Shown: in pieces, positions 1 through 46,960 of the stretch
How positions within the stretch are numbered: the first letter of the stretch is position 1
Layout of the letters: each line of letters opens with the position of its first letter
IMG/VR virus record: IMGVR_UViG_3300045988_180211
Location: 1-46,960 of that record
Source of the DNA: a virus
Length of the DNA: 46,960 nucleotides
Direction: 5' to 3' (one strand)
The notes under the pieces: model-generated
The model's database searches: none
What the model was told of the DNA's origin: nothing
What the model saw: the letters and a program-made list of their open reading frames with translations, nothing else
Program-made: the position numbers and the translations under genes

Positions 1-55
1 GCGCGGAATCCTTCGTAAAGAAGATGCAGAAGGCGTACGCCCCCGGTAAGTCCGA
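1..55 (+). repeat. Terminal direct repeat, copy 1 (identical to 46906-46960); circular-assembly overlap or terminal redundancy
   Basis: gcgcggaatccttcgtaaagaagatgcagaaggcgtacgcccccggtaagtccga is present at both ends of the window. Confidence 0.95.
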
Positions 56-2396
56 GGCCAAGGGCATGCCGATCGAGTACTTTGAGCAGGTGCAGCGCGT
101 GCTCTACACCCTGGGCCTTAACCGATCCGCCCCGGCGTACGACGGCATCCCGGACTACGCCACATTTTTCGAGGCCGAGAAAAATTATGCGGCTTTGCCG
201 GAGCGCCCTGCATTCGTGGGCACGAAGCCTTTTGCCGACATGACGGTGGCTCAGGCGCGTGAAGCCATGCAGTTTGTCGAAGACCTCATCCAGGCGGGCA
301 AGAGCTACTACAAGATGCAGGTCGAATCGATCCGGCTCAACGCAAAGCAGTTGGACGACGCCGTCGCGGGTGAAATTGTGGACGGCTCCGTAGCCCGCGG
401 CGTCAAGACAAAGCGCCTGAACGACGACGACCACACCCCGTGGATGAAACGGCAGATCGAAGGTCTGACGGGCTTCGTCTATGGCCACATTCGATTCCAG
501 ACGCTTTGGAGCATTTTCACCGGCAAGCGCGACAACGCCTTCTCCCGCGCGCTTGGCGCGGCAATTGACGCCGCCCGCGACGCGGAAAACGACATGCAGT
601 TCAAGGCGGCCACAAAGTTCGACGCCGCCATGCGGGAGCTCGAGTCCGCAATCACCGACGACAAGGTGACTTTTTATCCTGAGCTCGGCGGGTCCTTTGA
701 CAAGCGGCAAATTGTCGCCATGGCGCTCAACATCGGCAACGAGGAGAACTTCCAGCGCCTGCTTGACGGCTCCACGAAATACAACGATTTCCGTAACGAG
801 AGCGACCTCAATCGCCCATGGGCGAAGGAGGACGTGCTGTCGGCCATCGGTAAAGCCTTGAGCCGCAAGGAGCTCGAAGCGGTGCAGAAGGTGTGGGATG
901 TTTGCGGGCAGTTCGGGCGTGATCTGCAAGCGCTTGAGGCGGACACCCGCAACCGCCGCATGCTGCTCGTCAAGCCCGCGGCTGTAACGATTTCGCTCGC
1001 AGACGGTGGAACCGTGACCCTCAAAGGCGGGTACTACCCGATCGAATACGACGGTCGGCGTTCCGCGTTCGACCGCAAAGAAGAGGTTGGCGGCGGGGTA
1101 CAGCCAACCCGCAAGAGCACGGCGCACACGATCAACCGCGCGGCCTCCGGTGGGGGGCGCCCCGTGACGCTTTCCATGGGGGCGGGTTACCGCGCGCTGA
1201 ACGAGGCCATCCACGATATCGCGTGGCGTCGGGTGCTGATGGACGTGGAAAAACTTCTCAGAGCCAACACGGCGACGTCAAACGCCATCCTCAAATACCA
1301 CGGGCGCGAAGCGTACGACGAGGCCAAGGGCTGGGTCAAAGACATGTGGGACAACGGTCGAAGCCTCAAGGTTGATGGCTTTCAAACCTTCATGCGCAAA
1401 AACGCCTCCATTGCCGGTCTGGGCTTGAACTTCGTAACGGCTCTGCTTCAGCCCCTTGGCTACACGCAGTCCATCGCTATGGTGGGCGGCAAGTGGTGCG
1501 CCGGTGCCATGGCGACGTACCTGCACAATCCGCGCAAAGCTTCGCGGTTCGTCATGGGCAAATCGAAGCTCATGCAATCCCGCATGCGGACGCGCTTCAA
1601 AGAGCTGCGCGAAGTGCAGGCTCTCTACGACGGCGGTGGCAAAAAGTTCAAAGACATGCTCATTCGCAAGTGCTTCGCGCCGATTGCGTTTAGCCAGGTG
1701 TATACCGTGGACGTCCCAACCTGGATGGCGGCATATGAAAAGGCTCTCGCTGAAGGCAAGCTTGACGGAGAGGCTGTGTCGATTGCCGATCGTGCCTTGG
1801 TGGAGGCGCAAGGCGGCGGTGATCTCTCCGACTTGGCGCGACAGGAACGATCGAGAAACGTGTTCAACGTGTTCTACGGGTTCTTCGGCACGATGCTGAA
1901 TGCGACGGCGATCACGGCGAACACGACAAAGGGCGCCGAACGCGCCATGAAGCTTGCGCTGATTCTCGTTGTCCAGCCCGTTTTGGAATCTTTCCTTCGC
2001 GCGGGGTTGGATCAGACGACAAGCGACGACAACCAAGACTACGGGGAGCGTGTTCTCAGCCGCATCCCCAAAGACCTGGGGAGTTTCTATCTCGGATCGC
2101 TCATGGGGGTGCGTGAGTTTGTTCCCATGCTTGACGCGCTGTCGGGCTCAGCGCAGGGGTACTCCGGTCCAACCGGCATGCGCATGGTGAACGACGCCGT
2201 TCGTTTCACGTTGCAGGTACAACAGGGCGACTTCGACCGGGCGCTTCGTCGGGCGAGCGTCAACTTCATTCTCGGCGACTTGGCGGGGCTGCCCTCGACG
2301 GAAATCAACCGCCTATGGGACGCCGGCGAAGCCATGGCTGACGATGAGTGGGCGGACGCCGTGCTTTACGCTATTGCCGGCAAGAAAGGGAAGTGA
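1..2396 (+). CDS. Giant internal virion/ejection protein, 3-prime part (same ORF as 42801..46960; stop at 2394-2396)
   Basis: The track ORF 24..2396 is in the same frame as 42801.. after subtracting 46,905. Codons 3-23 are also open and identical to the window end, so the ATG at 24 is an internal Met. Confidence 0.85.
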   Translation, partial: AESFVKKMQKAYAPGKSEAKGMPIEYFEQVQRVLYTLGLNRSAPAYDGIPDYATFFEAEKNYAALPERPAFVGTKPFADMTVAQAREAMQFVEDLIQAGKSYYKMQVESIRLNAKQLDDAVAGEIVDGSVARGVKTKRLNDDDHTPWMKRQIEGLTGFVYGHIRFQTLWSIFTGKRDNAFSRALGAAIDAARDAENDMQFKAATKFDAAMRELESAITDDKVTFYPELGGSFDKRQIVAMALNIGNEENFQRLLDGSTKYNDFRNESDLNRPWAKEDVLSAIGKALSRKELEAVQKVWDVCGQFGRDLQALEADTRNRRMLLVKPAAVTISLADGGTVTLKGGYYPIEYDGRRSAFDRKEEVGGGVQPTRKSTAHTINRAASGGGRPVTLSMGAGYRALNEAIHDIAWRRVLMDVEKLLRANTATSNAILKYHGREAYDEAKGWVKDMWDNGRSLKVDGFQTFMRKNASIAGLGLNFVTALLQPLGYTQSIAMVGGKWCAGAMATYLHNPRKASRFVMGKSKLMQSRMRTRFKELREVQALYDGGGKKFKDMLIRKCFAPIAFSQVYTVDVPTWMAAYEKALAEGKLDGEAVSIADRALVEAQGGGDLSDLARQERSRNVFNVFYGFFGTMLNATAITANTTKGAERAMKLALILVVQPVLESFLRAGLDQTTSDDNQDYGERVLSRIPKDLGSFYLGSLMGVREFVPMLDALSGSAQGYSGPTGMRMVNDAVRFTLQVQQGDFDRALRRASVNFILGDLAGLPSTEINRLWDAGEAMADDEWADAVLYAIAGKKGK

Positions 2397-2455
2397 CGAA
2401 TGTGGACTGACGGCGCCCCCAGAATTTCGTGCAAGATCGTTTTTCGGGGCCGCCA

Positions 2456-3463
2456 ATGTCAGTTGAATCCACGGAGCGCCGCGTCCAGTTTGTGGGTGAC
2501 GGCGCGACCGTTTCCTTTCCTTTCTCATTCAAAGTCTTCACGCCGACGGACGTGGCGGTTTTCGCCAGCGGGTCGGCGGGCGAAGAGAAGTTGACGTACG
2601 GCACGGACTTCACCGTGTCCCTCAACGATGATCAGGGCGAAAGCCCCGGCGGCACGGTGACGGTGAAAAACGCCGTCACCACTGGCGCCGTCCTCGCCAT
2701 CACGTCTGAGGTGCCGTACGACCAACCCATGCACGTGACGCCGTACGGGGGCTTCAACCCCGAGACGCTCAACGACAACTCCGACCGCCAGTGCATTCAG
2801 ATCCAGCAGCTATTGGAGAAAGTTGGCCGCGCAATCACAACGGACCCAACCGACACGGTGACGCCCGCGGAGTTGAAACAGAAGCTGCTCGGCGCCGCAA
2901 ACACCGCTACCATCGTCGCAAAAGGCTACGCAGAAGCGGCGGCGGCAAGCGCGGCAGACGCCAAGCAAAGCCGCGACGACATCCTCGACCACAAGCAGGG
3001 GATCGTCGATGCCGTGACCGCCGAAGGCGACAAGCAAAATCAGCGGCTCGTCACCGAAGGCGACACACAGATCGGACGCATCAAAGCGGAAACCGACAAT
3101 ACGCTGATCGCCAACGGCATGGGGTGCGCCGAAAGGTTTTGGACGCTCTCAGCGGATACGCCCGCGGGCACCGACATCACCATCCCTTCTGGAATCAAAT
3201 ACTTGGTGAATCGTCACCACCTTCGCGTCGCGTGGAACGGCCTTGTTCTTGCAATTGGGCAGAACTTCACGGAAGTCGGAGCGCAGGACACGTTCTCCAC
3301 CACGTTCCGTTTGACGTTTGACGCGAAAGCGGGCGACGAGATTGACGTTTGGATTGGAGCCCTCGGCAAGGGCGATGTGGCTGAGGCACTGGCCTTGGCG
3401 GGCGAAGCGTCGGCGGCTGTGGCCGAGCTTTCTCGCAAGGTTGTTTACAAGGAAGAGGTTTAA
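2456..3463 (+). CDS. Tail fibre/tail spike-like protein
   Basis: The N-terminus MSVESTERRVQFVGDGATVSFPFSFKVFTPTDVAVF matches the common phage fibre N-terminal pattern (ytGDG..t.F.fpf). It follows the ejection proteins. The start was trimmed from the GTG at 2429 to the ATG at 2456. Confidence 0.7.
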   Translation: MSVESTERRVQFVGDGATVSFPFSFKVFTPTDVAVFASGSAGEEKLTYGTDFTVSLNDDQGESPGGTVTVKNAVTTGAVLAITSEVPYDQPMHVTPYGGFNPETLNDNSDRQCIQIQQLLEKVGRAITTDPTDTVTPAELKQKLLGAANTATIVAKGYAEAAAASAADAKQSRDDILDHKQGIVDAVTAEGDKQNQRLVTEGDTQIGRIKAETDNTLIANGMGCAERFWTLSADTPAGTDITIPSGIKYLVNRHHLRVAWNGLVLAIGQNFTEVGAQDTFSTTFRLTFDAKAGDEIDVWIGALGKGDVAEALALAGEASAAVAELSRKVVYKEEV

Positions 3464-3466
3464 GAA

Positions 3467-4438
3467 ATGGCTGAAAGTCTCGTAAAGACTCAACTCTACT
3501 CACACGAAGGCAACGCCAACACGCCGCTTGCGCCCAAAACGCTGGCCGACGCGGTGGCGATGAACGACGTTAACGGCGGCGCGTCCACGGTCGAAGCTGA
3601 AATTGTCGCGCTCCGACAGGCGGTTGAGGCCGCCGTCGGCAAGGGTCAGCATTTCCGTGGCGTGGTCAACTCCACGAGCGGCCTGCCGACTGTGAACTAC
3701 AAGGCGGGGTGGCTTTACTCCGTGCAGGAAGCGGGCACCTACGCGGGCAATGTCTGCGAGGTCGGGGACCTCATCATCTGCATCAAAGACTATGCCTCGG
3801 GAAGCGCCGCAAACTCCGACTGGGCGGTGCTTCAGGCGAACCTTGACGGCGCTGTGACCGGTCCTGCTTCAAGCGTCGCGGCGCACGTCGTAATTTTCGA
3901 CGGCACGTCGGGCAAGCGGATTAAGGATTCTGGCTTCACGATCGCCGCAAGTGTGCCCGCCAATGCGAAGTTCACCGACACGACGTACAACGCCGCCACT
4001 GACTCTGCCGATGGCCTTTTGACCGCCGCACTGCACAAGAAGCTGGTAGGCATCGAGACGGGCGCGGATAAGACGGACGCGGACAACGTGAAGGCCGCAG
4101 GCGCTTTCATGACGGCCACGAATACCGCCGACGACATTGCCGACGGCACGAAGAAAGTCGTTATGACCACGGCGGAGCGCACGAAGCTGAGCGGCATTGC
4201 CACTGGTGCGGAAGTCAATCAAAACGCCTTTGCCAAAGTGAAGGTCGGCACGACGACTCTTACCGCGTCCGCAAAGCAGGACACGCTTGAGATCGAAGCG
4301 GGTGAAGGCGTGACCATTACGGCGTCGGGCAAGAAAGTGACGATCAAAGAGACGTATGTCGATTCGTGCGTGGTGACGTCGCTCGACAACGTGCCCGCCA
4401 ATTTGAGAAACGGTGGGCTGGTGATTCTCAAGAGTTGA
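3467..4438 (+). CDS. Tail fibre protein with DGL(L/M)..KL.GIE.GA-type repeats
   Basis: Repeats ADGLLTAALHKKLVGIETGADKT and MTTAERTKLSGIATGAEVNQN are typical phage fibre repeats. The SD GGAAGAGG precedes the ATG. Confidence 0.75.
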   Translation: MAESLVKTQLYSHEGNANTPLAPKTLADAVAMNDVNGGASTVEAEIVALRQAVEAAVGKGQHFRGVVNSTSGLPTVNYKAGWLYSVQEAGTYAGNVCEVGDLIICIKDYASGSAANSDWAVLQANLDGAVTGPASSVAAHVVIFDGTSGKRIKDSGFTIAASVPANAKFTDTTYNAATDSADGLLTAALHKKLVGIETGADKTDADNVKAAGAFMTATNTADDIADGTKKVVMTTAERTKLSGIATGAEVNQNAFAKVKVGTTTLTASAKQDTLEIEAGEGVTITASGKKVTIKETYVDSCVVTSLDNVPANLRNGGLVILKS

Positions 4439-4442
4439 CGCT

Positions 4443-4775
4443 ATGGACTCGCTCTATGTGAAGACCGCCAGCGGCCTTCAGAAGGTTGAGATTGCGGGAA
4501 GCGGGGGAAGCAGAGTCAGCGTCGTTCGTGAACGACAGGTGCTTACGTCCGCAATCCCTGCGGGTACGGCGTATGCAGTGCCCGAGCATGTGGTTGGTGG
4601 GTCTGATCTTGTCGTGGTCTTCAATGGTGTTCTGTGCGTTGAAGGTGCCTCAGAACAGTACACCGACGTAAACACCACGAGTATTCAATTCAATTTCAAT
4701 TTACCCATTGGGTCTGAAATTGACGTGATTCAATTCGACGGAGGCCTCTATGAGCTATCCAAAAATTTATCGTGA
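4443..4775 (+). CDS. Small tail-associated protein (fibre N-domain-like)
   Basis: Sits in the fibre cluster. The pattern VVVFNGVLCVEGASEQYTDVNTTSIQFNFNLPIGSEIDV resembles f.NG..l..g.dYt....i.f...l..gd.v modules. Confidence 0.6.
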   Translation: MDSLYVKTASGLQKVEIAGSGGSRVSVVRERQVLTSAIPAGTAYAVPEHVVGGSDLVVVFNGVLCVEGASEQYTDVNTTSIQFNFNLPIGSEIDVIQFDGGLYELSKNLS

Positions 4776-5376
4776 CCTATTTCAAAACGACGGGGCGGGC
4801 GACAAGCTCAACACTTCGATCCTGCCTGCGGCATCCACGACCGCTGTTGGCGCGGCTCGGATTGCGTCTTCTGCGGAAGCCACTGCGGGCACGGATACGA
4901 CGAAGATCATGACGCCTGCGCTGACGAAGCAGGCGATTGACAAGTTCGCGCCGGTCAAGACCGTGAACGGCGCGGGGCCGGACGAAAGTGGGGACATTCC
5001 TCTCGGACTGCATGCGGTCGCAACCTCTGGCAGCTACCTCGATTTACTGAACAAGCCTTCGATTCCTGCGACGCCGAAAGCCTACGTCACTCAGACATGG
5101 AGCAGTGGCAAAAGTTGGTATCGAGTTTGGTCTGATGGATTTGTCGAGCAAGGCGGATTTGTTAATTCCCCATACGGACAAGTCGTAACAATAACTTTGA
5201 ACAGGCCGCTAAACACTACAAACTACACAATTCTTTTAGGGCCTGTGGGCGGAAGCGAGTCTTCGGTTCGAGTTCAGCCCAGTAATGAAACCAAAACATC
5301 TTTCCAAACCGCGAGATACTACTCAGGCAATGGCAAGGGAAGCGGCTCTCTTTACTGGGAAGCATTGGGGTACTAG
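4750..5376 (+). CDS. Tail fibre protein with low-GC receptor-binding C-terminal module
   Basis: The collar motif TTAVGAARIASSAEATAGTDTTKIMTPALTKQAI is present. The C-terminal WYRVWSDGFVEQGG is a gp53-like C-terminal pattern. SD GGAGG is present. Confidence 0.75.
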   Translation: MSYPKIYRDLFQNDGAGDKLNTSILPAASTTAVGAARIASSAEATAGTDTTKIMTPALTKQAIDKFAPVKTVNGAGPDESGDIPLGLHAVATSGSYLDLLNKPSIPATPKAYVTQTWSSGKSWYRVWSDGFVEQGGFVNSPYGQVVTITLNRPLNTTNYTILLGPVGGSESSVRVQPSNETKTSFQTARYYSGNGKGSGSLYWEALGY

Positions 5377-5385
5377 GAGAAAATT

Positions 5386-5856
5386 ATGGATTTTCAGATA
5401 AATCAGATTTTCGAGGGCGAATATCCCCCCGAGGCATCGATTTGGTGCAACTCTCGCGGCGACTGCTATATCGAAGAAATTGATGCTTCTGAGGACGGCA
5501 CGCGGCGCTTTCAGATCGTTGCTATGCCTGAACCGACTGAAGAGGAAAAAGCGGCCGCTGAGCTTGAAAAAGCTAAGGCCGAACGGTCCGAGGCTGTGGG
5601 AAAGATCACAGTCGAAGTCGACGGCATGGTCTTCGACGGCGACGAAGATGCCCAAACCCGCATGGGCCGCACTGTGGCGGCGGCAACTGCCCTCGGCGTC
5701 GACTTGGACGCCACCTCTCAGACGTGGGTGCTCGCCGACAACTCGGTGGCTCAGCCGACGATTCGACAGCTTGCCAACGCTTTGAAGCTCGCGGGCGAAG
5801 AGCAGACGAAGCTTTGGACGGTTCCTTACGAGGGCAGTACCGATGCGGCATCCTGA
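5386..5856 (+). CDS. DUF4376-like protein (fibre-associated/assembly)
   Basis: VEVDGMVFDGDEDAQTRM...WVLADNSVAQPTIRQLANALKLAG matches the DUF4376 pattern from memory. SD AGGAG is present. It lies immediately after a fibre gene. Confidence 0.6.
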   Translation: MDFQINQIFEGEYPPEASIWCNSRGDCYIEEIDASEDGTRRFQIVAMPEPTEEEKAAAELEKAKAERSEAVGKITVEVDGMVFDGDEDAQTRMGRTVAAATALGVDLDATSQTWVLADNSVAQPTIRQLANALKLAGEEQTKLWTVPYEGSTDAAS

Positions 5857-6085
5857 CGGTTTTCAGTTTTTGGTCGCGCTGGACCAGCTCTTCAACACGC
5901 TGATCCCCAACGGCTACGCCGACGAGACGCTTTCGAGCAGAGCCTATCGGCACGCCTGCATTAAGCAAGACCGCAAGTGGCCGATGTGGATCATCGACCA
6001 CCTTTTCTTCTGGCAATCCGGCCATTGCAAGTCGGCTTACGAGAGCGAAGTTGAGCGCTCTCAGCTGCCGCCGAGCTTGCGGTAG
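5843..6085 (+). CDS. Hypothetical small protein at the end of the fibre cluster
   Basis: 80-aa ORF that overlaps the upstream gene by 14 nt. Codon usage looks coding-like. Confidence 0.5.
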   Translation: MRHPDGFQFLVALDQLFNTLIPNGYADETLSSRAYRHACIKQDRKWPMWIIDHLFFWQSGHCKSAYESEVERSQLPPSLR

Positions 6086-6198
6086 CCCGCACAAACGCGC
6101 CCTTAAAATCCTATCGGTGGGGAATCCGCCAGCTCTTCTTGTGGTAGGAAACGGTATTAAAATCAGATACGTTGCAAATACAGCCACAGGAGGACGGC

Positions 6199-6549
6199 AT
6201 GAAAAACACAACACTTGTGTCTGCCGTCTACCGCGTGATTGTCAGCTTCCGCGGTAGACGGTTTAGCGTTTGCGTGCGCCGTTGCATCGTAAACGGAGAA
6301 GTCAACACCACCGCCGATGTTGAAGAGGTTGACCCCGCCGGTAAAGCGCAGGGCAGTTCCCTCAGCATCTCCATCGGTACCGAGCCCCTTGCGTGTCGGG
6401 ACGAAAAAAGCGCAGGTGCATTAAAGCGCGTGCTTCGCGCCATTGCCTTGCACGCCGTTAAGGGGTTTTACTTTGACCGCCACATGGAGGGCGAACAGAC
6501 AGCCCGGTGGGCGCAATCGGCGGATGAGCTGGCGCAGGTGATGCGCTAG
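6199..6549 (+). CDS. Hypothetical protein (last plus-strand gene before the convergence point)
   Basis: ATG at 6199 is preceded by AGGAGGA. The track start at 6172 is a TTG without an SD. Confidence 0.5.
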   Translation: MKNTTLVSAVYRVIVSFRGRRFSVCVRRCIVNGEVNTTADVEEVDPAGKAQGSSLSISIGTEPLACRDEKSAGALKRVLRAIALHAVKGFYFDRHMEGEQTARWAQSADELAQVMR

Positions 6550-6554
6550 CGTTT

Positions 6555-6577
6555 GGGGCGCGGTAGAGCCGCGCCCC
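6555..6577. terminator. GC-rich stem-loop between convergent genes (possible bidirectional terminator, no clear U-tract)
   Basis: ggggcgcgg-tagag-ccgcgcccc forms a perfect 9-bp stem. Confidence 0.5.
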
Positions 6578-6582
6578 TCAGC

Positions 6583-6777
6583 TCATTCTTCTTTGAGGCA
6601 CTGCTTCGCATACCAAATTGCTTTCCAGCAATCTTTCACAGTGCATACGTCCTCGTGCGACAAAAAGCGCGCATCCTTCGCCTCGTCGAGCACCTTGTCG
6701 ATTTTCTCAAGCATAGCGTGGATGGTTTCCTCCGCGCGCACGCGTCCAAGTTCCTTCTGATCCATTTCAGTCCCCAT
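6583..6777 (-). CDS. Hypothetical 60-64 aa protein (last gene of the com-like cassette)
   Basis: Co-oriented with and abutting the upstream gene. The alternative ATG at 6765 has a better SD (GGGGA). Confidence 0.5.
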   Translation of the reverse strand: MGTEMDQKELGRVRAEETIHAMLEKIDKVLDEAKDARFLSHEDVCTVKDCWKAIWYAKQCLKEE

Positions 6778-7102
6778 GTTTCTGCATGATGTCTTTGAGC
6801 TTTTCTAGGTCTTCCCGATCAACCCGATAGCCCAGGATGGTCGGAGTGCCTTTCTCCATCGCCTTTACAGCCTCGCCGTAGAGCAGTTCGATGTCGAGCT
6901 TCCCCTCAGCGTCCACGACTCCCAAAGCTTGAAGCGCCGGCAGGTGCTGGGTCACCAGCTCCGGGGCGCGCCTTGCGATGAGACCGCCGATGAACGCCGT
7001 GGCGAAGGGCGCTGCCCCGCCCGCCGCCGAAGCGGCAGGCAGAACAGCCGACGAGAAAAACTCCGCGATGACCGCGGGCAGATTCCCGATCGGCATCTTC
7101 AT
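6767..7102 (-). CDS. Hypothetical 111-aa protein with hydrophobic Ala/Gly-rich N-terminal half
   Basis: SD GGAG lies 7 nt upstream. The start is 2 nt after the upstream stop. The N-terminus reads NLPAVIAEFFSSAVLPAASAAGGAAPFATAFIGGLIA. Confidence 0.6.
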   Translation of the reverse strand: MKMPIGNLPAVIAEFFSSAVLPAASAAGGAAPFATAFIGGLIARRAPELVTQHLPALQALGVVDAEGKLDIELLYGEAVKAMEKGTPTILGYRVDREDLEKLKDIMQKHGD

Positions 7103-7104
7103 GG

Positions 7105-7728
7105 CTAGCTCCGCTGAACCTTGACCGTGCCGCTAATCGGCTGAGTAGCAGGCGCGGTATCAGTCGCCGTCGGAGCCGTCCACGAGTTGTACCGCGGCAT
7201 GACGGGCGGACAGATGACGGACTGCGGGACGATCGTCTGAGTGATGCCGTTCACCGTGTTCTGCAACGCGGCAATGGCCGCAGAGTTCTGACTGATGCCG
7301 CAGTTGCAGGCCTGCGCAACGGAGTCGATGCGACCGCCCAGTTCACTGCGCACGAGCTTCTCGCGCAGGTCGGCAATCTCAGCGTTCTTGGACACGTTGG
7401 TTTCAAGAACCGCGATGCGCTCACGATTCGCCGCGGCCTCCGCGGATAGCGGGCGAATGAATCCCATCAGCTCGTCACGAAGCACTTTATTTTCAGCGCG
7501 CGAAGCAACGTAGACTTCGGAATCCTTGTTGTCCGAATACTTTTCCGCACGAAGGTTGGCGTTCTCGGCCATCAGTGCATTCAGCTGGTTGCAGTTGCCG
7601 CCACCAAGAATGCCACCGAGAATACCGCCGTTCCCGTTGTTTGCGGAACCGAGGAAACCGAGGGAGCCCAGTACGAGGGCGGGGATGCCTACGCCGTTGG
7701 CGAGGCCTTTTGTGGCAAATTCACCCAT
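7105..7728 (-). CDS. Hypothetical 207-aa protein: Gly-rich hydrophobic N-terminus, coiled-coil middle, Cys/Pro-containing C-terminus
   Basis: The SD AAGGAG lies in the loop and the AUG in the stem of a perfect hairpin. Sequence segments: GIPALVLGSLGFLGSANNGNGGILGGILGGG, then LRAEKYSDNKDSEVY, then CNCGISQNS...IVPQSVICPP. Confidence 0.7.
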   Translation of the reverse strand: MGEFATKGLANGVGIPALVLGSLGFLGSANNGNGGILGGILGGGNCNQLNALMAENANLRAEKYSDNKDSEVYVASRAENKVLRDELMGFIRPLSAEAAANRERIAVLETNVSKNAEIADLREKLVRSELGGRIDSVAQACNCGISQNSAAIAALQNTVNGITQTIVPQSVICPPVMPRYNSWTAPTATDTAPATQPISGTVKVQRS

Positions 7729-7748
7729 AGCAAACTCCTTTTGCTATG
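7726..7748 (-). promoter_or_regulatory. Translational-control hairpin: SD in the loop, start codon of the 207-aa gene in the 3-prime arm, com-like stop codon in the 5-prime arm
   Basis: The mRNA (minus strand) reads CAUAGCAAA-AGGAG-UUUGCUAUG: a perfect 9-bp stem with a 5-nt loop. Confidence 0.7.
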
Positions 7749-7923
7749 GAACTCGAGGTTCTCTGGATTGTGCGCTCGCTTGGCGCTGATAGGTGGGCTC
7801 AGGGGCCCTTGTGACTGCGACCACGGTCTTGCACCGTGGGCATTTGATTACGATTGTCCCGGACGAACCCGGGGCGAAGTCGAAGAGACGGCGCCCGCAA
7901 CGCGGGCAGTTTGCTTTTTCCAT
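7744..7923 (-). CDS. Com-like zinc-ribbon protein (Mu Com family pattern)
   Basis: MEKANCPRCGRRLFDFAPGSSGTIVIKCPRCKTVV compares with Mu Com (C..C.kLLF......I.I.CPRCK). SD GGAGGAAG is present. The start was trimmed from 7977 to 7923. Confidence 0.75.
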   Translation of the reverse strand: MEKANCPRCGRRLFDFAPGSSGTIVIKCPRCKTVVAVTRAPEPTYQRQASAQSREPRVP

Positions 7924-7963
7924 CACACTTCCTCCCCAATGGGCGGAAGAAAAGGTAAACCGC

Positions 7964-9067
7964 CTAGGGCCCGTCATTCGTCAAAGCGTCCGCCCAGGCC
8001 TGCATGACCTTTCGTCTTTCCTCCAGCATGTCGCTACGAAAATACGCGCTCGTAACCTTGTTTCCCCAATGATGGCCGAGCGCTTTTTCCGCCACGGCGT
8101 CCGGCACACCCGTATCCGCACACCAATCACGGAAGGTGGATCGGATGCCGTGGACCGTCACCTTCGGCTCACCCTCCGGGCGCTGGCAGATGTCGCGGAA
8201 CGCATCGAGCAGAGTCGACGCAACGACAGCGCCGCGCGTCACGCGGCTGGGGAACAGAAGTCGGTCGGGATCCGCGCCGTCGCCCACTGCCTCCAGTGCC
8301 AGCGAGGACAAGGGCTTGCGAAGCGCCGCCGACTCGCGAGTCTTGATGTGCTCCGGGGGCACGAGCCACGTGTCGTCCTTGATTTCTTTCCCGAGGGCGA
8401 GCCGCGCTTCGCTGACGCGGCAGGCGTTTGCGATGGTGAAGAGCAGGATACGCGCAGAGGGGCTTTGCCGCTCGCGCAGACTCGCCACCGCTGCGCGGAG
8501 TTCCTCCATCGTGGGGGCTTCCCGATGCTTCGTCGTGTGCGCCTTCGCCACAGGCGGCAGAAACAGCGCAAGATTCCCGCGCCACGTGGCGGGGTTGTGA
8601 GTGACGAAACCGCGCGTGATCGCCCAGTTGAAAACCGCTTCGAGCTTTTGCTGAAGGTCGGCGGCGGTCTCAGTCTTCATCATCCATAGCGGCTTGACCA
8701 CGGCGAGCACGTCGTCGCGCCCGATGGACGCAAGCGGCATGTCCCCCAGCACAGGCATGGCGAACCGCTCGATCTGTGACGTCCAAACGGATCGCGTCGT
8801 GGCTTCATTTTTCCACTGGCGGATGAGCGCGATGTCGTCGAGGGCTTTGTGGCAGACGTCGCCGAAAGTCATTTCGTCCGGGCGCTTCGGTTGCTCCGTT
8901 GTCAGGACTTCGGCCGCTTTGAATTTCGCTTCTTTGATCCCCATCTGATCAGCGCGGCCAAGCGAGCGCTCGATGCGCTTGCCGCCCACGGTGCCGCGAA
9001 ATATGTAGTACGATGAGCCCCCACGCGTATATAGGTAGAGGTTGTCCGAGACCTTTTTCTTTTCCAT
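7964..9067 (-). CDS. int: Tyrosine recombinase/integrase (P4-type with DUF4102-like N-domain)
   Basis: C-terminal HGIRSTFRDWCADTG...ALGHHWGNKVTSAYFRSD carries the R..H.R...Y catalytic pattern. The N-terminus reads LYLYTRGGSSYYIFRGTVGGKRIERSLG. ATG at 9067 has SD GGAGAG. Confidence 0.9.
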   Translation of the reverse strand: MEKKKVSDNLYLYTRGGSSYYIFRGTVGGKRIERSLGRADQMGIKEAKFKAAEVLTTEQPKRPDEMTFGDVCHKALDDIALIRQWKNEATTRSVWTSQIERFAMPVLGDMPLASIGRDDVLAVVKPLWMMKTETAADLQQKLEAVFNWAITRGFVTHNPATWRGNLALFLPPVAKAHTTKHREAPTMEELRAAVASLRERQSPSARILLFTIANACRVSEARLALGKEIKDDTWLVPPEHIKTRESAALRKPLSSLALEAVGDGADPDRLLFPSRVTRGAVVASTLLDAFRDICQRPEGEPKVTVHGIRSTFRDWCADTGVPDAVAEKALGHHWGNKVTSAYFRSDMLEERRKVMQAWADALTNDGP

Positions 9068-9090
9068 TCTGCTCTCCGTTGAGGGGGTGG

Positions 9091-9349
9091 TGTTCCCCAA
9101 AGTGTTCCCCGATTTCCCCGCGAGTTTACCGTAAATCACGGTGGTTCGTCGAGAGCGGAGTAGAGTTGATCAGAGATAACAAGAGGATAAAAGTCTTTTT
9201 AAAACAACGCACAACTAGCGTAACGGCGTATCAGCTGGCTCTGGCGTAGGGGAAACACTTATTTCCTAATTGGAAATCTCAGTTCCTGAAATTGCAGGGC
9301 TTCGCGCGGGTTGTTCCCCTGATTGTTCCCCGAAAAAAATCTGTTCCCC
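9091..9349. other. Probable attP: clustered TGTTCCCC arm-type repeats flanking an ATTTCC-TAATT-GGAAAT core-like palindrome
   Basis: TGTTCCCC occurs at 9091, 9103, 9312, 9324 and 9342. There is a degenerate ATTTCCCC at 9112 and an inverted near-copy, GGGGAAACA, at 9249. The palindrome is at 9261-9277. The region lies immediately upstream of int. Confidence 0.5.
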
Positions 9350-9376
9350 AAAAAGAAAACCCCGCGTTTGCGGGGG
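9350..9376 (-). terminator. Rho-independent terminator (second of a tandem pair downstream of the P63C-like gene)
   Basis: Stem ccccgc-gttt-gcgggg. An A-run on the plus strand gives a U-run on the minus transcript. Confidence 0.6.
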
Positions 9377-9389
9377 CTTTGTGTGGTAC

Positions 9390-9411
9390 GAAAAAGCCGC
9401 CCGGAGGCGGC
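9390..9411 (-). terminator. Rho-independent terminator of the P63C-like gene
   Basis: Stem gccgcc-cgga-ggcggc, followed on the minus strand by TTTTT. Confidence 0.7.
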
Positions 9412-9429
9412 TCAAAAAAGAATTAGAGG

Positions 9430-10392
9430 TTAAGAATTCGGCTCCAAGGGCAGTGTCATTTGACCGCCAAATCGGTCGACAATCTTTTGTTCGTACTCTT
9501 CCCTGGTTTGAGATGATTCGGCCATCTCCAAAACTCTGCCAAGCTGGAAACGAAGCGCCTTGGTGCCGATGTCGCTCAGGAACTGGAACAACTTCTTGTT
9601 TGTGCCGGTATCGTGACTGTGTTTTTGTTCTCGTAAGAGCTTCAAAATTCTCCCGTTGCTTTTTGCCAACGGCGTGTATACATGAGCGATTGTGAGAGAC
9701 TTGAACTTCCATGGCCAGCCGCGCTCAGGCATAGGAATGTCATACAGTCGCGTCCATTCCTGATACAACTCTATTGGGAATTCGCTTTCGTATCGTTTTG
9801 CCTCCTCTTGAACAAAGCGTCGGAAAGCGATCAGGAATTGTTCTTTGGTAGAGTCAAGTCCAACAACCTTGTAAATAAGTTCCTGAATGCCTAGCTTTGC
9901 GCAAGCTCCAGTGATAATCGTTGCGGCTCGAATGAGGTGTTGTTGGTTTTTTGTGAGCTTCCCATCCTCGTTGGCCTTGATGATCGCTCTGCAAACGTCT
10001 ATAAGGATCGTCACGTCGTAGCCGTAGACCTCAACTTCGGGGCCATTGAGGGAGCTCTGAAATACAAGGGGTTTTTGAACTTTTTTAGAAAGTTCCGGCC
10101 CAGCATAAGCGCTTATTGTTTTCCCGCTCATGAACCGAATAAAAGCGGTTCCGCCGCCCCCCATCAACCCCAACGCTACTGCCACTCCTCTCTGGCTTAT
10201 GACGGCGGTTCGATTATCGTCGTTCAGGACGTAGCAATCGACATCAACCCCCAAGTCCTTCTGAAGGTTTCCGAAATACAGCGCTTTCAGATGCCGATAT
10301 TGAGCTGCTTTTCTAGCGATTTCGCTTCTATCTTTCGGAGTCAGAGATTTTGCTCTTGCCTTTCCTCCTTTTGATTGTTTTGTGTCTTGCAT
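9430..10392 (-). CDS. P63C-domain-like protein (function unknown), low-GC cargo gene
   Basis: N-terminal KGGKARAKSLTPKDRSEIARKAA and C-terminal FPIELYQEWTRLY...TIAHVYTPL...FQFLSDIGTKALRFQLGRVLEM match my memory of the P63C pattern. About 47% GC against about 58-60% for the genome. ATG at 10392 chosen; the track start at 10434 is a TTG. Confidence 0.6.
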   Translation of the reverse strand: MQDTKQSKGGKARAKSLTPKDRSEIARKAAQYRHLKALYFGNLQKDLGVDVDCYVLNDDNRTAVISQRGVAVALGLMGGGGTAFIRFMSGKTISAYAGPELSKKVQKPLVFQSSLNGPEVEVYGYDVTILIDVCRAIIKANEDGKLTKNQQHLIRAATIITGACAKLGIQELIYKVVGLDSTKEQFLIAFRRFVQEEAKRYESEFPIELYQEWTRLYDIPMPERGWPWKFKSLTIAHVYTPLAKSNGRILKLLREQKHSHDTGTNKKLFQFLSDIGTKALRFQLGRVLEMAESSQTREEYEQKIVDRFGGQMTLPLEPNS

Positions 10393-10540
10393 ATAGATAC
10401 CACATGAATTAAATACATGTGCAAATTCTAGCAAGCATTCGAGAAAATATCTTGCTTGCTAAAAAATTGCCCAATATAAGCGCAAAGCCCGAGTGTTCCA
10501 GACTTGAAGAGAGTGCGAAAAAGCCGCCCGGGGGAGACCC

Positions 10541-10576
10541 AAAAAGAAAGAGCCCCTGACATGGTCAGGAGCCCTT
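10541..10576 (-). terminator. Rho-independent terminator of hicAB
   Basis: The minus strand reads agggctcctgac-cat-gtcaggggctct followed by ttctttttggg. Confidence 0.7.
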
Positions 10577-10604
10577 TCAGTGTTCGTTTCGAAGGGACGA
10601 TGAG

Positions 10605-11102
10605 TTATGCAGAAGAAACAGAAACGTTCAGCTGGCGGTTCAAAGCATAAAGGGCTCGGGCAATAGTGTCAATTTTGGTCGCATGATGCAGATCGGTTAT
10701 GCGATTGACCTCTTGTCGAGAAACGCCCAATTTTTTGGCTAGGTCGACGGGGCGTGTCTTTGTTTCGACCATAGCATTTAAGAGCAGGACTTTAGCGATG
10801 ACGGAAGGAGGCAATTCTACGATTAGGTCTTCTGGGGAAGCGCTGGATGGGTTAGGGAACGGACGCTGCTCTTCGATGTAAAAATCGATGGCTGTAATAA
10901 GTGCGTCCAGCGCGTTAGCTTTAAGTTCCTCCATGGTGGCTGCTTCGGTCAAAGCTTCAGGGACATCCTTGAAGGAAGCAATAAATCCGCCATCGCCGTT
11001 CGGCTCAACTTGCGCGGGAAAGCGGAAAGCAGACGACACGGCAAATTTTCCTTTTCTTTTTCCGCTGATGATATCGAGGGGGAGCCACCCCCCTCGGTTC
11101 AT
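10605..11102 (-). CDS. hicB: HicB-family antitoxin with C-terminal XRE-type HTH
   Basis: FRFPAQVEPNGDGGFIASFKDVPEALTEAATMEELKANALDAL is the HicB fold pattern. The C-terminal DLAKKLGVSRQEVNRITD is an HTH. The gene starts 13 nt after the hicA stop. A GTG near 11040 with an AAGGA SD is an alternative start. Confidence 0.8.
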   Translation of the reverse strand: MNRGGWLPLDIISGKRKGKFAVSSAFRFPAQVEPNGDGGFIASFKDVPEALTEAATMEELKANALDALITAIDFYIEEQRPFPNPSSASPEDLIVELPPSVIAKVLLLNAMVETKTRPVDLAKKLGVSRQEVNRITDLHHATKIDTIARALYALNRQLNVSVSSA

Positions 11103-11114
11103 CAAACGAACTTG

Positions 11115-11294
11115 TTAACTAGGTAACCCAAGTTGTCTTTTGATCTTCTTTGCGAACGCGTCGGAGATCTCTTGGCTTGGGTGCCGCGGGCAAGTGGCTT
11201 GCTTGCCTTTGTAGTAGAGCTTGAGGTGGCGGGTGCCGTTCTCAATCCTTACCCCTGCGGCCCTTAGTTCGTCGATGAAGGTTTTATGCTTCAT
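11115..11294 (-). CDS. hicA: HicA-family mRNA interferase toxin
   Basis: MKHKTFIDELRAAGVRIENGTRHLKLYYKGKQATCPRHPSQEISDAFAKKIKRQLGL. SD GAAGGAG lies 6 nt upstream. Trimmed from the track start at 11366. Confidence 0.85.
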   Translation of the reverse strand: MKHKTFIDELRAAGVRIENGTRHLKLYYKGKQATCPRHPSQEISDAFAKKIKRQLGLPS

Positions 11295-11322
11295 AGGCAT
11301 CTCCTTCAAAACGAACACTGCA

Positions 11323-11351
11323 ACTGTACACATATTTGTGCACGTTGTCAA
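11323..11351 (-). promoter_or_regulatory. Sigma70-type promoter of hicAB overlapping an imperfect palindrome (likely HicB operator)
   Basis: The minus strand reads TTGACA-17 nt-TACAGT. The spacer and -10 contain tgcacaaatatgtgtaca, which is 14/18 self-complementary. Confidence 0.65.
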
Positions 11352-11464
11352 CAAAAATGATTGCAAAAGTCTCGCTGGGGCGGCTTGGTGATTAGTTCAG
11401 AAGGAAGGCCGCCGCCTGCGCAGTACCCTACGCTTGCACACATCACAGACGGCGGCCGAAGGGG

Positions 11465-11695
11465 TTACGGGTGGGGAGGCTCTGGCAACTCTGCCCAGGC
11501 CGTGACACACCAGCCCTTATCAGTGCCATCCCAGTCGAGCAACAAAAAGCGGCCAGCATCTTTGTCGAAAAAGTCAACATCGATCCGCGGACGCTCGATG
11601 GTGTCGCCGTAGTCATGCGCTGTGATCAAGTAGCGTCCGTCATCAGGAGGCAGTTCTTCCGGATACTTATGCCATACGGTTTTCGTCTCGCTCAT
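11465..11695 (-). CDS. DUF551-like protein
   Basis: WHKYPEELPPDDGRYLITA...WCVTAWAELPEPP. ATGA overlap with the upstream gene. Confidence 0.7.
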   Translation of the reverse strand: MSETKTVWHKYPEELPPDDGRYLITAHDYGDTIERPRIDVDFFDKDAGRFLLLDWDGTDKGWCVTAWAELPEPPHP

Positions 11696-12321
11696 GCCTC
11701 ACTCCCTGTTTCCGCTTTCTGATAGGGGGCTGGAAGTTCTGCCCACGCAATGACCGTGAACTCTCGTTCGTAGCCCCAAAAATCACCCCGGCCATAGGCC
11801 ATCCTTACGTAAGGCTTTTTGTTATCGCCAAAGACCGGAACCGCCGTCACGAGGTAGAGCTGCCAAAATTCAGTCTTGGGTAGTGGGACATCCGGATAGG
11901 GGTGCCAAGTCGTCATGTCGTGTCCTCCAGTAAAGCCCCGCGGATGCGAGACTTCCTTCAGTGATTGAATCGTCTTTCCCAGGTGAATGAGGCAGGCGTA
12001 AAGCGCCGGCTTGTCGCCGTGGTCGCAGGCGAGCACGATTTCCGTCACGAGGGGGTGGCGAAAAGAGAAAAGGAGGGATGAGAAATTGTCGGGGCGCCGA
12101 ACGATCTGCGCCTTGCACTCTTCGACGGAGAAGGTTTCCGCCATGCGGCGAAGATACCACTCGGCCTTTTGAAGGTCTTCCTTCTCACCCCCCTTGTAGG
12201 GCGCTCGAAGCAGGTACTTGACGGCATTGCCCAAGCAGAAGCTCAAAAGCTCAGTCAGCTCGATCACCTCATGCTCATAGTGCTCGGCGTAGTGCTGGGG
12301 GTGATTCACCATGTCTTTCAT
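11692..12321 (-). CDS. DUF3310 (SaV-like) N-domain fused to a DUF551-like C-domain
   Basis: VNHPQHYAEH...GNAVKYLLRAPYKGGEKEDLQKAEWYLRRM is the DUF3310 pattern. The C-terminus is TTWHPYPDVPLP...VIAWAELPAPY. SD GGAGG is present. ATGA overlap with the i-spanin stop. Confidence 0.75.
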   Translation of the reverse strand: MKDMVNHPQHYAEHYEHEVIELTELLSFCLGNAVKYLLRAPYKGGEKEDLQKAEWYLRRMAETFSVEECKAQIVRRPDNFSSLLFSFRHPLVTEIVLACDHGDKPALYACLIHLGKTIQSLKEVSHPRGFTGGHDMTTWHPYPDVPLPKTEFWQLYLVTAVPVFGDNKKPYVRMAYGRGDFWGYEREFTVIAWAELPAPYQKAETGSEA

Positions 12322-12731
12322 TTCACGGCCTCCGCGAGGGCGTCGTGCTTTTGGGCGCACCGCTCAAAACCGTCTCCGCATCTTGAAGCAGCTTCAGCCA
12401 TTCGGCTGACCAACTTTTCGAGTTCGGCAACTCTGGCTCCAAGAGCTTCGACGGAATTTCCCGCTCCGGCATCGGCACCTGCGTGGCGCAGCCTGGCAAG
12501 CAGGCGATCACGCTCAGCGCGCAGACCGTTGTACTCATCTTGCGCAAGAAGAATTGTGTTCGTTGCATTTGCAAGTCCTTTGTTTCGTTCGGCCTGTATC
12601 TTCTCGATGGCTCTCGCCTGCTCGGCCTGCATCTGCGCAATCCGCCGACCGTAGTGGCTGTTGTCCACATAGCCCACCACGATGCCGGTCAGGACACAGC
12701 TGCCGACCAATACGATCGTGCTCCAGTTCAT
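12318..12731 (-). CDS. i-spanin (Rz-like; N-terminal TMD plus coiled coil)
   Basis: MNWSTIVLVGSCVLTGIVVGYV is followed by helical, Ala/Arg/Glu-rich sequence. ATGA overlap with the endolysin stop. Trimmed from 12812. Confidence 0.7.
   Translation of the reverse strand: MNWSTIVLVGSCVLTGIVVGYVDNSHYGRRIAQMQAEQARAIEKIQAERNKGLANATNTILLAQDEYNGLRAERDRLLARLRHAGADAGAGNSVEALGARVAELEKLVSRMAEAASRCGDGFERCAQKHDALAEAVK
12323..12568 (-). CDS. o-spanin (Rz1-like lipoprotein) embedded out of frame in the i-spanin gene
   Basis: MQRTQFFLRKMSTTVCALSVIAC-LPGC-ATQVPMPEREIP has a signal peptide with lipobox VIAC (or LPGC) and a Pro-rich mature part. SD AAGGA lies 7 nt upstream. Confidence 0.65.
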   Translation of the reverse strand: MQRTQFFLRKMSTTVCALSVIACLPGCATQVPMPEREIPSKLLEPELPNSKSWSAEWLKLLQDAETVLSGAPKSTTPSRRP

Positions 12732-13189
12732 GCCTGGCCTCGGAAAAACGCTTCTTCGCGAGCACGGCGCCTCACCAGACCTTCGAGCACCTTGCCATTG
12801 CAGAATCGCCATTTGTGGAACTCGTTCGCGGCGAGGTCTTCATGGCCGGCGTTGAGGTGCTTTAAAAGTGTGGAGATTCTCAGCCTGGCGGCACCGAGAT
12901 TGAAACAAAAATCCAGGAGGGCGATGAACTGCCCGCGGGTGACGGGCACGGTGACATAGCGTCGCATCTGCAGTTTGAATTTCTCCAAGTCCTCCGTCAG
13001 CAGGCGATCGGCCTCCTGCTTGGTGACGCGTTCGCCCAGGCGCACGCCGCCTGTGTGCCCGTAGCCAATGGTTGGCACGCCCGCAGGGCAGAGATACGCC
13101 TCAAGTTTGAGACCCTCGAATTCTTTCACGAGCGGTGCCGCGAGCACGGCTTCCCACTGGGAAAACTCACGCTTCTGGTTTGTCGTCAT
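12728..13189 (-). CDS. GH24 (T4/lambda-type) lysozyme endolysin
   Basis: LVKEFEGLKLEAYLCPAGVPTIGYGHTGG carries the catalytic Glu context. It lies between the holin and the spanins. Confidence 0.9.
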   Translation of the reverse strand: MTTNQKREFSQWEAVLAAPLVKEFEGLKLEAYLCPAGVPTIGYGHTGGVRLGERVTKQEADRLLTEDLEKFKLQMRRYVTVPVTRGQFIALLDFCFNLGAARLRISTLLKHLNAGHEDLAANEFHKWRFCNGKVLEGLVRRRAREEAFFRGQA

Positions 13190-13508
13190 TTACAGTATCC
13201 CCTTTGAGCTTTCGGAAAAAGAGCGCGCGCAAAATATCAAAGACGCGGGAGCCGATGTTCCCGACGACCGCCGATGTGCACGCGGCAAAGCTTTCCGGTT
13301 GGTTCAAATCCATCACCACCCAAAAGGCCATGAGGCCGAGGAAGGCGCTGATGAGCATGTCTGAAAAAAACGTGAGGGGGCTGAACGGCTTGCAAAGCAT
13401 GTTGCTCTCCTTCCATCTTGCGAATGCGCCGAGCAGAGCCGCGGCGGCGGCAATGATTGGCATCCAAGAATCCGGCGTTTTGTAAGGCATTGGTGTCTCA
13501 CTGATCAT
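13167..13508 (-). CDS. Putative holin (multi-TMD small membrane protein)
   Basis: Hydrophobic segments WMPIIAAAAALLGAF, LISAFLGLMAFWVVM and FAACTSAVVGNIG, with a charged C-terminus. It overlaps the endolysin start. Confidence 0.6.
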   Translation of the reverse strand: MISETPMPYKTPDSWMPIIAAAAALLGAFARWKESNMLCKPFSPLTFFSDMLISAFLGLMAFWVVMDLNQPESFAACTSAVVGNIGSRVFDILRALFFRKLKGDTVNDDKPEA

Positions 13509-13562
13509 TCAATGCAACAAATTGTCGCCCGTTCGCCGCCCCCTTACTCGTCAACATTTGTA

Positions 13563-13796
13563 TTACAATCGCGGCAGAGCGCCTGAGCGCCTTTGAGCAC
13601 CTGAGCGCACCGCCGCAAATTGCGCGGCCTTCATCCCTTCGACCACTTGGTCGATGACATCACGAAACCAGAAGCTGTTTCGTCCAATTGCGATCGGCGG
13701 TGGGAGCTTTCCTTTCTTCACCCACACGCAAAGGGTCGCTTCTGAAATCCCGAAGAGGTCCTTCACCTCTTTTCTCGTCATTGTTCCTTCGATCAT
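13563..13796 (-). CDS. AlpA/Xis-family HTH protein (excisionase or regulator)
   Basis: MTRKEVKDLFGISEATLCVWVKKGKLPPPIAIGRNSFWFRDVIDQVV. The start is 13796 or 13781. The long N-terminal extension in the track is not protein-like. Confidence 0.7.
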   Translation of the reverse strand: MIEGTMTRKEVKDLFGISEATLCVWVKKGKLPPPIAIGRNSFWFRDVIDQVVEGMKAAQFAAVRSGAQRRSGALPRL

Positions 13797-13827
13797 TTTT
13801 GGGTTTTCCCCTAAGGTGAATTTGTGG

Positions 13828-14280
13828 TCAAAGTTTTCTTTCGATTCCCTGCCGTCCCGCTTTCTTTGCCCAGCGATTAAAGGCAAGGCGGCAATCGTTT
13901 CGCCCGTGCAAAAACCAGCCCGCCGCCATGAGGATGACGTGCAGGCGCTCGTCAAGTTCGAGAAGCCGCAAATACGGACGGTGGTCGCGGAACTTCTGAG
14001 GAAGCTGACCCCACACCTGCGCGGCGATAACGCCGGCATCCAGACCGGCGTTCCGTCGGGAGCAATAAAACGTCGTGCGGCCTGCAAAGGCCACACTGAT
14101 CCGCGTGCCACGAGACTGAGCCCAGGCGCGGATCACCTTACAGGCGTACGAATACGGCCTGCCGTATTCGTCCCCCAGCATGCCGGCGAGCATGCTGATG
14201 GGCGCCCAGCTTTCGGCCGCCGCGTCAAGGCGAGCGAACATGGCGACCGTCTTGGGTTGTGGTCCACCTTTTCTGCTCAT
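13828..14280 (-). CDS. Hypothetical protein (early/replication operon)
   Basis: ATGA overlap with the upstream gene. Same strand as all neighbours. Confidence 0.6.
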   Translation of the reverse strand: MSRKGGPQPKTVAMFARLDAAAESWAPISMLAGMLGDEYGRPYSYACKVIRAWAQSRGTRISVAFAGRTTFYCSRRNAGLDAGVIAAQVWGQLPQKFRDHRPYLRLLELDERLHVILMAAGWFLHGRNDCRLAFNRWAKKAGRQGIERKL

Positions 14281-14741
14281 TTCATTTTCTCCGAGCGACA
14301 GCGTTCAAAAAAAGTAATCCGGTTGACGAGCACCATCTTGGTGATGGCGGTTTGCAGGCGGAGCTGTGCCCATGCTGTCTCAACTTCTTTTTCGATCTTC
14401 GCTTGCAGTTGCGCGTCCCTGGCATCGCAAATGTCACGGTCCATATAGTCGCGAATCTGCGGCCTGCCATCGAGGTCGTACAGGCGCCAGTGCAAATCCG
14501 TAGGCCGCCCCGCACACGCAGGGTGTGCGAACTGCGGGTTGACATAGAGGATGTACTGGCGGAGTTTCTCACCATCGACAAGATCGAATGGGCGCATTTC
14601 CCACCCGTACTCATCCACAAGCTTGTGCCCGATGATGTAGGACTTCGTCACCTTGTTTTTAGATAAAAAGAAATAGCCGATCCGTTCGTCGTAGTCGATC
14701 AGGTAGCCGTCTAAGTTTTCCAATCGATAATCTTTAGCCAT
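14277..14741 (-). CDS. Hypothetical protein (early/replication operon)
   Basis: 8-nt overlap with the upstream gene. Composition is coding-like. Confidence 0.65.
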   Translation of the reverse strand: MAKDYRLENLDGYLIDYDERIGYFFLSKNKVTKSYIIGHKLVDEYGWEMRPFDLVDGEKLRQYILYVNPQFAHPACAGRPTDLHWRLYDLDGRPQIRDYMDRDICDARDAQLQAKIEKEVETAWAQLRLQTAITKMVLVNRITFFERCRSEKMK

Positions 14742-15327
14742 ATCGCGCCTCCGACGCTTCGTAGCCGAGGCGAGTGCGCCATCGGCGAATTTTCTCGAGC
14801 TTCACATCCAGCCAGTGAGTGCGCTTGTGTACGTCCTCGGGCAGGTCGTGCAGATCCTCGGTGCACAGGAAAAGTTCCGAGACGCGCACCGGATCGGCAT
14901 CGATGCATGCGTTGATGACTTCGCCGGCAACTTCCAAGCCCGCACGAATGGCGTCGAGCTCGTCGGCTTTGCACGTGTAGCTACCCGTCTCAACCGTGCG
15001 ATCGGAGTACCGCTTGAAGGCTTCCTGCATGGCGACCCACTCGGCGCCGTACTCGCCGGCGATGTACTCGCCGTCAACTCCGTAGCCGCGATACAGGCAA
15101 AAAGTCGCAAGCAGGATCGTCGAGCCGAGATTGAGCACGTCCGGACGCTCGAACTCGCCGCGGTGCAGTCGCAACTCGACGGCCAGCTGCACGTCGCGGT
15201 ACATGCCCTTAATTTCCTCGGCCGTCTGCAAGGACATCCTCGGCGGCTTTTCCGCATAGCGCGTCGGGTCGTAGCGCTTGTTGCGCACTTTCCTTTTCTT
15301 TGGCTGGGATCCTTCTTTTCTACTCAT
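14734..15327 (-). CDS. Hypothetical protein with basic N-terminus (early/replication operon)
   Basis: ATGA overlap with the helicase stop. N-terminus MSRKEGSQPKKRKVRNKRYD. Confidence 0.65.
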   Translation of the reverse strand: MSRKEGSQPKKRKVRNKRYDPTRYAEKPPRMSLQTAEEIKGMYRDVQLAVELRLHRGEFERPDVLNLGSTILLATFCLYRGYGVDGEYIAGEYGAEWVAMQEAFKRYSDRTVETGSYTCKADELDAIRAGLEVAGEVINACIDADPVRVSELFLCTEDLHDLPEDVHKRTHWLDVKLEKIRRWRTRLGYEASEARYG

Positions 15328-16688
15328 TTCATCTTCTCCAAAAGAAAGTCAAGCGCGTTCTTTTTTTCGCGCAGGGCGCTCACCACGGATTGGTCCACGG
15401 TGTTCCGCGCCAGAAGCCGATGGATGAACACCGACCGCGGGTGGCCTGCCTGCGCTTGCCGCGTCGGGCCAATGCGCTCGCACATTTGCGAGTACTGCTC
15501 AAAGTTGTAGCCAAGGCTGTAGAAAACGAGGATGTTTCCGCCGTCCTGCAGGTTGAGCCCGTGGCCGCACGAAGCGGGGTGGGCGACGAGGATGGGGATT
15601 TTTCCGTCGTTCCAATCGCGGATCGTCTGCGGGTCCTTGTCAAGTGCGCGGGCTCCGGGGAAGGCGTCGAGGATCATCTTCGCCTCGAACTTGAACTGGT
15701 TCGCCACAAGGATCGGGGCGCCGGCGGCTTCTTCCACCACGGAGCGCAGGGCATCGAGCTTGGCCGTGTGGATGGGCTCAGCCGTGCCGTCCTCAAGGTA
15801 GAGCGCGCCACCGGTGATCTGCAAAAGCTTGCCCAGCTTCGCCACAGCGTTTACGGCCTCCACTTCACCCGCCGACAGCGTGGCGATGAATTCGCGCTCC
15901 ATGCGTCGGTAGGTCTGCATGGCGGGAGCCGGCAAATCCACGGCGATGTCGTTCACGATCGGCTCGCTTATGTCGAAGAAATCCTCCGCCCTCACCGTCA
16001 CGGTGACCGGCGCAAGCCTCTCGGTCACGGCGTCCGTCGCCCCCGCCTGCGGGAGCCACTTGACCATGTACGCTTCGCCGCCCGTGCGAACGGGATAAAA
16101 GAAGCTCTGCTGGTAGGCGCTCATGGTTCTTCCCAGGGCCTCGCCCTTGTCAAGAAACCACGCCTGCCCCCAAAGGTCCAAAAGACCGTTTGCGGTGGGG
16201 GTCCCCGTCAGTTCGATGAAGCGCTCCGACTTGAAGGCCACCGAGGCCAAGGCCTTGGCTCTCTGCGTTCCCGAGCGAAGTCGGAACCCCTTGAGCCGGG
16301 TGGATTCGTCGCAGACGATGACGCCAAAGGGCCAATCCTCCAGCTCCTCGACCAGCCACGGGAGCGACTCGTAGTTCGTGCAGTAAAGGTCGGCCTGGGT
16401 TTGAAGTGCCCTGCGTCGACGCGCAAGGGTGCCGGTGACGACGGAAACCCGCATGGCCTCCAAGTGCTTCCACTTCTTCACCTCATCGGGCCACGTGCTT
16501 TGCGCCACACGCAGCGGCGCGACAACGAGCGCGGGCTTGGGCGAGAGCATGTCTTGCAGATATTTGATCGCCGTCAAAGTGGAGACCGTTTTGCCGGTGC
16601 CCATACCCGCCCACACGTTGCACCGATCGTGCGCGAGGACGTGGTTGATGATGAGCCTCTGATAAGGGCGTGGTTCAAAAACGTTCAT
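15324..16688 (-). CDS. SNF2-family (SF2) DNA helicase
   Basis: Walker A GMGTGKTV; DExx VIVCDESTRLK; C-terminal ILVAHPASCGHGLNLQDGGN...ERIGPTRQ. ATG at 16688 with SD AGGAGG. Confidence 0.9.
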   Translation of the reverse strand: MNVFEPRPYQRLIINHVLAHDRCNVWAGMGTGKTVSTLTAIKYLQDMLSPKPALVVAPLRVAQSTWPDEVKKWKHLEAMRVSVVTGTLARRRRALQTQADLYCTNYESLPWLVEELEDWPFGVIVCDESTRLKGFRLRSGTQRAKALASVAFKSERFIELTGTPTANGLLDLWGQAWFLDKGEALGRTMSAYQQSFFYPVRTGGEAYMVKWLPQAGATDAVTERLAPVTVTVRAEDFFDISEPIVNDIAVDLPAPAMQTYRRMEREFIATLSAGEVEAVNAVAKLGKLLQITGGALYLEDGTAEPIHTAKLDALRSVVEEAAGAPILVANQFKFEAKMILDAFPGARALDKDPQTIRDWNDGKIPILVAHPASCGHGLNLQDGGNILVFYSLGYNFEQYSQMCERIGPTRQAQAGHPRSVFIHRLLARNTVDQSVVSALREKKNALDFLLEKMK

Positions 16689-16710
16689 CGCCACCTCCTA
16701 CACGGCCGTT

Positions 16711-17232
16711 TCAACGTGCGCCATTGAACACCCCCAAAAGCTCTTGAACGCCTTCGACAGAATCCGTCACAAAGACGGCGCACCCGGCGTTGCACATCCG
16801 CTTCATCTCGCGCATCTGATGCTCTTGCGGTTTCTTCCCGGGTGCCTTCACCTCGATCCACAGGTGCCGCCCATTGAGCATGATGAAGAGGTCGGGAGCG
16901 CCGTTGTGCCCAACCCACTGGCACTTGCGGACCTCGCCGCCCATGGATTTCACGAGCGCTTTGATGCCAGCAACAACTTTTCCTTCGGGCGTCATTTCGG
17001 TTTCCTCAATTGGCTCATCCTCCCGTTCAAAAAGGCGAGGTTCCTCAATGTCGAGCTTCGGAATCGCCACAGCCCAAGTCCCCCCTTCGCCTCGCAGACC
17101 AACGACGACGTCGTCGCCCGCGTCGCTCCATTGCAGCTCGCACGACTTCTGAAGGCGCCGGTTGAAGTCGGGAAAGGCCATCGCAAGGGCCTTTCCACGA
17201 AACCGAGATCGAATCGAAAACGTTGATTTCAT
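16711..17232 (-). CDS. VRR-NUC domain nuclease
   Basis: GAPDLFIMLNGRHLWIEVKAPGKKPQEHQMREMKRM. ATGA overlap with the polymerase stop. Confidence 0.8.
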   Translation of the reverse strand: MKSTFSIRSRFRGKALAMAFPDFNRRLQKSCELQWSDAGDDVVVGLRGEGGTWAVAIPKLDIEEPRLFEREDEPIEETEMTPEGKVVAGIKALVKSMGGEVRKCQWVGHNGAPDLFIMLNGRHLWIEVKAPGKKPQEHQMREMKRMCNAGCAVFVTDSVEGVQELLGVFNGAR

Positions 17233-19397
17233 TTTCTGTACCTGTAAGCTGTGAATCCCGCCGCCGCCAGTGGCAAATCGTCCGCCCAAAGGGGGCCCGC
17301 CTCCATGGCGTGCTCCAAGGCGAAGGCGTCGTGCGCCTCATCGTCCGGCGCTTCCGTCAAAATCTCATCGTGAACCGTGAGAATCGGGTCGAAGCCGGCC
17401 GATTCCACGTAGAAAAGGGCGTTGGTCAGCACGTCGCAGGCAACCGCTTGCGTGGCGTTTTCCGTGATCTTGCCCGCATAGGTTTTCAGGCGCATCCATC
17501 GGCGGCTGACCTGGTGAACGCCCATATAACTGAACGTGCACCCTTCCTCGTCAAAGCGTGCGCCGGGGTAGCAAAGGTATCGCCCGCTGGGCAGCTTCAT
17601 CATGAGCCAACCTTTCGAGACCCACACGCGCACCTTGCCGCCGGCGGCTGCCGCGCCGCGCATTCCGCCGAACGCGTTTGCAACCGCGTCGTCGAAGGCC
17701 GCCCAAAGCTTCACGATGTTCGGGTTGGCGCGCCGCCAAAGACGCTTCACGCTGTCGCAAGCGACCCACACCGTGCGGCTCATGCCGTCAGGAACCTTCC
17801 CGGCCTGCGCCGCCCACTCGAAACCTTTCTCGGCCTGCTCGTGAATGCCCGCGGGGATGGTGGGAAGCACCGCCTCGGCCATTTCCTTGAGGTCGATGCC
17901 GTAGCCCCTGGCGAACGTCACGAACGCCCCCACGCCGCCGCCGTAGCCCATGGCGAGCTCCAGCACCTTGCCCATTTGTCGCTGCGCCTTCGTCACCTTC
18001 TCAACATCGACGTTGAAGGCCTTCGCGTAGGTCAGCTTGTAAAGGTCGTGTCCGACATGGATCGGTTCGCCCTTGTCGTTGAGCTTTATCTCATGGCGTC
18101 GGATGTAGCGCTCCTCGGGAGGGATGCAACTGCCGTCACGCGCGATCAGCGTGTCGTACTCGCGAAAGGCGCTGAGCTTCCACTGCTCACCGGCAAGCCA
18201 CGCAAGCACGCGGCCCTCGATATTCGAGTAGTCCGCGACGGCCATACGCTTGCCTTTCGGCACGATGATCGTTCCGCGAAGACAGCTTGCGGCAACGGCG
18301 CCAACGTCGGGGTAAATCAAGTCAGCCGCGCCGCTTTTGAGGTCCGCAATGGCTTCTTCGATTGCCCCGTTGCTCATCGTGGGGCGGGGAAGATTTTGGG
18401 GCTGAAAAAGCCGCCCTGCGAATCTCCCCGTTCTGCCGGCACCGCGAAACTGAAGGCATCCGCGAAGGCGCCCGTCGGCGCCCACCGCATTGAGCAGCGC
18501 TTGGAACTTCTTCGTGCTCGAACGGGCGGACCCGAGACGAATGCGCAGCAGTTCGCGCATGGGCTCCGGCAAGTCTTCGTTCTCGCACAGGCGCTCGAGC
18601 TCACCTTTGCGCATGTTTGCCAGCTCCACGCCCCACGTCTCTTTGATGAAATTGATCGTGGCTTTCGTGCGCGTTGTTGAGTCAAGCTCACCCTGCGTCA
18701 GCTCCGCGGTGCGCCCGCGGCGGCGCTGTTGCTCCGCCTCCGTCGCTGCGACGGCGGCTTGGGCAAGCTCCACGTCCATCAGCATCCCGCGGCGGTTGAT
18801 GCGCGCATCCAGGAGCATCAGCTCCCGGTCGCCGTTGCAGTTGACTTTCGGCAATCGCCGGTAGAGTTCGCGCTCGGCTTCAACGTCAAGTCGGCAGTAG
18901 TTGACGAACTTTTCCCAATCCTCGGGGTGGTCGTCCTTCGTGAAGGGCTTGCCCTCATTGTCGGGGCGCGGGACGCAAAAAAGACGGATCAGGCGCGCGC
19001 CGTCTCGGTCCTTGGCCTTGTCTTCGCCAAGCTTGAAGACGACGCTCAGGTCAGCCAGCGAACCGGGAAGCCCGTGCTGAAAAGCGATCAGCATCGTGTC
19101 TTCGATGCGCTCGAGCGGCAGCGCGCACTCGGGCATCGTCTTCTCGATGAAAACCGTGTCGAAATTGGCGCCGTTGTGCCACACGTGGCGCGCTTCGGGA
19201 TCGCGCCGCACCGTCTCAATGGCGGCCTTCAAATCCTCGGGCATCGGCTCGTGCCCGACCTGCCACACCTTGGCAGGCGCGTCATCGATGGCGAACCCCC
19301 AGAGCAGAATGCGGGCGCCGTCGCCTGCGGCGTACGCGTGGGTGCCACAGGAAATCGGCACCGGGCTGAACGTCTCAAGGTCGCAAAATAAAAGCAT
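17229..19397 (-). CDS. Family A DNA polymerase with 3-5 exonuclease domain
   Basis: Exo motifs FCDLETFS, HNGANFDTVF and YCRLDVEA. Pol motifs VADYSNIEGRVLAW, RQMGKVLELAMGYGGG and LTVHDEILTE. ATG at 19397 with SD AGGAGGAA. Confidence 0.92.
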   Translation of the reverse strand: MLLFCDLETFSPVPISCGTHAYAAGDGARILLWGFAIDDAPAKVWQVGHEPMPEDLKAAIETVRRDPEARHVWHNGANFDTVFIEKTMPECALPLERIEDTMLIAFQHGLPGSLADLSVVFKLGEDKAKDRDGARLIRLFCVPRPDNEGKPFTKDDHPEDWEKFVNYCRLDVEAERELYRRLPKVNCNGDRELMLLDARINRRGMLMDVELAQAAVAATEAEQQRRRGRTAELTQGELDSTTRTKATINFIKETWGVELANMRKGELERLCENEDLPEPMRELLRIRLGSARSSTKKFQALLNAVGADGRLRGCLQFRGAGRTGRFAGRLFQPQNLPRPTMSNGAIEEAIADLKSGAADLIYPDVGAVAASCLRGTIIVPKGKRMAVADYSNIEGRVLAWLAGEQWKLSAFREYDTLIARDGSCIPPEERYIRRHEIKLNDKGEPIHVGHDLYKLTYAKAFNVDVEKVTKAQRQMGKVLELAMGYGGGVGAFVTFARGYGIDLKEMAEAVLPTIPAGIHEQAEKGFEWAAQAGKVPDGMSRTVWVACDSVKRLWRRANPNIVKLWAAFDDAVANAFGGMRGAAAAGGKVRVWVSKGWLMMKLPSGRYLCYPGARFDEEGCTFSYMGVHQVSRRWMRLKTYAGKITENATQAVACDVLTNALFYVESAGFDPILTVHDEILTEAPDDEAHDAFALEHAMEAGPLWADDLPLAAAGFTAYRYRK

Positions 19398-19447
19398 CGT
19401 TCCTCCTATTTGGGCGGGCAATCCGAAGAGCGCCCGCCCCCACCGCC

Positions 19448-20008
19448 TTACATGCCGCCGAAGGGGTCGTCGTCTTCTTCTACCGGCACCTCAGGCGTTT
19501 CGATCACGTCGAACGCGTTCTTAATCTGCCCCGCCGTAGAGCCGCCGGAGAGCGGCGTGCCGTCGGCGACGAACTGGACGCCTTCAAGGTAGGTGGTCAC
19601 GCCGCCGCCGTTCTTGTCGTAGAAGTAGACCGTGACAAGCATCTTGATTTGGCATCCGGCGTAGGGTTTTCCTGCCGTCGAAGCAATCATCTGCTTCTTC
19701 TGATCGATGACGATGGGAGCGCCCTTGTCTTCCTTGCGCTTGGAGCTGATCGAAAAAGCGCCGTCGTCAAGTTCGCGCAACGGCCAGGACTGACGGGAGC
19801 CCTTGAACTTTCTCAGCAGAGCTTCCACCTTGTCGGCGCCGGCGGTTTCTTCGATCACCTGGTGGGCGGCCTTGAGAAAGCGCTCCTTGGCCTCATCCGT
19901 GAGGATGACGCCACAGGACCACTGCTTGACGCCGTTGTATTCCTCGGGAACGAAGAGCTTGGGGAAGGTGCAAACGCCTTCGAGCATTACCTGCTTGTAT
20001 CGAGCCAT
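19448..20008 (-). CDS. DUF2815-type ssDNA-binding protein (T7 gp2.5-like) with acidic C-terminal tail
   Basis: The tail is EEDDDPFGGM. It sits in the conserved DUF2800-DUF2815-PolA neighbourhood. Confidence 0.7.
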   Translation of the reverse strand: MARYKQVMLEGVCTFPKLFVPEEYNGVKQWSCGVILTDEAKERFLKAAHQVIEETAGADKVEALLRKFKGSRQSWPLRELDDGAFSISSKRKEDKGAPIVIDQKKQMIASTAGKPYAGCQIKMLVTVYFYDKNGGGVTTYLEGVQFVADGTPLSGGSTAGQIKNAFDVIETPEVPVEEDDDPFGGM

Positions 20009-20025
20009 TTTTTTTCTCCTAAAAA

Positions 20026-21204
20026 TTACTGTTCGATGACTTCAAATTGATCCTTGACGTTCATCGCCAAGGCTTCTCGTTTGTCGGACTCCGGCGCGAC
20101 GGTGGGCTTACCTTCCGCCTGCGTCATGAGCGCTTTGATTTGCGCCCACTGGCGCGGACCGATGAGCCCTTTTTCGTGCGCGGCTTCGGCTTTTGCCGGG
20201 CTGATGAGCGTCTTCGTGTAAAGAACGTCTCGTCGGATACGCATTGCGCAAATGCGCTCCTCGGCGTTGGCCGCCCATTTGCGATTTCCTCGGCGCCCGG
20301 CGACGAGCTTGAAACCAGCGATGCGTTCGCCTTGGGTAAGGCGAGCCAGCGCCATAGCGCGGACGGAAGAGCACCAAGATTCGATGGAATCGAGCCACGG
20401 CAGGGCGCGGGCAAGCTGTTCGTTCGTCGCCGGCAGCTCGAGCTTTTTCGGCGGCTCTTCGACGATGTCGAAATGCGCAAGCGTCAGCTCCCGCGTCTTG
20501 GCCTGCAGGGCGGGACAAATCGCCTTGGCCTTGCAGAAACGGCACTGGGTTTCACCCGGCACGAGGTTGTCAAGAGCCTCGGGCTTGTCGATGAGAGACA
20601 TTGCGAGCTCAGCGGCCGCCGTGATCTCCTTGCCGAAGGCCTTGAGGCTGGAGATATCCCACTCGAAAACCTTTTCAACTCGGCTGATGCGAGGTTGAAA
20701 GATCACCAGGCGCACGGCGCGGATATCGAGTTGGTTCTCGAACTCCCGCAAAGCCGCAAGGGCGTAGATCGAGAGCTGGAGGTTGCGCTCGGCCTCAACC
20801 TCAACCCCCATGCCGTACTTGAAATCAGCGATGGTGAGCACGCCGTCCGCGGTGATGGCGAGAAAGTCCGCCGTGCCGACGTCACCCTCGTGCCGCGTGA
20901 CCGCCGACGTGTCCAGGCGGCGTTCTGCCGCCCAGAAAAACAGGTGGTTTCGGTTGATGCGCTTTGAGAGCATCCGAGCCCAACCCAATGCGCAAGAGCG
21001 CATCGTTTCGTCTCCCGTCAGCTCTGTGGGTTCACCACGAAACACCGATTCGACGGCGCGCTGCGCCTGCTCATGCGCCGCGGTTCCTTCCTCGGCGTAG
21101 GCCGAAGTGTCGTCCGTCGGCGGCATCTTCTCGATGAGGGCGACGGCGCCGGGGCACTTCGTCCAGCAGTGCGCGGACGAGGGGGACAAAAGGGAGTGGG
21201 CCAT
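20026..21204 (-). CDS. DUF2800-type PD-(D/E)XK (Cas4-like) nuclease
   Basis: N-terminal LLSPSSAHCWTKCPGAV plus GTADFLAI...IADFKYG (D..D.K nuclease core) plus C-terminal Cys cluster CRFCKAKAICP. ATG at 21204. Confidence 0.75.
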   Translation of the reverse strand: MAHSLLSPSSAHCWTKCPGAVALIEKMPPTDDTSAYAEEGTAAHEQAQRAVESVFRGEPTELTGDETMRSCALGWARMLSKRINRNHLFFWAAERRLDTSAVTRHEGDVGTADFLAITADGVLTIADFKYGMGVEVEAERNLQLSIYALAALREFENQLDIRAVRLVIFQPRISRVEKVFEWDISSLKAFGKEITAAAELAMSLIDKPEALDNLVPGETQCRFCKAKAICPALQAKTRELTLAHFDIVEEPPKKLELPATNEQLARALPWLDSIESWCSSVRAMALARLTQGERIAGFKLVAGRRGNRKWAANAEERICAMRIRRDVLYTKTLISPAKAEAAHEKGLIGPRQWAQIKALMTQAEGKPTVAPESDKREALAMNVKDQFEVIEQ

Positions 21205-21206
21205 GA

Positions 21207-21611
21207 CTACACCCCCACCTGTTTGAGCGCGGCGTCCCACGCATCGAAGTCCGGCCACTCAGCCACCGACTTCACGGCCACCAAGCGCTGAGAAATCACC
21301 GTGCTCCGAAGCGTCGGGAATTTCTCGGGGTCCTGCATCGCCACGCGAACGCGGGCGACGAGGGCGCTTAACTCCGAAGCCTGCGGACGGTCGCCTCGTT
21401 CGTTTGCGCTCTCCGTCGGCGTAGCGGCAGGAGCCTGCGGCGCGGGCGCCGGGCTATCTTCGACCTGCGCCGGGGCGGCAACCCCCGTGTCGGGGGTTTT
21501 GGCCGGCGTTTCGGTGGCGGATTCAAGTGCCGCCACAACCTCTTCCATGGCGCGGATGGCGTTTCTGAATGCATCCGCCACGTGCGGCGGAAAAGTTAGC
21601 TTTTGTTCCAT
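21207..21611 (-). CDS. Hypothetical protein, first gene of the replication operon (Pro/Ala-rich linker)
   Basis: SD GAGGAA is present. The next gene starts 2 nt after its stop. Confidence 0.6.
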   Translation of the reverse strand: MEQKLTFPPHVADAFRNAIRAMEEVVAALESATETPAKTPDTGVAAPAQVEDSPAPAPQAPAATPTESANERGDRPQASELSALVARVRVAMQDPEKFPTLRSTVISQRLVAVKSVAEWPDFDAWDAALKQVGV

Positions 21612-21744
21612 TTTCGTTCCTCATCTCCTATCGATCGCCTCGTTCAAAACGGGAGACAACCCGGATGCAATCCGCGCGTTTTCAGTTTTGACTCGGCCTA
21701 ACTTCGAGCCGATTCGAAATCCGAAATCCCGGCTCGGCACTGGT

Positions 21745-21781
21745 GAAAAAAAAGGCGGCACCTCTTTCTAGGGGTGCCGCC
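21745..21781 (-). terminator. Rho-independent terminator oriented leftward, upstream of the replication operon
   Basis: ggcggcacc/ggtgccgcc is a perfect 9-bp stem. An A8 run on the plus strand gives a U-run on the minus transcript. There is no U-run for the plus strand. Confidence 0.6.
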
Positions 21782-21955
21782 TGCTATCGGGTGGCCGTTT
21801 TTATAGCTTCGCAATTTTTATGCGCTACGGCTTTCCACCAGCGCAGTACGAATCCTACGCGCTGGTTTTTCAGCGCGTGCAGTAGTAAAAACCCCTAAAA
21901 ACGCCTGTTTCGTTTGATTTTCGTCAAATGTTGCGCTTAATGGGCGCTAAAAGAG

Positions 21956-21984
21956 TTGCATAGCGCTACTAAAGCGCCTAAAGT
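21956..21984 (+). promoter_or_regulatory. Candidate sigma70 promoter for the 22030-23437 cassette
   Basis: TTGCAT-17 nt-TAAAGT. The spacer contains the AGCGCT/GCGCC motifs. Confidence 0.4.
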
Positions 21985-22029
21985 ACGCCTAAGAGAAAAG
22001 CGCATGCAGCGCTAAAAAGGAACCCCAAG

Positions 22030-22773
22030 ATGCAAGAAAAAGTCACAGACCGGAAGTTTCTGCGGATCGTCACGGAGTCCAAAAACCTCAAGACCGGGCG
22101 GATCTTCCAGACTTACTCCAGTCGCTCGACGTGCCCTGCGCACTGCGCTTTTAAAGGCAAAGGCGGGTGCTATGGCGAGTCGATGCGCACGAAAGCCGTA
22201 TGGGATAAGTGTGACGGTGAAGGAGCGCAGACACTGAAAGACTTGGCTGACAAGCTCTTTTTGAGCCGCTGGACCACGGCGAAGCCGGGCGCGGTAGTGC
22301 GGCATAACGTGTGCGGGGATATGGCGCGCGCCGGGACGGACGATTTGGACGAGGGCCTGGTGACGGCTTTGGCCGCCGTCTTTAAAGCCGCCAAAGTACG
22401 CGCTTTCACTTACACGCACTGCGAGAAAAGTGAAAGGAACTTCACAATCGCGAAAGAGGCCGCGGCCGCGGGCTTCGTCATCAATTTCTCTTGCGAAACC
22501 GCGGGGCAGTGTGACGCAGTCTTAGATGCCGGACTGCCCGCCGTACTCGCCTTCCCCGCGGGCGAAGAGCCGCCGAAAAAGACGCCCGCGGGGCGCAAGG
22601 TCGTCCGATGCCTCGCGCAAGATCCGCGCTTCTCGGGCATCACCTGCGAGGCCTGCACGCTCTGCGCAAAGGGCGGCGCGCGGCGGCCTGTAGTCGCTTT
22701 CGAAGCGCACGGCTTTAGAAAAGCCGCGGCGAGTAAAAAGATCATAGAAATTCGCGCGACTGAGGCCGCGTAA
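22030..22773 (+). CDS. Cys-rich protein (possible metal/Fe-S binding; resembles GP88-family phage proteins from memory)
   Basis: TCPAHCAFKGKGGCYG (C-x3-C-x7-C) near the N-terminus and ITCEACTLCAKG (C-x2-C-x2-C) near the C-terminus. SD AAGGAA is present. Confidence 0.65.
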   Translation: MQEKVTDRKFLRIVTESKNLKTGRIFQTYSSRSTCPAHCAFKGKGGCYGESMRTKAVWDKCDGEGAQTLKDLADKLFLSRWTTAKPGAVVRHNVCGDMARAGTDDLDEGLVTALAAVFKAAKVRAFTYTHCEKSERNFTIAKEAAAAGFVINFSCETAGQCDAVLDAGLPAVLAFPAGEEPPKKTPAGRKVVRCLAQDPRFSGITCEACTLCAKGGARRPVVAFEAHGFRKAAASKKIIEIRATEAA

Positions 22774-22817
22774 AGCCTCGGGAATTTTTTAACCGCGTAC
22801 AAGAGAAGGAGATAAAA

Positions 22818-23249
22818 ATGTATGCATATTTAGCCGTCACCGGGCACGAAGTTAAAGCGGGCGCGCTCACCGTCCGTGCCGGGATCAGTGGCGTCTTAGA
22901 GCCGATGGACTTTCGGCTCGATGAGGGGCCCGATAGCGTATGGACCCCCGGCGGGTGCGTCTTCTTCGCGCTCAAAGGGCGCGAGTACTCGCAGCGCTTT
23001 GACGCGGCGTGGTACGCCGACGGGACTTTTGACTGTGAGGACGCTGACGCCCCGCTTATGTCTTACAGCGAAGCGGACGGGGACTACCGAGAAGCAAGCG
23101 CCGAAGAAAGAGCACTCCTCGAAGACGCGGCAGGCGGTCCCACGGCGCTTTACTGGGCGCTTTCGAAGGCCCGCCGCTCAGCGGTCGAAGCCGCGGCGCC
23201 GGACGCGCTCAAGATTTTAAAAAAGTACATCGATGGTGAGGAGGCTTAA
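22818..23249 (+). CDS. Hypothetical acidic protein
   Basis: SD GGAGA is present. Same operon as 22030. Confidence 0.6.
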   Translation: MYAYLAVTGHEVKAGALTVRAGISGVLEPMDFRLDEGPDSVWTPGGCVFFALKGREYSQRFDAAWYADGTFDCEDADAPLMSYSEADGDYREASAEERALLEDAAGGPTALYWALSKARRSAVEAAAPDALKILKKYIDGEEA

Positions 23250-23251
23250 AA

Positions 23252-23437
23252 ATGTATCTTATCAAGATCACGTATTTCGACGGCTTTTCTGAGTTTTGCG
23301 GGCGCTGCTACGCGTCTTCTATCCAGGCGCAGCGCGCGGCGGCCGAGCTTTATAAGCGGCCAAAGACGCAAGCGGTCGAGATCTTGGTAGTCGAAAGCCA
23401 GAGGACTTTGCGCAGGCTGACGAAGTCGGAGCTTTGA
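23252..23437 (+). CDS. Hypothetical 61-aa protein
   Basis: Starts 2 nt after the upstream stop, with GAGGAGG upstream. A strong terminator follows. Confidence 0.55.
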   Translation: MYLIKITYFDGFSEFCGRCYASSIQAQRAAAELYKRPKTQAVEILVVESQRTLRRLTKSEL

Positions 23438-23453
23438 AAGTCGAAAAGCTGAA

Positions 23454-23483
23454 AGCCACTGGAAGCGCCAGTGGCTTTTTTTA
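23454..23483. terminator. Terminator hairpin shared by the convergent 22030 cassette and the repressor gene; the U-tract is clear only on the plus strand
   Basis: agccactgg-aagcg-ccagtggct followed by ttttttt. On the minus strand the hairpin is followed by only tttc. Confidence 0.8.
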
Positions 23484-24131
23484 TGGCCGGACGGGGCGAA
23501 AAGCCCGGACGACCGCCCCGAGGATCTTCACCTCAGTGACGGGCACGATCACGCCGGGCAAGCCGTCGGCCATGACGATCTTTCGGCCGACGATGTCCAC
23601 CCCGATCTTTCTCAAGATGACATTCCCCGCCGCTTCCACTACGAAAAACCCGGCGCGAACCGCGGCTTGATCTAGATCAATCAAAAGCACGTCCCCGGGG
23701 AAAAAGCGCGGCGCCATAGTCTCATCAGAGACTAGGAAGACCGCTAGGTTTTTCGGCAGGCCGGCGGACAAGCGCGGGTCAAGCAAAAAAGTTTCTCCAG
23801 CCTCCGCGGAAAGCAGCGGGGCGGCTGATGGTGCAAGTGGCGCGGCGGGCGAAGGAGGCGGGACGCCGGACGCTTCGGGCGGGACGGCGGCGGCGTGCGG
23901 CGCGTTCATCCACCCCGCGGGGAGCCCAAAGGCCTTTTCGATCTCTTTACAAAGCGCGCCGCCGGGCGCTCTGACTGACCCACTCCTGTTTTTCGTGCCT
24001 TGGAGGATCTGGTAAAGATAGGGATCCGCGCGGCGGCGTCCCAAGCGCGCATTTAGGTCTGCTACAGTGTAACACCCCGCCGCGATAGTCCGAAGATTCT
24101 CTATCCTTATCTCTGCTAAGCTAGACCGCAT
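23481..24131 (-). CDS. CI-like repressor: N-terminal HTH, Pro/Ala linker, C-terminal S24 (LexA-like) domain with Thr at the nucleophile position
   Basis: FLVSDETMAPRFFPGDVLLID corresponds to gDSMeP.i..GD...vD, with Lys175 in VILRKIG 37 residues later. The N-terminus ends in FGLPAGWM. SD AGGGGGG is present. Confidence 0.85.
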   Translation of the reverse strand: MRSSLAEIRIENLRTIAAGCYTVADLNARLGRRRADPYLYQILQGTKNRSGSVRAPGGALCKEIEKAFGLPAGWMNAPHAAAVPPEASGVPPPSPAAPLAPSAAPLLSAEAGETFLLDPRLSAGLPKNLAVFLVSDETMAPRFFPGDVLLIDLDQAAVRAGFFVVEAAGNVILRKIGVDIVGRKIVMADGLPGVIVPVTEVKILGAVVRAFRPVRP

Positions 24132-24169
24132 GCGATACCCCCCTTTTTTGGCAAAAAAAAGCTAAAAAA

Positions 24170-24184
24170 GTTACGCTAGGTAAT
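24170..24184. promoter_or_regulatory. Candidate operator GTTACGCTAGGTAAT (GTTAC-N5-GTAAY)
   Basis: Lies 39 nt upstream of the repressor ATG. It contains the reverse complement of CTAGCGTAAC, which also occurs at 9215-9224. Confidence 0.45.
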
Positions 24185-24261
24185 TCTTTACCCCCCTGTT
24201 CTAAAAAGGCCCTTTATAAAAAAAGTAAAGAAAGGGACGGTTTGAAAAAGGGGGGTTTGGG

Positions 24262-24276
24262 GTTACTTAGCGTAAC
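24262..24276. promoter_or_regulatory. Candidate operator GTTACTTAGCGTAAC (GTTAC-N5-GTAAC)
   Basis: 15-bp site with perfect 5-bp inverted arms. It shares TAGCGTAAC with the other two copies. Confidence 0.45.
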
Positions 24277-24865
24277 GCCATTAAAAGCGCAAGCATAGCG
24301 CAGATTTTGCGCTTTTTGCGCGCTTTTAGCTGAAATTTTTATGCCGTCCACCCCCCGACGGCGGTGGAAAAAGGTCGGCGGCGCGCGCCCAGACCGCCAA
24401 AAGCCGAAAAATTTCGAGCTGACGCCCCCGGCAAAGACCGCCGCCGCAGGCACCGGATGGGGGAACTCCTTGGGGAACAGTGCATTTTTATCCTTTAAAA
24501 TCAACACACTTGCTTTTCCTGCACGAAAAAGACAGTTGGCAAGCGGCGTCGCCGCCGCCCCTGGTGGGAGGTGCCGCCCGCCGCCAGTCCCGCCCCGCCC
24601 GGCGCTTCGGCCACCGCCACTGCCGCCACTGCCGCCCCGCCCGTTGCCGGGCAGGGTGCAGGCGAAGGCCGTGCCGGCTTGAAAAACTGGGGTCCGCATC
24701 GGTTCGGATTTAGCCGAAGGGCCCCCGGGGGCCCCATTTTCCCCTCGCTTCGCTCGGGGTGGTCGACCGAATCCCGCGCAAATTTTCAAGCTCAAATCAA
24801 CTTTAGATTTCCAAAGTTCTTTTGCGCGCCGTGGTACAGTTCGCCCATAGCAGCAGGAACCGACG

Positions 24866-25102
24866 ATGAAGCACGACGTAAACGACGAAGGTCGGCGCAT
24901 TGGGGAAGGCCACCCGAGGGCGAGGTATTCGGACGAGACGGTCGAGCAGATTCTGAGGGCGAACGAAGCTGGGGTGACCAGTCAATCGATTTCGCTGGTG
25001 CTGGGAATTCCGGCCTCAACGGTGAGGTCGATTGTGAACGGGCAAGCGCGTCGGCAGGAACCGACGGTGTGGAGGAAGCGATGCCGCAGAAGCGACCGGT
25101 GA
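24866..25102 (+). CDS. Small HTH DNA-binding protein (first early-right gene)
   Basis: GEGHPRARYSDETVEQILRANEAGVTSQSISLVLGIPASTVRSIVNG matches the G..HP.A.l.de.V..IR......s...ia...gvs...v..I pattern. SD AGGAA is present. Confidence 0.65.
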   Translation: MKHDVNDEGRRIGEGHPRARYSDETVEQILRANEAGVTSQSISLVLGIPASTVRSIVNGQARRQEPTVWRKRCRRSDR

Positions 25103-25629
25103 AGGAGGCATTAACGGCCGCCGTCAAAGCCAAGCGCAAAGTGGCAAAGCGGGACGAAGCGCCGAAAGCCGCCGCGGTGGTCGTATCGCAATCGAGCGAG
25201 CAGTTTGAGGTGATGATGCCGGACCTGTTTGCCGCATTGCGTGACGGCCTTTCGGTCTCCAAGGTCGCCAGGCAGTTGGGCGTTTCAGCCGGTCAGCTCC
25301 GCAGCTATGCGTGGCGGCATCACCGTGACGAGTACGAGCAGGCACAGAGGGACAGCGCGGACATCCTGGCCGAGAAGGCACTGGAGTCAGCGGCTGAAGC
25401 CCACCTGCAAGAGGACGTGATTGAGACGACTTACGCGGATGGGAGCGTGACGACGGCGGTAAAACGCTTCGACAACGTGCCCCGCTCGAAAGTCGCCGCC
25501 GACACGCTCTTAAAGCTCGCCGCGGCGAAGGACCCCGAACGATATGGGTCAAAGGCGGCGTCTACCGACTCTACGGCGATAGCGGGTGAAATTGCCGCCG
25601 CTCGCCGTCGGGTGACGCAGTCCTCCTAG
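25081..25629 (+). CDS. HTH protein resembling terminase small subunits (TerS-like)
   Basis: ATG at 25081 with SD GGAGGAAG. LSVSKVARQLGVSAGQLRSYAW...EYEQAQRDSADILAEKALE...KVAADTLLKLAAAKDPERYG matches a common TerS pattern from memory. The upstream part of track ORF 24571.. is low-complexity and overlaps the 24866 gene. Confidence 0.5.
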   Translation: MPQKRPVKEALTAAVKAKRKVAKRDEAPKAAAVVVSQSSEQFEVMMPDLFAALRDGLSVSKVARQLGVSAGQLRSYAWRHHRDEYEQAQRDSADILAEKALESAAEAHLQEDVIETTYADGSVTTAVKRFDNVPRSKVAADTLLKLAAAKDPERYGSKAASTDSTAIAGEIAAARRRVTQSS

Positions 25630-25785
25630 GTTTGAGGGGTTGTGGAAGAACGTGCCTCCCCGGGGCACGCAAAAATCCGGGACCAAATTCTGAAGCCGGT
25701 GGTCATGGCCGCCGACCTTGGTAGCGCAATGCCCGACGAACTGATAACCGTTGAGTTTTCGTTCCTCCTATTTCGCGGCATACGA

Positions 25786-25820
25786 GCCCTCACGGAGTAA
25801 ATTCCGTGGGGGCTTTTTTT
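25786..25820 (+). terminator. Rho-independent terminator after the TerS-like gene
   Basis: gccctcacgg-agtaaatt-ccgtgggggc is a 10-bp stem with one G-U pair, followed by T7. Confidence 0.8.
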
Positions 25821-25874
25821 ATCGAGAGAAATATACGTGTTTATTCGCTATTGATACTTTTAAGCGGTACTGTG

Positions 25875-25902
25875 TTGACTTTAGGCGCTACGACGCTATA
25901 AT
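25875..25902 (+). promoter_or_regulatory. Strong sigma70-type promoter of the HTH/primase operon
   Basis: TTGACT-16 nt-TATAAT with an AT-rich upstream region. It is flanked by GGCGCTA (25884-25890) and TAGCGC (25911-25916). Confidence 0.7.
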
Positions 25903-25943
25903 CCGCCGTATAGCGCATTAGATGCGCCTAATAGGAGTCACAC

Positions 25944-26192
25944 ATGACGATTTATCAATTCAGCGCCAAAGAACTTATCGCCCTGCTCAGAGAGTACGGG
26001 GTTACCCAGCAGGAGATTGCCCGGCAGACCGGGCTTAACATCTCCACCGTTAATCGTGCTTCCACCGGGGAACAGAAGCCCCGCGAGGCCTCCGTGGACA
26101 AGCTCATTGAGCTGGCCAAGCACAAGTCAAGCAAGATGTCCGCTCTGCGCGATGACCTCATTGCCATGATTGACGGCTGGGAGGTTGCGTGA
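25944..26192 (+). CDS. XRE/Cro-type HTH protein
   Basis: LLREYGVTQQEIARQTGLNISTVNRASTG. SD GGAG is present. Confidence 0.75.
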   Translation: MTIYQFSAKELIALLREYGVTQQEIARQTGLNISTVNRASTGEQKPREASVDKLIELAKHKSSKMSALRDDLIAMIDGWEVA

Positions 26193-28549
26193 TGACGACG
26201 TCTTTCATTCGCACCGTCGGCGCGGAGCTCGCCGAGAGCGGCTATCTCGTGTGCGCCATTACCCCCGGGGAGAAGCGCCCCATGGGCAAGGCGTGGGCCG
26301 AGCATCCGCTCACCCGTGAGCAGTGCGCAGCGTTTTCGACGCAGGCCGCCGGAGTGGGCATCATCTGCGGCAAGGGGGCAACCCCCGTGTACGCCATTGA
26401 CGTTGACGTCATGGGCGACGTCGAGTGCTCCGACGCTCTGCGTTGCGCCGTCGCCACTGAGCTTGGCCTTAAGGCCGAGGACATGGTTGTGCGCGTCGGC
26501 AATGCGCCGAAATTCCTGGTGCCCGTCCGAGGGGACGCCGCCGGGTGGCGCAAGCTGACGTCGCCGTGGTACGAGAAAAACGCCGTGCGGAGCCGCATTG
26601 AGTTCTTGGGGGACGGCCAGCAGTTCGTCGCGGCGGCGATCCACCCGACGACGAACCGCCCCTACGATTGGGAAGGCGCGGCGCCGATGATAAACACCGT
26701 GCTCGATCCCGTGGATTTTTTGCCGCTCGTCTCGTACGAGATGGCAAAGGGGATTGTCGAAGCGTGCTGTCGCGTCCTTGAGGCCCATGGTTGGGCGGAG
26801 GCGGACGGCGGCTCTACGGTGCAGGGGACGGACGACGCGCTGATGGCGGAGATGATGCCCCAGCACCCGATGGGCGCGAGCATTGCCGAAGCCCGTACGT
26901 GGCTTGATGGCTTCCCCGGGAAGGACGACTACGACGTATGGCTTCGCGTCGGTATGGCGCTGAACCACGAGTTCGGCAATCGCCCTGAGGCCGAGGAGGC
27001 GCTTGACCTGTGGGACGAGTGGAGCCGAGACGCAAAGAGCTACAAAGGGCGGCAGGACCTGGAGTATCGCTGGCGCGGGTTTGCCCAACGCACCCGCCGT
27101 TCGGTCACCTGCCGGTGGTTGAAAAGCGAGTGGCAGAAGCGAACCTATGACAAAGCCCGCGAGTTTACGGAAGAGGGGCGCGTCGCCCGCTTTTCCGAGT
27201 ATTTTCGCGGCTCCGTGCGCTACGCCGTAGACGAAGGCTGCTGGTACCAATACGACGGTCTGCGGTGGGTGCGGTTGTCCGCCGTCGGCAGCACGGCGCT
27301 TGCCGCCTACGTTTGCGACGATTTGCTTCGCGTGGATATCGGGGAGGCGGCCAAGGACGGAAGTATGGGCAAGGAGGAGTACGCCGCCATGCAGAATTTT
27401 TACAAGCGCCTTCAGCAATCCGGCAGAGCCGAGCGCATTGCGCTCTCAGCGAGAAAGAACGCCAATCTGTGGATCAACGGGTCGGAGTTCAACTCTCAGC
27501 CCAGATATCTTGGCGTGCGAAATGGTGTTGTGGACCTTGAGACGGGCGGGCTTGTGGAGCCGTCGCCCCAGCAGCTGGTGAGCCTTCAGATGGGCACCCG
27601 CTTTGAGGCCGGCGCGGACTGCCCGGTGTTCAAGCGGACGATCAGCGAGGTGTTCTTTGGAGACACCGCTATGGTCGATTACGCGCAGCGCCTTTTCGGC
27701 TACGCGCTTCTTGGGGAGCCCGTGCGGGAGATCATGGCGATTTTCCATGGCAATGGGTGCAACGGCAAGTCGACGATCGTCAACGTCATGCGTGACCTCT
27801 TTGGCGAGTATGGGCATACGGCAAGCGCGGAGCTGATGACAAGCGTCGGCTCCAGCCGCTCCAATGTCGGCGGCGCCCGAGCCGACTTGATCGCGTTGAA
27901 GCACAAGCGACTGGTGGTGATGTCGGAAATCGATCAGCGTGCCCGCCTGCAGGAGTCGGCGATGAAGGCGTTGGTGTCTCAGGATGAGATCAGCGCCCGT
28001 GGCCTGTACCAGGCGGAGGTATCAACCTTCCGTCCGTCGTGGGTGGCGGTGATGCTCACGAACTACCTGCCGCGCATCGATGGCGGTGACGATGGGGTGT
28101 GGCGGCGCATTCACGCGGTGCCGTTTGACCGCAACTTCGACAAAGACACCGCGGTGAAGAAGGATGTGAACCGCTCCCTTGAGCTGAGGAAGGAGTTGCC
28201 CGGCATCCTCAACTGGGTGCTTGAAGGCGTCAAGAAATACCGCGAGAAGGGGCTCGATAGGCCTGAGCGCGTGCAGAGGGAGTCGGAGGAGTACAAGCGC
28301 GACAGCGACATCCTGGCCGATTGGATCGATGAGCGGTGCGACCTGCGCGAGGACGCACGCACTCCGACCTCTACGGCCTGGACTTCGTGGGATCAGTACT
28401 CCCAGGCAAACGGCGTCAGCCACGCAATCAGCGACAAGACGAAGCTCACGAAGGCGCTAAAGCGCAAAGGGATTGCCTGCCGCGCTTGCCGCATCGACGG
28501 GCGCATTGTGAAGTGCTACATCGGCCTTTCTTTGGGCGGCGAGTTCTAA
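26192..28549 (+). CDS. Primase-helicase: prim-pol N-domain, PriCT-2-like, D5_N-like, P4/D5 SF3 helicase C-domain
   Basis: GVGIICGKGATPVYAIDVDV; DYDVWLRVGMALNHEFG; Walker A GNGCNGKST; Walker B LVVMSEID. The start ATG overlaps the upstream TGA. Confidence 0.9.
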   Translation: MTTSFIRTVGAELAESGYLVCAITPGEKRPMGKAWAEHPLTREQCAAFSTQAAGVGIICGKGATPVYAIDVDVMGDVECSDALRCAVATELGLKAEDMVVRVGNAPKFLVPVRGDAAGWRKLTSPWYEKNAVRSRIEFLGDGQQFVAAAIHPTTNRPYDWEGAAPMINTVLDPVDFLPLVSYEMAKGIVEACCRVLEAHGWAEADGGSTVQGTDDALMAEMMPQHPMGASIAEARTWLDGFPGKDDYDVWLRVGMALNHEFGNRPEAEEALDLWDEWSRDAKSYKGRQDLEYRWRGFAQRTRRSVTCRWLKSEWQKRTYDKAREFTEEGRVARFSEYFRGSVRYAVDEGCWYQYDGLRWVRLSAVGSTALAAYVCDDLLRVDIGEAAKDGSMGKEEYAAMQNFYKRLQQSGRAERIALSARKNANLWINGSEFNSQPRYLGVRNGVVDLETGGLVEPSPQQLVSLQMGTRFEAGADCPVFKRTISEVFFGDTAMVDYAQRLFGYALLGEPVREIMAIFHGNGCNGKSTIVNVMRDLFGEYGHTASAELMTSVGSSRSNVGGARADLIALKHKRLVVMSEIDQRARLQESAMKALVSQDEISARGLYQAEVSTFRPSWVAVMLTNYLPRIDGGDDGVWRRIHAVPFDRNFDKDTAVKKDVNRSLELRKELPGILNWVLEGVKKYREKGLDRPERVQRESEEYKRDSDILADWIDERCDLREDARTPTSTAWTSWDQYSQANGVSHAISDKTKLTKALKRKGIACRACRIDGRIVKCYIGLSLGGEF

Positions 28550-28572
28550 CGGGACAACGAGGAGGACGAGGA

Positions 28573-28758
28573 ATGAAGGAGTGCTACTTCGACCCCGCAA
28601 TGCAAGCGCACCGCGTACGCATGCGGCGTGTCTACAGAATTCAGGCCAGACGGGATTTTTTCAAAAAACACCGAGCACTGATTTTCCTTGCCGCTGCGGC
28701 CGTGGTCGGCGTTCTGTCGCTGGCGGCATGGAGGATTTGCGAATGGTTGAACGTGTAG
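28573..28758 (+). CDS. Small membrane protein (61 aa, C-terminal TMD)
   Basis: SD GGAGGACGAGGA is present. The TMD reads ALIFLAAAAVVGVLSLAAW. Confidence 0.5.
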   Translation: MKECYFDPAMQAHRVRMRRVYRIQARRDFFKKHRALIFLAAAAVVGVLSLAAWRICEWLNV

Positions 28759-28814
28759 TCGACCAAGTCGTCCGACCGGCGCGCTATGCCATTGACTTCG
28801 GTTGCTACCGCTTG

Positions 28815-28878
28815 TTTGACGATTGACGCACTACGCCCGTAGGAAACTGCCTCCCAAGTTTAGTTGGGGGGCTTTTTT
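28815..28878 (+). promoter_or_regulatory. Conserved motif TTTGACGATTGAC-N16-AAACTGC followed by a terminator hairpin plus T6 abutting the terL ATG (copy A)
   Basis: The motif spans 28815-28850. The hairpin is gcctcccaa-gtttag-ttggggggc (28849-28872), followed by T6 (28873-28878) and the ATG at 28879. Confidence 0.6.
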
Positions 28879-30426
28879 ATGGACAGACGAACCGCGCAGG
28901 AATTGGCGGAAGATTTGGCGGCGTGCTACGACGATCCGCTTCGGTTCGTCCTGTGGGCGTTCCCTTGGGGCGAACGCCCGGAAACTTCTCTCGTGAGGCT
29001 TCCCGACAAGTGGCGGGCGCAGTATCCAAACTGCGAGTACGGTCCGGACGTATGGGTGTGCGAGCTTCTTGAGGACATCGGTCGCAAAGTGCGCGCCCGC
29101 AGTTTTGACGGCCGCCACGCGGTCGATCCCATCCGCATGGCGGTGGCGTCAGGCCACGGCATTGGCAAGAGTTGCCTCACGGCGATGCTCGTTTGCTGGA
29201 TCATGGCGACGAGGCCGAACTGTAAGGGCGTTGTGACGGCAAACACCGCGTCTCAGCTCGAAACGAAAACGTGGGCTGAAATCACGAAGTGGATGAAGCG
29301 CTCCGTCGTCCGAGAGCTTTTCGAATGCCAATCGACGTCCATCACCTCCAAGGAGTCCCCCGAGACGTGGCGTGTTGACGCGCTCACCTGCCGAGAGGAA
29401 AACGCGGAATCTTTTGCCGGCTTGCACGCCGCAAGCTCAACGCCGTTCTACATCTTCGACGAAGCCTCGGCAATCCCGGAAGCTGTGTACGACGTGGCCG
29501 AAGGCGGCCTCACTGACGGTGAGCCGATGATGTTTCTTTTCGGAAACCCGACGCGAAACTCAGGCCGCTTCTTCGAATGCTTCCACAAACGAAAGAAATA
29601 CTGGGATACCCGCACGATCGACAGCCGCTCGGTGGCGATTACGAACAAGGAGCAGATCGCGAAGTGGGCCGAGGAATACGGCCAAGACAGCGACTTCTTC
29701 AAGGTGCGCGTCAAGGGTGAATTCCCGAGTCAAGGCTCGGACCAGTTCATTCCGGCGGAACGGGTTCGCGCGGCCATTGCCCGCGGCGCGCCTTCGACGA
29801 ACTCGGCTACCTGCGCGGTAGTGGGGGTGGACGTGGCGCGCTTTGGCGATGACGACACCGTGATCGTGACGCGTATCGGGCGGGACGCGGCCTCAATTCC
29901 TTTGCGCAGATACCACGGCCTTGACACGGTGCAGGTTGTAGGCAAGGTCAAGGAGCATGTGGCGATGCTCAGAAAGACGATGGGCGTGCCGCGCGTGCAC
30001 GTTTTCGTTGACGAAGGCGGCGTTGGTGGCGGCCCCGTGGACATTCTCAAAAGTGACGGCTTCCCGGTGCGGGGCGTCAACTTTGCCCAGTCTCCCGACG
30101 ACAAGGACAAGTTCCCCGGAAAGCGCGAGGAGATGTGGGATCGCATGTCCGAGTGGCTCAAGGAAGGGTCTATTCCGGACGACAAGGAACTGGCTGAGGA
30201 CTTGGTATCCCCAACGTACCAATTTGACGTTCAGGGGCGCCGAAAGCTCGAGAGCAAGAAGGACATGAAAAAGCGCGGGCTTCGCTCGCCCGATGCCGCG
30301 GACGCCTTGGCGCTCACTTTTTCTTATCGGGTGAACGAATACGCCGGCGAGTACAGCGGGCGGCGAGAGAGCCGCATTGCTGTGGGCCGACGCGAGTTCA
30401 ACCCTTTTGCAAGGTATATGCGATGA
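28879..30426 (+). CDS. terL: Terminase large subunit
   Basis: Walker A VASGHGIGKSC; Walker B FYIFDEAS; nuclease motifs VGVDVARFGDDDTV and FVDEGGVG...SPDAADAL. The true ATG is at 28879; the track start at 28864 is a TTG inside the hairpin. Confidence 0.92.
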   Translation: MDRRTAQELAEDLAACYDDPLRFVLWAFPWGERPETSLVRLPDKWRAQYPNCEYGPDVWVCELLEDIGRKVRARSFDGRHAVDPIRMAVASGHGIGKSCLTAMLVCWIMATRPNCKGVVTANTASQLETKTWAEITKWMKRSVVRELFECQSTSITSKESPETWRVDALTCREENAESFAGLHAASSTPFYIFDEASAIPEAVYDVAEGGLTDGEPMMFLFGNPTRNSGRFFECFHKRKKYWDTRTIDSRSVAITNKEQIAKWAEEYGQDSDFFKVRVKGEFPSQGSDQFIPAERVRAAIARGAPSTNSATCAVVGVDVARFGDDDTVIVTRIGRDAASIPLRRYHGLDTVQVVGKVKEHVAMLRKTMGVPRVHVFVDEGGVGGGPVDILKSDGFPVRGVNFAQSPDDKDKFPGKREEMWDRMSEWLKEGSIPDDKELAEDLVSPTYQFDVQGRRKLESKKDMKKRGLRSPDAADALALTFSYRVNEYAGEYSGRRESRIAVGRREFNPFARYMR

Positions 30427-30872
30427 CGAAGGAAAACTTTCCGGTGACGGATGATTCCAACCGCATGGGGGCGGTATCCGAGGCTTGGTCGAAGCGCGTC
30501 TATGAGCTTGGTGAGTGGATGGAATCGACGGGCGAAACTGTCGATCTTCCGATTGAGCAGCACTTGCACGCCGGCATGTATTCGCGAACGGTAATGCAAC
30601 CCGCGGGCATTTTGTGCACGGCGGTGATGGTTCGGGTGCCCACACAGCTGATCGTCCACGGCAAGTGCCGGATCTTCTGCGATGGGGCGTTCTTTGACAT
30701 CGATGGTCATCGGGTGCTTGAAGGGCTGCCTGGGCGGCAGATCATCGTGTACACGATCGAAGACACGTGGGGAACGATGTGCTTTGGCACAAAGGCCACA
30801 ACGATCGAGGAAGCGGAAAAGGAATTCGCAGGTGATGCGTATCGCCTGCTTTCAACACACAGGAGTGAATAA
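30423..30872 (+). CDS. Hypothetical protein downstream of terL
   Basis: ATGA overlap with terL. Beta-rich sequence (HLHAGMYSRTVMQPAGILCTAVMVRV). Confidence 0.6.
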   Translation: MTKENFPVTDDSNRMGAVSEAWSKRVYELGEWMESTGETVDLPIEQHLHAGMYSRTVMQPAGILCTAVMVRVPTQLIVHGKCRIFCDGAFFDIDGHRVLEGLPGRQIIVYTIEDTWGTMCFGTKATTIEEAEKEFAGDAYRLLSTHRSE

Positions 30873-31177
30873 TGTCGGCAGTGTATACGGCGATGGCCGT
30901 CTTGTCGTTTGCTGGATCCGTTTATTCCGCAAATAAGACGTCGAAGGCGACGATGAAGGCGGCGCAGATGCAGAACGAGGCATCGAAGGACGCGCTTCGT
31001 CAGCAACAGCAGGAGATGAACCAAACCAATCAGCGCCATGCGGATACGGAATCGATTCTCGAAGGGAACACCTCGGGCGATGTGCCGGCAACGATGCTGA
31101 CCCCCGGTGGGGCCACGATGAGCTTGGATGACTTGATTCTCGGCCGTGGTACGTCGCTTTTGGGAGGCCGTCAATGA
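30872..31177 (+). CDS. Small hypothetical virion-module protein
   Basis: SD AGGAG is present. N-terminal hydrophobic segment. The C-terminal ..LLGG motif is shared with 31713..32084. Confidence 0.55.
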   Translation: MSAVYTAMAVLSFAGSVYSANKTSKATMKAAQMQNEASKDALRQQQQEMNQTNQRHADTESILEGNTSGDVPATMLTPGGATMSLDDLILGRGTSLLGGRQ

Positions 31178-31710
31178 ACGAAGAGGAAATCAACGGACTG
31201 ACACTCGAAGAGGCGAAGCCCGAACCGCAAGAAGTGGAAGGCCTGACACTCGAAGAGCCGAAGTCCGAATCGGAAGAAGGCAAGCCCAAAGAATTCTCGG
31301 GGCATGACGACGTACCCGACGCGTACGAGGTGGAGGGCGAAAGCCCGGCCTTTAACGAAGGGGTCGGCAAGGTCGCTCGTGAGATCGGACTGTCTCAGGA
31401 TCACCTTGAGCGCGTGACGCAGGCCATCGATGACGTGCGGCAGAACGAGGCCTACGCGGTCGCAAAGCAGTGGGTTGAGCAGCTCAAGCAGGACCCGGAG
31501 ATCGGCGGGCAGAACTTTGATTCGTCCCTGAAGCTGGCGCGCCAGGTCTTTGACGAGTTCGCACCGTCAACCGAACTGCGCCAGCTCTTGGCGTATTCGG
31601 GCGTCACGAACCACCCTGACTTCATCCGCATGTTTACGAACATCGCCAAGCGCCTGGGAATGCAGACGGCTACGGCGTCGCGGTTCCCCAACAGTCGCAT
31701 GGAGGACTGA
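31174..31710 (+). CDS. Scaffold-like protein, paralog 1 (acidic repeat N-terminus)
   Basis: It aligns by eye with 34045..34659: AREIGLSQD/ARELGLSKD, DPEIGGQNF/DPEFGGENV, HPDFIRMF/HPDVVRMF and FPNS at the C-terminus. A 45-nt-period GLTLEE(A/P)K repeat is present. Confidence 0.6.
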   Translation: MNEEEINGLTLEEAKPEPQEVEGLTLEEPKSESEEGKPKEFSGHDDVPDAYEVEGESPAFNEGVGKVAREIGLSQDHLERVTQAIDDVRQNEAYAVAKQWVEQLKQDPEIGGQNFDSSLKLARQVFDEFAPSTELRQLLAYSGVTNHPDFIRMFTNIAKRLGMQTATASRFPNSRMED

Positions 31711-31712
31711 GC

Positions 31713-32084
31713 ATGGGTTTCTTCAAATCGATTGGACGCGTGTTCAAAAAAGTTGGTAAAGCGGTCAAGAGCATCGCGAAGCAAGCGTGGCAGGGCGTCC
31801 GAAATCCGGCGGGGTTTATGAAGGAGCTCGTAAAGAACCCCTTCGGCAAGATCGCCCAGACGGCGGGTTTGGACGTGCTTTTCGCAAGATCGTACGACGG
31901 GGCGAACCCTGAGCACGGGTCAACGTGGACGCAGGATGAGAGTGATGACGCCAAGGCGCAGGAACGCGCCCGCATGCTCAGTCGTCAGGGCATGCAGGGC
32001 GCCACCCCCATCATGCTCTTGGGACAGGACGTCACCGACGATGAGCTCACGAAGGACAGCAAGCTCGGAGGGGATGAGCGATGA
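31713..32084 (+). CDS. Small hypothetical protein upstream of portal (amphipathic basic N-terminus)
   Basis: SD GGAGGA is present. N-terminus MGFFKSIGRVFKKVGKAVKSIAKQAW. Confidence 0.55.
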   Translation: MGFFKSIGRVFKKVGKAVKSIAKQAWQGVRNPAGFMKELVKNPFGKIAQTAGLDVLFARSYDGANPEHGSTWTQDESDDAKAQERARMLSRQGMQGATPIMLLGQDVTDDELTKDSKLGGDER

Positions 32085-33751
32085 CGCAGAGCCTCAAAAC
32101 CCGATGCGCGCAACGCTGGGAGGCGCTCAAGTCCGAGCGCTCCTCGTGGATGCCGCACTGGCAGGAAATCAGCGAAGTGCTTACGCCCCGCACGGGGCGC
32201 TTTCTCGTGAGCGACACGAACCGCGGCGACAAGCGCCACCGCGCCATTCTTGATAACACGGGGACGCGAGCGCTTCGAACTTTGGCGGGCGGCATGATGG
32301 CCGGCATGACGAGCCCGGCACGCCCGTGGTTCCGCTTGACGACGATGAACCCCGAACTCGACGAGAGCTATGAGGTGAAGGATTGGCTGGGGAAGGTCAC
32401 TGCGACCATGCAGATGATCTTCAACAAGTCGAACATTTACCGCGGGCTCCATACGGCGTATGAGGAGTTGGGGGCATACGGCACTTGCGCCGTCCTGGTA
32501 CTTGACGACTGGGATGACGTGGTGCGCTGTGTTCCGCTGACGATCGGGGAATACGCCATTGCGACGGATGGCCGTGGTCGCGTGAACACGCTGTACCGCG
32601 AGTTTCGTATGACGTGTTCGCAGATGGTGCAGGAATTCGGTTACGAGCATTGCTCCGGCGCCGTGAGGAAGGCCTTCGATGAGCATCTGTACGACGAATG
32701 GTTCACGGTGGTGAACGCCATTGAGCCGCGCAACATGCGTGATCCGGAAAAGCTCGATGCGAAAAACATGCCGTATCGGTCGGTCTATTTTGAGCCTGAC
32801 GGTGACGACAACAAACTGCTTCGCGAAACGGGCTTCAAGACGTTCCCCGCGTTGTGCGGCCGCTGGGTTGTTTCGGGCGGTGACATCTACGGTACGTCTC
32901 CGGGTATGGAGGCGCTGGGCGACTTGCGTCAGCTGCAGGATGAACAGCTCTGCAAATCGAAAGCAATCAGCTATCAGGCCGATCCGCCGGTGTTGGTGCC
33001 CGCGGACTTGAAGGACGATGAAGACTCCATGGTGCCGGGCGGCACGGTGTTCGTGGATTCCACGGCGCAGGCGCAGATGGTGCGCTCGGCGTTCGAAGTT
33101 AATCTGCGGTTGGACTTCCTGTTGCAAGACATTCAGGAAACGCATTCGCGCATCAACGAAGCCTTCTACAAAGACATTTTCCTGATGCTCACGGAGCAGG
33201 GCGGAAACCGCATGACGGCCACCGAAGTCGCGGAACGCCACGAAGAGAAGATGCTGATGCTGGGGCCGGTGCTCGATCGACTCAACAGCGAAATGCTTGA
33301 TCCGTTGATCGCCTTGGTTTTCGCGCGCATGCAGGAGCTGAACCTGCTGCCGCCGTTGCCCGAAGAGCTGCAGAACGTGGAGCTCCAGGTGGACTTCACT
33401 TCCATCCTTGCGCAGAGCCAGAAGGCCGTGACCACCAACGCCATCGACCGCTTCACCAACGCCCTAGGGGTGATTGCCGGCGTGAAAGCCGACGTGGTGG
33501 ACAAGTTCGATGCGGACTACTGGGTTGACTGCTATGCGGACGCCTTGGGTGTGGACGCCAGACTGTGCGTTCCGACGAAGAAGGTTGAGCAAATCCGTGA
33601 AGCCCGTGCTCAGGCGCAGGCTCAGCAGGCACGGATGGAGCAGGCTCAGCAGGCGGCCTCGGCTTTGAAGGATGTGTCGGCGGCAGGCGCAGGCCAGCAG
33701 ATCGACCCCATGGAGCCGCAAGACATCAACGGCATGTTCGCGGGCTATTGA
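32081..33751 (+). CDS. Portal protein (T7 gp8-type head-to-tail connector)
   Basis: DIYGTSPGMEALGDLRQLQDEQ compares with T7 ESYGRSYIEEYLGDLRSLENLQ. RMTATEVAERHEEKMLMLGPVLDRLNSEMLDPL compares with T7 ERVTAEEIRYVASELEDTLGGVYSILSQELQLPL. Confidence 0.9.
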   Translation: MTQSLKTRCAQRWEALKSERSSWMPHWQEISEVLTPRTGRFLVSDTNRGDKRHRAILDNTGTRALRTLAGGMMAGMTSPARPWFRLTTMNPELDESYEVKDWLGKVTATMQMIFNKSNIYRGLHTAYEELGAYGTCAVLVLDDWDDVVRCVPLTIGEYAIATDGRGRVNTLYREFRMTCSQMVQEFGYEHCSGAVRKAFDEHLYDEWFTVVNAIEPRNMRDPEKLDAKNMPYRSVYFEPDGDDNKLLRETGFKTFPALCGRWVVSGGDIYGTSPGMEALGDLRQLQDEQLCKSKAISYQADPPVLVPADLKDDEDSMVPGGTVFVDSTAQAQMVRSAFEVNLRLDFLLQDIQETHSRINEAFYKDIFLMLTEQGGNRMTATEVAERHEEKMLMLGPVLDRLNSEMLDPLIALVFARMQELNLLPPLPEELQNVELQVDFTSILAQSQKAVTTNAIDRFTNALGVIAGVKADVVDKFDADYWVDCYADALGVDARLCVPTKKVEQIREARAQAQAQQARMEQAQQAASALKDVSAAGAGQQIDPMEPQDINGMFAGY

Positions 33752-33770
33752 CGAATGAGGGGGACGGGCA

Positions 33771-34067
33771 TTGGAAAAATTCGCACCAAGTGAAAAGCAG
33801 GCACGAAAGGAACAGCAGGACAATGACCTTCGTTGGCTCATGAATGACCGGCGGGGTCGTCGTCTGATGATGCGGCTTTTATCGGGCGTTGGGATGTTTC
33901 GTAGCACGTACGACCCGGGGTTGAAGGACATTGCCTCAGAGATGCTCTTTCGTGAAGGCCAGAAGAATGTGGGCTATCGATTGATGTCTGAAATCAATCG
34001 GGTGTGCCCCGAGACCTATTTCTCGATGATGAAGGAATCAAACGATGGCGGAAGAAGCGGTAACTGA
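33771..34067 (+). CDS. Hypothetical conserved head-module protein (TTG start)
   Basis: SD GAGGGGGA lies 6 nt upstream of the TTG. The gene sits between the portal and the scaffold. Confidence 0.5.
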   Translation: MEKFAPSEKQARKEQQDNDLRWLMNDRRGRRLMMRLLSGVGMFRSTYDPGLKDIASEMLFREGQKNVGYRLMSEINRVCPETYFSMMKESNDGGRSGN

Positions 34068-34659
34068 AACGGCTCCGACGGTTGAATCGACGACTTCGGC
34101 CGAATCCGCGCCCGCGACTCCTGCGGTTAAAACCGCTCAGGTCGAACCCGCGCAGGGGCAGCCGCAGGAAGAAGGCAAGCCGCAGGAAGAAGGCAAGCCG
34201 CAGGACGAAGGCGCGCCCGAAGACTACGGCGACTTCGCCGACGACAAGGGTGCGACGTTCAGCTCGAAGGACATGCCGGAATTCACGGCCATGGCCCGCG
34301 AGTTGGGCTTGTCCAAGGACCGCGCGCAGAAGCTTTTGATGACGATGGTCCCGACGATGCGCAACAAGTTGCAGTCCTCGACGGCGGCCATCCAGGCGAG
34401 CTGGCGCCGATCTTTGGCGACGGATCCCGAGTTTGGTGGTGAGAACGTCCGCGAGAACATGGCGATTGCCACGACGGCCTACCGCAAGTTTGTCACTAAG
34501 GATTTGAACGACCTGTTGTCGCGCACCGGATTGGCGGCGCATCCCGACGTCGTTCGAATGTTTTTCCGACTCGGCAAGTCCATGTCGCAAGACACAGGCG
34601 TCACGGGGGAGGGGGCTCCCGCGCCGAAGCGTCGTCTTTTCCCCAACTCTGACATGTAA
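34045..34659 (+). CDS. Scaffold-like protein, paralog 2 (directly upstream of the capsid gene)
   Basis: Its position, the acidic QEEGKP repeats, and paralogy with 31174..31710. Confidence 0.65.
   Translation: MAEEAVTETAPTVESTTSAESAPATPAVKTAQVEPAQGQPQEEGKPQEEGKPQDEGAPEDYGDFADDKGATFSSKDMPEFTAMARELGLSKDRAQKLLMTMVPTMRNKLQSSTAAIQASWRRSLATDPEFGGENVRENMAIATTAYRKFVTKDLNDLLSRTGLAAHPDVVRMFFRLGKSMSQDTGVTGEGAPAPKRRLFPNSDM
34162..34212 (+). repeat. 18-nt tandem repeat, about 2.8 copies (ccgcaggaagaaggcaag), encoding PQEEGK repeats
   Basis: Direct reading: 34162-79, 34180-97, and a partial copy at 34198-212. Confidence 0.9.
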
Positions 34660-34672
34660 GTAAGGGAGATTT

Positions 34673-35671
34673 ATGGCAACACTCAATCCGACTCTCGCCG
34701 ACGTCACCAGCCGATCCATGAAGGACGGCAAGATCGACACCGAGATCGTCGAAATGCTCAACGAAACGAACGAGATGCTAAATGACATCACGTTCGTCGA
34801 AGCTACCGGCGTTACCGAAAACATCACCACCGTTCGCACGGGTCTGCCGCAGGTTGCGTGGCGTACCCTGAACTACGGCGTTCCGACGGGCAAGTCCAAG
34901 ACCGCTCAGGTGTCCGATTCCATCGGCATGCTTGAAGCGTACGCCGAAGTCGATAAGAAGCTGGTGGATATCAACAGCAACAAGGAAGCGTTCCGCATCA
35001 CGGAAAACCGCGCGTTCATCGAATCGATGAACCAGGAATTCCAGCGCGCTTTGCTCTTTGGCGACATCACGACCGATCCGGCAAAGATCATGGGGCTGGC
35101 CCCTCGATTTGCGACGGGCGACGTGACGAAGGCGGAAAACGCCATCAACGTCATCGATTGCGGCGGCACCAAGAACCTCACCTCCATGTGGCTCGTGTGC
35201 TGGTCGCCGCTCACGGCGTTCTGCACGTACCCCAAGGGTCTGCCCGGTGGCCTGAAGAACACCGACTTGGGCGAAGTGACGCTGGATGACGCCAACGGCA
35301 ACCATTATCAGGGCTATCGTTCTCACTACGAGTGGAACGTTGGCTTTGTGCTGCGCGACTGGCGTTATGTGGTTCGCTTGGCGAACATCGATGTGAAGGC
35401 CCTCAAGAATGATCCCCAGACGGGCGATTGCATCCTCGCCGACAAGATGATTGAAGCTCTTGAAACGCTGCCGAACCAGTCTATTGGCCGTCCCGCGTTT
35501 TACTGCAATAAGACGGTTTCCGCGTTCCTGCGCAAGCAGATTCGCAACGGCAAGAACGTCAACATCACGATGGAGCAGATTGCCGGTAAGCGTGTAACGG
35601 CCTTTGACGGCGTGCCTATCCGCCGCGTTGACGCGCTGATCCCGGGTGAAGCCCACGTGGCGTTCAGCTAA
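34673..35671 (+). CDS. Major capsid protein (HK97 fold, epsilon15/BPP-1-like type)
   Basis: 332 aa after the scaffold. Motifs EAYAEVDKKLV, LLFGDITTDPAKIMGLAPRF and WEWNVGFVLRDWRYVVRLANID. SD AAGGGAG is present. Confidence 0.85.
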   Translation: MATLNPTLADVTSRSMKDGKIDTEIVEMLNETNEMLNDITFVEATGVTENITTVRTGLPQVAWRTLNYGVPTGKSKTAQVSDSIGMLEAYAEVDKKLVDINSNKEAFRITENRAFIESMNQEFQRALLFGDITTDPAKIMGLAPRFATGDVTKAENAINVIDCGGTKNLTSMWLVCWSPLTAFCTYPKGLPGGLKNTDLGEVTLDDANGNHYQGYRSHYEWNVGFVLRDWRYVVRLANIDVKALKNDPQTGDCILADKMIEALETLPNQSIGRPAFYCNKTVSAFLRKQIRNGKNVNITMEQIAGKRVTAFDGVPIRRVDALIPGEAHVAFS

Positions 35672-35684
35672 GGAGGGAAGAAAA

Positions 35685-36110
35685 ATGTTGGTTGATCATT
35701 CTCTTAAGTTCTCCGACAAGCAGAAGCTCACCGCTGCGGCGGCATCGACGAACGTTGTTGACCTTGAAGAAGGCACGAGCAGTGCGGGCTTTTCCAAGGG
35801 GCTCGAAGTGACGGCGGTCGTGACGTCCGACGTGACCGGCACCCTGCAGGTTCAGCTTCAGGACTGCGATACGAAGAGCGGCACGTTCAATACGGTCGCC
35901 GCGGGTGAGATTTTGACGACGCCCAAGGCCGGTACGGTGATTCAGTTCGCCATGCCGTACAAGACCCGCCGTTACATCCGCCTCTATTACGGTGGCGCGC
36001 CGACGGCGGGCGCCGTAACGGGCTTCCTGACCGTTGGCCGTCAGCAGTGGCGAGCGACGGAACAGGCGGCATCGTTGAAGAATGCGACGGTTGCGGAAAC
36101 CAGCGCCTAG
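35685..36110 (+). CDS. Capsid decoration/cement protein (Bbp16-like pattern)
   Basis: MLVDHSLKFSDKQKLTAAAASTNVVDLEEG is the typical N-terminus of this family, from memory. SD AAGGAGGGAAG is present. The gene lies immediately after the MCP gene. Confidence 0.6.
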   Translation: MLVDHSLKFSDKQKLTAAAASTNVVDLEEGTSSAGFSKGLEVTAVVTSDVTGTLQVQLQDCDTKSGTFNTVAAGEILTTPKAGTVIQFAMPYKTRRYIRLYYGGAPTAGAVTGFLTVGRQQWRATEQAASLKNATVAETSA

Positions 36111-36138
36111 TGCGTAGCGCAAGGCGGTCGTGAATGAA

Positions 36139-36164
36139 GGGGGCCTTGCGCCCCCTAAATTTTT
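36139..36164 (+). terminator. Rho-independent terminator after the capsid genes
   Basis: gggggc-cttgc-gccccc, followed by taaattttt. Confidence 0.65.
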
Positions 36165-36175
36165 AGGAGTGTCTC

Positions 36176-36787
36176 ATGGCCTCGGTGGTCACCATTTGCA
36201 ACTTGGCTTTGTCGCGAATTGGCGACAGGGCTTCCATTTCCTCGATCGATCCCCCGGACGGTTCGCTGCAGGCAAACGCCTGCTCGCGCCTGTACCCCAT
36301 TGCCCTGGCTTCATGCCTCGATATGCACAATTGGTCGTTTGCGACGCGCCGCGCAAAGCTCGCCAAATTGAGCTATTCAGGCGATAAGGGCGACTGGCTT
36401 TTTGCCTACGCGCTTCCATCGGACTGCCGGCGCGTGATCGACATCAAAGGTGAGCTACCGTGTCACCTTTTTTCGCGCAAAGAGGAGTTCGAAACCGTCG
36501 GCGAAGATTTTGGCATGGTGCTTCTGACGAACGCAGAAAACCCGTCGCTTCGATACATCACGAGTGAGCCGAAAGTGGCGCAGTTCTCGGGGCTGTTCGT
36601 TGACGCTTTGGCCTGGCTTTTGGCCAGTTACCTTGCCGGCGAAACGATTCGCGGGGACTCGGCTTTTAGCTATGGCACAAAGTGCCTTCAGCAGTTTTCC
36701 CAGACGGTGGCCTCCGCCGCGCAGCAGGACGCAAGGCTTGTTCATAAGCAGACGCGGCACGTGGCTACCTGGATTAGCCGGAGATAG
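36176..36787 (+). CDS. Head-tail adaptor (T7 gp11-like, tail tubular protein A)
   Basis: ICNLALSRIGDRASISSID...ANACSRLYPIALASCLDMHNWSFA compares with T7 gp11 VNDILASIGEPPVSTLE...[20 protein letters not shown]. A large nozzle gene follows it. Confidence 0.75.
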   Translation: MASVVTICNLALSRIGDRASISSIDPPDGSLQANACSRLYPIALASCLDMHNWSFATRRAKLAKLSYSGDKGDWLFAYALPSDCRRVIDIKGELPCHLFSRKEEFETVGEDFGMVLLTNAENPSLRYITSEPKVAQFSGLFVDALAWLLASYLAGETIRGDSAFSYGTKCLQQFSQTVASAAQQDARLVHKQTRHVATWISRR

Positions 36788-36789
36788 CT

Positions 36790-39567
36790 ATGGCGCACAA
36801 GCATTTACAGCAAAGCTTCACGGGCGGAGAAGTGTCGCCCGCTATGTACGGTCGACTTGACGACCAAAAGTATCAGCAGGGATTGGCGACCTGCCGCAAT
36901 TTCGTGGTGCTTCCGCAGGGACCCGTGCGCAACCGCTCGGGCTTTGCCTACGTAGGAAAAGCGAAGTTCGCGGACAAGCCGGCAATGCTTTTCCCATTCG
37001 TTTTCTCCTCGGACGACACGATGCTTTTGGAGTTCGGGGACGAATACATCCGCGTCATCACGCGCGGCGGTTATGTGTCGTCTGCGGCCGGTTCGACAAC
37101 TCCCTTTGAGATCGCCACGCCCTACGCTGCGGAAGATCTTAAGGATCTGCATTACGCGCAGTCCGGCGACGTGATGACCCTGGTGCATCCGAACTACGCG
37201 CCGCGCGAACTGCGCCGATACGGTGTTCGCGATTGGCGACTCGTGCCGGTCGATTTTAGGGCACCGCTTGCCGCGCCCACCGGCCTGACGGGGGAATACG
37301 CCTGCAGCGACAAAAACGCAACCAGCGAAGAAAAAAGCGCGTACACCATTCGATATAAGGTCACAGCGATAAAGACCACGGACGAAGGAAACAAGGAGTC
37401 CGCGGCCTCTGCCGTGTGCTCGGTGACGGGCAACCTGTATTTGTCTTCGTCGAGCATCACGCTCAAATGGGGCTCTGTGCCTGAAGCGCAGCGGTATCGC
37501 GTTTACAAAACCTATTCAGGTGTTTACGGTTACATCGGCGAGGTTGAGGATACAACCTTCACGGACAACAACATCGCCAACGACCCGAGCATTACGCCGC
37601 CACGCTACGATGACCCGTTCAACCAAGCAAAGGGCATAACGTCGGTGACGGTCACCAACGGCGGTAGCGGATACACGTACGTAAATGGCGGGGTCGTTAA
37701 GAAAGCGTACAGCGCAGTGGCGACGTCCCTCAAAAGGTCAACGGAACCGCTCAAGAACCAAGAGATGCGCACGATGCGCTACGAGGCCTACAGCGGCGAT
37801 TTGGCGGCCGCAAAGGCATGGCCGTTGAGCAGTGACAAGGGGTTCCCCAGCGAGCAGGAAGTGGTTGATGCGGCCAAGCAAGGCATGGAGCTCGTGTGCA
37901 TTGACGGTAACGGCGCCGGCGCGACGTTCGAGCCGAAGTTCGCGTTCGATCGATATACCACCGGCGACGGAGAAGACAAACGATACACGACGCGGGCAAC
38001 CCTTACGGGGTTCGAAATTACGGGGGGCGGCTCCCACTATCGCAAAGCGGCGCTGTACGTTTACATGCGCGATCCTCTTGTTATGGGGCTTTACGCGCTG
38101 CGCTACGAATACACGCTCGAAGTGCGTACCAGCGCGGACGTGACGTGCGAAGTGGTCGACAGCACAGGGGGAGGCGCCGAGCTTGTCCCCATCGTTGAGA
38201 ACGGCGCGGTGGCCTCCGTCAAGGTGCGCTCCGGCGGCTCGGGCTATACGAACCCGACCATTCGTTTCACCTCTTTGGGCACAGGCTCAGGCGCCGCCGC
38301 GACGGCGAACGTAGGCTTGGCGGGTGACTATCCCGGGGCGGTGTCCTACTTTGAACAGCGCCGAATTTTCGCCGGTACGGCCGCAAGGCCTCTTTTCGTG
38401 TGGATGACGCGGCCGGGCACGGAAAGCGACATGAGCTATACGCTTCCGAGCCAAAAAGACAACCGGATCAAATTCCGCGTGGCCGCCTTGCAGGCGTCTC
38501 GCATCCGTCACATCGTGCCCCTTTCAAGCCTCATTCTCATGACGACGTCGGCTGAGTTCCGGGTCACGACGGCAAACGACGACACCTTGACGCCAAGCTC
38601 CGTCGGCGTCAAACCGCAGAGTTATGTTGGCGCGTCGAACGTCTCGCCCGTGGTCGTGAACTCATCGATCGTGTACGCCTCAGAGCGAGGCGGCCACGTG
38701 TGGGAGTTGGGGTACAACTGGCAGGCGTCGGGCTTTGTGACGGGTGACATGTGCCTTCGTGCCGCGCACCTCTTTGACGGCAAAACGGTGGTCTCCATGA
38801 CGCAGGCCAAGGCGCCTTCTCCCGTCATTTGGTGCGTGTCGTCCGACGGCGCTCTTCTCGGCTGCACCTACGTGCCCGAGCAGTCCGTGGGGGCGTGGCA
38901 TCGGCACGATACAAAGAACGGGGTGTTCGAATCCGTGGCCTGCGTTTCGGAAGGAAACGAGGATATCCTGTACGCCATGATCCGCAGAACGATCAACGGG
39001 AAGATCGTGCGCTACATCGAACGGATGCACGAGCGTGAGGCGCTCAGCCTTGATCGGTCGTTTTTCGTTGATGCCGGCGTTGAGGACGCTTATGAGGTGC
39101 CGCAGAATTTCGTCGAGAACCTGGAGCACCTGGAAGGCTGCGAAGTGGCGATTCTCGCCGACGGCAAGGTGATGCCGCGAGCCGTGGTGAAAAACGGGCG
39201 GGTTACATTCCCCGACAAGGCGGCGCGCGTCGTCGTCGGGCTTCCCATCGAGAGTGACTTGCAGACGCTGCCTGTGGCGCTCCAGACGCAGGACGGGGGT
39301 TTTGCTCAAGGGGCGATGAAGAACGTCGTTCGGGAATTCGTCCGTGTCTATCGTTCGTCGGGTGTGAAAGTTGGGGCGTCCTTTGACGATCTTTACGAGG
39401 CGGCGCCCCGCCAGTTCGAGCCCTACGGCACGCCGCCACAGTTGAAAAGCGAGAACATCGAGGTGATGTCAGGCCCTTCGTGGGATGAGTCAGGTGCGGT
39501 GTGCATCCGACAGGATGAGCCCCTTCCCCTGATGATCTGCGGCATCACAGCCGAGATCGCGCTTTGA
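36790..39567 (+). CDS. Tail nozzle (T7 gp12-like, tail tubular protein B) with inserted GG(S)GY repeat domains
   Basis: LQQSFTGGEVSP compares with T7 IKNLKGGISQQP. YFEQRRIFAGT compares with FFRNRLGFLSG. IVPLSSLILMTTSAEFRVT compares with AVPFSEELLIWSDEAQFVLT. Confidence 0.8.
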   Translation: MAHKHLQQSFTGGEVSPAMYGRLDDQKYQQGLATCRNFVVLPQGPVRNRSGFAYVGKAKFADKPAMLFPFVFSSDDTMLLEFGDEYIRVITRGGYVSSAAGSTTPFEIATPYAAEDLKDLHYAQSGDVMTLVHPNYAPRELRRYGVRDWRLVPVDFRAPLAAPTGLTGEYACSDKNATSEEKSAYTIRYKVTAIKTTDEGNKESAASAVCSVTGNLYLSSSSITLKWGSVPEAQRYRVYKTYSGVYGYIGEVEDTTFTDNNIANDPSITPPRYDDPFNQAKGITSVTVTNGGSGYTYVNGGVVKKAYSAVATSLKRSTEPLKNQEMRTMRYEAYSGDLAAAKAWPLSSDKGFPSEQEVVDAAKQGMELVCIDGNGAGATFEPKFAFDRYTTGDGEDKRYTTRATLTGFEITGGGSHYRKAALYVYMRDPLVMGLYALRYEYTLEVRTSADVTCEVVDSTGGGAELVPIVENGAVASVKVRSGGSGYTNPTIRFTSLGTGSGAAATANVGLAGDYPGAVSYFEQRRIFAGTAARPLFVWMTRPGTESDMSYTLPSQKDNRIKFRVAALQASRIRHIVPLSSLILMTTSAEFRVTTANDDTLTPSSVGVKPQSYVGASNVSPVVVNSSIVYASERGGHVWELGYNWQASGFVTGDMCLRAAHLFDGKTVVSMTQAKAPSPVIWCVSSDGALLGCTYVPEQSVGAWHRHDTKNGVFESVACVSEGNEDILYAMIRRTINGKIVRYIERMHEREALSLDRSFFVDAGVEDAYEVPQNFVENLEHLEGCEVAILADGKVMPRAVVKNGRVTFPDKAARVVVGLPIESDLQTLPVALQTQDGGFAQGAMKNVVREFVRVYRSSGVKVGASFDDLYEAAPRQFEPYGTPPQLKSENIEVMSGPSWDESGAVCIRQDEPLPLMICGITAEIAL

Positions 39568-39618
39568 CGATTGACCTCCGTAACGCGGGACAAACTGCGG
39601 CTACGGAGGTCATTTTTT
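39563..39618 (+). promoter_or_regulatory. Conserved motif TTTGACGATTGAC-N16-AAACTGC plus terminator hairpin plus T6 abutting the next ATG (copy B)
   Basis: The motif spans 39563-39598. The hairpin gacctccgta/tacggaggtc (39573-82 / 39602-11) is a perfect 10-bp stem. T6 (39613-18) and the ATG at 39619 follow. Confidence 0.6.
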
Positions 39619-40311
39619 ATGGCGAGTTATCTTAACAGCACGACGGGCGGCGTCGACTTCTACCGATTGCTTCGCGGCAGCCTTGCCACGCAGAAAGTTT
39701 ACAGCGTGGGCGAGCCTGACTCCCGCCGGGTGATTGGCGAGAAAACGGTTATCACAAACAAGCTGGGGGCTTACGTCGCCAAGGCGGGCATCGGCTACAG
39801 CATCGGTAAAGGCGCCGGCGACGCCATTGGCTCATACATCACGGCACGCGGAACGGCGTCGGCCTTGGCCTCGCAGGCGTCCGTCACGAAAGACAACGGC
39901 TACGTCGCGCAGATGGGTGTGGAGCAGGCTTTCCGTGCGGGCGAGGCGCAGATTGCCGCCATCGGCATGAAGCAGGCCGATGTGAAGGCGCAGCAGCGCA
40001 CGGCGTTCGCGGCCAACGGCATCGCTATCGGTGTCGGTTCGGCGGCCGAACTGGCGGCCTCAACGGACCTACAGGCCGAGGTCGACAAGATCACGGCGCG
40101 GCAGAACGCGCTTGCGCAAGCCTGGGGATACCGCCGGCAGCGCATGATGAGCTTTGCGCAGGCCGAGGGCCAGAGGATCATGGCCAATGCGACGAAATCG
40201 GTGGGCCGCGTGCAGATGTTTGGGGGTCTCGTCTCGACGGCATTGCAGGCCGCCGGCGGTTTTGCGAGCATCTCGCCGCTTACTCTCAAGAAACCCACCG
40301 GAGGTGCGTAA
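39619..40311 (+). CDS. Internal virion protein (T7 gp14 position)
   Basis: It sits after the nozzle. Ala/Gln-rich helical sequence. The track start at 39571 lies inside the terminator, so the ATG at 39619 is used. Confidence 0.6.
   Translation: MASYLNSTTGGVDFYRLLRGSLATQKVYSVGEPDSRRVIGEKTVITNKLGAYVAKAGIGYSIGKGAGDAIGSYITARGTASALASQASVTKDNGYVAQMGVEQAFRAGEAQIAAIGMKQADVKAQQRTAFAANGIAIGVGSAAELAASTDLQAEVDKITARQNALAQAWGYRRQRMMSFAQAEGQRIMANATKSVGRVQMFGGLVSTALQAAGGFASISPLTLKKPTGGA

Positions 40312-46960: not shown

Follow-up and report, generated by a model that had tools for sequence, protein, structure and literature searches.

A likely Mu com/mom-type translational switch ahead of a conserved module of three phage genes

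Introduction

The com-mom operon of phage Mu is the closest described system to the locus analyzed here. The com gene of Mu is located immediately upstream of mom in the same operon. Its product has about 60 aa and consists of a four-Cys zinc ribbon and a disordered tail. The target of Mu Com is a single 19-mer hairpin. The structure AUGC[CUGCGA]GCAU is contained in the 3'-terminal part of com and immediately precedes the inhibitory stem, which holds the GUG start codon of the target gene in its 3' arm. The Com motif obtained by SELEX is NGAGNNCC(N)2-3GAGNNCCNN, and a C-G closing pair with an accessible GA was also reported for the Com target (PMC6483171).

Com-like genes were also recognized in front of genes other than mom, i.e., the methyltransferase genes of FluMu and Pnm1 (PMC3299994). 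For Pseudomonas, the accessible part of one review places com-like genes before llpA, other tailocin-cargo bacteriocin genes, and a tailocin lytic enzyme gene, and that part does not describe leader RNA structures (PMC6240691). At all these loci, the gene that follows a Com homologue is another one than mom and potentially harmful, which shows that Com gates are portable.

The window, i.e., the whole stretch of 46,960 nucleotides analyzed here, belongs to a BPP-1-like podovirus and not to a Mu-like transposable phage. Its host is probably a member of the Sutterellaceae. In this phage, a com-like gene precedes three genes, designated A, B, and C. The locus shares with Mu a homologous four-Cys zinc ribbon, the position of com immediately upstream in the same operon, and a C-G closed hairpin with a CC(N)2-3GAG loop that abuts a stem with the start codon in its 3' arm. 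In both phages, the target sites overlap the 3' end of com. Unlike in Mu, the target gene encodes neither Mom nor any DNA-modification enzyme, three tandem Com-type hairpins are present instead of one, translation of the target gene starts at AUG, its ORF and com do not overlap, and the Pfam score of the com-like protein is below threshold. The locus also differs from FluMu, Pnm1, and the Pseudomonas loci, whose downstream genes are unrelated to A-B-C. In contrast to the consulted part of the Pseudomonas review, the target hairpins are described here together with their covariation.

Results

The genes of the cassette and the features that flank them were assigned as follows.

7964..9067, minus strand: tyrosine integrase gene (int), directly upstream of com and co-oriented, with Pfam Phage_integrase and Phage_int_M domains
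7744..7923, minus strand: com-like gene, 59 aa, assigned from the ORF and its sequence
7105..7728, minus strand: gene A, 207 aa, assigned as an ORF
6767..7102, minus strand: gene B, 111 aa, start 2 nt after the stop of A
6583..6765, minus strand: gene C, 60 aa, helical product, ATG 1 nt after the stop of B
6555..6577, minus strand: GC-rich 9-bp hairpin directly 3' of gene C, GGGGCGCGG-CUCUA-CCGCGCCCC

The com-like ORF encodes a protein of 59 aa, MEKANCPRCGRRLFDF...IKCPRCK, in which four Cys residues (C6, C9, C28, and C31) form a zinc ribbon, followed by a disordered tail. In the PHROG search, the protein matched phrog_6417, 'translational regulator' (E 2e-11), and phrog_13819, 'gpCom' (E 4.8e-4). 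When Mu Com was aligned by hhalign with a profile of 11 com alleles, the probability was 96.3% and the E value was 1.9e-9 over 32 columns of the CxxC...CPRCK core. The four Cys are invariant in 11/11 alleles. Against Pfam PF10122 (Zn_ribbon_Com), the protein of the window scored 19.5 bits, under the gathering cut-off of 22.9, and only two of the 11 alleles matched this family at E <0.01. The first-pass annotation had read a Mu Com zinc-ribbon pattern in this ORF, and by sequence comparison the protein is indeed homologous to Mu Com. The gene adjoins gene A on its 5' side in the same orientation, and its 3' end runs over its own putative RNA target sites. The distance from the com stop to the AUG of gene A is 15 nt, not the 13 nt given before.

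Four hairpins were assigned in the leader of gene A.

7795..7808, minus strand: Com-type hairpin 1, GGGC[CCCUGA]GCCC, with a C-G closing pair and a C..GA loop, i.e., CC(N)3GAG
7772..7786, minus strand: Com-type hairpin 2, GCGC[CAAGCGA]GCGC, with a 7-nt loop, C first and GA last
7748..7763, minus strand: Com-type hairpin 3 (hairpin 7761-7749), GAAC[CUCGA]GUUC within the 16-mer GAGAACCUCGAGUUCC
7725..7749, minus strand: translation-inhibition hairpin, CCAUAGCAAA-AGGAG-UUUGCUAUGG

The last of these hairpins covers the start codon of gene A. Its 9-bp core, CAUAGCAAA-AGGAG-UUUGCUAUG (7748..7726), is the perfect stem that had been described at the junction, and an extra C-G pair extends it to 10 bp (7749..7725). 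The remaining description of this element also held: the loop AGGAG is the Shine-Dalgarno sequence (7739-7735), the 3' arm contains the AUG of gene A (7728-7726), and the 5' arm contains the com UAG (7746-7744). The free energy of the isolated 10-bp hairpin is -11.8 kcal/mol, comparable to the Mu stem folded alongside (-9.5). When the junction was folded in a context of 101 nt, the hairpin was kept in the minimum-free-energy structure (z = -2.74). The AUG had P(unpaired) = 0.00. Distinct perfect hairpins of at least 10 bp with a loop of 3-8 nt are rare in the 47-kb window, i.e., three vs 0.4 expected from dinucleotide shuffles, and one of the three falls exactly on the start codon of gene A.

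The three Com-type hairpins, each closed by a C-G pair and carrying a C...GA loop, lie immediately 5' of the start-codon hairpin. The 16-mer of hairpin 3 (7763-7748) is an exact match to the bipartite SELEX motif of Com in the form GAGNNCC-N2-GAGNNCC. The last C of hairpin 3 (7749) is common to the start-codon hairpin, and the two structures abut. The 7-nt loop of hairpin 2 falls outside the published N2-3 spacing. Matches to the SELEX motif numbered three on both strands of the window vs 0.275 expected. Hairpin-form motifs elsewhere in the window were isolated and at chance level (7 vs 4.35 +/- 2.1 expected), and within the window they cluster only at the leader of gene A. An Rfam scan of 6400-9500 gave no family for the leader.

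The leader was compared with those of related gut phages, i.e., 11 divergent com alleles and about 22 leader types without com, and 15 leaders were aligned. All 11 com-bearing leader types have two to three Com-type hairpins, and none of the approximately 22 com-less types has them. The AUG is sequestered (P unpaired <=0.02) in 9/11 com-bearing types vs one com-less type. The start-codon stem is weak in the two com-bearing types L038 and L046 (P unpaired 0.40). These associations are phylogenetically confounded, because the loci with com all come from a single clade of Sutterellaceae-type phages.

Within the 15-leader alignment, 90% of cells are paired. Pairs changed on both sides numbered 8 vs 3.6 +/- 1.2 in shuffles (0/500), and the covariation score was 0.202 vs 0.092, or at most 0.067 with partners slid. 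Hairpin 1 is kept in com-bearing relatives. Its outer pair covaries as A-U, G-C, and C-G, and its loop appears as CAACGA, CCCUGA, or CUCUGA. The stem of hairpin 2 is near-invariant, with one C-G pair changed to U-A among the 15 leaders, and the middle triplet of its loop is free to vary (AAG, GGU, GCU, AGC, GUU, AAC). The stem of hairpin 3 covaries, GAAC/GUUC vs GAGC/GCUC, and its loop variants (CUCGA, CUUGA, CUUCGA, CAUCGA, CACGA, and CUAGA) all keep CC(N)2-3GAG. The start-codon stem shows a compensatory change from AUAGC/GCUAU to AUGAC/GUCAU. At the level of sequence comparison, these data establish the conservation and covariation of the four hairpins, beside the Com homology and the motif match. 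Two relatives, L036 and L037, carry GU in place of GA in all three loops, alongside a divergent com allele. The conservation of hairpins 1 and 2 could in part be due to a coding constraint on the Com tail (APEP motif). The hairpins are kept both where they are coding, as in the window, and where they are non-coding, as in the L004 type, in which a single C/T difference puts the com stop 57 nt upstream of the AUG in an otherwise same leader. In L017, com is frameshifted and the leader is intact.

It is highly improbable that the hairpins are incidental features or have a role in RNA stability, processing, or termination, with the zinc ribbon as an unrelated DNA-binding transcription factor. Small zinc ribbons do match many unrelated Pfam families at similarly weak scores, and many hairpins form in GC-rich genomes. 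However, the start-codon stem is not followed by a U tract, the stems show covariation, and the motif fits an independent SELEX consensus and stands where it would be expected with respect to the start codon. The chance-level frequency of hairpin-form motifs outside the leader also argues against this explanation.

The region is likely a Mu com/mom-type translational activation switch before a conserved three-gene phage module. Such a gate had been proposed in the first-pass annotation, and it is supported by the Com homology, the exact SELEX motif match, and the covariation across the 11 com alleles. In this model, the 10-bp leader hairpin would bury the AUG, and gene A would stay untranslated. 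Genes B and C would probably be silent too through translational coupling to A, since the gaps to the preceding gene are 2 nt and 1 nt. The upstream gene would make the Com-like zinc-ribbon protein of roughly 60 aa, which would bind the three hairpins (CC(N)2-3GAG) just 5' of the inhibitory stem. Binding would shift the equilibrium, and the start site would open. RNA binding and translational activation by this protein can be inferred from the sequence comparisons. In this phage, ribosomes that end at the com UAG in the 5' arm could also melt the stem, as an added coupling in cis.

Coupling in cis could in principle account for the whole gate. Ribosomes that reach the com UAG would open the hairpin and re-initiate 15 nt downstream, and the zinc ribbon would have no role on RNA. 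Hairpin-mediated translational coupling is a well-known mechanism, and the com stop (7746-7744) is within the stem in the window, as the first-pass annotation took into account when it suggested that com translation opens the hairpin. But the stop varies in position among the other alleles, in which it precedes the AUG by 31-35, 41, 57-59, or 114 nt. A mechanism in cis alone also leaves unexplained the three conserved Com-motif hairpins, the coordinated change from GA to GU, and the fact that the upstream ORF is always a Com homologue. It is very unlikely as the full explanation.

Outside the clade of Sutterellaceae phages, homologous cassettes occur without the hairpin and the zinc-ribbon gene. 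A lack of these partners in homologous cassettes had been named beforehand as evidence against the gate. The gate is therefore a clade-specific add-on and not intrinsic to the module.

The protein of gene A has a Gly-rich, weakly hydrophobic N-terminus (residues 9-44), which was left unstructured by AlphaFold2 and reaches a borderline Kyte-Doolittle maximum of 1.60 over 19 residues. One long helix of about 117 residues (46-162, pLDDT >90) is predicted behind it, whose heptad register is not consistent along its length. The C-terminal part contains the conserved motif VP..ICPxxMPRYNSWTAP. Homologues of A numbered 793, in 300 clusters at 50% identity. A protein of 1369 aa (P0267) ends in a complete A sequence and looks like a read-through or a gene-calling fusion. 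The protein of gene B is compact and mostly helical (AlphaFold2 pLDDT 84, pTM 0.73), and its gene always comes next after A in relatives. Gene C is a conserved third member of the module. The start MDQKEL is common to its homologues and gives 60 aa, and an alternative ORF (6583-6777) gives 64 aa. The transcript may end at the hairpin directly 3' of gene C (6555..6577), which lacks a U tract and was not called in the terminator scan.

The three proteins had been described as members of no named family, and this was borne out, i.e., no Pfam, PHROG, NCBIfam, or PADLOC family was found for A, B, or C. No similarity to Mom or methyltransferases and no match to holin, antiholin, or spanin families was detected. 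For 76 diverse homologues of A, searches in Pfam and PHROG gave scattered coiled-coil noise only. In a sequence search of the PDB, the profile of A gave coiled-coil matches only, the best of them 9cuy, 'short tail fiber' (E 0.0027). Foldseek found nothing significant for the model of A in BFVD, in a comparison that is not informative for one long helix anyway. The model of B had nothing below E = 1 in the PDB, and its matches in BFVD were uncharacterised phage proteins only, including those of crAss-like phages cr108_1 and cr118_1. Apart from the weak match to 9cuy, A showed no similarity in sequence or structure to known fibre proteins.

The A-B-C unit is conserved down to about 23-30% identity and over GC contents of 27-60% in phages of Sutterellaceae, Bacteroides, and Clostridia. 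Among Bacteroides phages, the plaque-isolated DAC phages carry it. Folds similar to that of B occur in crAss-like phages, and the A family is also found in Clostridia and Ruminococcaceae genomes. By blastn, the region had no match among GenBank phages, and by tblastn, it matched only unannotated faecal contigs and hypothetical proteins of the Bacteroides DAC phages. In some Firmicute phages, a sigma-r4/LuxR-type HTH gene occupies the position of com.

The usual site of the module is the tail-fibre/lysis junction. In L004-6, it directly follows the genes of holin, M15 peptidase, and spanin, and int is not nearby. It is placed before Phage_holin_4_1 (L022), before Phage_holin_3_3 (L023), or after Amidase_3 (L025) in other relatives. 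This linkage is not universal, and it is absent in L001, L030, and L031. In the window, the canonical lysis cassette lies 4.6 kb upstream of A-B-C, with cargo genes and int between them. Its genes encode a LydA-type holin and an Rz-like protein with an embedded Rz1 lipoprotein, and relatives likewise encode an Rz-like protein with an embedded Rz1.

The most constant neighbours of the module are distal tail-fibre/tail-spike, DUF4376, or XkdX genes. Together with the single predicted helix of A and the best PDB match of its profile, which covers the coiled-coil stretch, they would suit a virion or tail-fibre component. A would then be a fibrous coiled coil, B and C would be assembly factors, and the gate would set stoichiometry or timing. 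Such a role is unlikely. The Gly-rich hydrophobic N-terminus is atypical for fibre proteins, the helix lacks a consistent heptad register, and the PDB match is likely compositional. In addition, com-bearing phages transcribe the module opposite to the tail genes, with lysis or int genes, and the alleles of B and C vary independently of A and of the fibre-tip genes. The fibre-tip genes of L004 are as in the window and its B and C are different, whereas L075 differs in both. A role of B and C as fibre-tip chaperones was rejected, because their alleles and the fibre-tip genes assort independently.

The alleles of B and C vary while A stays 97-100% identical. A colicin-like set of toxin, immunity, and lysis proteins was considered, since A combines a Gly-rich N-terminus with a long helix and is followed by two small genes. 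It was set aside, as the C-terminal part of A has only about 45 residues and the pattern of variation is the opposite of toxin-immunity covariation.

The first-pass annotation had placed the cassette beside int and attP, as cargo for lysogenic conversion or defence. The adjacency to int holds here and in some relatives, but the attP junction, seen as the prophage junction in L075 and L076, is at ~9271, on the far side of int. An intrinsic terminator lies at 9375-9360. The order in these two prophages is host gene, attL, int, com, and A-B-C, and int also adjoins the cassette in the com types L041, L046, and L021. In a Firmicute prophage, A-B-C is the last phage element before the host cotJ genes, and in L031, com-A-B-C forms an oppositely oriented island between structural operons. 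These arrangements, and the exchange of B and C alleles independently of A, would fit a moron for lysogenic conversion, superinfection exclusion, or defence that is expressed from the prophage. However, the module is old and widespread and is often placed beside lysis or tail-fibre genes. Its conservation over very deep divergence is unlike that of typical sporadic morons, and it is carried by plaque-isolated phages. PADLOC gave no match for com, A, B, or C. Close relatives carry the module as a continuation of the holin-endolysin-spanin operon, and a lock that needs a co-transcribed activator suits late lytic timing better than constitutive expression from a prophage. A moron is accordingly a quite unlikely description of A-B-C.

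Discussion

Two known lysis systems resemble A-B-C in part. The lysis set of phage T4 consists of the holin T, about 200 aa with an N-terminal membrane segment and a large C-terminal domain, and the antiholins RI and RIII. Of the antiholins, one has about 100 aa and a weakly hydrophobic N-terminus, and the other is small and helical, with 60-80 aa. As a three-protein set, T, RI, and RIII may be likened to A-B-C in size and architecture only. No sequence or fold similarity connects them, the window already has a LydA-type holin, and the AlphaFold2 model of B is a compact helical globule and not an anchored domain.

The spanins Rz/Rz1 share with A an N-terminal hydrophobic segment and a long helical region with Cys, and A comes after the endolysin gene in relatives. 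In contrast, A has no match to a spanin family. The reading of A as a spanin was rejected because a separate Rz/Rz1 pair is present in the window and its relatives and because the A family also occurs in Gram-positive hosts, i.e., in prophages of Clostridia, which lack an outer membrane.

It is reasonable to consider that a harmful or membrane-active effector stands behind the gate, as the first-pass annotation had suggested. As the most probable of the readings, though a tentative one, A-B-C may be a late accessory function directed at the cell envelope and tied to the lysis/tail-fibre end of the late region, with A as a long helical protein that is associated with the membrane through its N-terminus and would be harmful if untimely. 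A wider proposal, which is more doubtful, is that A-B-C, as a widespread and so far unrecognised module, attacks the envelope of the host late in the infection by gut phages, possibly as a new system of lysis timing or envelope disruption with an architecture like that of T4 T/RI/RIII, and that different lineages have independently placed the harmful A under a regulator of its own. Its regulation would be the Com switch with the three-hairpin operator in Sutterellaceae phages and the sigma-r4/LuxR-type HTH in some Firmicute phages, and crAss-like phages would possibly be included.

To our knowledge, Com-type translational activation outside Mu is known mainly as a gene-neighbourhood pattern. 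The locus adds a variant of the known Com regulation, which controls an uncharacterised module. The 11 com alleles, with their three operator hairpins and covarying stems and with the change from GA to GU in all loops of one lineage, make up a natural series, by which the recognition code of Com becomes directly testable, including swaps of specificity. Experiments are feasible, since the cultivable Duodenibacillus massiliensis Marseille-P2968T carries a related com-A-B-C prophage, in which the module is 75% identical. The three-gene module occurs as hundreds of sequence clusters in human-gut phages, without annotation, PHROG, or structural relative. That it is locked behind a translational gate suggests that its timing or dose matters to the phage.

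Genome Organization and Start-Codon Stem

An exact 55-bp terminal direct repeat was found at positions 1-55 and 46906-46960 of the window, and the alignment of the prophage contig L075 ran without a break from the last to the first positions of the window. Accordingly, the window represents an entire circular phage genome, approximately 46.9 kb long. The phage is a BPP-1-like podovirus, and its relatives encode Bbp16, Bbp19, GP7, and a T7-like portal. The host is likely a member of Sutterellaceae; a module 75% identical was found in a Duodenibacillus massiliensis genome. The integrase gene and the cassette that follows it comprise these features.

7964-9067, minus: tyrosine integrase (int), first in order
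7744-7923, minus: com-like ORF (com), 59 aa, MEKANCPRCGRRLFDF...IVIKCPRCK
7749-7725, minus: start-codon stem, CCAUAGCAAA-AGGAG-UUUGCUAUGG, at the junction of the com-like ORF and A
7105-7728, minus: ORF A, 207 aa
6767-7102, minus: ORF B, 111 aa, starting 2 nt past the A stop
6583-6765, minus: ORF C, 60 aa, starting 1 nt past the B stop

The start-codon stem is a perfect 10-bp helix (-11.8 kcal/mol), and its 5-nt loop is the Shine-Dalgarno sequence. The AUG of A lies within the 3' arm and the UAG of the upstream ORF within the 5' arm. The first-pass annotation described the elements of this junction correctly, because the ORFs, stem, loop, AUG, and UAG were found as it stated. Its spacer of 13 nt between the com stop and the AUG is actually 15 nt, and its perfect 9-bp stem has one extra pair. 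It had also placed attP beside the cassette. Homology with integrated prophages ends at window position 9271 (L075 2210-2458), so attP is beyond int, on its far side. In the prophage contigs L075 and L076, the order was host methyltransferase gene, attL, int, com, and A-B-C. The host gene at the junction is an RlmI-like (PUA/Methyltrans_SAM) methyltransferase, and no tRNA was found there.

Perfect hairpins of at least 10 bp are rare, i.e., three distinct ones in the 47-kb window versus 0.4 expected from dinucleotide shuffles. Besides the start-codon stem, only two were found. The hairpin at 23452-23478 (AAAGCCACUGG-AAGCG-CCAGUGGCUUU, then UUUUU) is a textbook bidirectional terminator separating convergent genes, and that at 14148-14171 is within a coding region.

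Com Homolog and Com-Type Motif in the Leader

The com product matched phrog_6417 "translational regulator" (E 2e-11) and phrog_13819 "gpCom" (E 4.8e-4); in Pfam, PF10122 (Zn_ribbon_Com) scored 19.5 bits, under the gathering cut-off of 22.9. In eleven distinct alleles aligned from related contigs, four Cys, R12, F14, and D15 were invariant. The annotated Mu genome supplied the Mu Com sequence, with which the profile of these alleles aligned at an hhalign probability of 96.3% (E 1.9e-9) over the C..C....LF...I.CPRCK core. Judged from these profiles, the upstream zinc-ribbon protein is a Com homolog. In the related contig L017 (3645-3942), a frameshift splits com between the two Cys knuckles, with no damage to the leader hairpins or the start-codon stem; either the sequence contains an error or the regulator is decaying.

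SELEX and footprinting of Com gave the bipartite consensus NGAGNNCC(N)2-3GAGNNCCNN, together with a C-G closing pair and a GA that is accessible (PMC6483171). The Com site is just proximal to, and partly overlaps, the translation inhibition structure holding the mom start codon (PMC6483171). Window 7764-7746 reads A-GAG-AA-CC-UC-GAG-UU-CC-AU, an exact match to this consensus; three matches were found on both strands of the window versus 0.275 expected. The matching stretch folds into a hairpin, and the start-codon stem begins with the last C of that hairpin. Upstream of it are two further hairpins built in the same way.

7761-7749, minus: proximal Com-type hairpin, GAAC[CUCGA]GUUC
7786-7772, minus: upstream Com-type hairpin, GCGC[CAAGCGA]GCGC
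7808-7795, minus: upstream Com-type hairpin, GGGC[CCCUGA]GCCC

Mu has a similar hairpin, AUGC[CUGCGA]GCAU, at the equivalent place within the 3' end of its com. Outside this leader, the window contained such hairpins only singly and at chance level (7 versus 4.35 +/- 2.1 expected), and clustered ones were found in this leader only.

Conservation of the Leader among Relatives

Homologs of A were collected by protein search (793 hits), from IMG/VR, GTDB genomes, and metagenomes, and by look-ups of the encoding contigs. Two to three Com-type hairpins were present in every leader with a com-like ORF before A, i.e., 11 allele types spanning A identity of 62-100%, all from one phage clade. None was found in roughly 22 com-less leader types. 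The AUG was predicted to be sequestered (unpaired probability at most 0.02) in nine of the 11 com-bearing types. Stem arms differed by type (CCAUAGCAAA/UUUGCUAUGG, CCAUGACAA/UUGUCAUGG, CCCAUGAC/GUCAUGGG, CCCAUGAUUUC.../GAAUGUCAUGGG), with free energies of -10 to -13 kcal/mol; weaker stems were found in the com-bearing L038 and L046.

When four helices were imposed on an alignment of 15 leaders, 90.1% of cells were paired. Eight pairs were changed on both sides versus 3.6 +/- 1.2 in shuffles (0/500 reached 8). The covariation score was 0.202 versus 0.092 shuffled (0/500), and at most 0.067 with slid partners. Apart from the first C and the final GA, bases in the hairpin loops varied freely. However, part of hairpin 1 (7808-7795) encodes a conserved APEP motif, which could account for some of its conservation.

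The Com-type hairpins were kept both inside the com ORF and as non-coding RNA. In the window, a CAG at 7788-7786 lets the com ORF extend into the start-codon stem, whereas the L004 type has TAG at the equivalent codon and its com stops 57 nt before the AUG. In two independent contigs, L036 and L037, the terminal GA of each of the three loops is replaced by GU, and the adjoining divergent com allele has KCQRCGS where others have KCPRCK (L036 831-964; same leader in L037). Operator and regulator thus seem to have changed in concert. Both the retention of the hairpins regardless of coding and the GA-to-GU change point to a trans-acting factor that reads the loops. The com stop lies 15, 31-35, 41, 57-59, or 114 nt before the AUG by type, so that stem melting by ribosomes would be only a lineage-specific addition in the window. 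From sequence comparison, the regulatory half is probably a translational switch of the Com type, whose operator consists of three hairpins.

Lysis Genes and Neighborhood

A canonical lysis cassette (12318-13508) was found 4.6 kb upstream on the strand that carries com. Between the lysis genes and com are a DUF3310 gene, HicA/HicB, a low-GC P63C-domain gene, a terminator, attP, and int. A low-GC (48%) cargo block adjoins attP at 9430-11366.

13167-13508, minus: LydA-type holin
12728-13189, minus: phage lysozyme
12318-12812, minus: Rz-like i-spanin gene
Within the Rz-like gene in the +1 frame, minus: Rz1-like lipoprotein ORF, lipobox LPGC
11692-12360: DUF3310 gene, just past the low-GC block
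11115-11366: HicA toxin
10605-11105: HicB-like antitoxin
Within 9430-11366: P63C-domain protein, 334 aa
9375-9360, minus: intrinsic terminator, just beyond attP

Close relatives, in which A is 97% identical, carry com-A-B-C directly after holin, M15 endolysin, and spanin genes, and int is not nearby. In L031 the unit stands between structural operons as an island of opposite orientation, and L021-type phages have int downstream of it. The location is where lysis, integration, and tail-fiber regions meet, always convergent with distal tail-fiber genes or just after them.

A-B-C Module and Its Possible Function

A, B, and C had no match in Pfam, PHROG, NCBIfam, or PADLOC. The A profile had no sequence match in PDB, and its model had no significant match among predicted viral structures. 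Foldseek found nothing in PDB for the B model, which matched only uncharacterized phage proteins among predicted viral structures, including those of crAss-like phages. The N-terminus of A is rich in Gly and weakly hydrophobic (Kyte-Doolittle maximum over 19 residues, 1.60). A single AlphaFold2 helix covers residues 46-162 (pLDDT >90), and near the C-terminus the conserved motif VP..ICPxxMPRYNSWTAP precedes a Thr/Ala/Pro tail. B is predicted to be compact and mostly helical (pLDDT 84, pTM 0.73), and C is a short helical protein.

The A family formed 300 clusters at 50% identity, and the three genes were retained together down to 23-30% A identity on contigs of 27-60% GC. They were found in Sutterellaceae-type phages, in Clostridia, Ruminococcaceae, and Anaeromicropila genomes, in unannotated fecal phages, and in Bacteroides thetaiotaomicron phages DAC16-23. 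In DAC22 (L003 3794-4495), one in-frame TAA breaks the A homolog between its Gly-rich N-terminal and coiled-coil parts, and GenBank lists two short hypothetical ORFs; the gene may be split, the TAA may be read through, or the homolog may be a pseudogene. In DAC16, 19, 20, and 23, tblastn matches begin at the same query point, consistent with the same interruption. In P0267, a metagenomic protein of 1369 aa, a large protein with an HExxH motif is fused at its C-terminus to complete A, which may reflect gene-calling read-through or stop-codon recoding in that phage.

In other lineages, the module neighbors tail-fiber or tail-spike genes and DUF4376 or XkdX genes, with Phage_holin_4_1 or Phage_holin_3_3 immediately downstream (L022, L023) and Amidase_3 upstream in L025. 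We tentatively favor a lysis-linked accessory role, exerted late and directed at the envelope. A virion- or fiber-associated role is less probable; the B and C alleles assort independently of the tail-fiber tip genes. A cargo expressed from the prophage, as the first-pass annotation proposed, is more doubtful still. A spanin is excluded because the phage has a separate Rz/Rz1 pair and Gram-positive hosts also carry members of the family.

Compared with the L004 and L075 types, A of the window was 97-100% identical, whereas B and C were only approximately 50% identical (window 6583-7058, L004 10671-11144, L075 4467-4940). The allele-exchange breakpoint is at 7058, the A/B junction, and B and C alleles were swapped independently of A. 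This allele pattern makes a colicin-like toxin with immunity unlikely.

In the distant Firmicute-type loci L025 (3623-3904) and L026 (492-803), a small sigma-70 region 4/LuxR-type HTH gene occupies the position of com, suggesting that a dedicated regulator often accompanies the module. Com-like genes were reported before methyltransferases in FluMu and Pnm1 (PMC3299994) and before bacteriocins and a lytic enzyme in Pseudomonas tailocin clusters (PMC6240691). Because com-like genes are documented ahead of non-mom genes, this type of gate is already known. The new features here are the target module A-B-C and a clearly resolved, covarying multi-hairpin operator.

Follow-up and report, generated by a model that had tools for sequence, protein, structure and literature searches.

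The motif in front of the terminase large subunit gene (terL) most probably belongs to a set of five phage late promoters in the 46,960-nt viral sequence analyzed here (the window), judging from its layout and from its counterparts in related phages. Its two full copies, copy A before terL and copy B before a gene for a gp14-like internal virion protein, would be factor-dependent late promoters embedded in hairpins that both terminate transcription and mask a ribosome-binding site, a reading to which we give a probability of about 0.65. The original prediction had proposed a late promoter with a start site inside the hairpin. The proposal is favored by hairpin geometry, predicted folds and a hexamer with A2 and T6 at a fixed offset, while details of the motif had to be revised.

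Anatomy of the sites in the window

Copy A opens with the box TTTGACGATTGACG (28815-28828, plus strand), which has homologues in related phages. The element had been described as the 13-mer TTTGACGATTGAC (28815-28827) followed, after a gap of exactly 16 nt, by the 7-mer AAACTGC (28844-28850). We found this arrangement at 28815-28850 and again at 39563-39598, where copy B repeats the 13-mer (39563-39575), the spacing and the 7-mer (39592-39598). The element is indeed bipartite, with different boundaries: its first half is TTGACGAWTGA and not the full 13-mer, and its second half is (G/C)AAACT and not AAACTGC, which is not conserved across phages except for A2 and T6. In copy A, the core of the box, TTGACGATTGA (28816-28826), would occupy about -39 to -29 if +1 is position 28855. 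It is followed by a variable 14-nt spacer, CACTACGCCCGTAG (28829-28842), which differs between copies A and B, and by the -10-like hexamer GAAACT (28843-28848), which carries A2 and T6. The 16-nt gaps of the two copies agree at just 3 of 16 positions. The near-identical relatives L003 and L291 have a single-nucleotide polymorphism (SNP) within the copy A spacer.

The hexamer is followed by a terminator-like hairpin, GCCTCCCAA-GTTTAG-TTGGGGGGC (28849-28872), with a 6-nt loop and a stem of 9 bp that includes six G-C pairs and one G-U pair. A U6 tract (28873-28878) and the terL start codon (ATG 28879; 28873-28881 with the tract; phrog_2) come next. The 9-bp hairpin, the T6 run and the position of the start codon had all been reported correctly, as had GGGGGG (28866-28871) in the 3' arm, the sole Shine-Dalgarno-like purine run before the terL ATG. 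The U-run thus doubles as terminator tail and as spacer between Shine-Dalgarno and AUG. A G+C-rich hairpin directly before a U-run is the hallmark of an intrinsic terminator, and termination is predicted here. In L003 and L291, the SNP G28869A turns the G-U pair into A-U and creates GGAGG in the 3' arm. An overlapping open reading frame (ORF; 28581-28826) looks spurious, with all five SNPs nonsynonymous, and the 52-aa ORF that ends at 28758 seems to be genuine. This leaves the copy A box free-standing, 57 nt beyond the nearest credible stop codon.

In agreement with the original description, copy A is not a textbook sigma-70 promoter. The two TTGAC copies of its box lie 14 and 21 nt from GAAACT, and the consensus test (TTGACA, TATAAT, 16 to 18 bp) gave no match at copy A, where the -10 signature A2/T6 is present. 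Sigma-32, sigma-28, sigma-54 and ECF promoters were also compared by eye through their consensus sequences, and none fits.

Copy B consists of the box TTTGACGATTGACC (39563-39576), a 14-nt spacer and the hexamer CAAACT (39591-39596), all on the plus strand (39563-39596), with a predicted start at about A39603. Its hairpin, A+U6 and ATG (39619) span 39573-39621, and the downstream gene encodes the gp14-like internal virion protein (phrog_418). The arms GACCTCCGTA (39573-39582) and TACGGAGGTC (39602-39611) form an outer stem of 10 to 11 bp around an inner 5-bp stem (39584-39588 with 39595-39599), so that the hexamer lies in the loop region and GGAGG (39605-39609) in the 3' arm. This hairpin, followed by an A and a U6 tract at 39613-39618, likewise has the form of an intrinsic terminator, with termination predicted. 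A C-to-T change in the hairpin of L295 keeps the pairing as G-U.

Two full copies had been recognized earlier; counting weaker ones at 33748 (plus strand), 7984 and 13554 (both minus strand), the window holds five sites, as the core of the copy A box also precedes four other late-gene starts. The third site (33748-33780, plus strand), after the portal gene, reads TTGACGAATGAGG, 14 nt, AAAAAT. Its hexamer falls in codons 2 and 3 of the ORF that follows (TTG at 33771), and a promoter here, with a start predicted at about 33787, could at best serve the scaffold and capsid genes farther downstream. Homologues of this post-portal site are present in all other clades. The fourth site (7921-7984, minus strand) comprises TTGACGAATGACG (7984-7972), 14 nt and TACCTT (7957-7952). 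The hairpin TTCTTCC/GGAGGAA here carries the Shine-Dalgarno and is followed by the ATG (7923) of a Com-like zinc-ribbon ORF; the predicted start is at about 7945. In L370, the homologous com-like gene has a clade II box, 14 nt and AAACTT in front of it. The fifth site (13506-13554, minus strand), before the lysis genes, combines TTGACGAGTAAGG (13554-13542) with GACAAT (13526-13521) and the holin ATG (13508), and its spacer of 15 nt is one longer than elsewhere; its start is predicted at about 13514. Together, the five sites would form a late regulon of terL, the gp14-like gene, the com-like cassette and the lysis genes and, less convincingly, the scaffold/capsid block.

A terminator (25784-25815, plus strand) lies upstream of an HTH-primase operon headed by a near-consensus sigma-70 promoter, TTGACT-16-TATAAT (25875-25902, plus strand), the sole match of the consensus scan. 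Read-through from this operon would be stopped by the copy A hairpin. Only three intergenic gaps exceed 20 nt in the block of structural genes between the primase and the giant internal-virion gene, and copies A and B fill two of them. The capsid gene is followed by a terminator at 36138-36156.

A clade-specific box and a fixed-offset hexamer in related phages

Within the window, the coincidence by itself is of modest significance: in 150 first-order Markov simulations, a 13+7 match at fixed spacing arose four times (approximately P = 0.03). Repeated 13-mers are common in this genome. The case for more than chance rests mainly on related genomes, and the search proposed earlier, for the motif before terL and internal-virion genes of relatives, turned up homologous clade-specific boxes. 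An exact scan of viral contigs for the full motif returned the same phage only, and the looser pattern TGACGATTGAC-N20-50-TTTTT returned approximately 120 mostly unrelated loci, with only L178 and L234 relevant. Shared 9-mers upstream of terL and repeated 11- to 12-mers were too noisy when used alone, although hardly any 11-mers other than the boxes of clades III and IV occur three times. The best terL match in 50,697 deposited phage records has 45% protein identity.

Using strict clade-specific box patterns, we gathered 33 distinct sites from both strands of the window and 11 relatives, which are uncultured Sutterella-type podophages. The family-wide element consists of an 11-nt box, two bases, 14 variable nucleotides and a hexamer NANNNT. 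The box is TTGACGAWTGA in clade I, GATACATGA in clade II, GGGTGCATGA in clade III, GTCTACATAA in clade IV and GTTGCATTGA in clade V. Within a clade, three to five copies of that clade's box mark homologous junctions, which lie ahead of or behind terL, downstream of the portal gene and upstream of gp14; clade I has a further copy before the lysis genes, and clades I and II have one before the com-like gene. All 33 boxes point toward downstream late genes (terL, scaffold/capsid, internal virion, lysis or com-like). Several sites are homologous between clades, and the 33 do not therefore represent 33 independent events. The replication module is mosaic among the relatives; of the helicase-anchored loci, only L369 and L370 were informative on lysis regions.

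The geometry is conserved across clades. NANNNT stands at an offset of exactly 14 in 29 of the 33 sites and at any other single offset in 0 to 4. A2 and T6 occur in 31 of 31 profiled sites, which were chosen for that pattern at offset 14 or 15; A4 is found in 21 of these and A5 in 18. The six bases after the hexamer are A-poor in the profiled sites, and 28 of the 31 have an A at 7 or 8 nt past the hexamer, as a start site would. The terL-site counterparts of GAAACT are GACGAT, GACAAT, GAGAAT, GATGAT, CAAGAT and CATACT. In the nearest other phage clade, the hexamer is GACGAT or AAGAAT, and the 83% clade has the same box as copy B, followed by 14 nt and AAGAAT. In clade III, and again in clade IV, box and hexamer stay identical while the 14 nt between them take three different forms. 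Where close relatives differ by SNPs, the changes are in spacers and hairpin arms and spare the boxes and hexamers, and the flanks upstream of the box are mosaic. The post-terL site of clade III has TTTGAT, without A2. At the post-portal site of clades I and II, the hexamer lies within the next ORF, and the box serves as that ORF's Shine-Dalgarno as well. After the portal gene of clade IV, the order is the classical one of terminator, box, GATAAT and gene.

These comparisons bear on whether any promoter exists. The hairpins could be ordinary terminator or coupling hairpins, with the boxes as recombination-spread junctions (stop codon plus linker) and the hexamer as a terminator-strengthening A-tract. 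The TGA of the box is the upstream gene's stop codon at many sites, and homology with the 83% clade starts exactly at TGACGAATGA. The A-rich hexamer of terL-type sites is able to base-pair with the U-run, so part of its conservation could be that of an A-tract. At copy B, a stop codon lies 6 nt before the 5' arm, where a terminating ribosome could open the hairpin. The window-only match, at about P = 0.03, also suits this explanation. We nevertheless regard it as unlikely. It fails on an A2/T6 hexamer held at one exact offset in 29 of 33 sites despite varying spacers, on hexamers located in loops (copy B, the 83% clade, L330 and clade V) and on the hairpin-free sites after terL in clade IV and before the lysis genes. 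It leaves the start-like A at +7/+8 unexplained and has no place for the copy A box, far beyond any credible stop codon; moreover, the late genes, behind two strong terminators, would have no other promoter.

Predicted RNAs and the proposed mechanism

The hexamer abuts the 5' arm at terL of the window and of the 83%, 75% and 76% clades and at gp14 of clade III; it lies 2 to 3 nt from the arm at terL of clade IV; and it sits in the loop at terL of clade V and at gp14 of the window, of L330 and of the 83% clade. The hairpins touching or enclosing it are unrelated in sequence in five clades. Predicted folds of 15 sites place the Shine-Dalgarno in the 3' arm, often with the AUG paired too. Read-through RNAs from the relatives and the window fold at -17 to -49 kcal/mol with the Shine-Dalgarno paired, and RNAs from the predicted starts at only -2 to -7 kcal/mol. 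For copy A, these values are -25.7 and -2.3 kcal/mol, and in the read-through RNA the U-run and AUG pair with 28837-28846. The copy B read-through RNA, with its Shine-Dalgarno paired, folds at -29.0 kcal/mol (z = -5.8). No adjacent hairpin is present at the post-terL site of clade IV or at the pre-lysis site. We saw no plus-strand terminator wholly downstream of a predicted start (by tool scan in L085, the clade III prophage of Sutterella wadsworthensis 2_1_59BFAA, NZ_JH815516.1, and by eye at the other sites); the hairpins that follow predicted starts in clade III are minus-strand terminators. The terminator-like role first given to the copy A hairpin is retained, and it would extend beyond transcription, since translation is also predicted to be blocked.

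From this anatomy we infer promoter activity, a start site, dependence on a factor and termination efficiency. The copy A promoter would consist of TTGACGATTGA in the place of the -35 box and the weak -10-like GAAACT 16 nt past the core box. The box is 3 bp too near the -10 for ordinary sigma-70, and a -35-like element 14 bp from the -10 falls outside the sigma-70 working range. The host RNA polymerase is therefore likely to depend on a factor encoded by the phage for recognition of the box. Initiation would occur 7 to 8 nt past the hexamer, at C28855/A28856 (28855-28856, plus strand), a position predicted from the hexamer-to-A distance and located inside the 5' arm. Because GAAACT ends one base before the hairpin, this RNA would lack almost all of the 5' arm, and hence would form no terminator and have a free Shine-Dalgarno in the G-run of the 3' arm, with the U-run merely a spacer before the AUG. 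Conversely, primase-operon RNA with both arms would either be stopped at the U-run or be read through with Shine-Dalgarno and AUG paired. Since the terminator hairpin also hides the ribosome-binding site, only promoter-started RNA should escape termination and be translated. At copy B, with the hexamer in the loop, the predicted start would fall at the beginning of the 3' arm, before the gp14-like gene. Simpler versions of the device may operate before the com-like cassette and the lysis genes and, less convincingly, before scaffold/capsid.

As a tentative possibility, the box may be read by an unrecognized phage-encoded specificity factor that redirects host RNA polymerase, with the TGA at about -31 to -29 and 14 bp from the -10. 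Approximately 65 ORFs scanned against PHROGs and Pfam revealed no sigma factor, Q, Mor/C, Ogr, MotA or RNA polymerase; a sigma-remodelling protein or other activator was not found with PHROGs or Pfam either, and a PDB sequence search for an activator was uninformative. A conserved 352-aa HTH protein matches the Sf6-type small terminase. A 77-aa AlpA/excisionase-type HTH protein, below Pfam cut-offs, has an integrase neighbor in L370 and is probably an excisionase. Literature searches on Sutterella phages, BPP-1 late transcription and IS10 fold-back inhibition gave no directly usable result.

The alternative raised originally was a cis-acting antitermination element, which the results do not support: the RNA context of the box differs between sites (single-stranded at copy A, within the paired 5' arm at copy B), no conserved boxA/boxB-like or put-like structure was seen, hairpin sequences and loops being unrelated between clades, and an Rfam search matched no known RNA family. 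Compared with lambda N nut and HK022 put, the conserved boxA plus boxB or two-stem RNA is absent, so the element does not belong with them.

A more specific form of antitermination would be a Q- or AlpA-type loading site, with the box as protein-binding element, the hexamer as a -10-like pause, the adjoining hairpin as the terminator to overcome and the late genes read from the early promoter at 25875. Q and AlpA systems require exactly two cis elements, one for protein binding and one resembling a -10 with critical A and T, which stand at a set distance from each other and have a terminator behind them (PMC9371919). The sites found here resemble that arrangement, as box and hexamer keep a constant distance in the same range and lie before late genes, and real terminator-like hairpins come next; in addition, the lysis genes have a small AlpA-family HTH gene immediately upstream. 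Q and AlpA, however, engage polymerase that has paused shortly after initiating, so a promoter -10 is required between the elements or just upstream of them. In our sites, the intervening 14 nt vary and contain no -10, the DNA upstream of the box is mosaic, the hexamer directly adjoins the terminator and the sites lie 3 to 14 kb from the nearest sigma-70 promoter; the layout is present without its promoter. A processive antiterminator needs one loading site, not one per block as these recur along the operon, and the read-through RNA that it would produce would keep Shine-Dalgarno and AUG locked, at -26 to -49 kcal/mol. In clade IV, the terminator is upstream of the box, not downstream; the AlpA-like gene stands beside the integrase in L370, as an excisionase would; and no Q-like protein emerged from the scanned ORFs. 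We consider this explanation very unlikely.

We also considered that the box acts in RNA, where a phage protein such as the Com-like zinc-ribbon protein would bind 5' of the hairpin and open it, relieving termination and masking. Mu Com relieves the masked start of mom in this manner. A Com-like ORF is present (7923-7744, minus strand; Pfam Zn_ribbon_Com, 19.5 bits), with 53% identity in L370, and every hairpin masks a Shine-Dalgarno. However, the Pfam score of 19.5 is below the family cut-off of 22.9 bits, and the box, paired at copy B and in relatives and single-stranded at copy A, has no common RNA context. An invariant A-N3-T at a fixed DNA distance with a start-like A is the signature of a DNA promoter. 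Clade IV sites and the pre-lysis site have no hairpin to open, and a box of this kind precedes the com-like gene itself. Overall, this reading strikes us as most improbable. Leader-peptide attenuation was rejected, as ORFs starting at the box are unconserved (the one in L292 is only 3 codons long, and the reading frame varies from clade to clade). Anti-terminator pairing of the box with the 5' arm was likewise rejected, as it amounts to just 3 to 5 weak pairs, inconsistent between sites.

Comparison with known regulatory devices

The closest parallel to the promoter-in-hairpin reading comes from T4, where genes e, soc, 49 and I-TevI have late promoters inside hairpins that mask the ribosome-binding site (PMC3014915). 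RNA started upstream pairs the Shine-Dalgarno and/or AUG, and late RNA, lacking the 5' strand, is translated (PMC3014915). Copies A and B match the anatomy of the T4 gene e type, with the Shine-Dalgarno masked in read-through folds, and the -10-like hexamer and the A at +7/+8 predict starts within or after the 5' strand at every hairpin-bearing site. In contrast to gene e, the hairpin here is also an intrinsic terminator with its U-run as the spacer between Shine-Dalgarno and AUG, so the lock would act on both transcription and translation. The promoter itself differs from the T4 late promoter TATAAATA (gp55/gp33): it is a box plus NANNNT with GANAAT-like hexamers, no gp55 or gp33 homologues were found, and the host range is also different, as we are dealing with a temperate podophage that infects Sutterella-type bacteria. 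The element would thus operate in the manner of the T4 device without belonging to that family.

In IS10/Tn10 fold-back inhibition, the element's own promoter starts inside the inverted repeat, and only outside read-through RNA masks the ribosome-binding site. A start inside an inverted repeat, with both arms only in read-through RNA, would be common to both systems. IS10, however, shields transposase from outside promoters without a terminator, whereas here early and late phage units would be separated at several junctions.

T4 middle promoters combine a MotA box near -30 with a sigma-70 -10, and lambda CII promoters carry TTGC-N6-TTGC around -35. In our element, too, a phage-specific box would replace the -35 beside a recognizable -10, nearer to it than normal. 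The box of the window clade is a short direct repeat, TTGAC-GA-TTGAC, with a period of 7 bp compared to 10 bp in the lambda CII type; its sequence is unrelated to either system, and no MotA, AsiA or CII homologue was detected in the ORFs scanned.

Finally, T7 class III promoters are laid out as phi9/phi10, T-phi and phi13. Positions correspond in the T7-like gene order, with sites after the portal and tail tube protein B genes and a terminator after the capsid gene. Unlike in T7, no phage RNA polymerase occurs among the ORFs scanned, and the element is bipartite with variable spacers rather than a continuous 23 bp.

If correct, these results provide the first late-regulation map for widespread uncultured temperate phages of human-gut Sutterellaceae, and the signature of box, 14-nt spacer and NANNNT could help to annotate late operons of phages in metagenomic contigs. 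With its 14-bp spacing, the element suggests a factor worth finding; if a phage specificity factor does read the box, it would define a new promoter class and possibly a new form of sigma remodelling. The element is also a candidate insulator part for synthetic constructs. A segment of approximately 65 nt would unite an early-RNA terminator, a translational lock on read-through RNA, a late promoter and a ribosome-binding site. The principle known from T4 gene e would thereby be broadened to include transcription termination and would also apply to a temperate phage, in whose lysogens leaky terminase or lysis expression would be costly. If true, the fusion of promoter and terminator would create self-contained, insulated late-gene modules whose left edges are recombination breakpoints of mosaic gut phages.

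A temperate podophage genome with two copies of the element

The first 55 nt of the window are repeated exactly at 46906-46960. This repeat is an assembler overlap, and the window therefore represents an entire circular genome (46,905 bp). The phage is a temperate podophage: it encodes an integrase and a CI-like repressor, and its structural genes follow a T7-like order (terL, portal, scaffold, capsid, tail tube A, tail tube B and gp14/15/16-like proteins). No deposited phage had a terL closer than 45%. The nearest prophages (terL identity, 58 to 63%) reside in Sutterella wadsworthensis and in Sutterella/Sutterellaceae MAGs, which points to a Sutterella-type host. An ORF of about 2,180 amino acids spans the circular junction (42801-46905 joined to 1-2396, plus strand), and its C-terminal 790 amino acids match phrog_9880, of unknown function. 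Judged by its position, the product may be a giant internal virion protein of the gp16 type, far larger than T7 gp16. The only small-terminase-like gene (24571-25629, plus strand; Pfam Sf6_terminase, 28.8 bits, C-terminal third) lies in the early region, where it precedes the primase operon and is 3 kb away from terL; besides primase, its product is the only nonstructural protein kept in all clades of relatives described below. The A/T-rich, repeat-laden stretch at 24132-24560 adjoins the CI-like repressor gene (23481-24131, minus strand) and presumably serves as operator and promoter region for immunity. The accessory genes that separate the lysis genes from the integrase include a HicA/HicB-like toxin-antitoxin pair (10605-11366, minus strand); a P63C-domain protein is encoded at 9430-10434.

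As originally described, TTTGACGATTGAC (28815-28827) is followed after 16 nt by AAACTGC (28844-28850), and both blocks recur with unchanged spacing at 39563-39598. The match between these copies, A and B, is truly bipartite, since the 16-nt intervals agree at only 3 positions. Inspection of the sequence likewise confirmed that copy A runs into a 9-bp hairpin (28849-28872), T6 and ATG 28879, and that GGGGGG in the 3' arm of the hairpin is the sole Shine-Dalgarno-like run there. The ORF starting at this ATG encodes the large terminase subunit, TerL (phrog_2). Copy B ends in the same way, a point absent from the original finding: a 10-bp outer stem (39573-39582/39602-39611) around a 5-bp inner stem carries GGAGG within its 3' arm and is followed by A plus T6 and by ATG 39619, where the gene for a gp14-like internal virion protein (phrog_418) starts. 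The repeat by itself is only mildly improbable. The 13+7 match at fixed spacing was reproduced in 4 of 150 Markov simulations, and 13-mers occurring repeatedly are common in this genome (60% G+C). The genomic context adds weight to the case: between primase and the giant internal-virion gene, the structural-gene block has only three gaps of more than 20 nt, and copies A and B fill two of them. A near-consensus sigma-70 promoter, TTGACT-16-TATAAT (25875-25902), heads the HTH-primase operon that runs into copy A.

Conservation of box, spacer and hexamer

Related loci from IMG/VR, GTDB genomes and metagenome contigs were anchored on terL, tail protein B and gp14, and their junctions were aligned. 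This analysis revealed five clades, each with the same anatomy but a different sequence. The first part of the element, an 11-nt box, reads TTGACGA(A/T)TGA in clade I (the window and, at 83% terL identity, L289 and L290), GATACATGA in clade II (L005, L292 and L330; 75 to 76%), GGGTGCATGA in clade III (L085, L083 and L325; 63%), GTCTACATAA in clade IV (L307, L314 and L315; 65%) and GTTGCATTGA in clade V (L296; 67%). After the box, all five clades have two more bases, a spacer of 14 variable nt and a hexamer of the form NANNNT. At terL, the hexamers are GAAACT in the window, GACGAT in the 83% clade, GACAAT in L005 and L292, GAGAAT in L330, GATGAT or CAAGAT in clade IV and CATACT in clade V; the gp14 sites carry CAAACT, AAGAAT, GAAGAT and TAACCT. 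The AAACTGC block that had been taken as the second half of the motif is thus not conserved among clades, only A2 and T6 of the hexamer being kept.

A strict, strand-blind scan for the box yielded 33 distinct occurrences, all 33 oriented in the sense of the downstream genes. NANNNT stood at an offset of exactly 14 in 29 of them, and every other offset from 6 to 23 scored 0 to 4. The profile of the 31 sites fitting at offset 14 or 15 comprises a (G)A(N)AAT-like hexamer, six A-poor bases and, in 28 sites, an A at 7 or 8 nt past the hexamer. Clades III and IV each contain three different spacers of equal length between identical flanks. Single-nucleotide polymorphisms among near-identical phages fall in the spacer, 3' arm and U-run and never in the box or hexamer. 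The pattern is a promoter signature, with a predicted sigma-70-type -10 (A at -11, T at -7), start site and upstream recognition box. Plain terminators with recombination-linker boxes cannot explain the exact offset, the start-like A or the location of some hexamers in hairpin loops. At terL-type sites, the A-rich hexamer is able to pair with the U-run, which may add to its conservation there.

The element is not a consensus sigma-70 promoter, as the -35-like TGA of the box lies about 3 bp too near the -10 for the unaided factor. Because of this spacing, and because the box sequence varies from clade to clade, a phage-encoded factor acting at the box is suggested. The ORFs that were scanned included no gene for an RNA polymerase, a sigma factor or a Q-like protein. 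We also rejected a nut or put site. A loading site for a Q/AlpA-type antiterminator shares with the element the scheme of binding element, -10-like hexamer and terminator (PMC9371919), but such a site depends on a promoter surrounding the two elements, and none is present here; it would also leave the ribosome-binding site masked and would have no need of repeated sites. The element therefore fails as a Q/AlpA site.

Two further features were seen around terL. In the 83% clade (L004, L289, L290, L294 and L316), the homology shared by variants ends, just 5' of terL, precisely at base one of TGACGAATGA, beyond which lie unrelated upstream genes; the box therefore marks the recombination border of early and late modules. 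In L291 (4222-5223), L006-L008, L295, L316, L034, L036 and L327-L329, terL carries an in-frame insertion of about 333 amino acids after residue 96, within the P-loop (between GHGIGK and HN-S). The insertion contains a LAGLIDADG-like motif, LMGLFLGDGG, and resembles an intein that carries a homing endonuclease. The terL of the window is without it.

Hairpins and predicted folds

The geometry of hexamer and hairpin is conserved despite unrelated hairpin sequences. The hexamer of terL-type sites ends 0 to 3 nt 5' of the 5' arm. That of gp14-type sites, and of the clade V terL site, is located in the loop, and the box there is part of the 5' arm or just upstream. A start 7 to 8 nt past the hexamer would therefore land either in the 5' arm or where the 3' arm begins. 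We compared predicted folds of read-through RNA, arriving from upstream, with those of RNA from the predicted start. At copy A, read-through RNA folds at -25.7 kcal/mol, with the U-run and AUG also paired with 28837-28846, versus -2.3 kcal/mol from the predicted start; at copy B, the values are -29.0 (z = -5.8) and -4.0 kcal/mol. Over 15 sites, the energies ranged from -17 to -49 kcal/mol for read-through RNA, in which the 3' arm contains the Shine-Dalgarno sequence, and from -2 to -7 kcal/mol for RNA from the predicted start. The stems are preserved in natural variants: G28869A (L003, L291) replaces a G-U pair by A-U and also produces GGAGG, the C-to-T change in L295 leaves a G-U pair, and an A/G polymorphism in the 83% clade exchanges A-U and G-U. 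The possibility that the box is an RNA site for a Com-like protein is contradicted by its occurrence in differing structural contexts, some of them without a hairpin.

No plus-strand terminator wholly 3' of the predicted start was seen (L085 by tool, other sites by eye). The clade III hairpins GAAAGCCG...CGGCTTTC (L085 11816-11851 and 15021-15054), about 20 nt 3' of each predicted late start, have terminator scores only on the minus strand, as though they kept antisense transcription out of the late promoters.

Further sites and a putative late promoter

Five sites were located in the window. P_A (28816-28848, plus strand; GAAACT) precedes terL, and P_B (39564-39596, plus strand; CAAACT) precedes the gp14-like gene. 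P_mid (33748-33780, plus strand; AAAAAT) sits after the portal gene and, since its hexamer is within the next small ORF, could serve only the scaffold and capsid genes further on. P_com (7984-7952, minus strand; TACCTT), like these three, has a 14-nt spacer and precedes a Com-like zinc-ribbon ORF and two conserved genes. P_lys (13554-13521, minus strand; GACAAT) has a 15-nt spacer and precedes holin, endolysin and spanin genes. Its predicted start is about 6 nt 5' of the holin ATG (13506-13526, minus strand), where no Shine-Dalgarno sequence was found, so that the holin mRNA may be nearly leaderless. In relatives, sites also lie directly after terL and after the portal gene; the clade IV post-portal site has the textbook order terminator, box, GATAAT, gene.

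The cassette downstream of P_com (7923-6767, minus strand) is conserved in L370 of clade II (11824-10657, minus strand), where the clade II box, 14 nt and AAACTT precede it. It encodes a 59-amino-acid Com-like zinc-ribbon ORF (Pfam Zn_ribbon_Com, 19.5 bits, below cutoff), a glycine-rich 207-amino-acid ORF and a 111-amino-acid ORF. Its placement in L370 between the endolysin and spanin genes suggests a lysis-related cassette.

The element is real and nonrandom. We consider it probable (roughly 0.65) that it is a late promoter lying within a terminator hairpin that also masks the ribosome-binding site. The original proposal of a late promoter starting inside the hairpin fits the clade comparison and the folds and is here extended by a translational lock. 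Its activity as a promoter, its start site, its dependence on a factor and the efficiency of termination are inferences from the anatomy. Early RNA of the primase operon would halt at the copy A hairpin, and RNA passing it would have the terL ribosome-binding site locked. Late in development, factor-assisted polymerase would start at about 28855/6; because this RNA would have only the 3' arm, it would form no terminator and leave the Shine-Dalgarno sequence free, with the U-run as a spacer ahead of the AUG. Copy B would work in the same way.

Fold-back inhibition in IS10 works likewise. In T4, late promoters of e, soc, 49 and I-TevI lie within hairpins masking the ribosome-binding site (PMC3014915). 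The proposed device works alike but falls outside the T4 late-promoter family, as promoter sequence and factors differ. New in this reading are the fusion of a promoter with a true intrinsic terminator, a class of promoter whose box is placed about 14 bp from the -10, and the setting in uncultured temperate gut phages. The most interesting point is the putative specificity factor.
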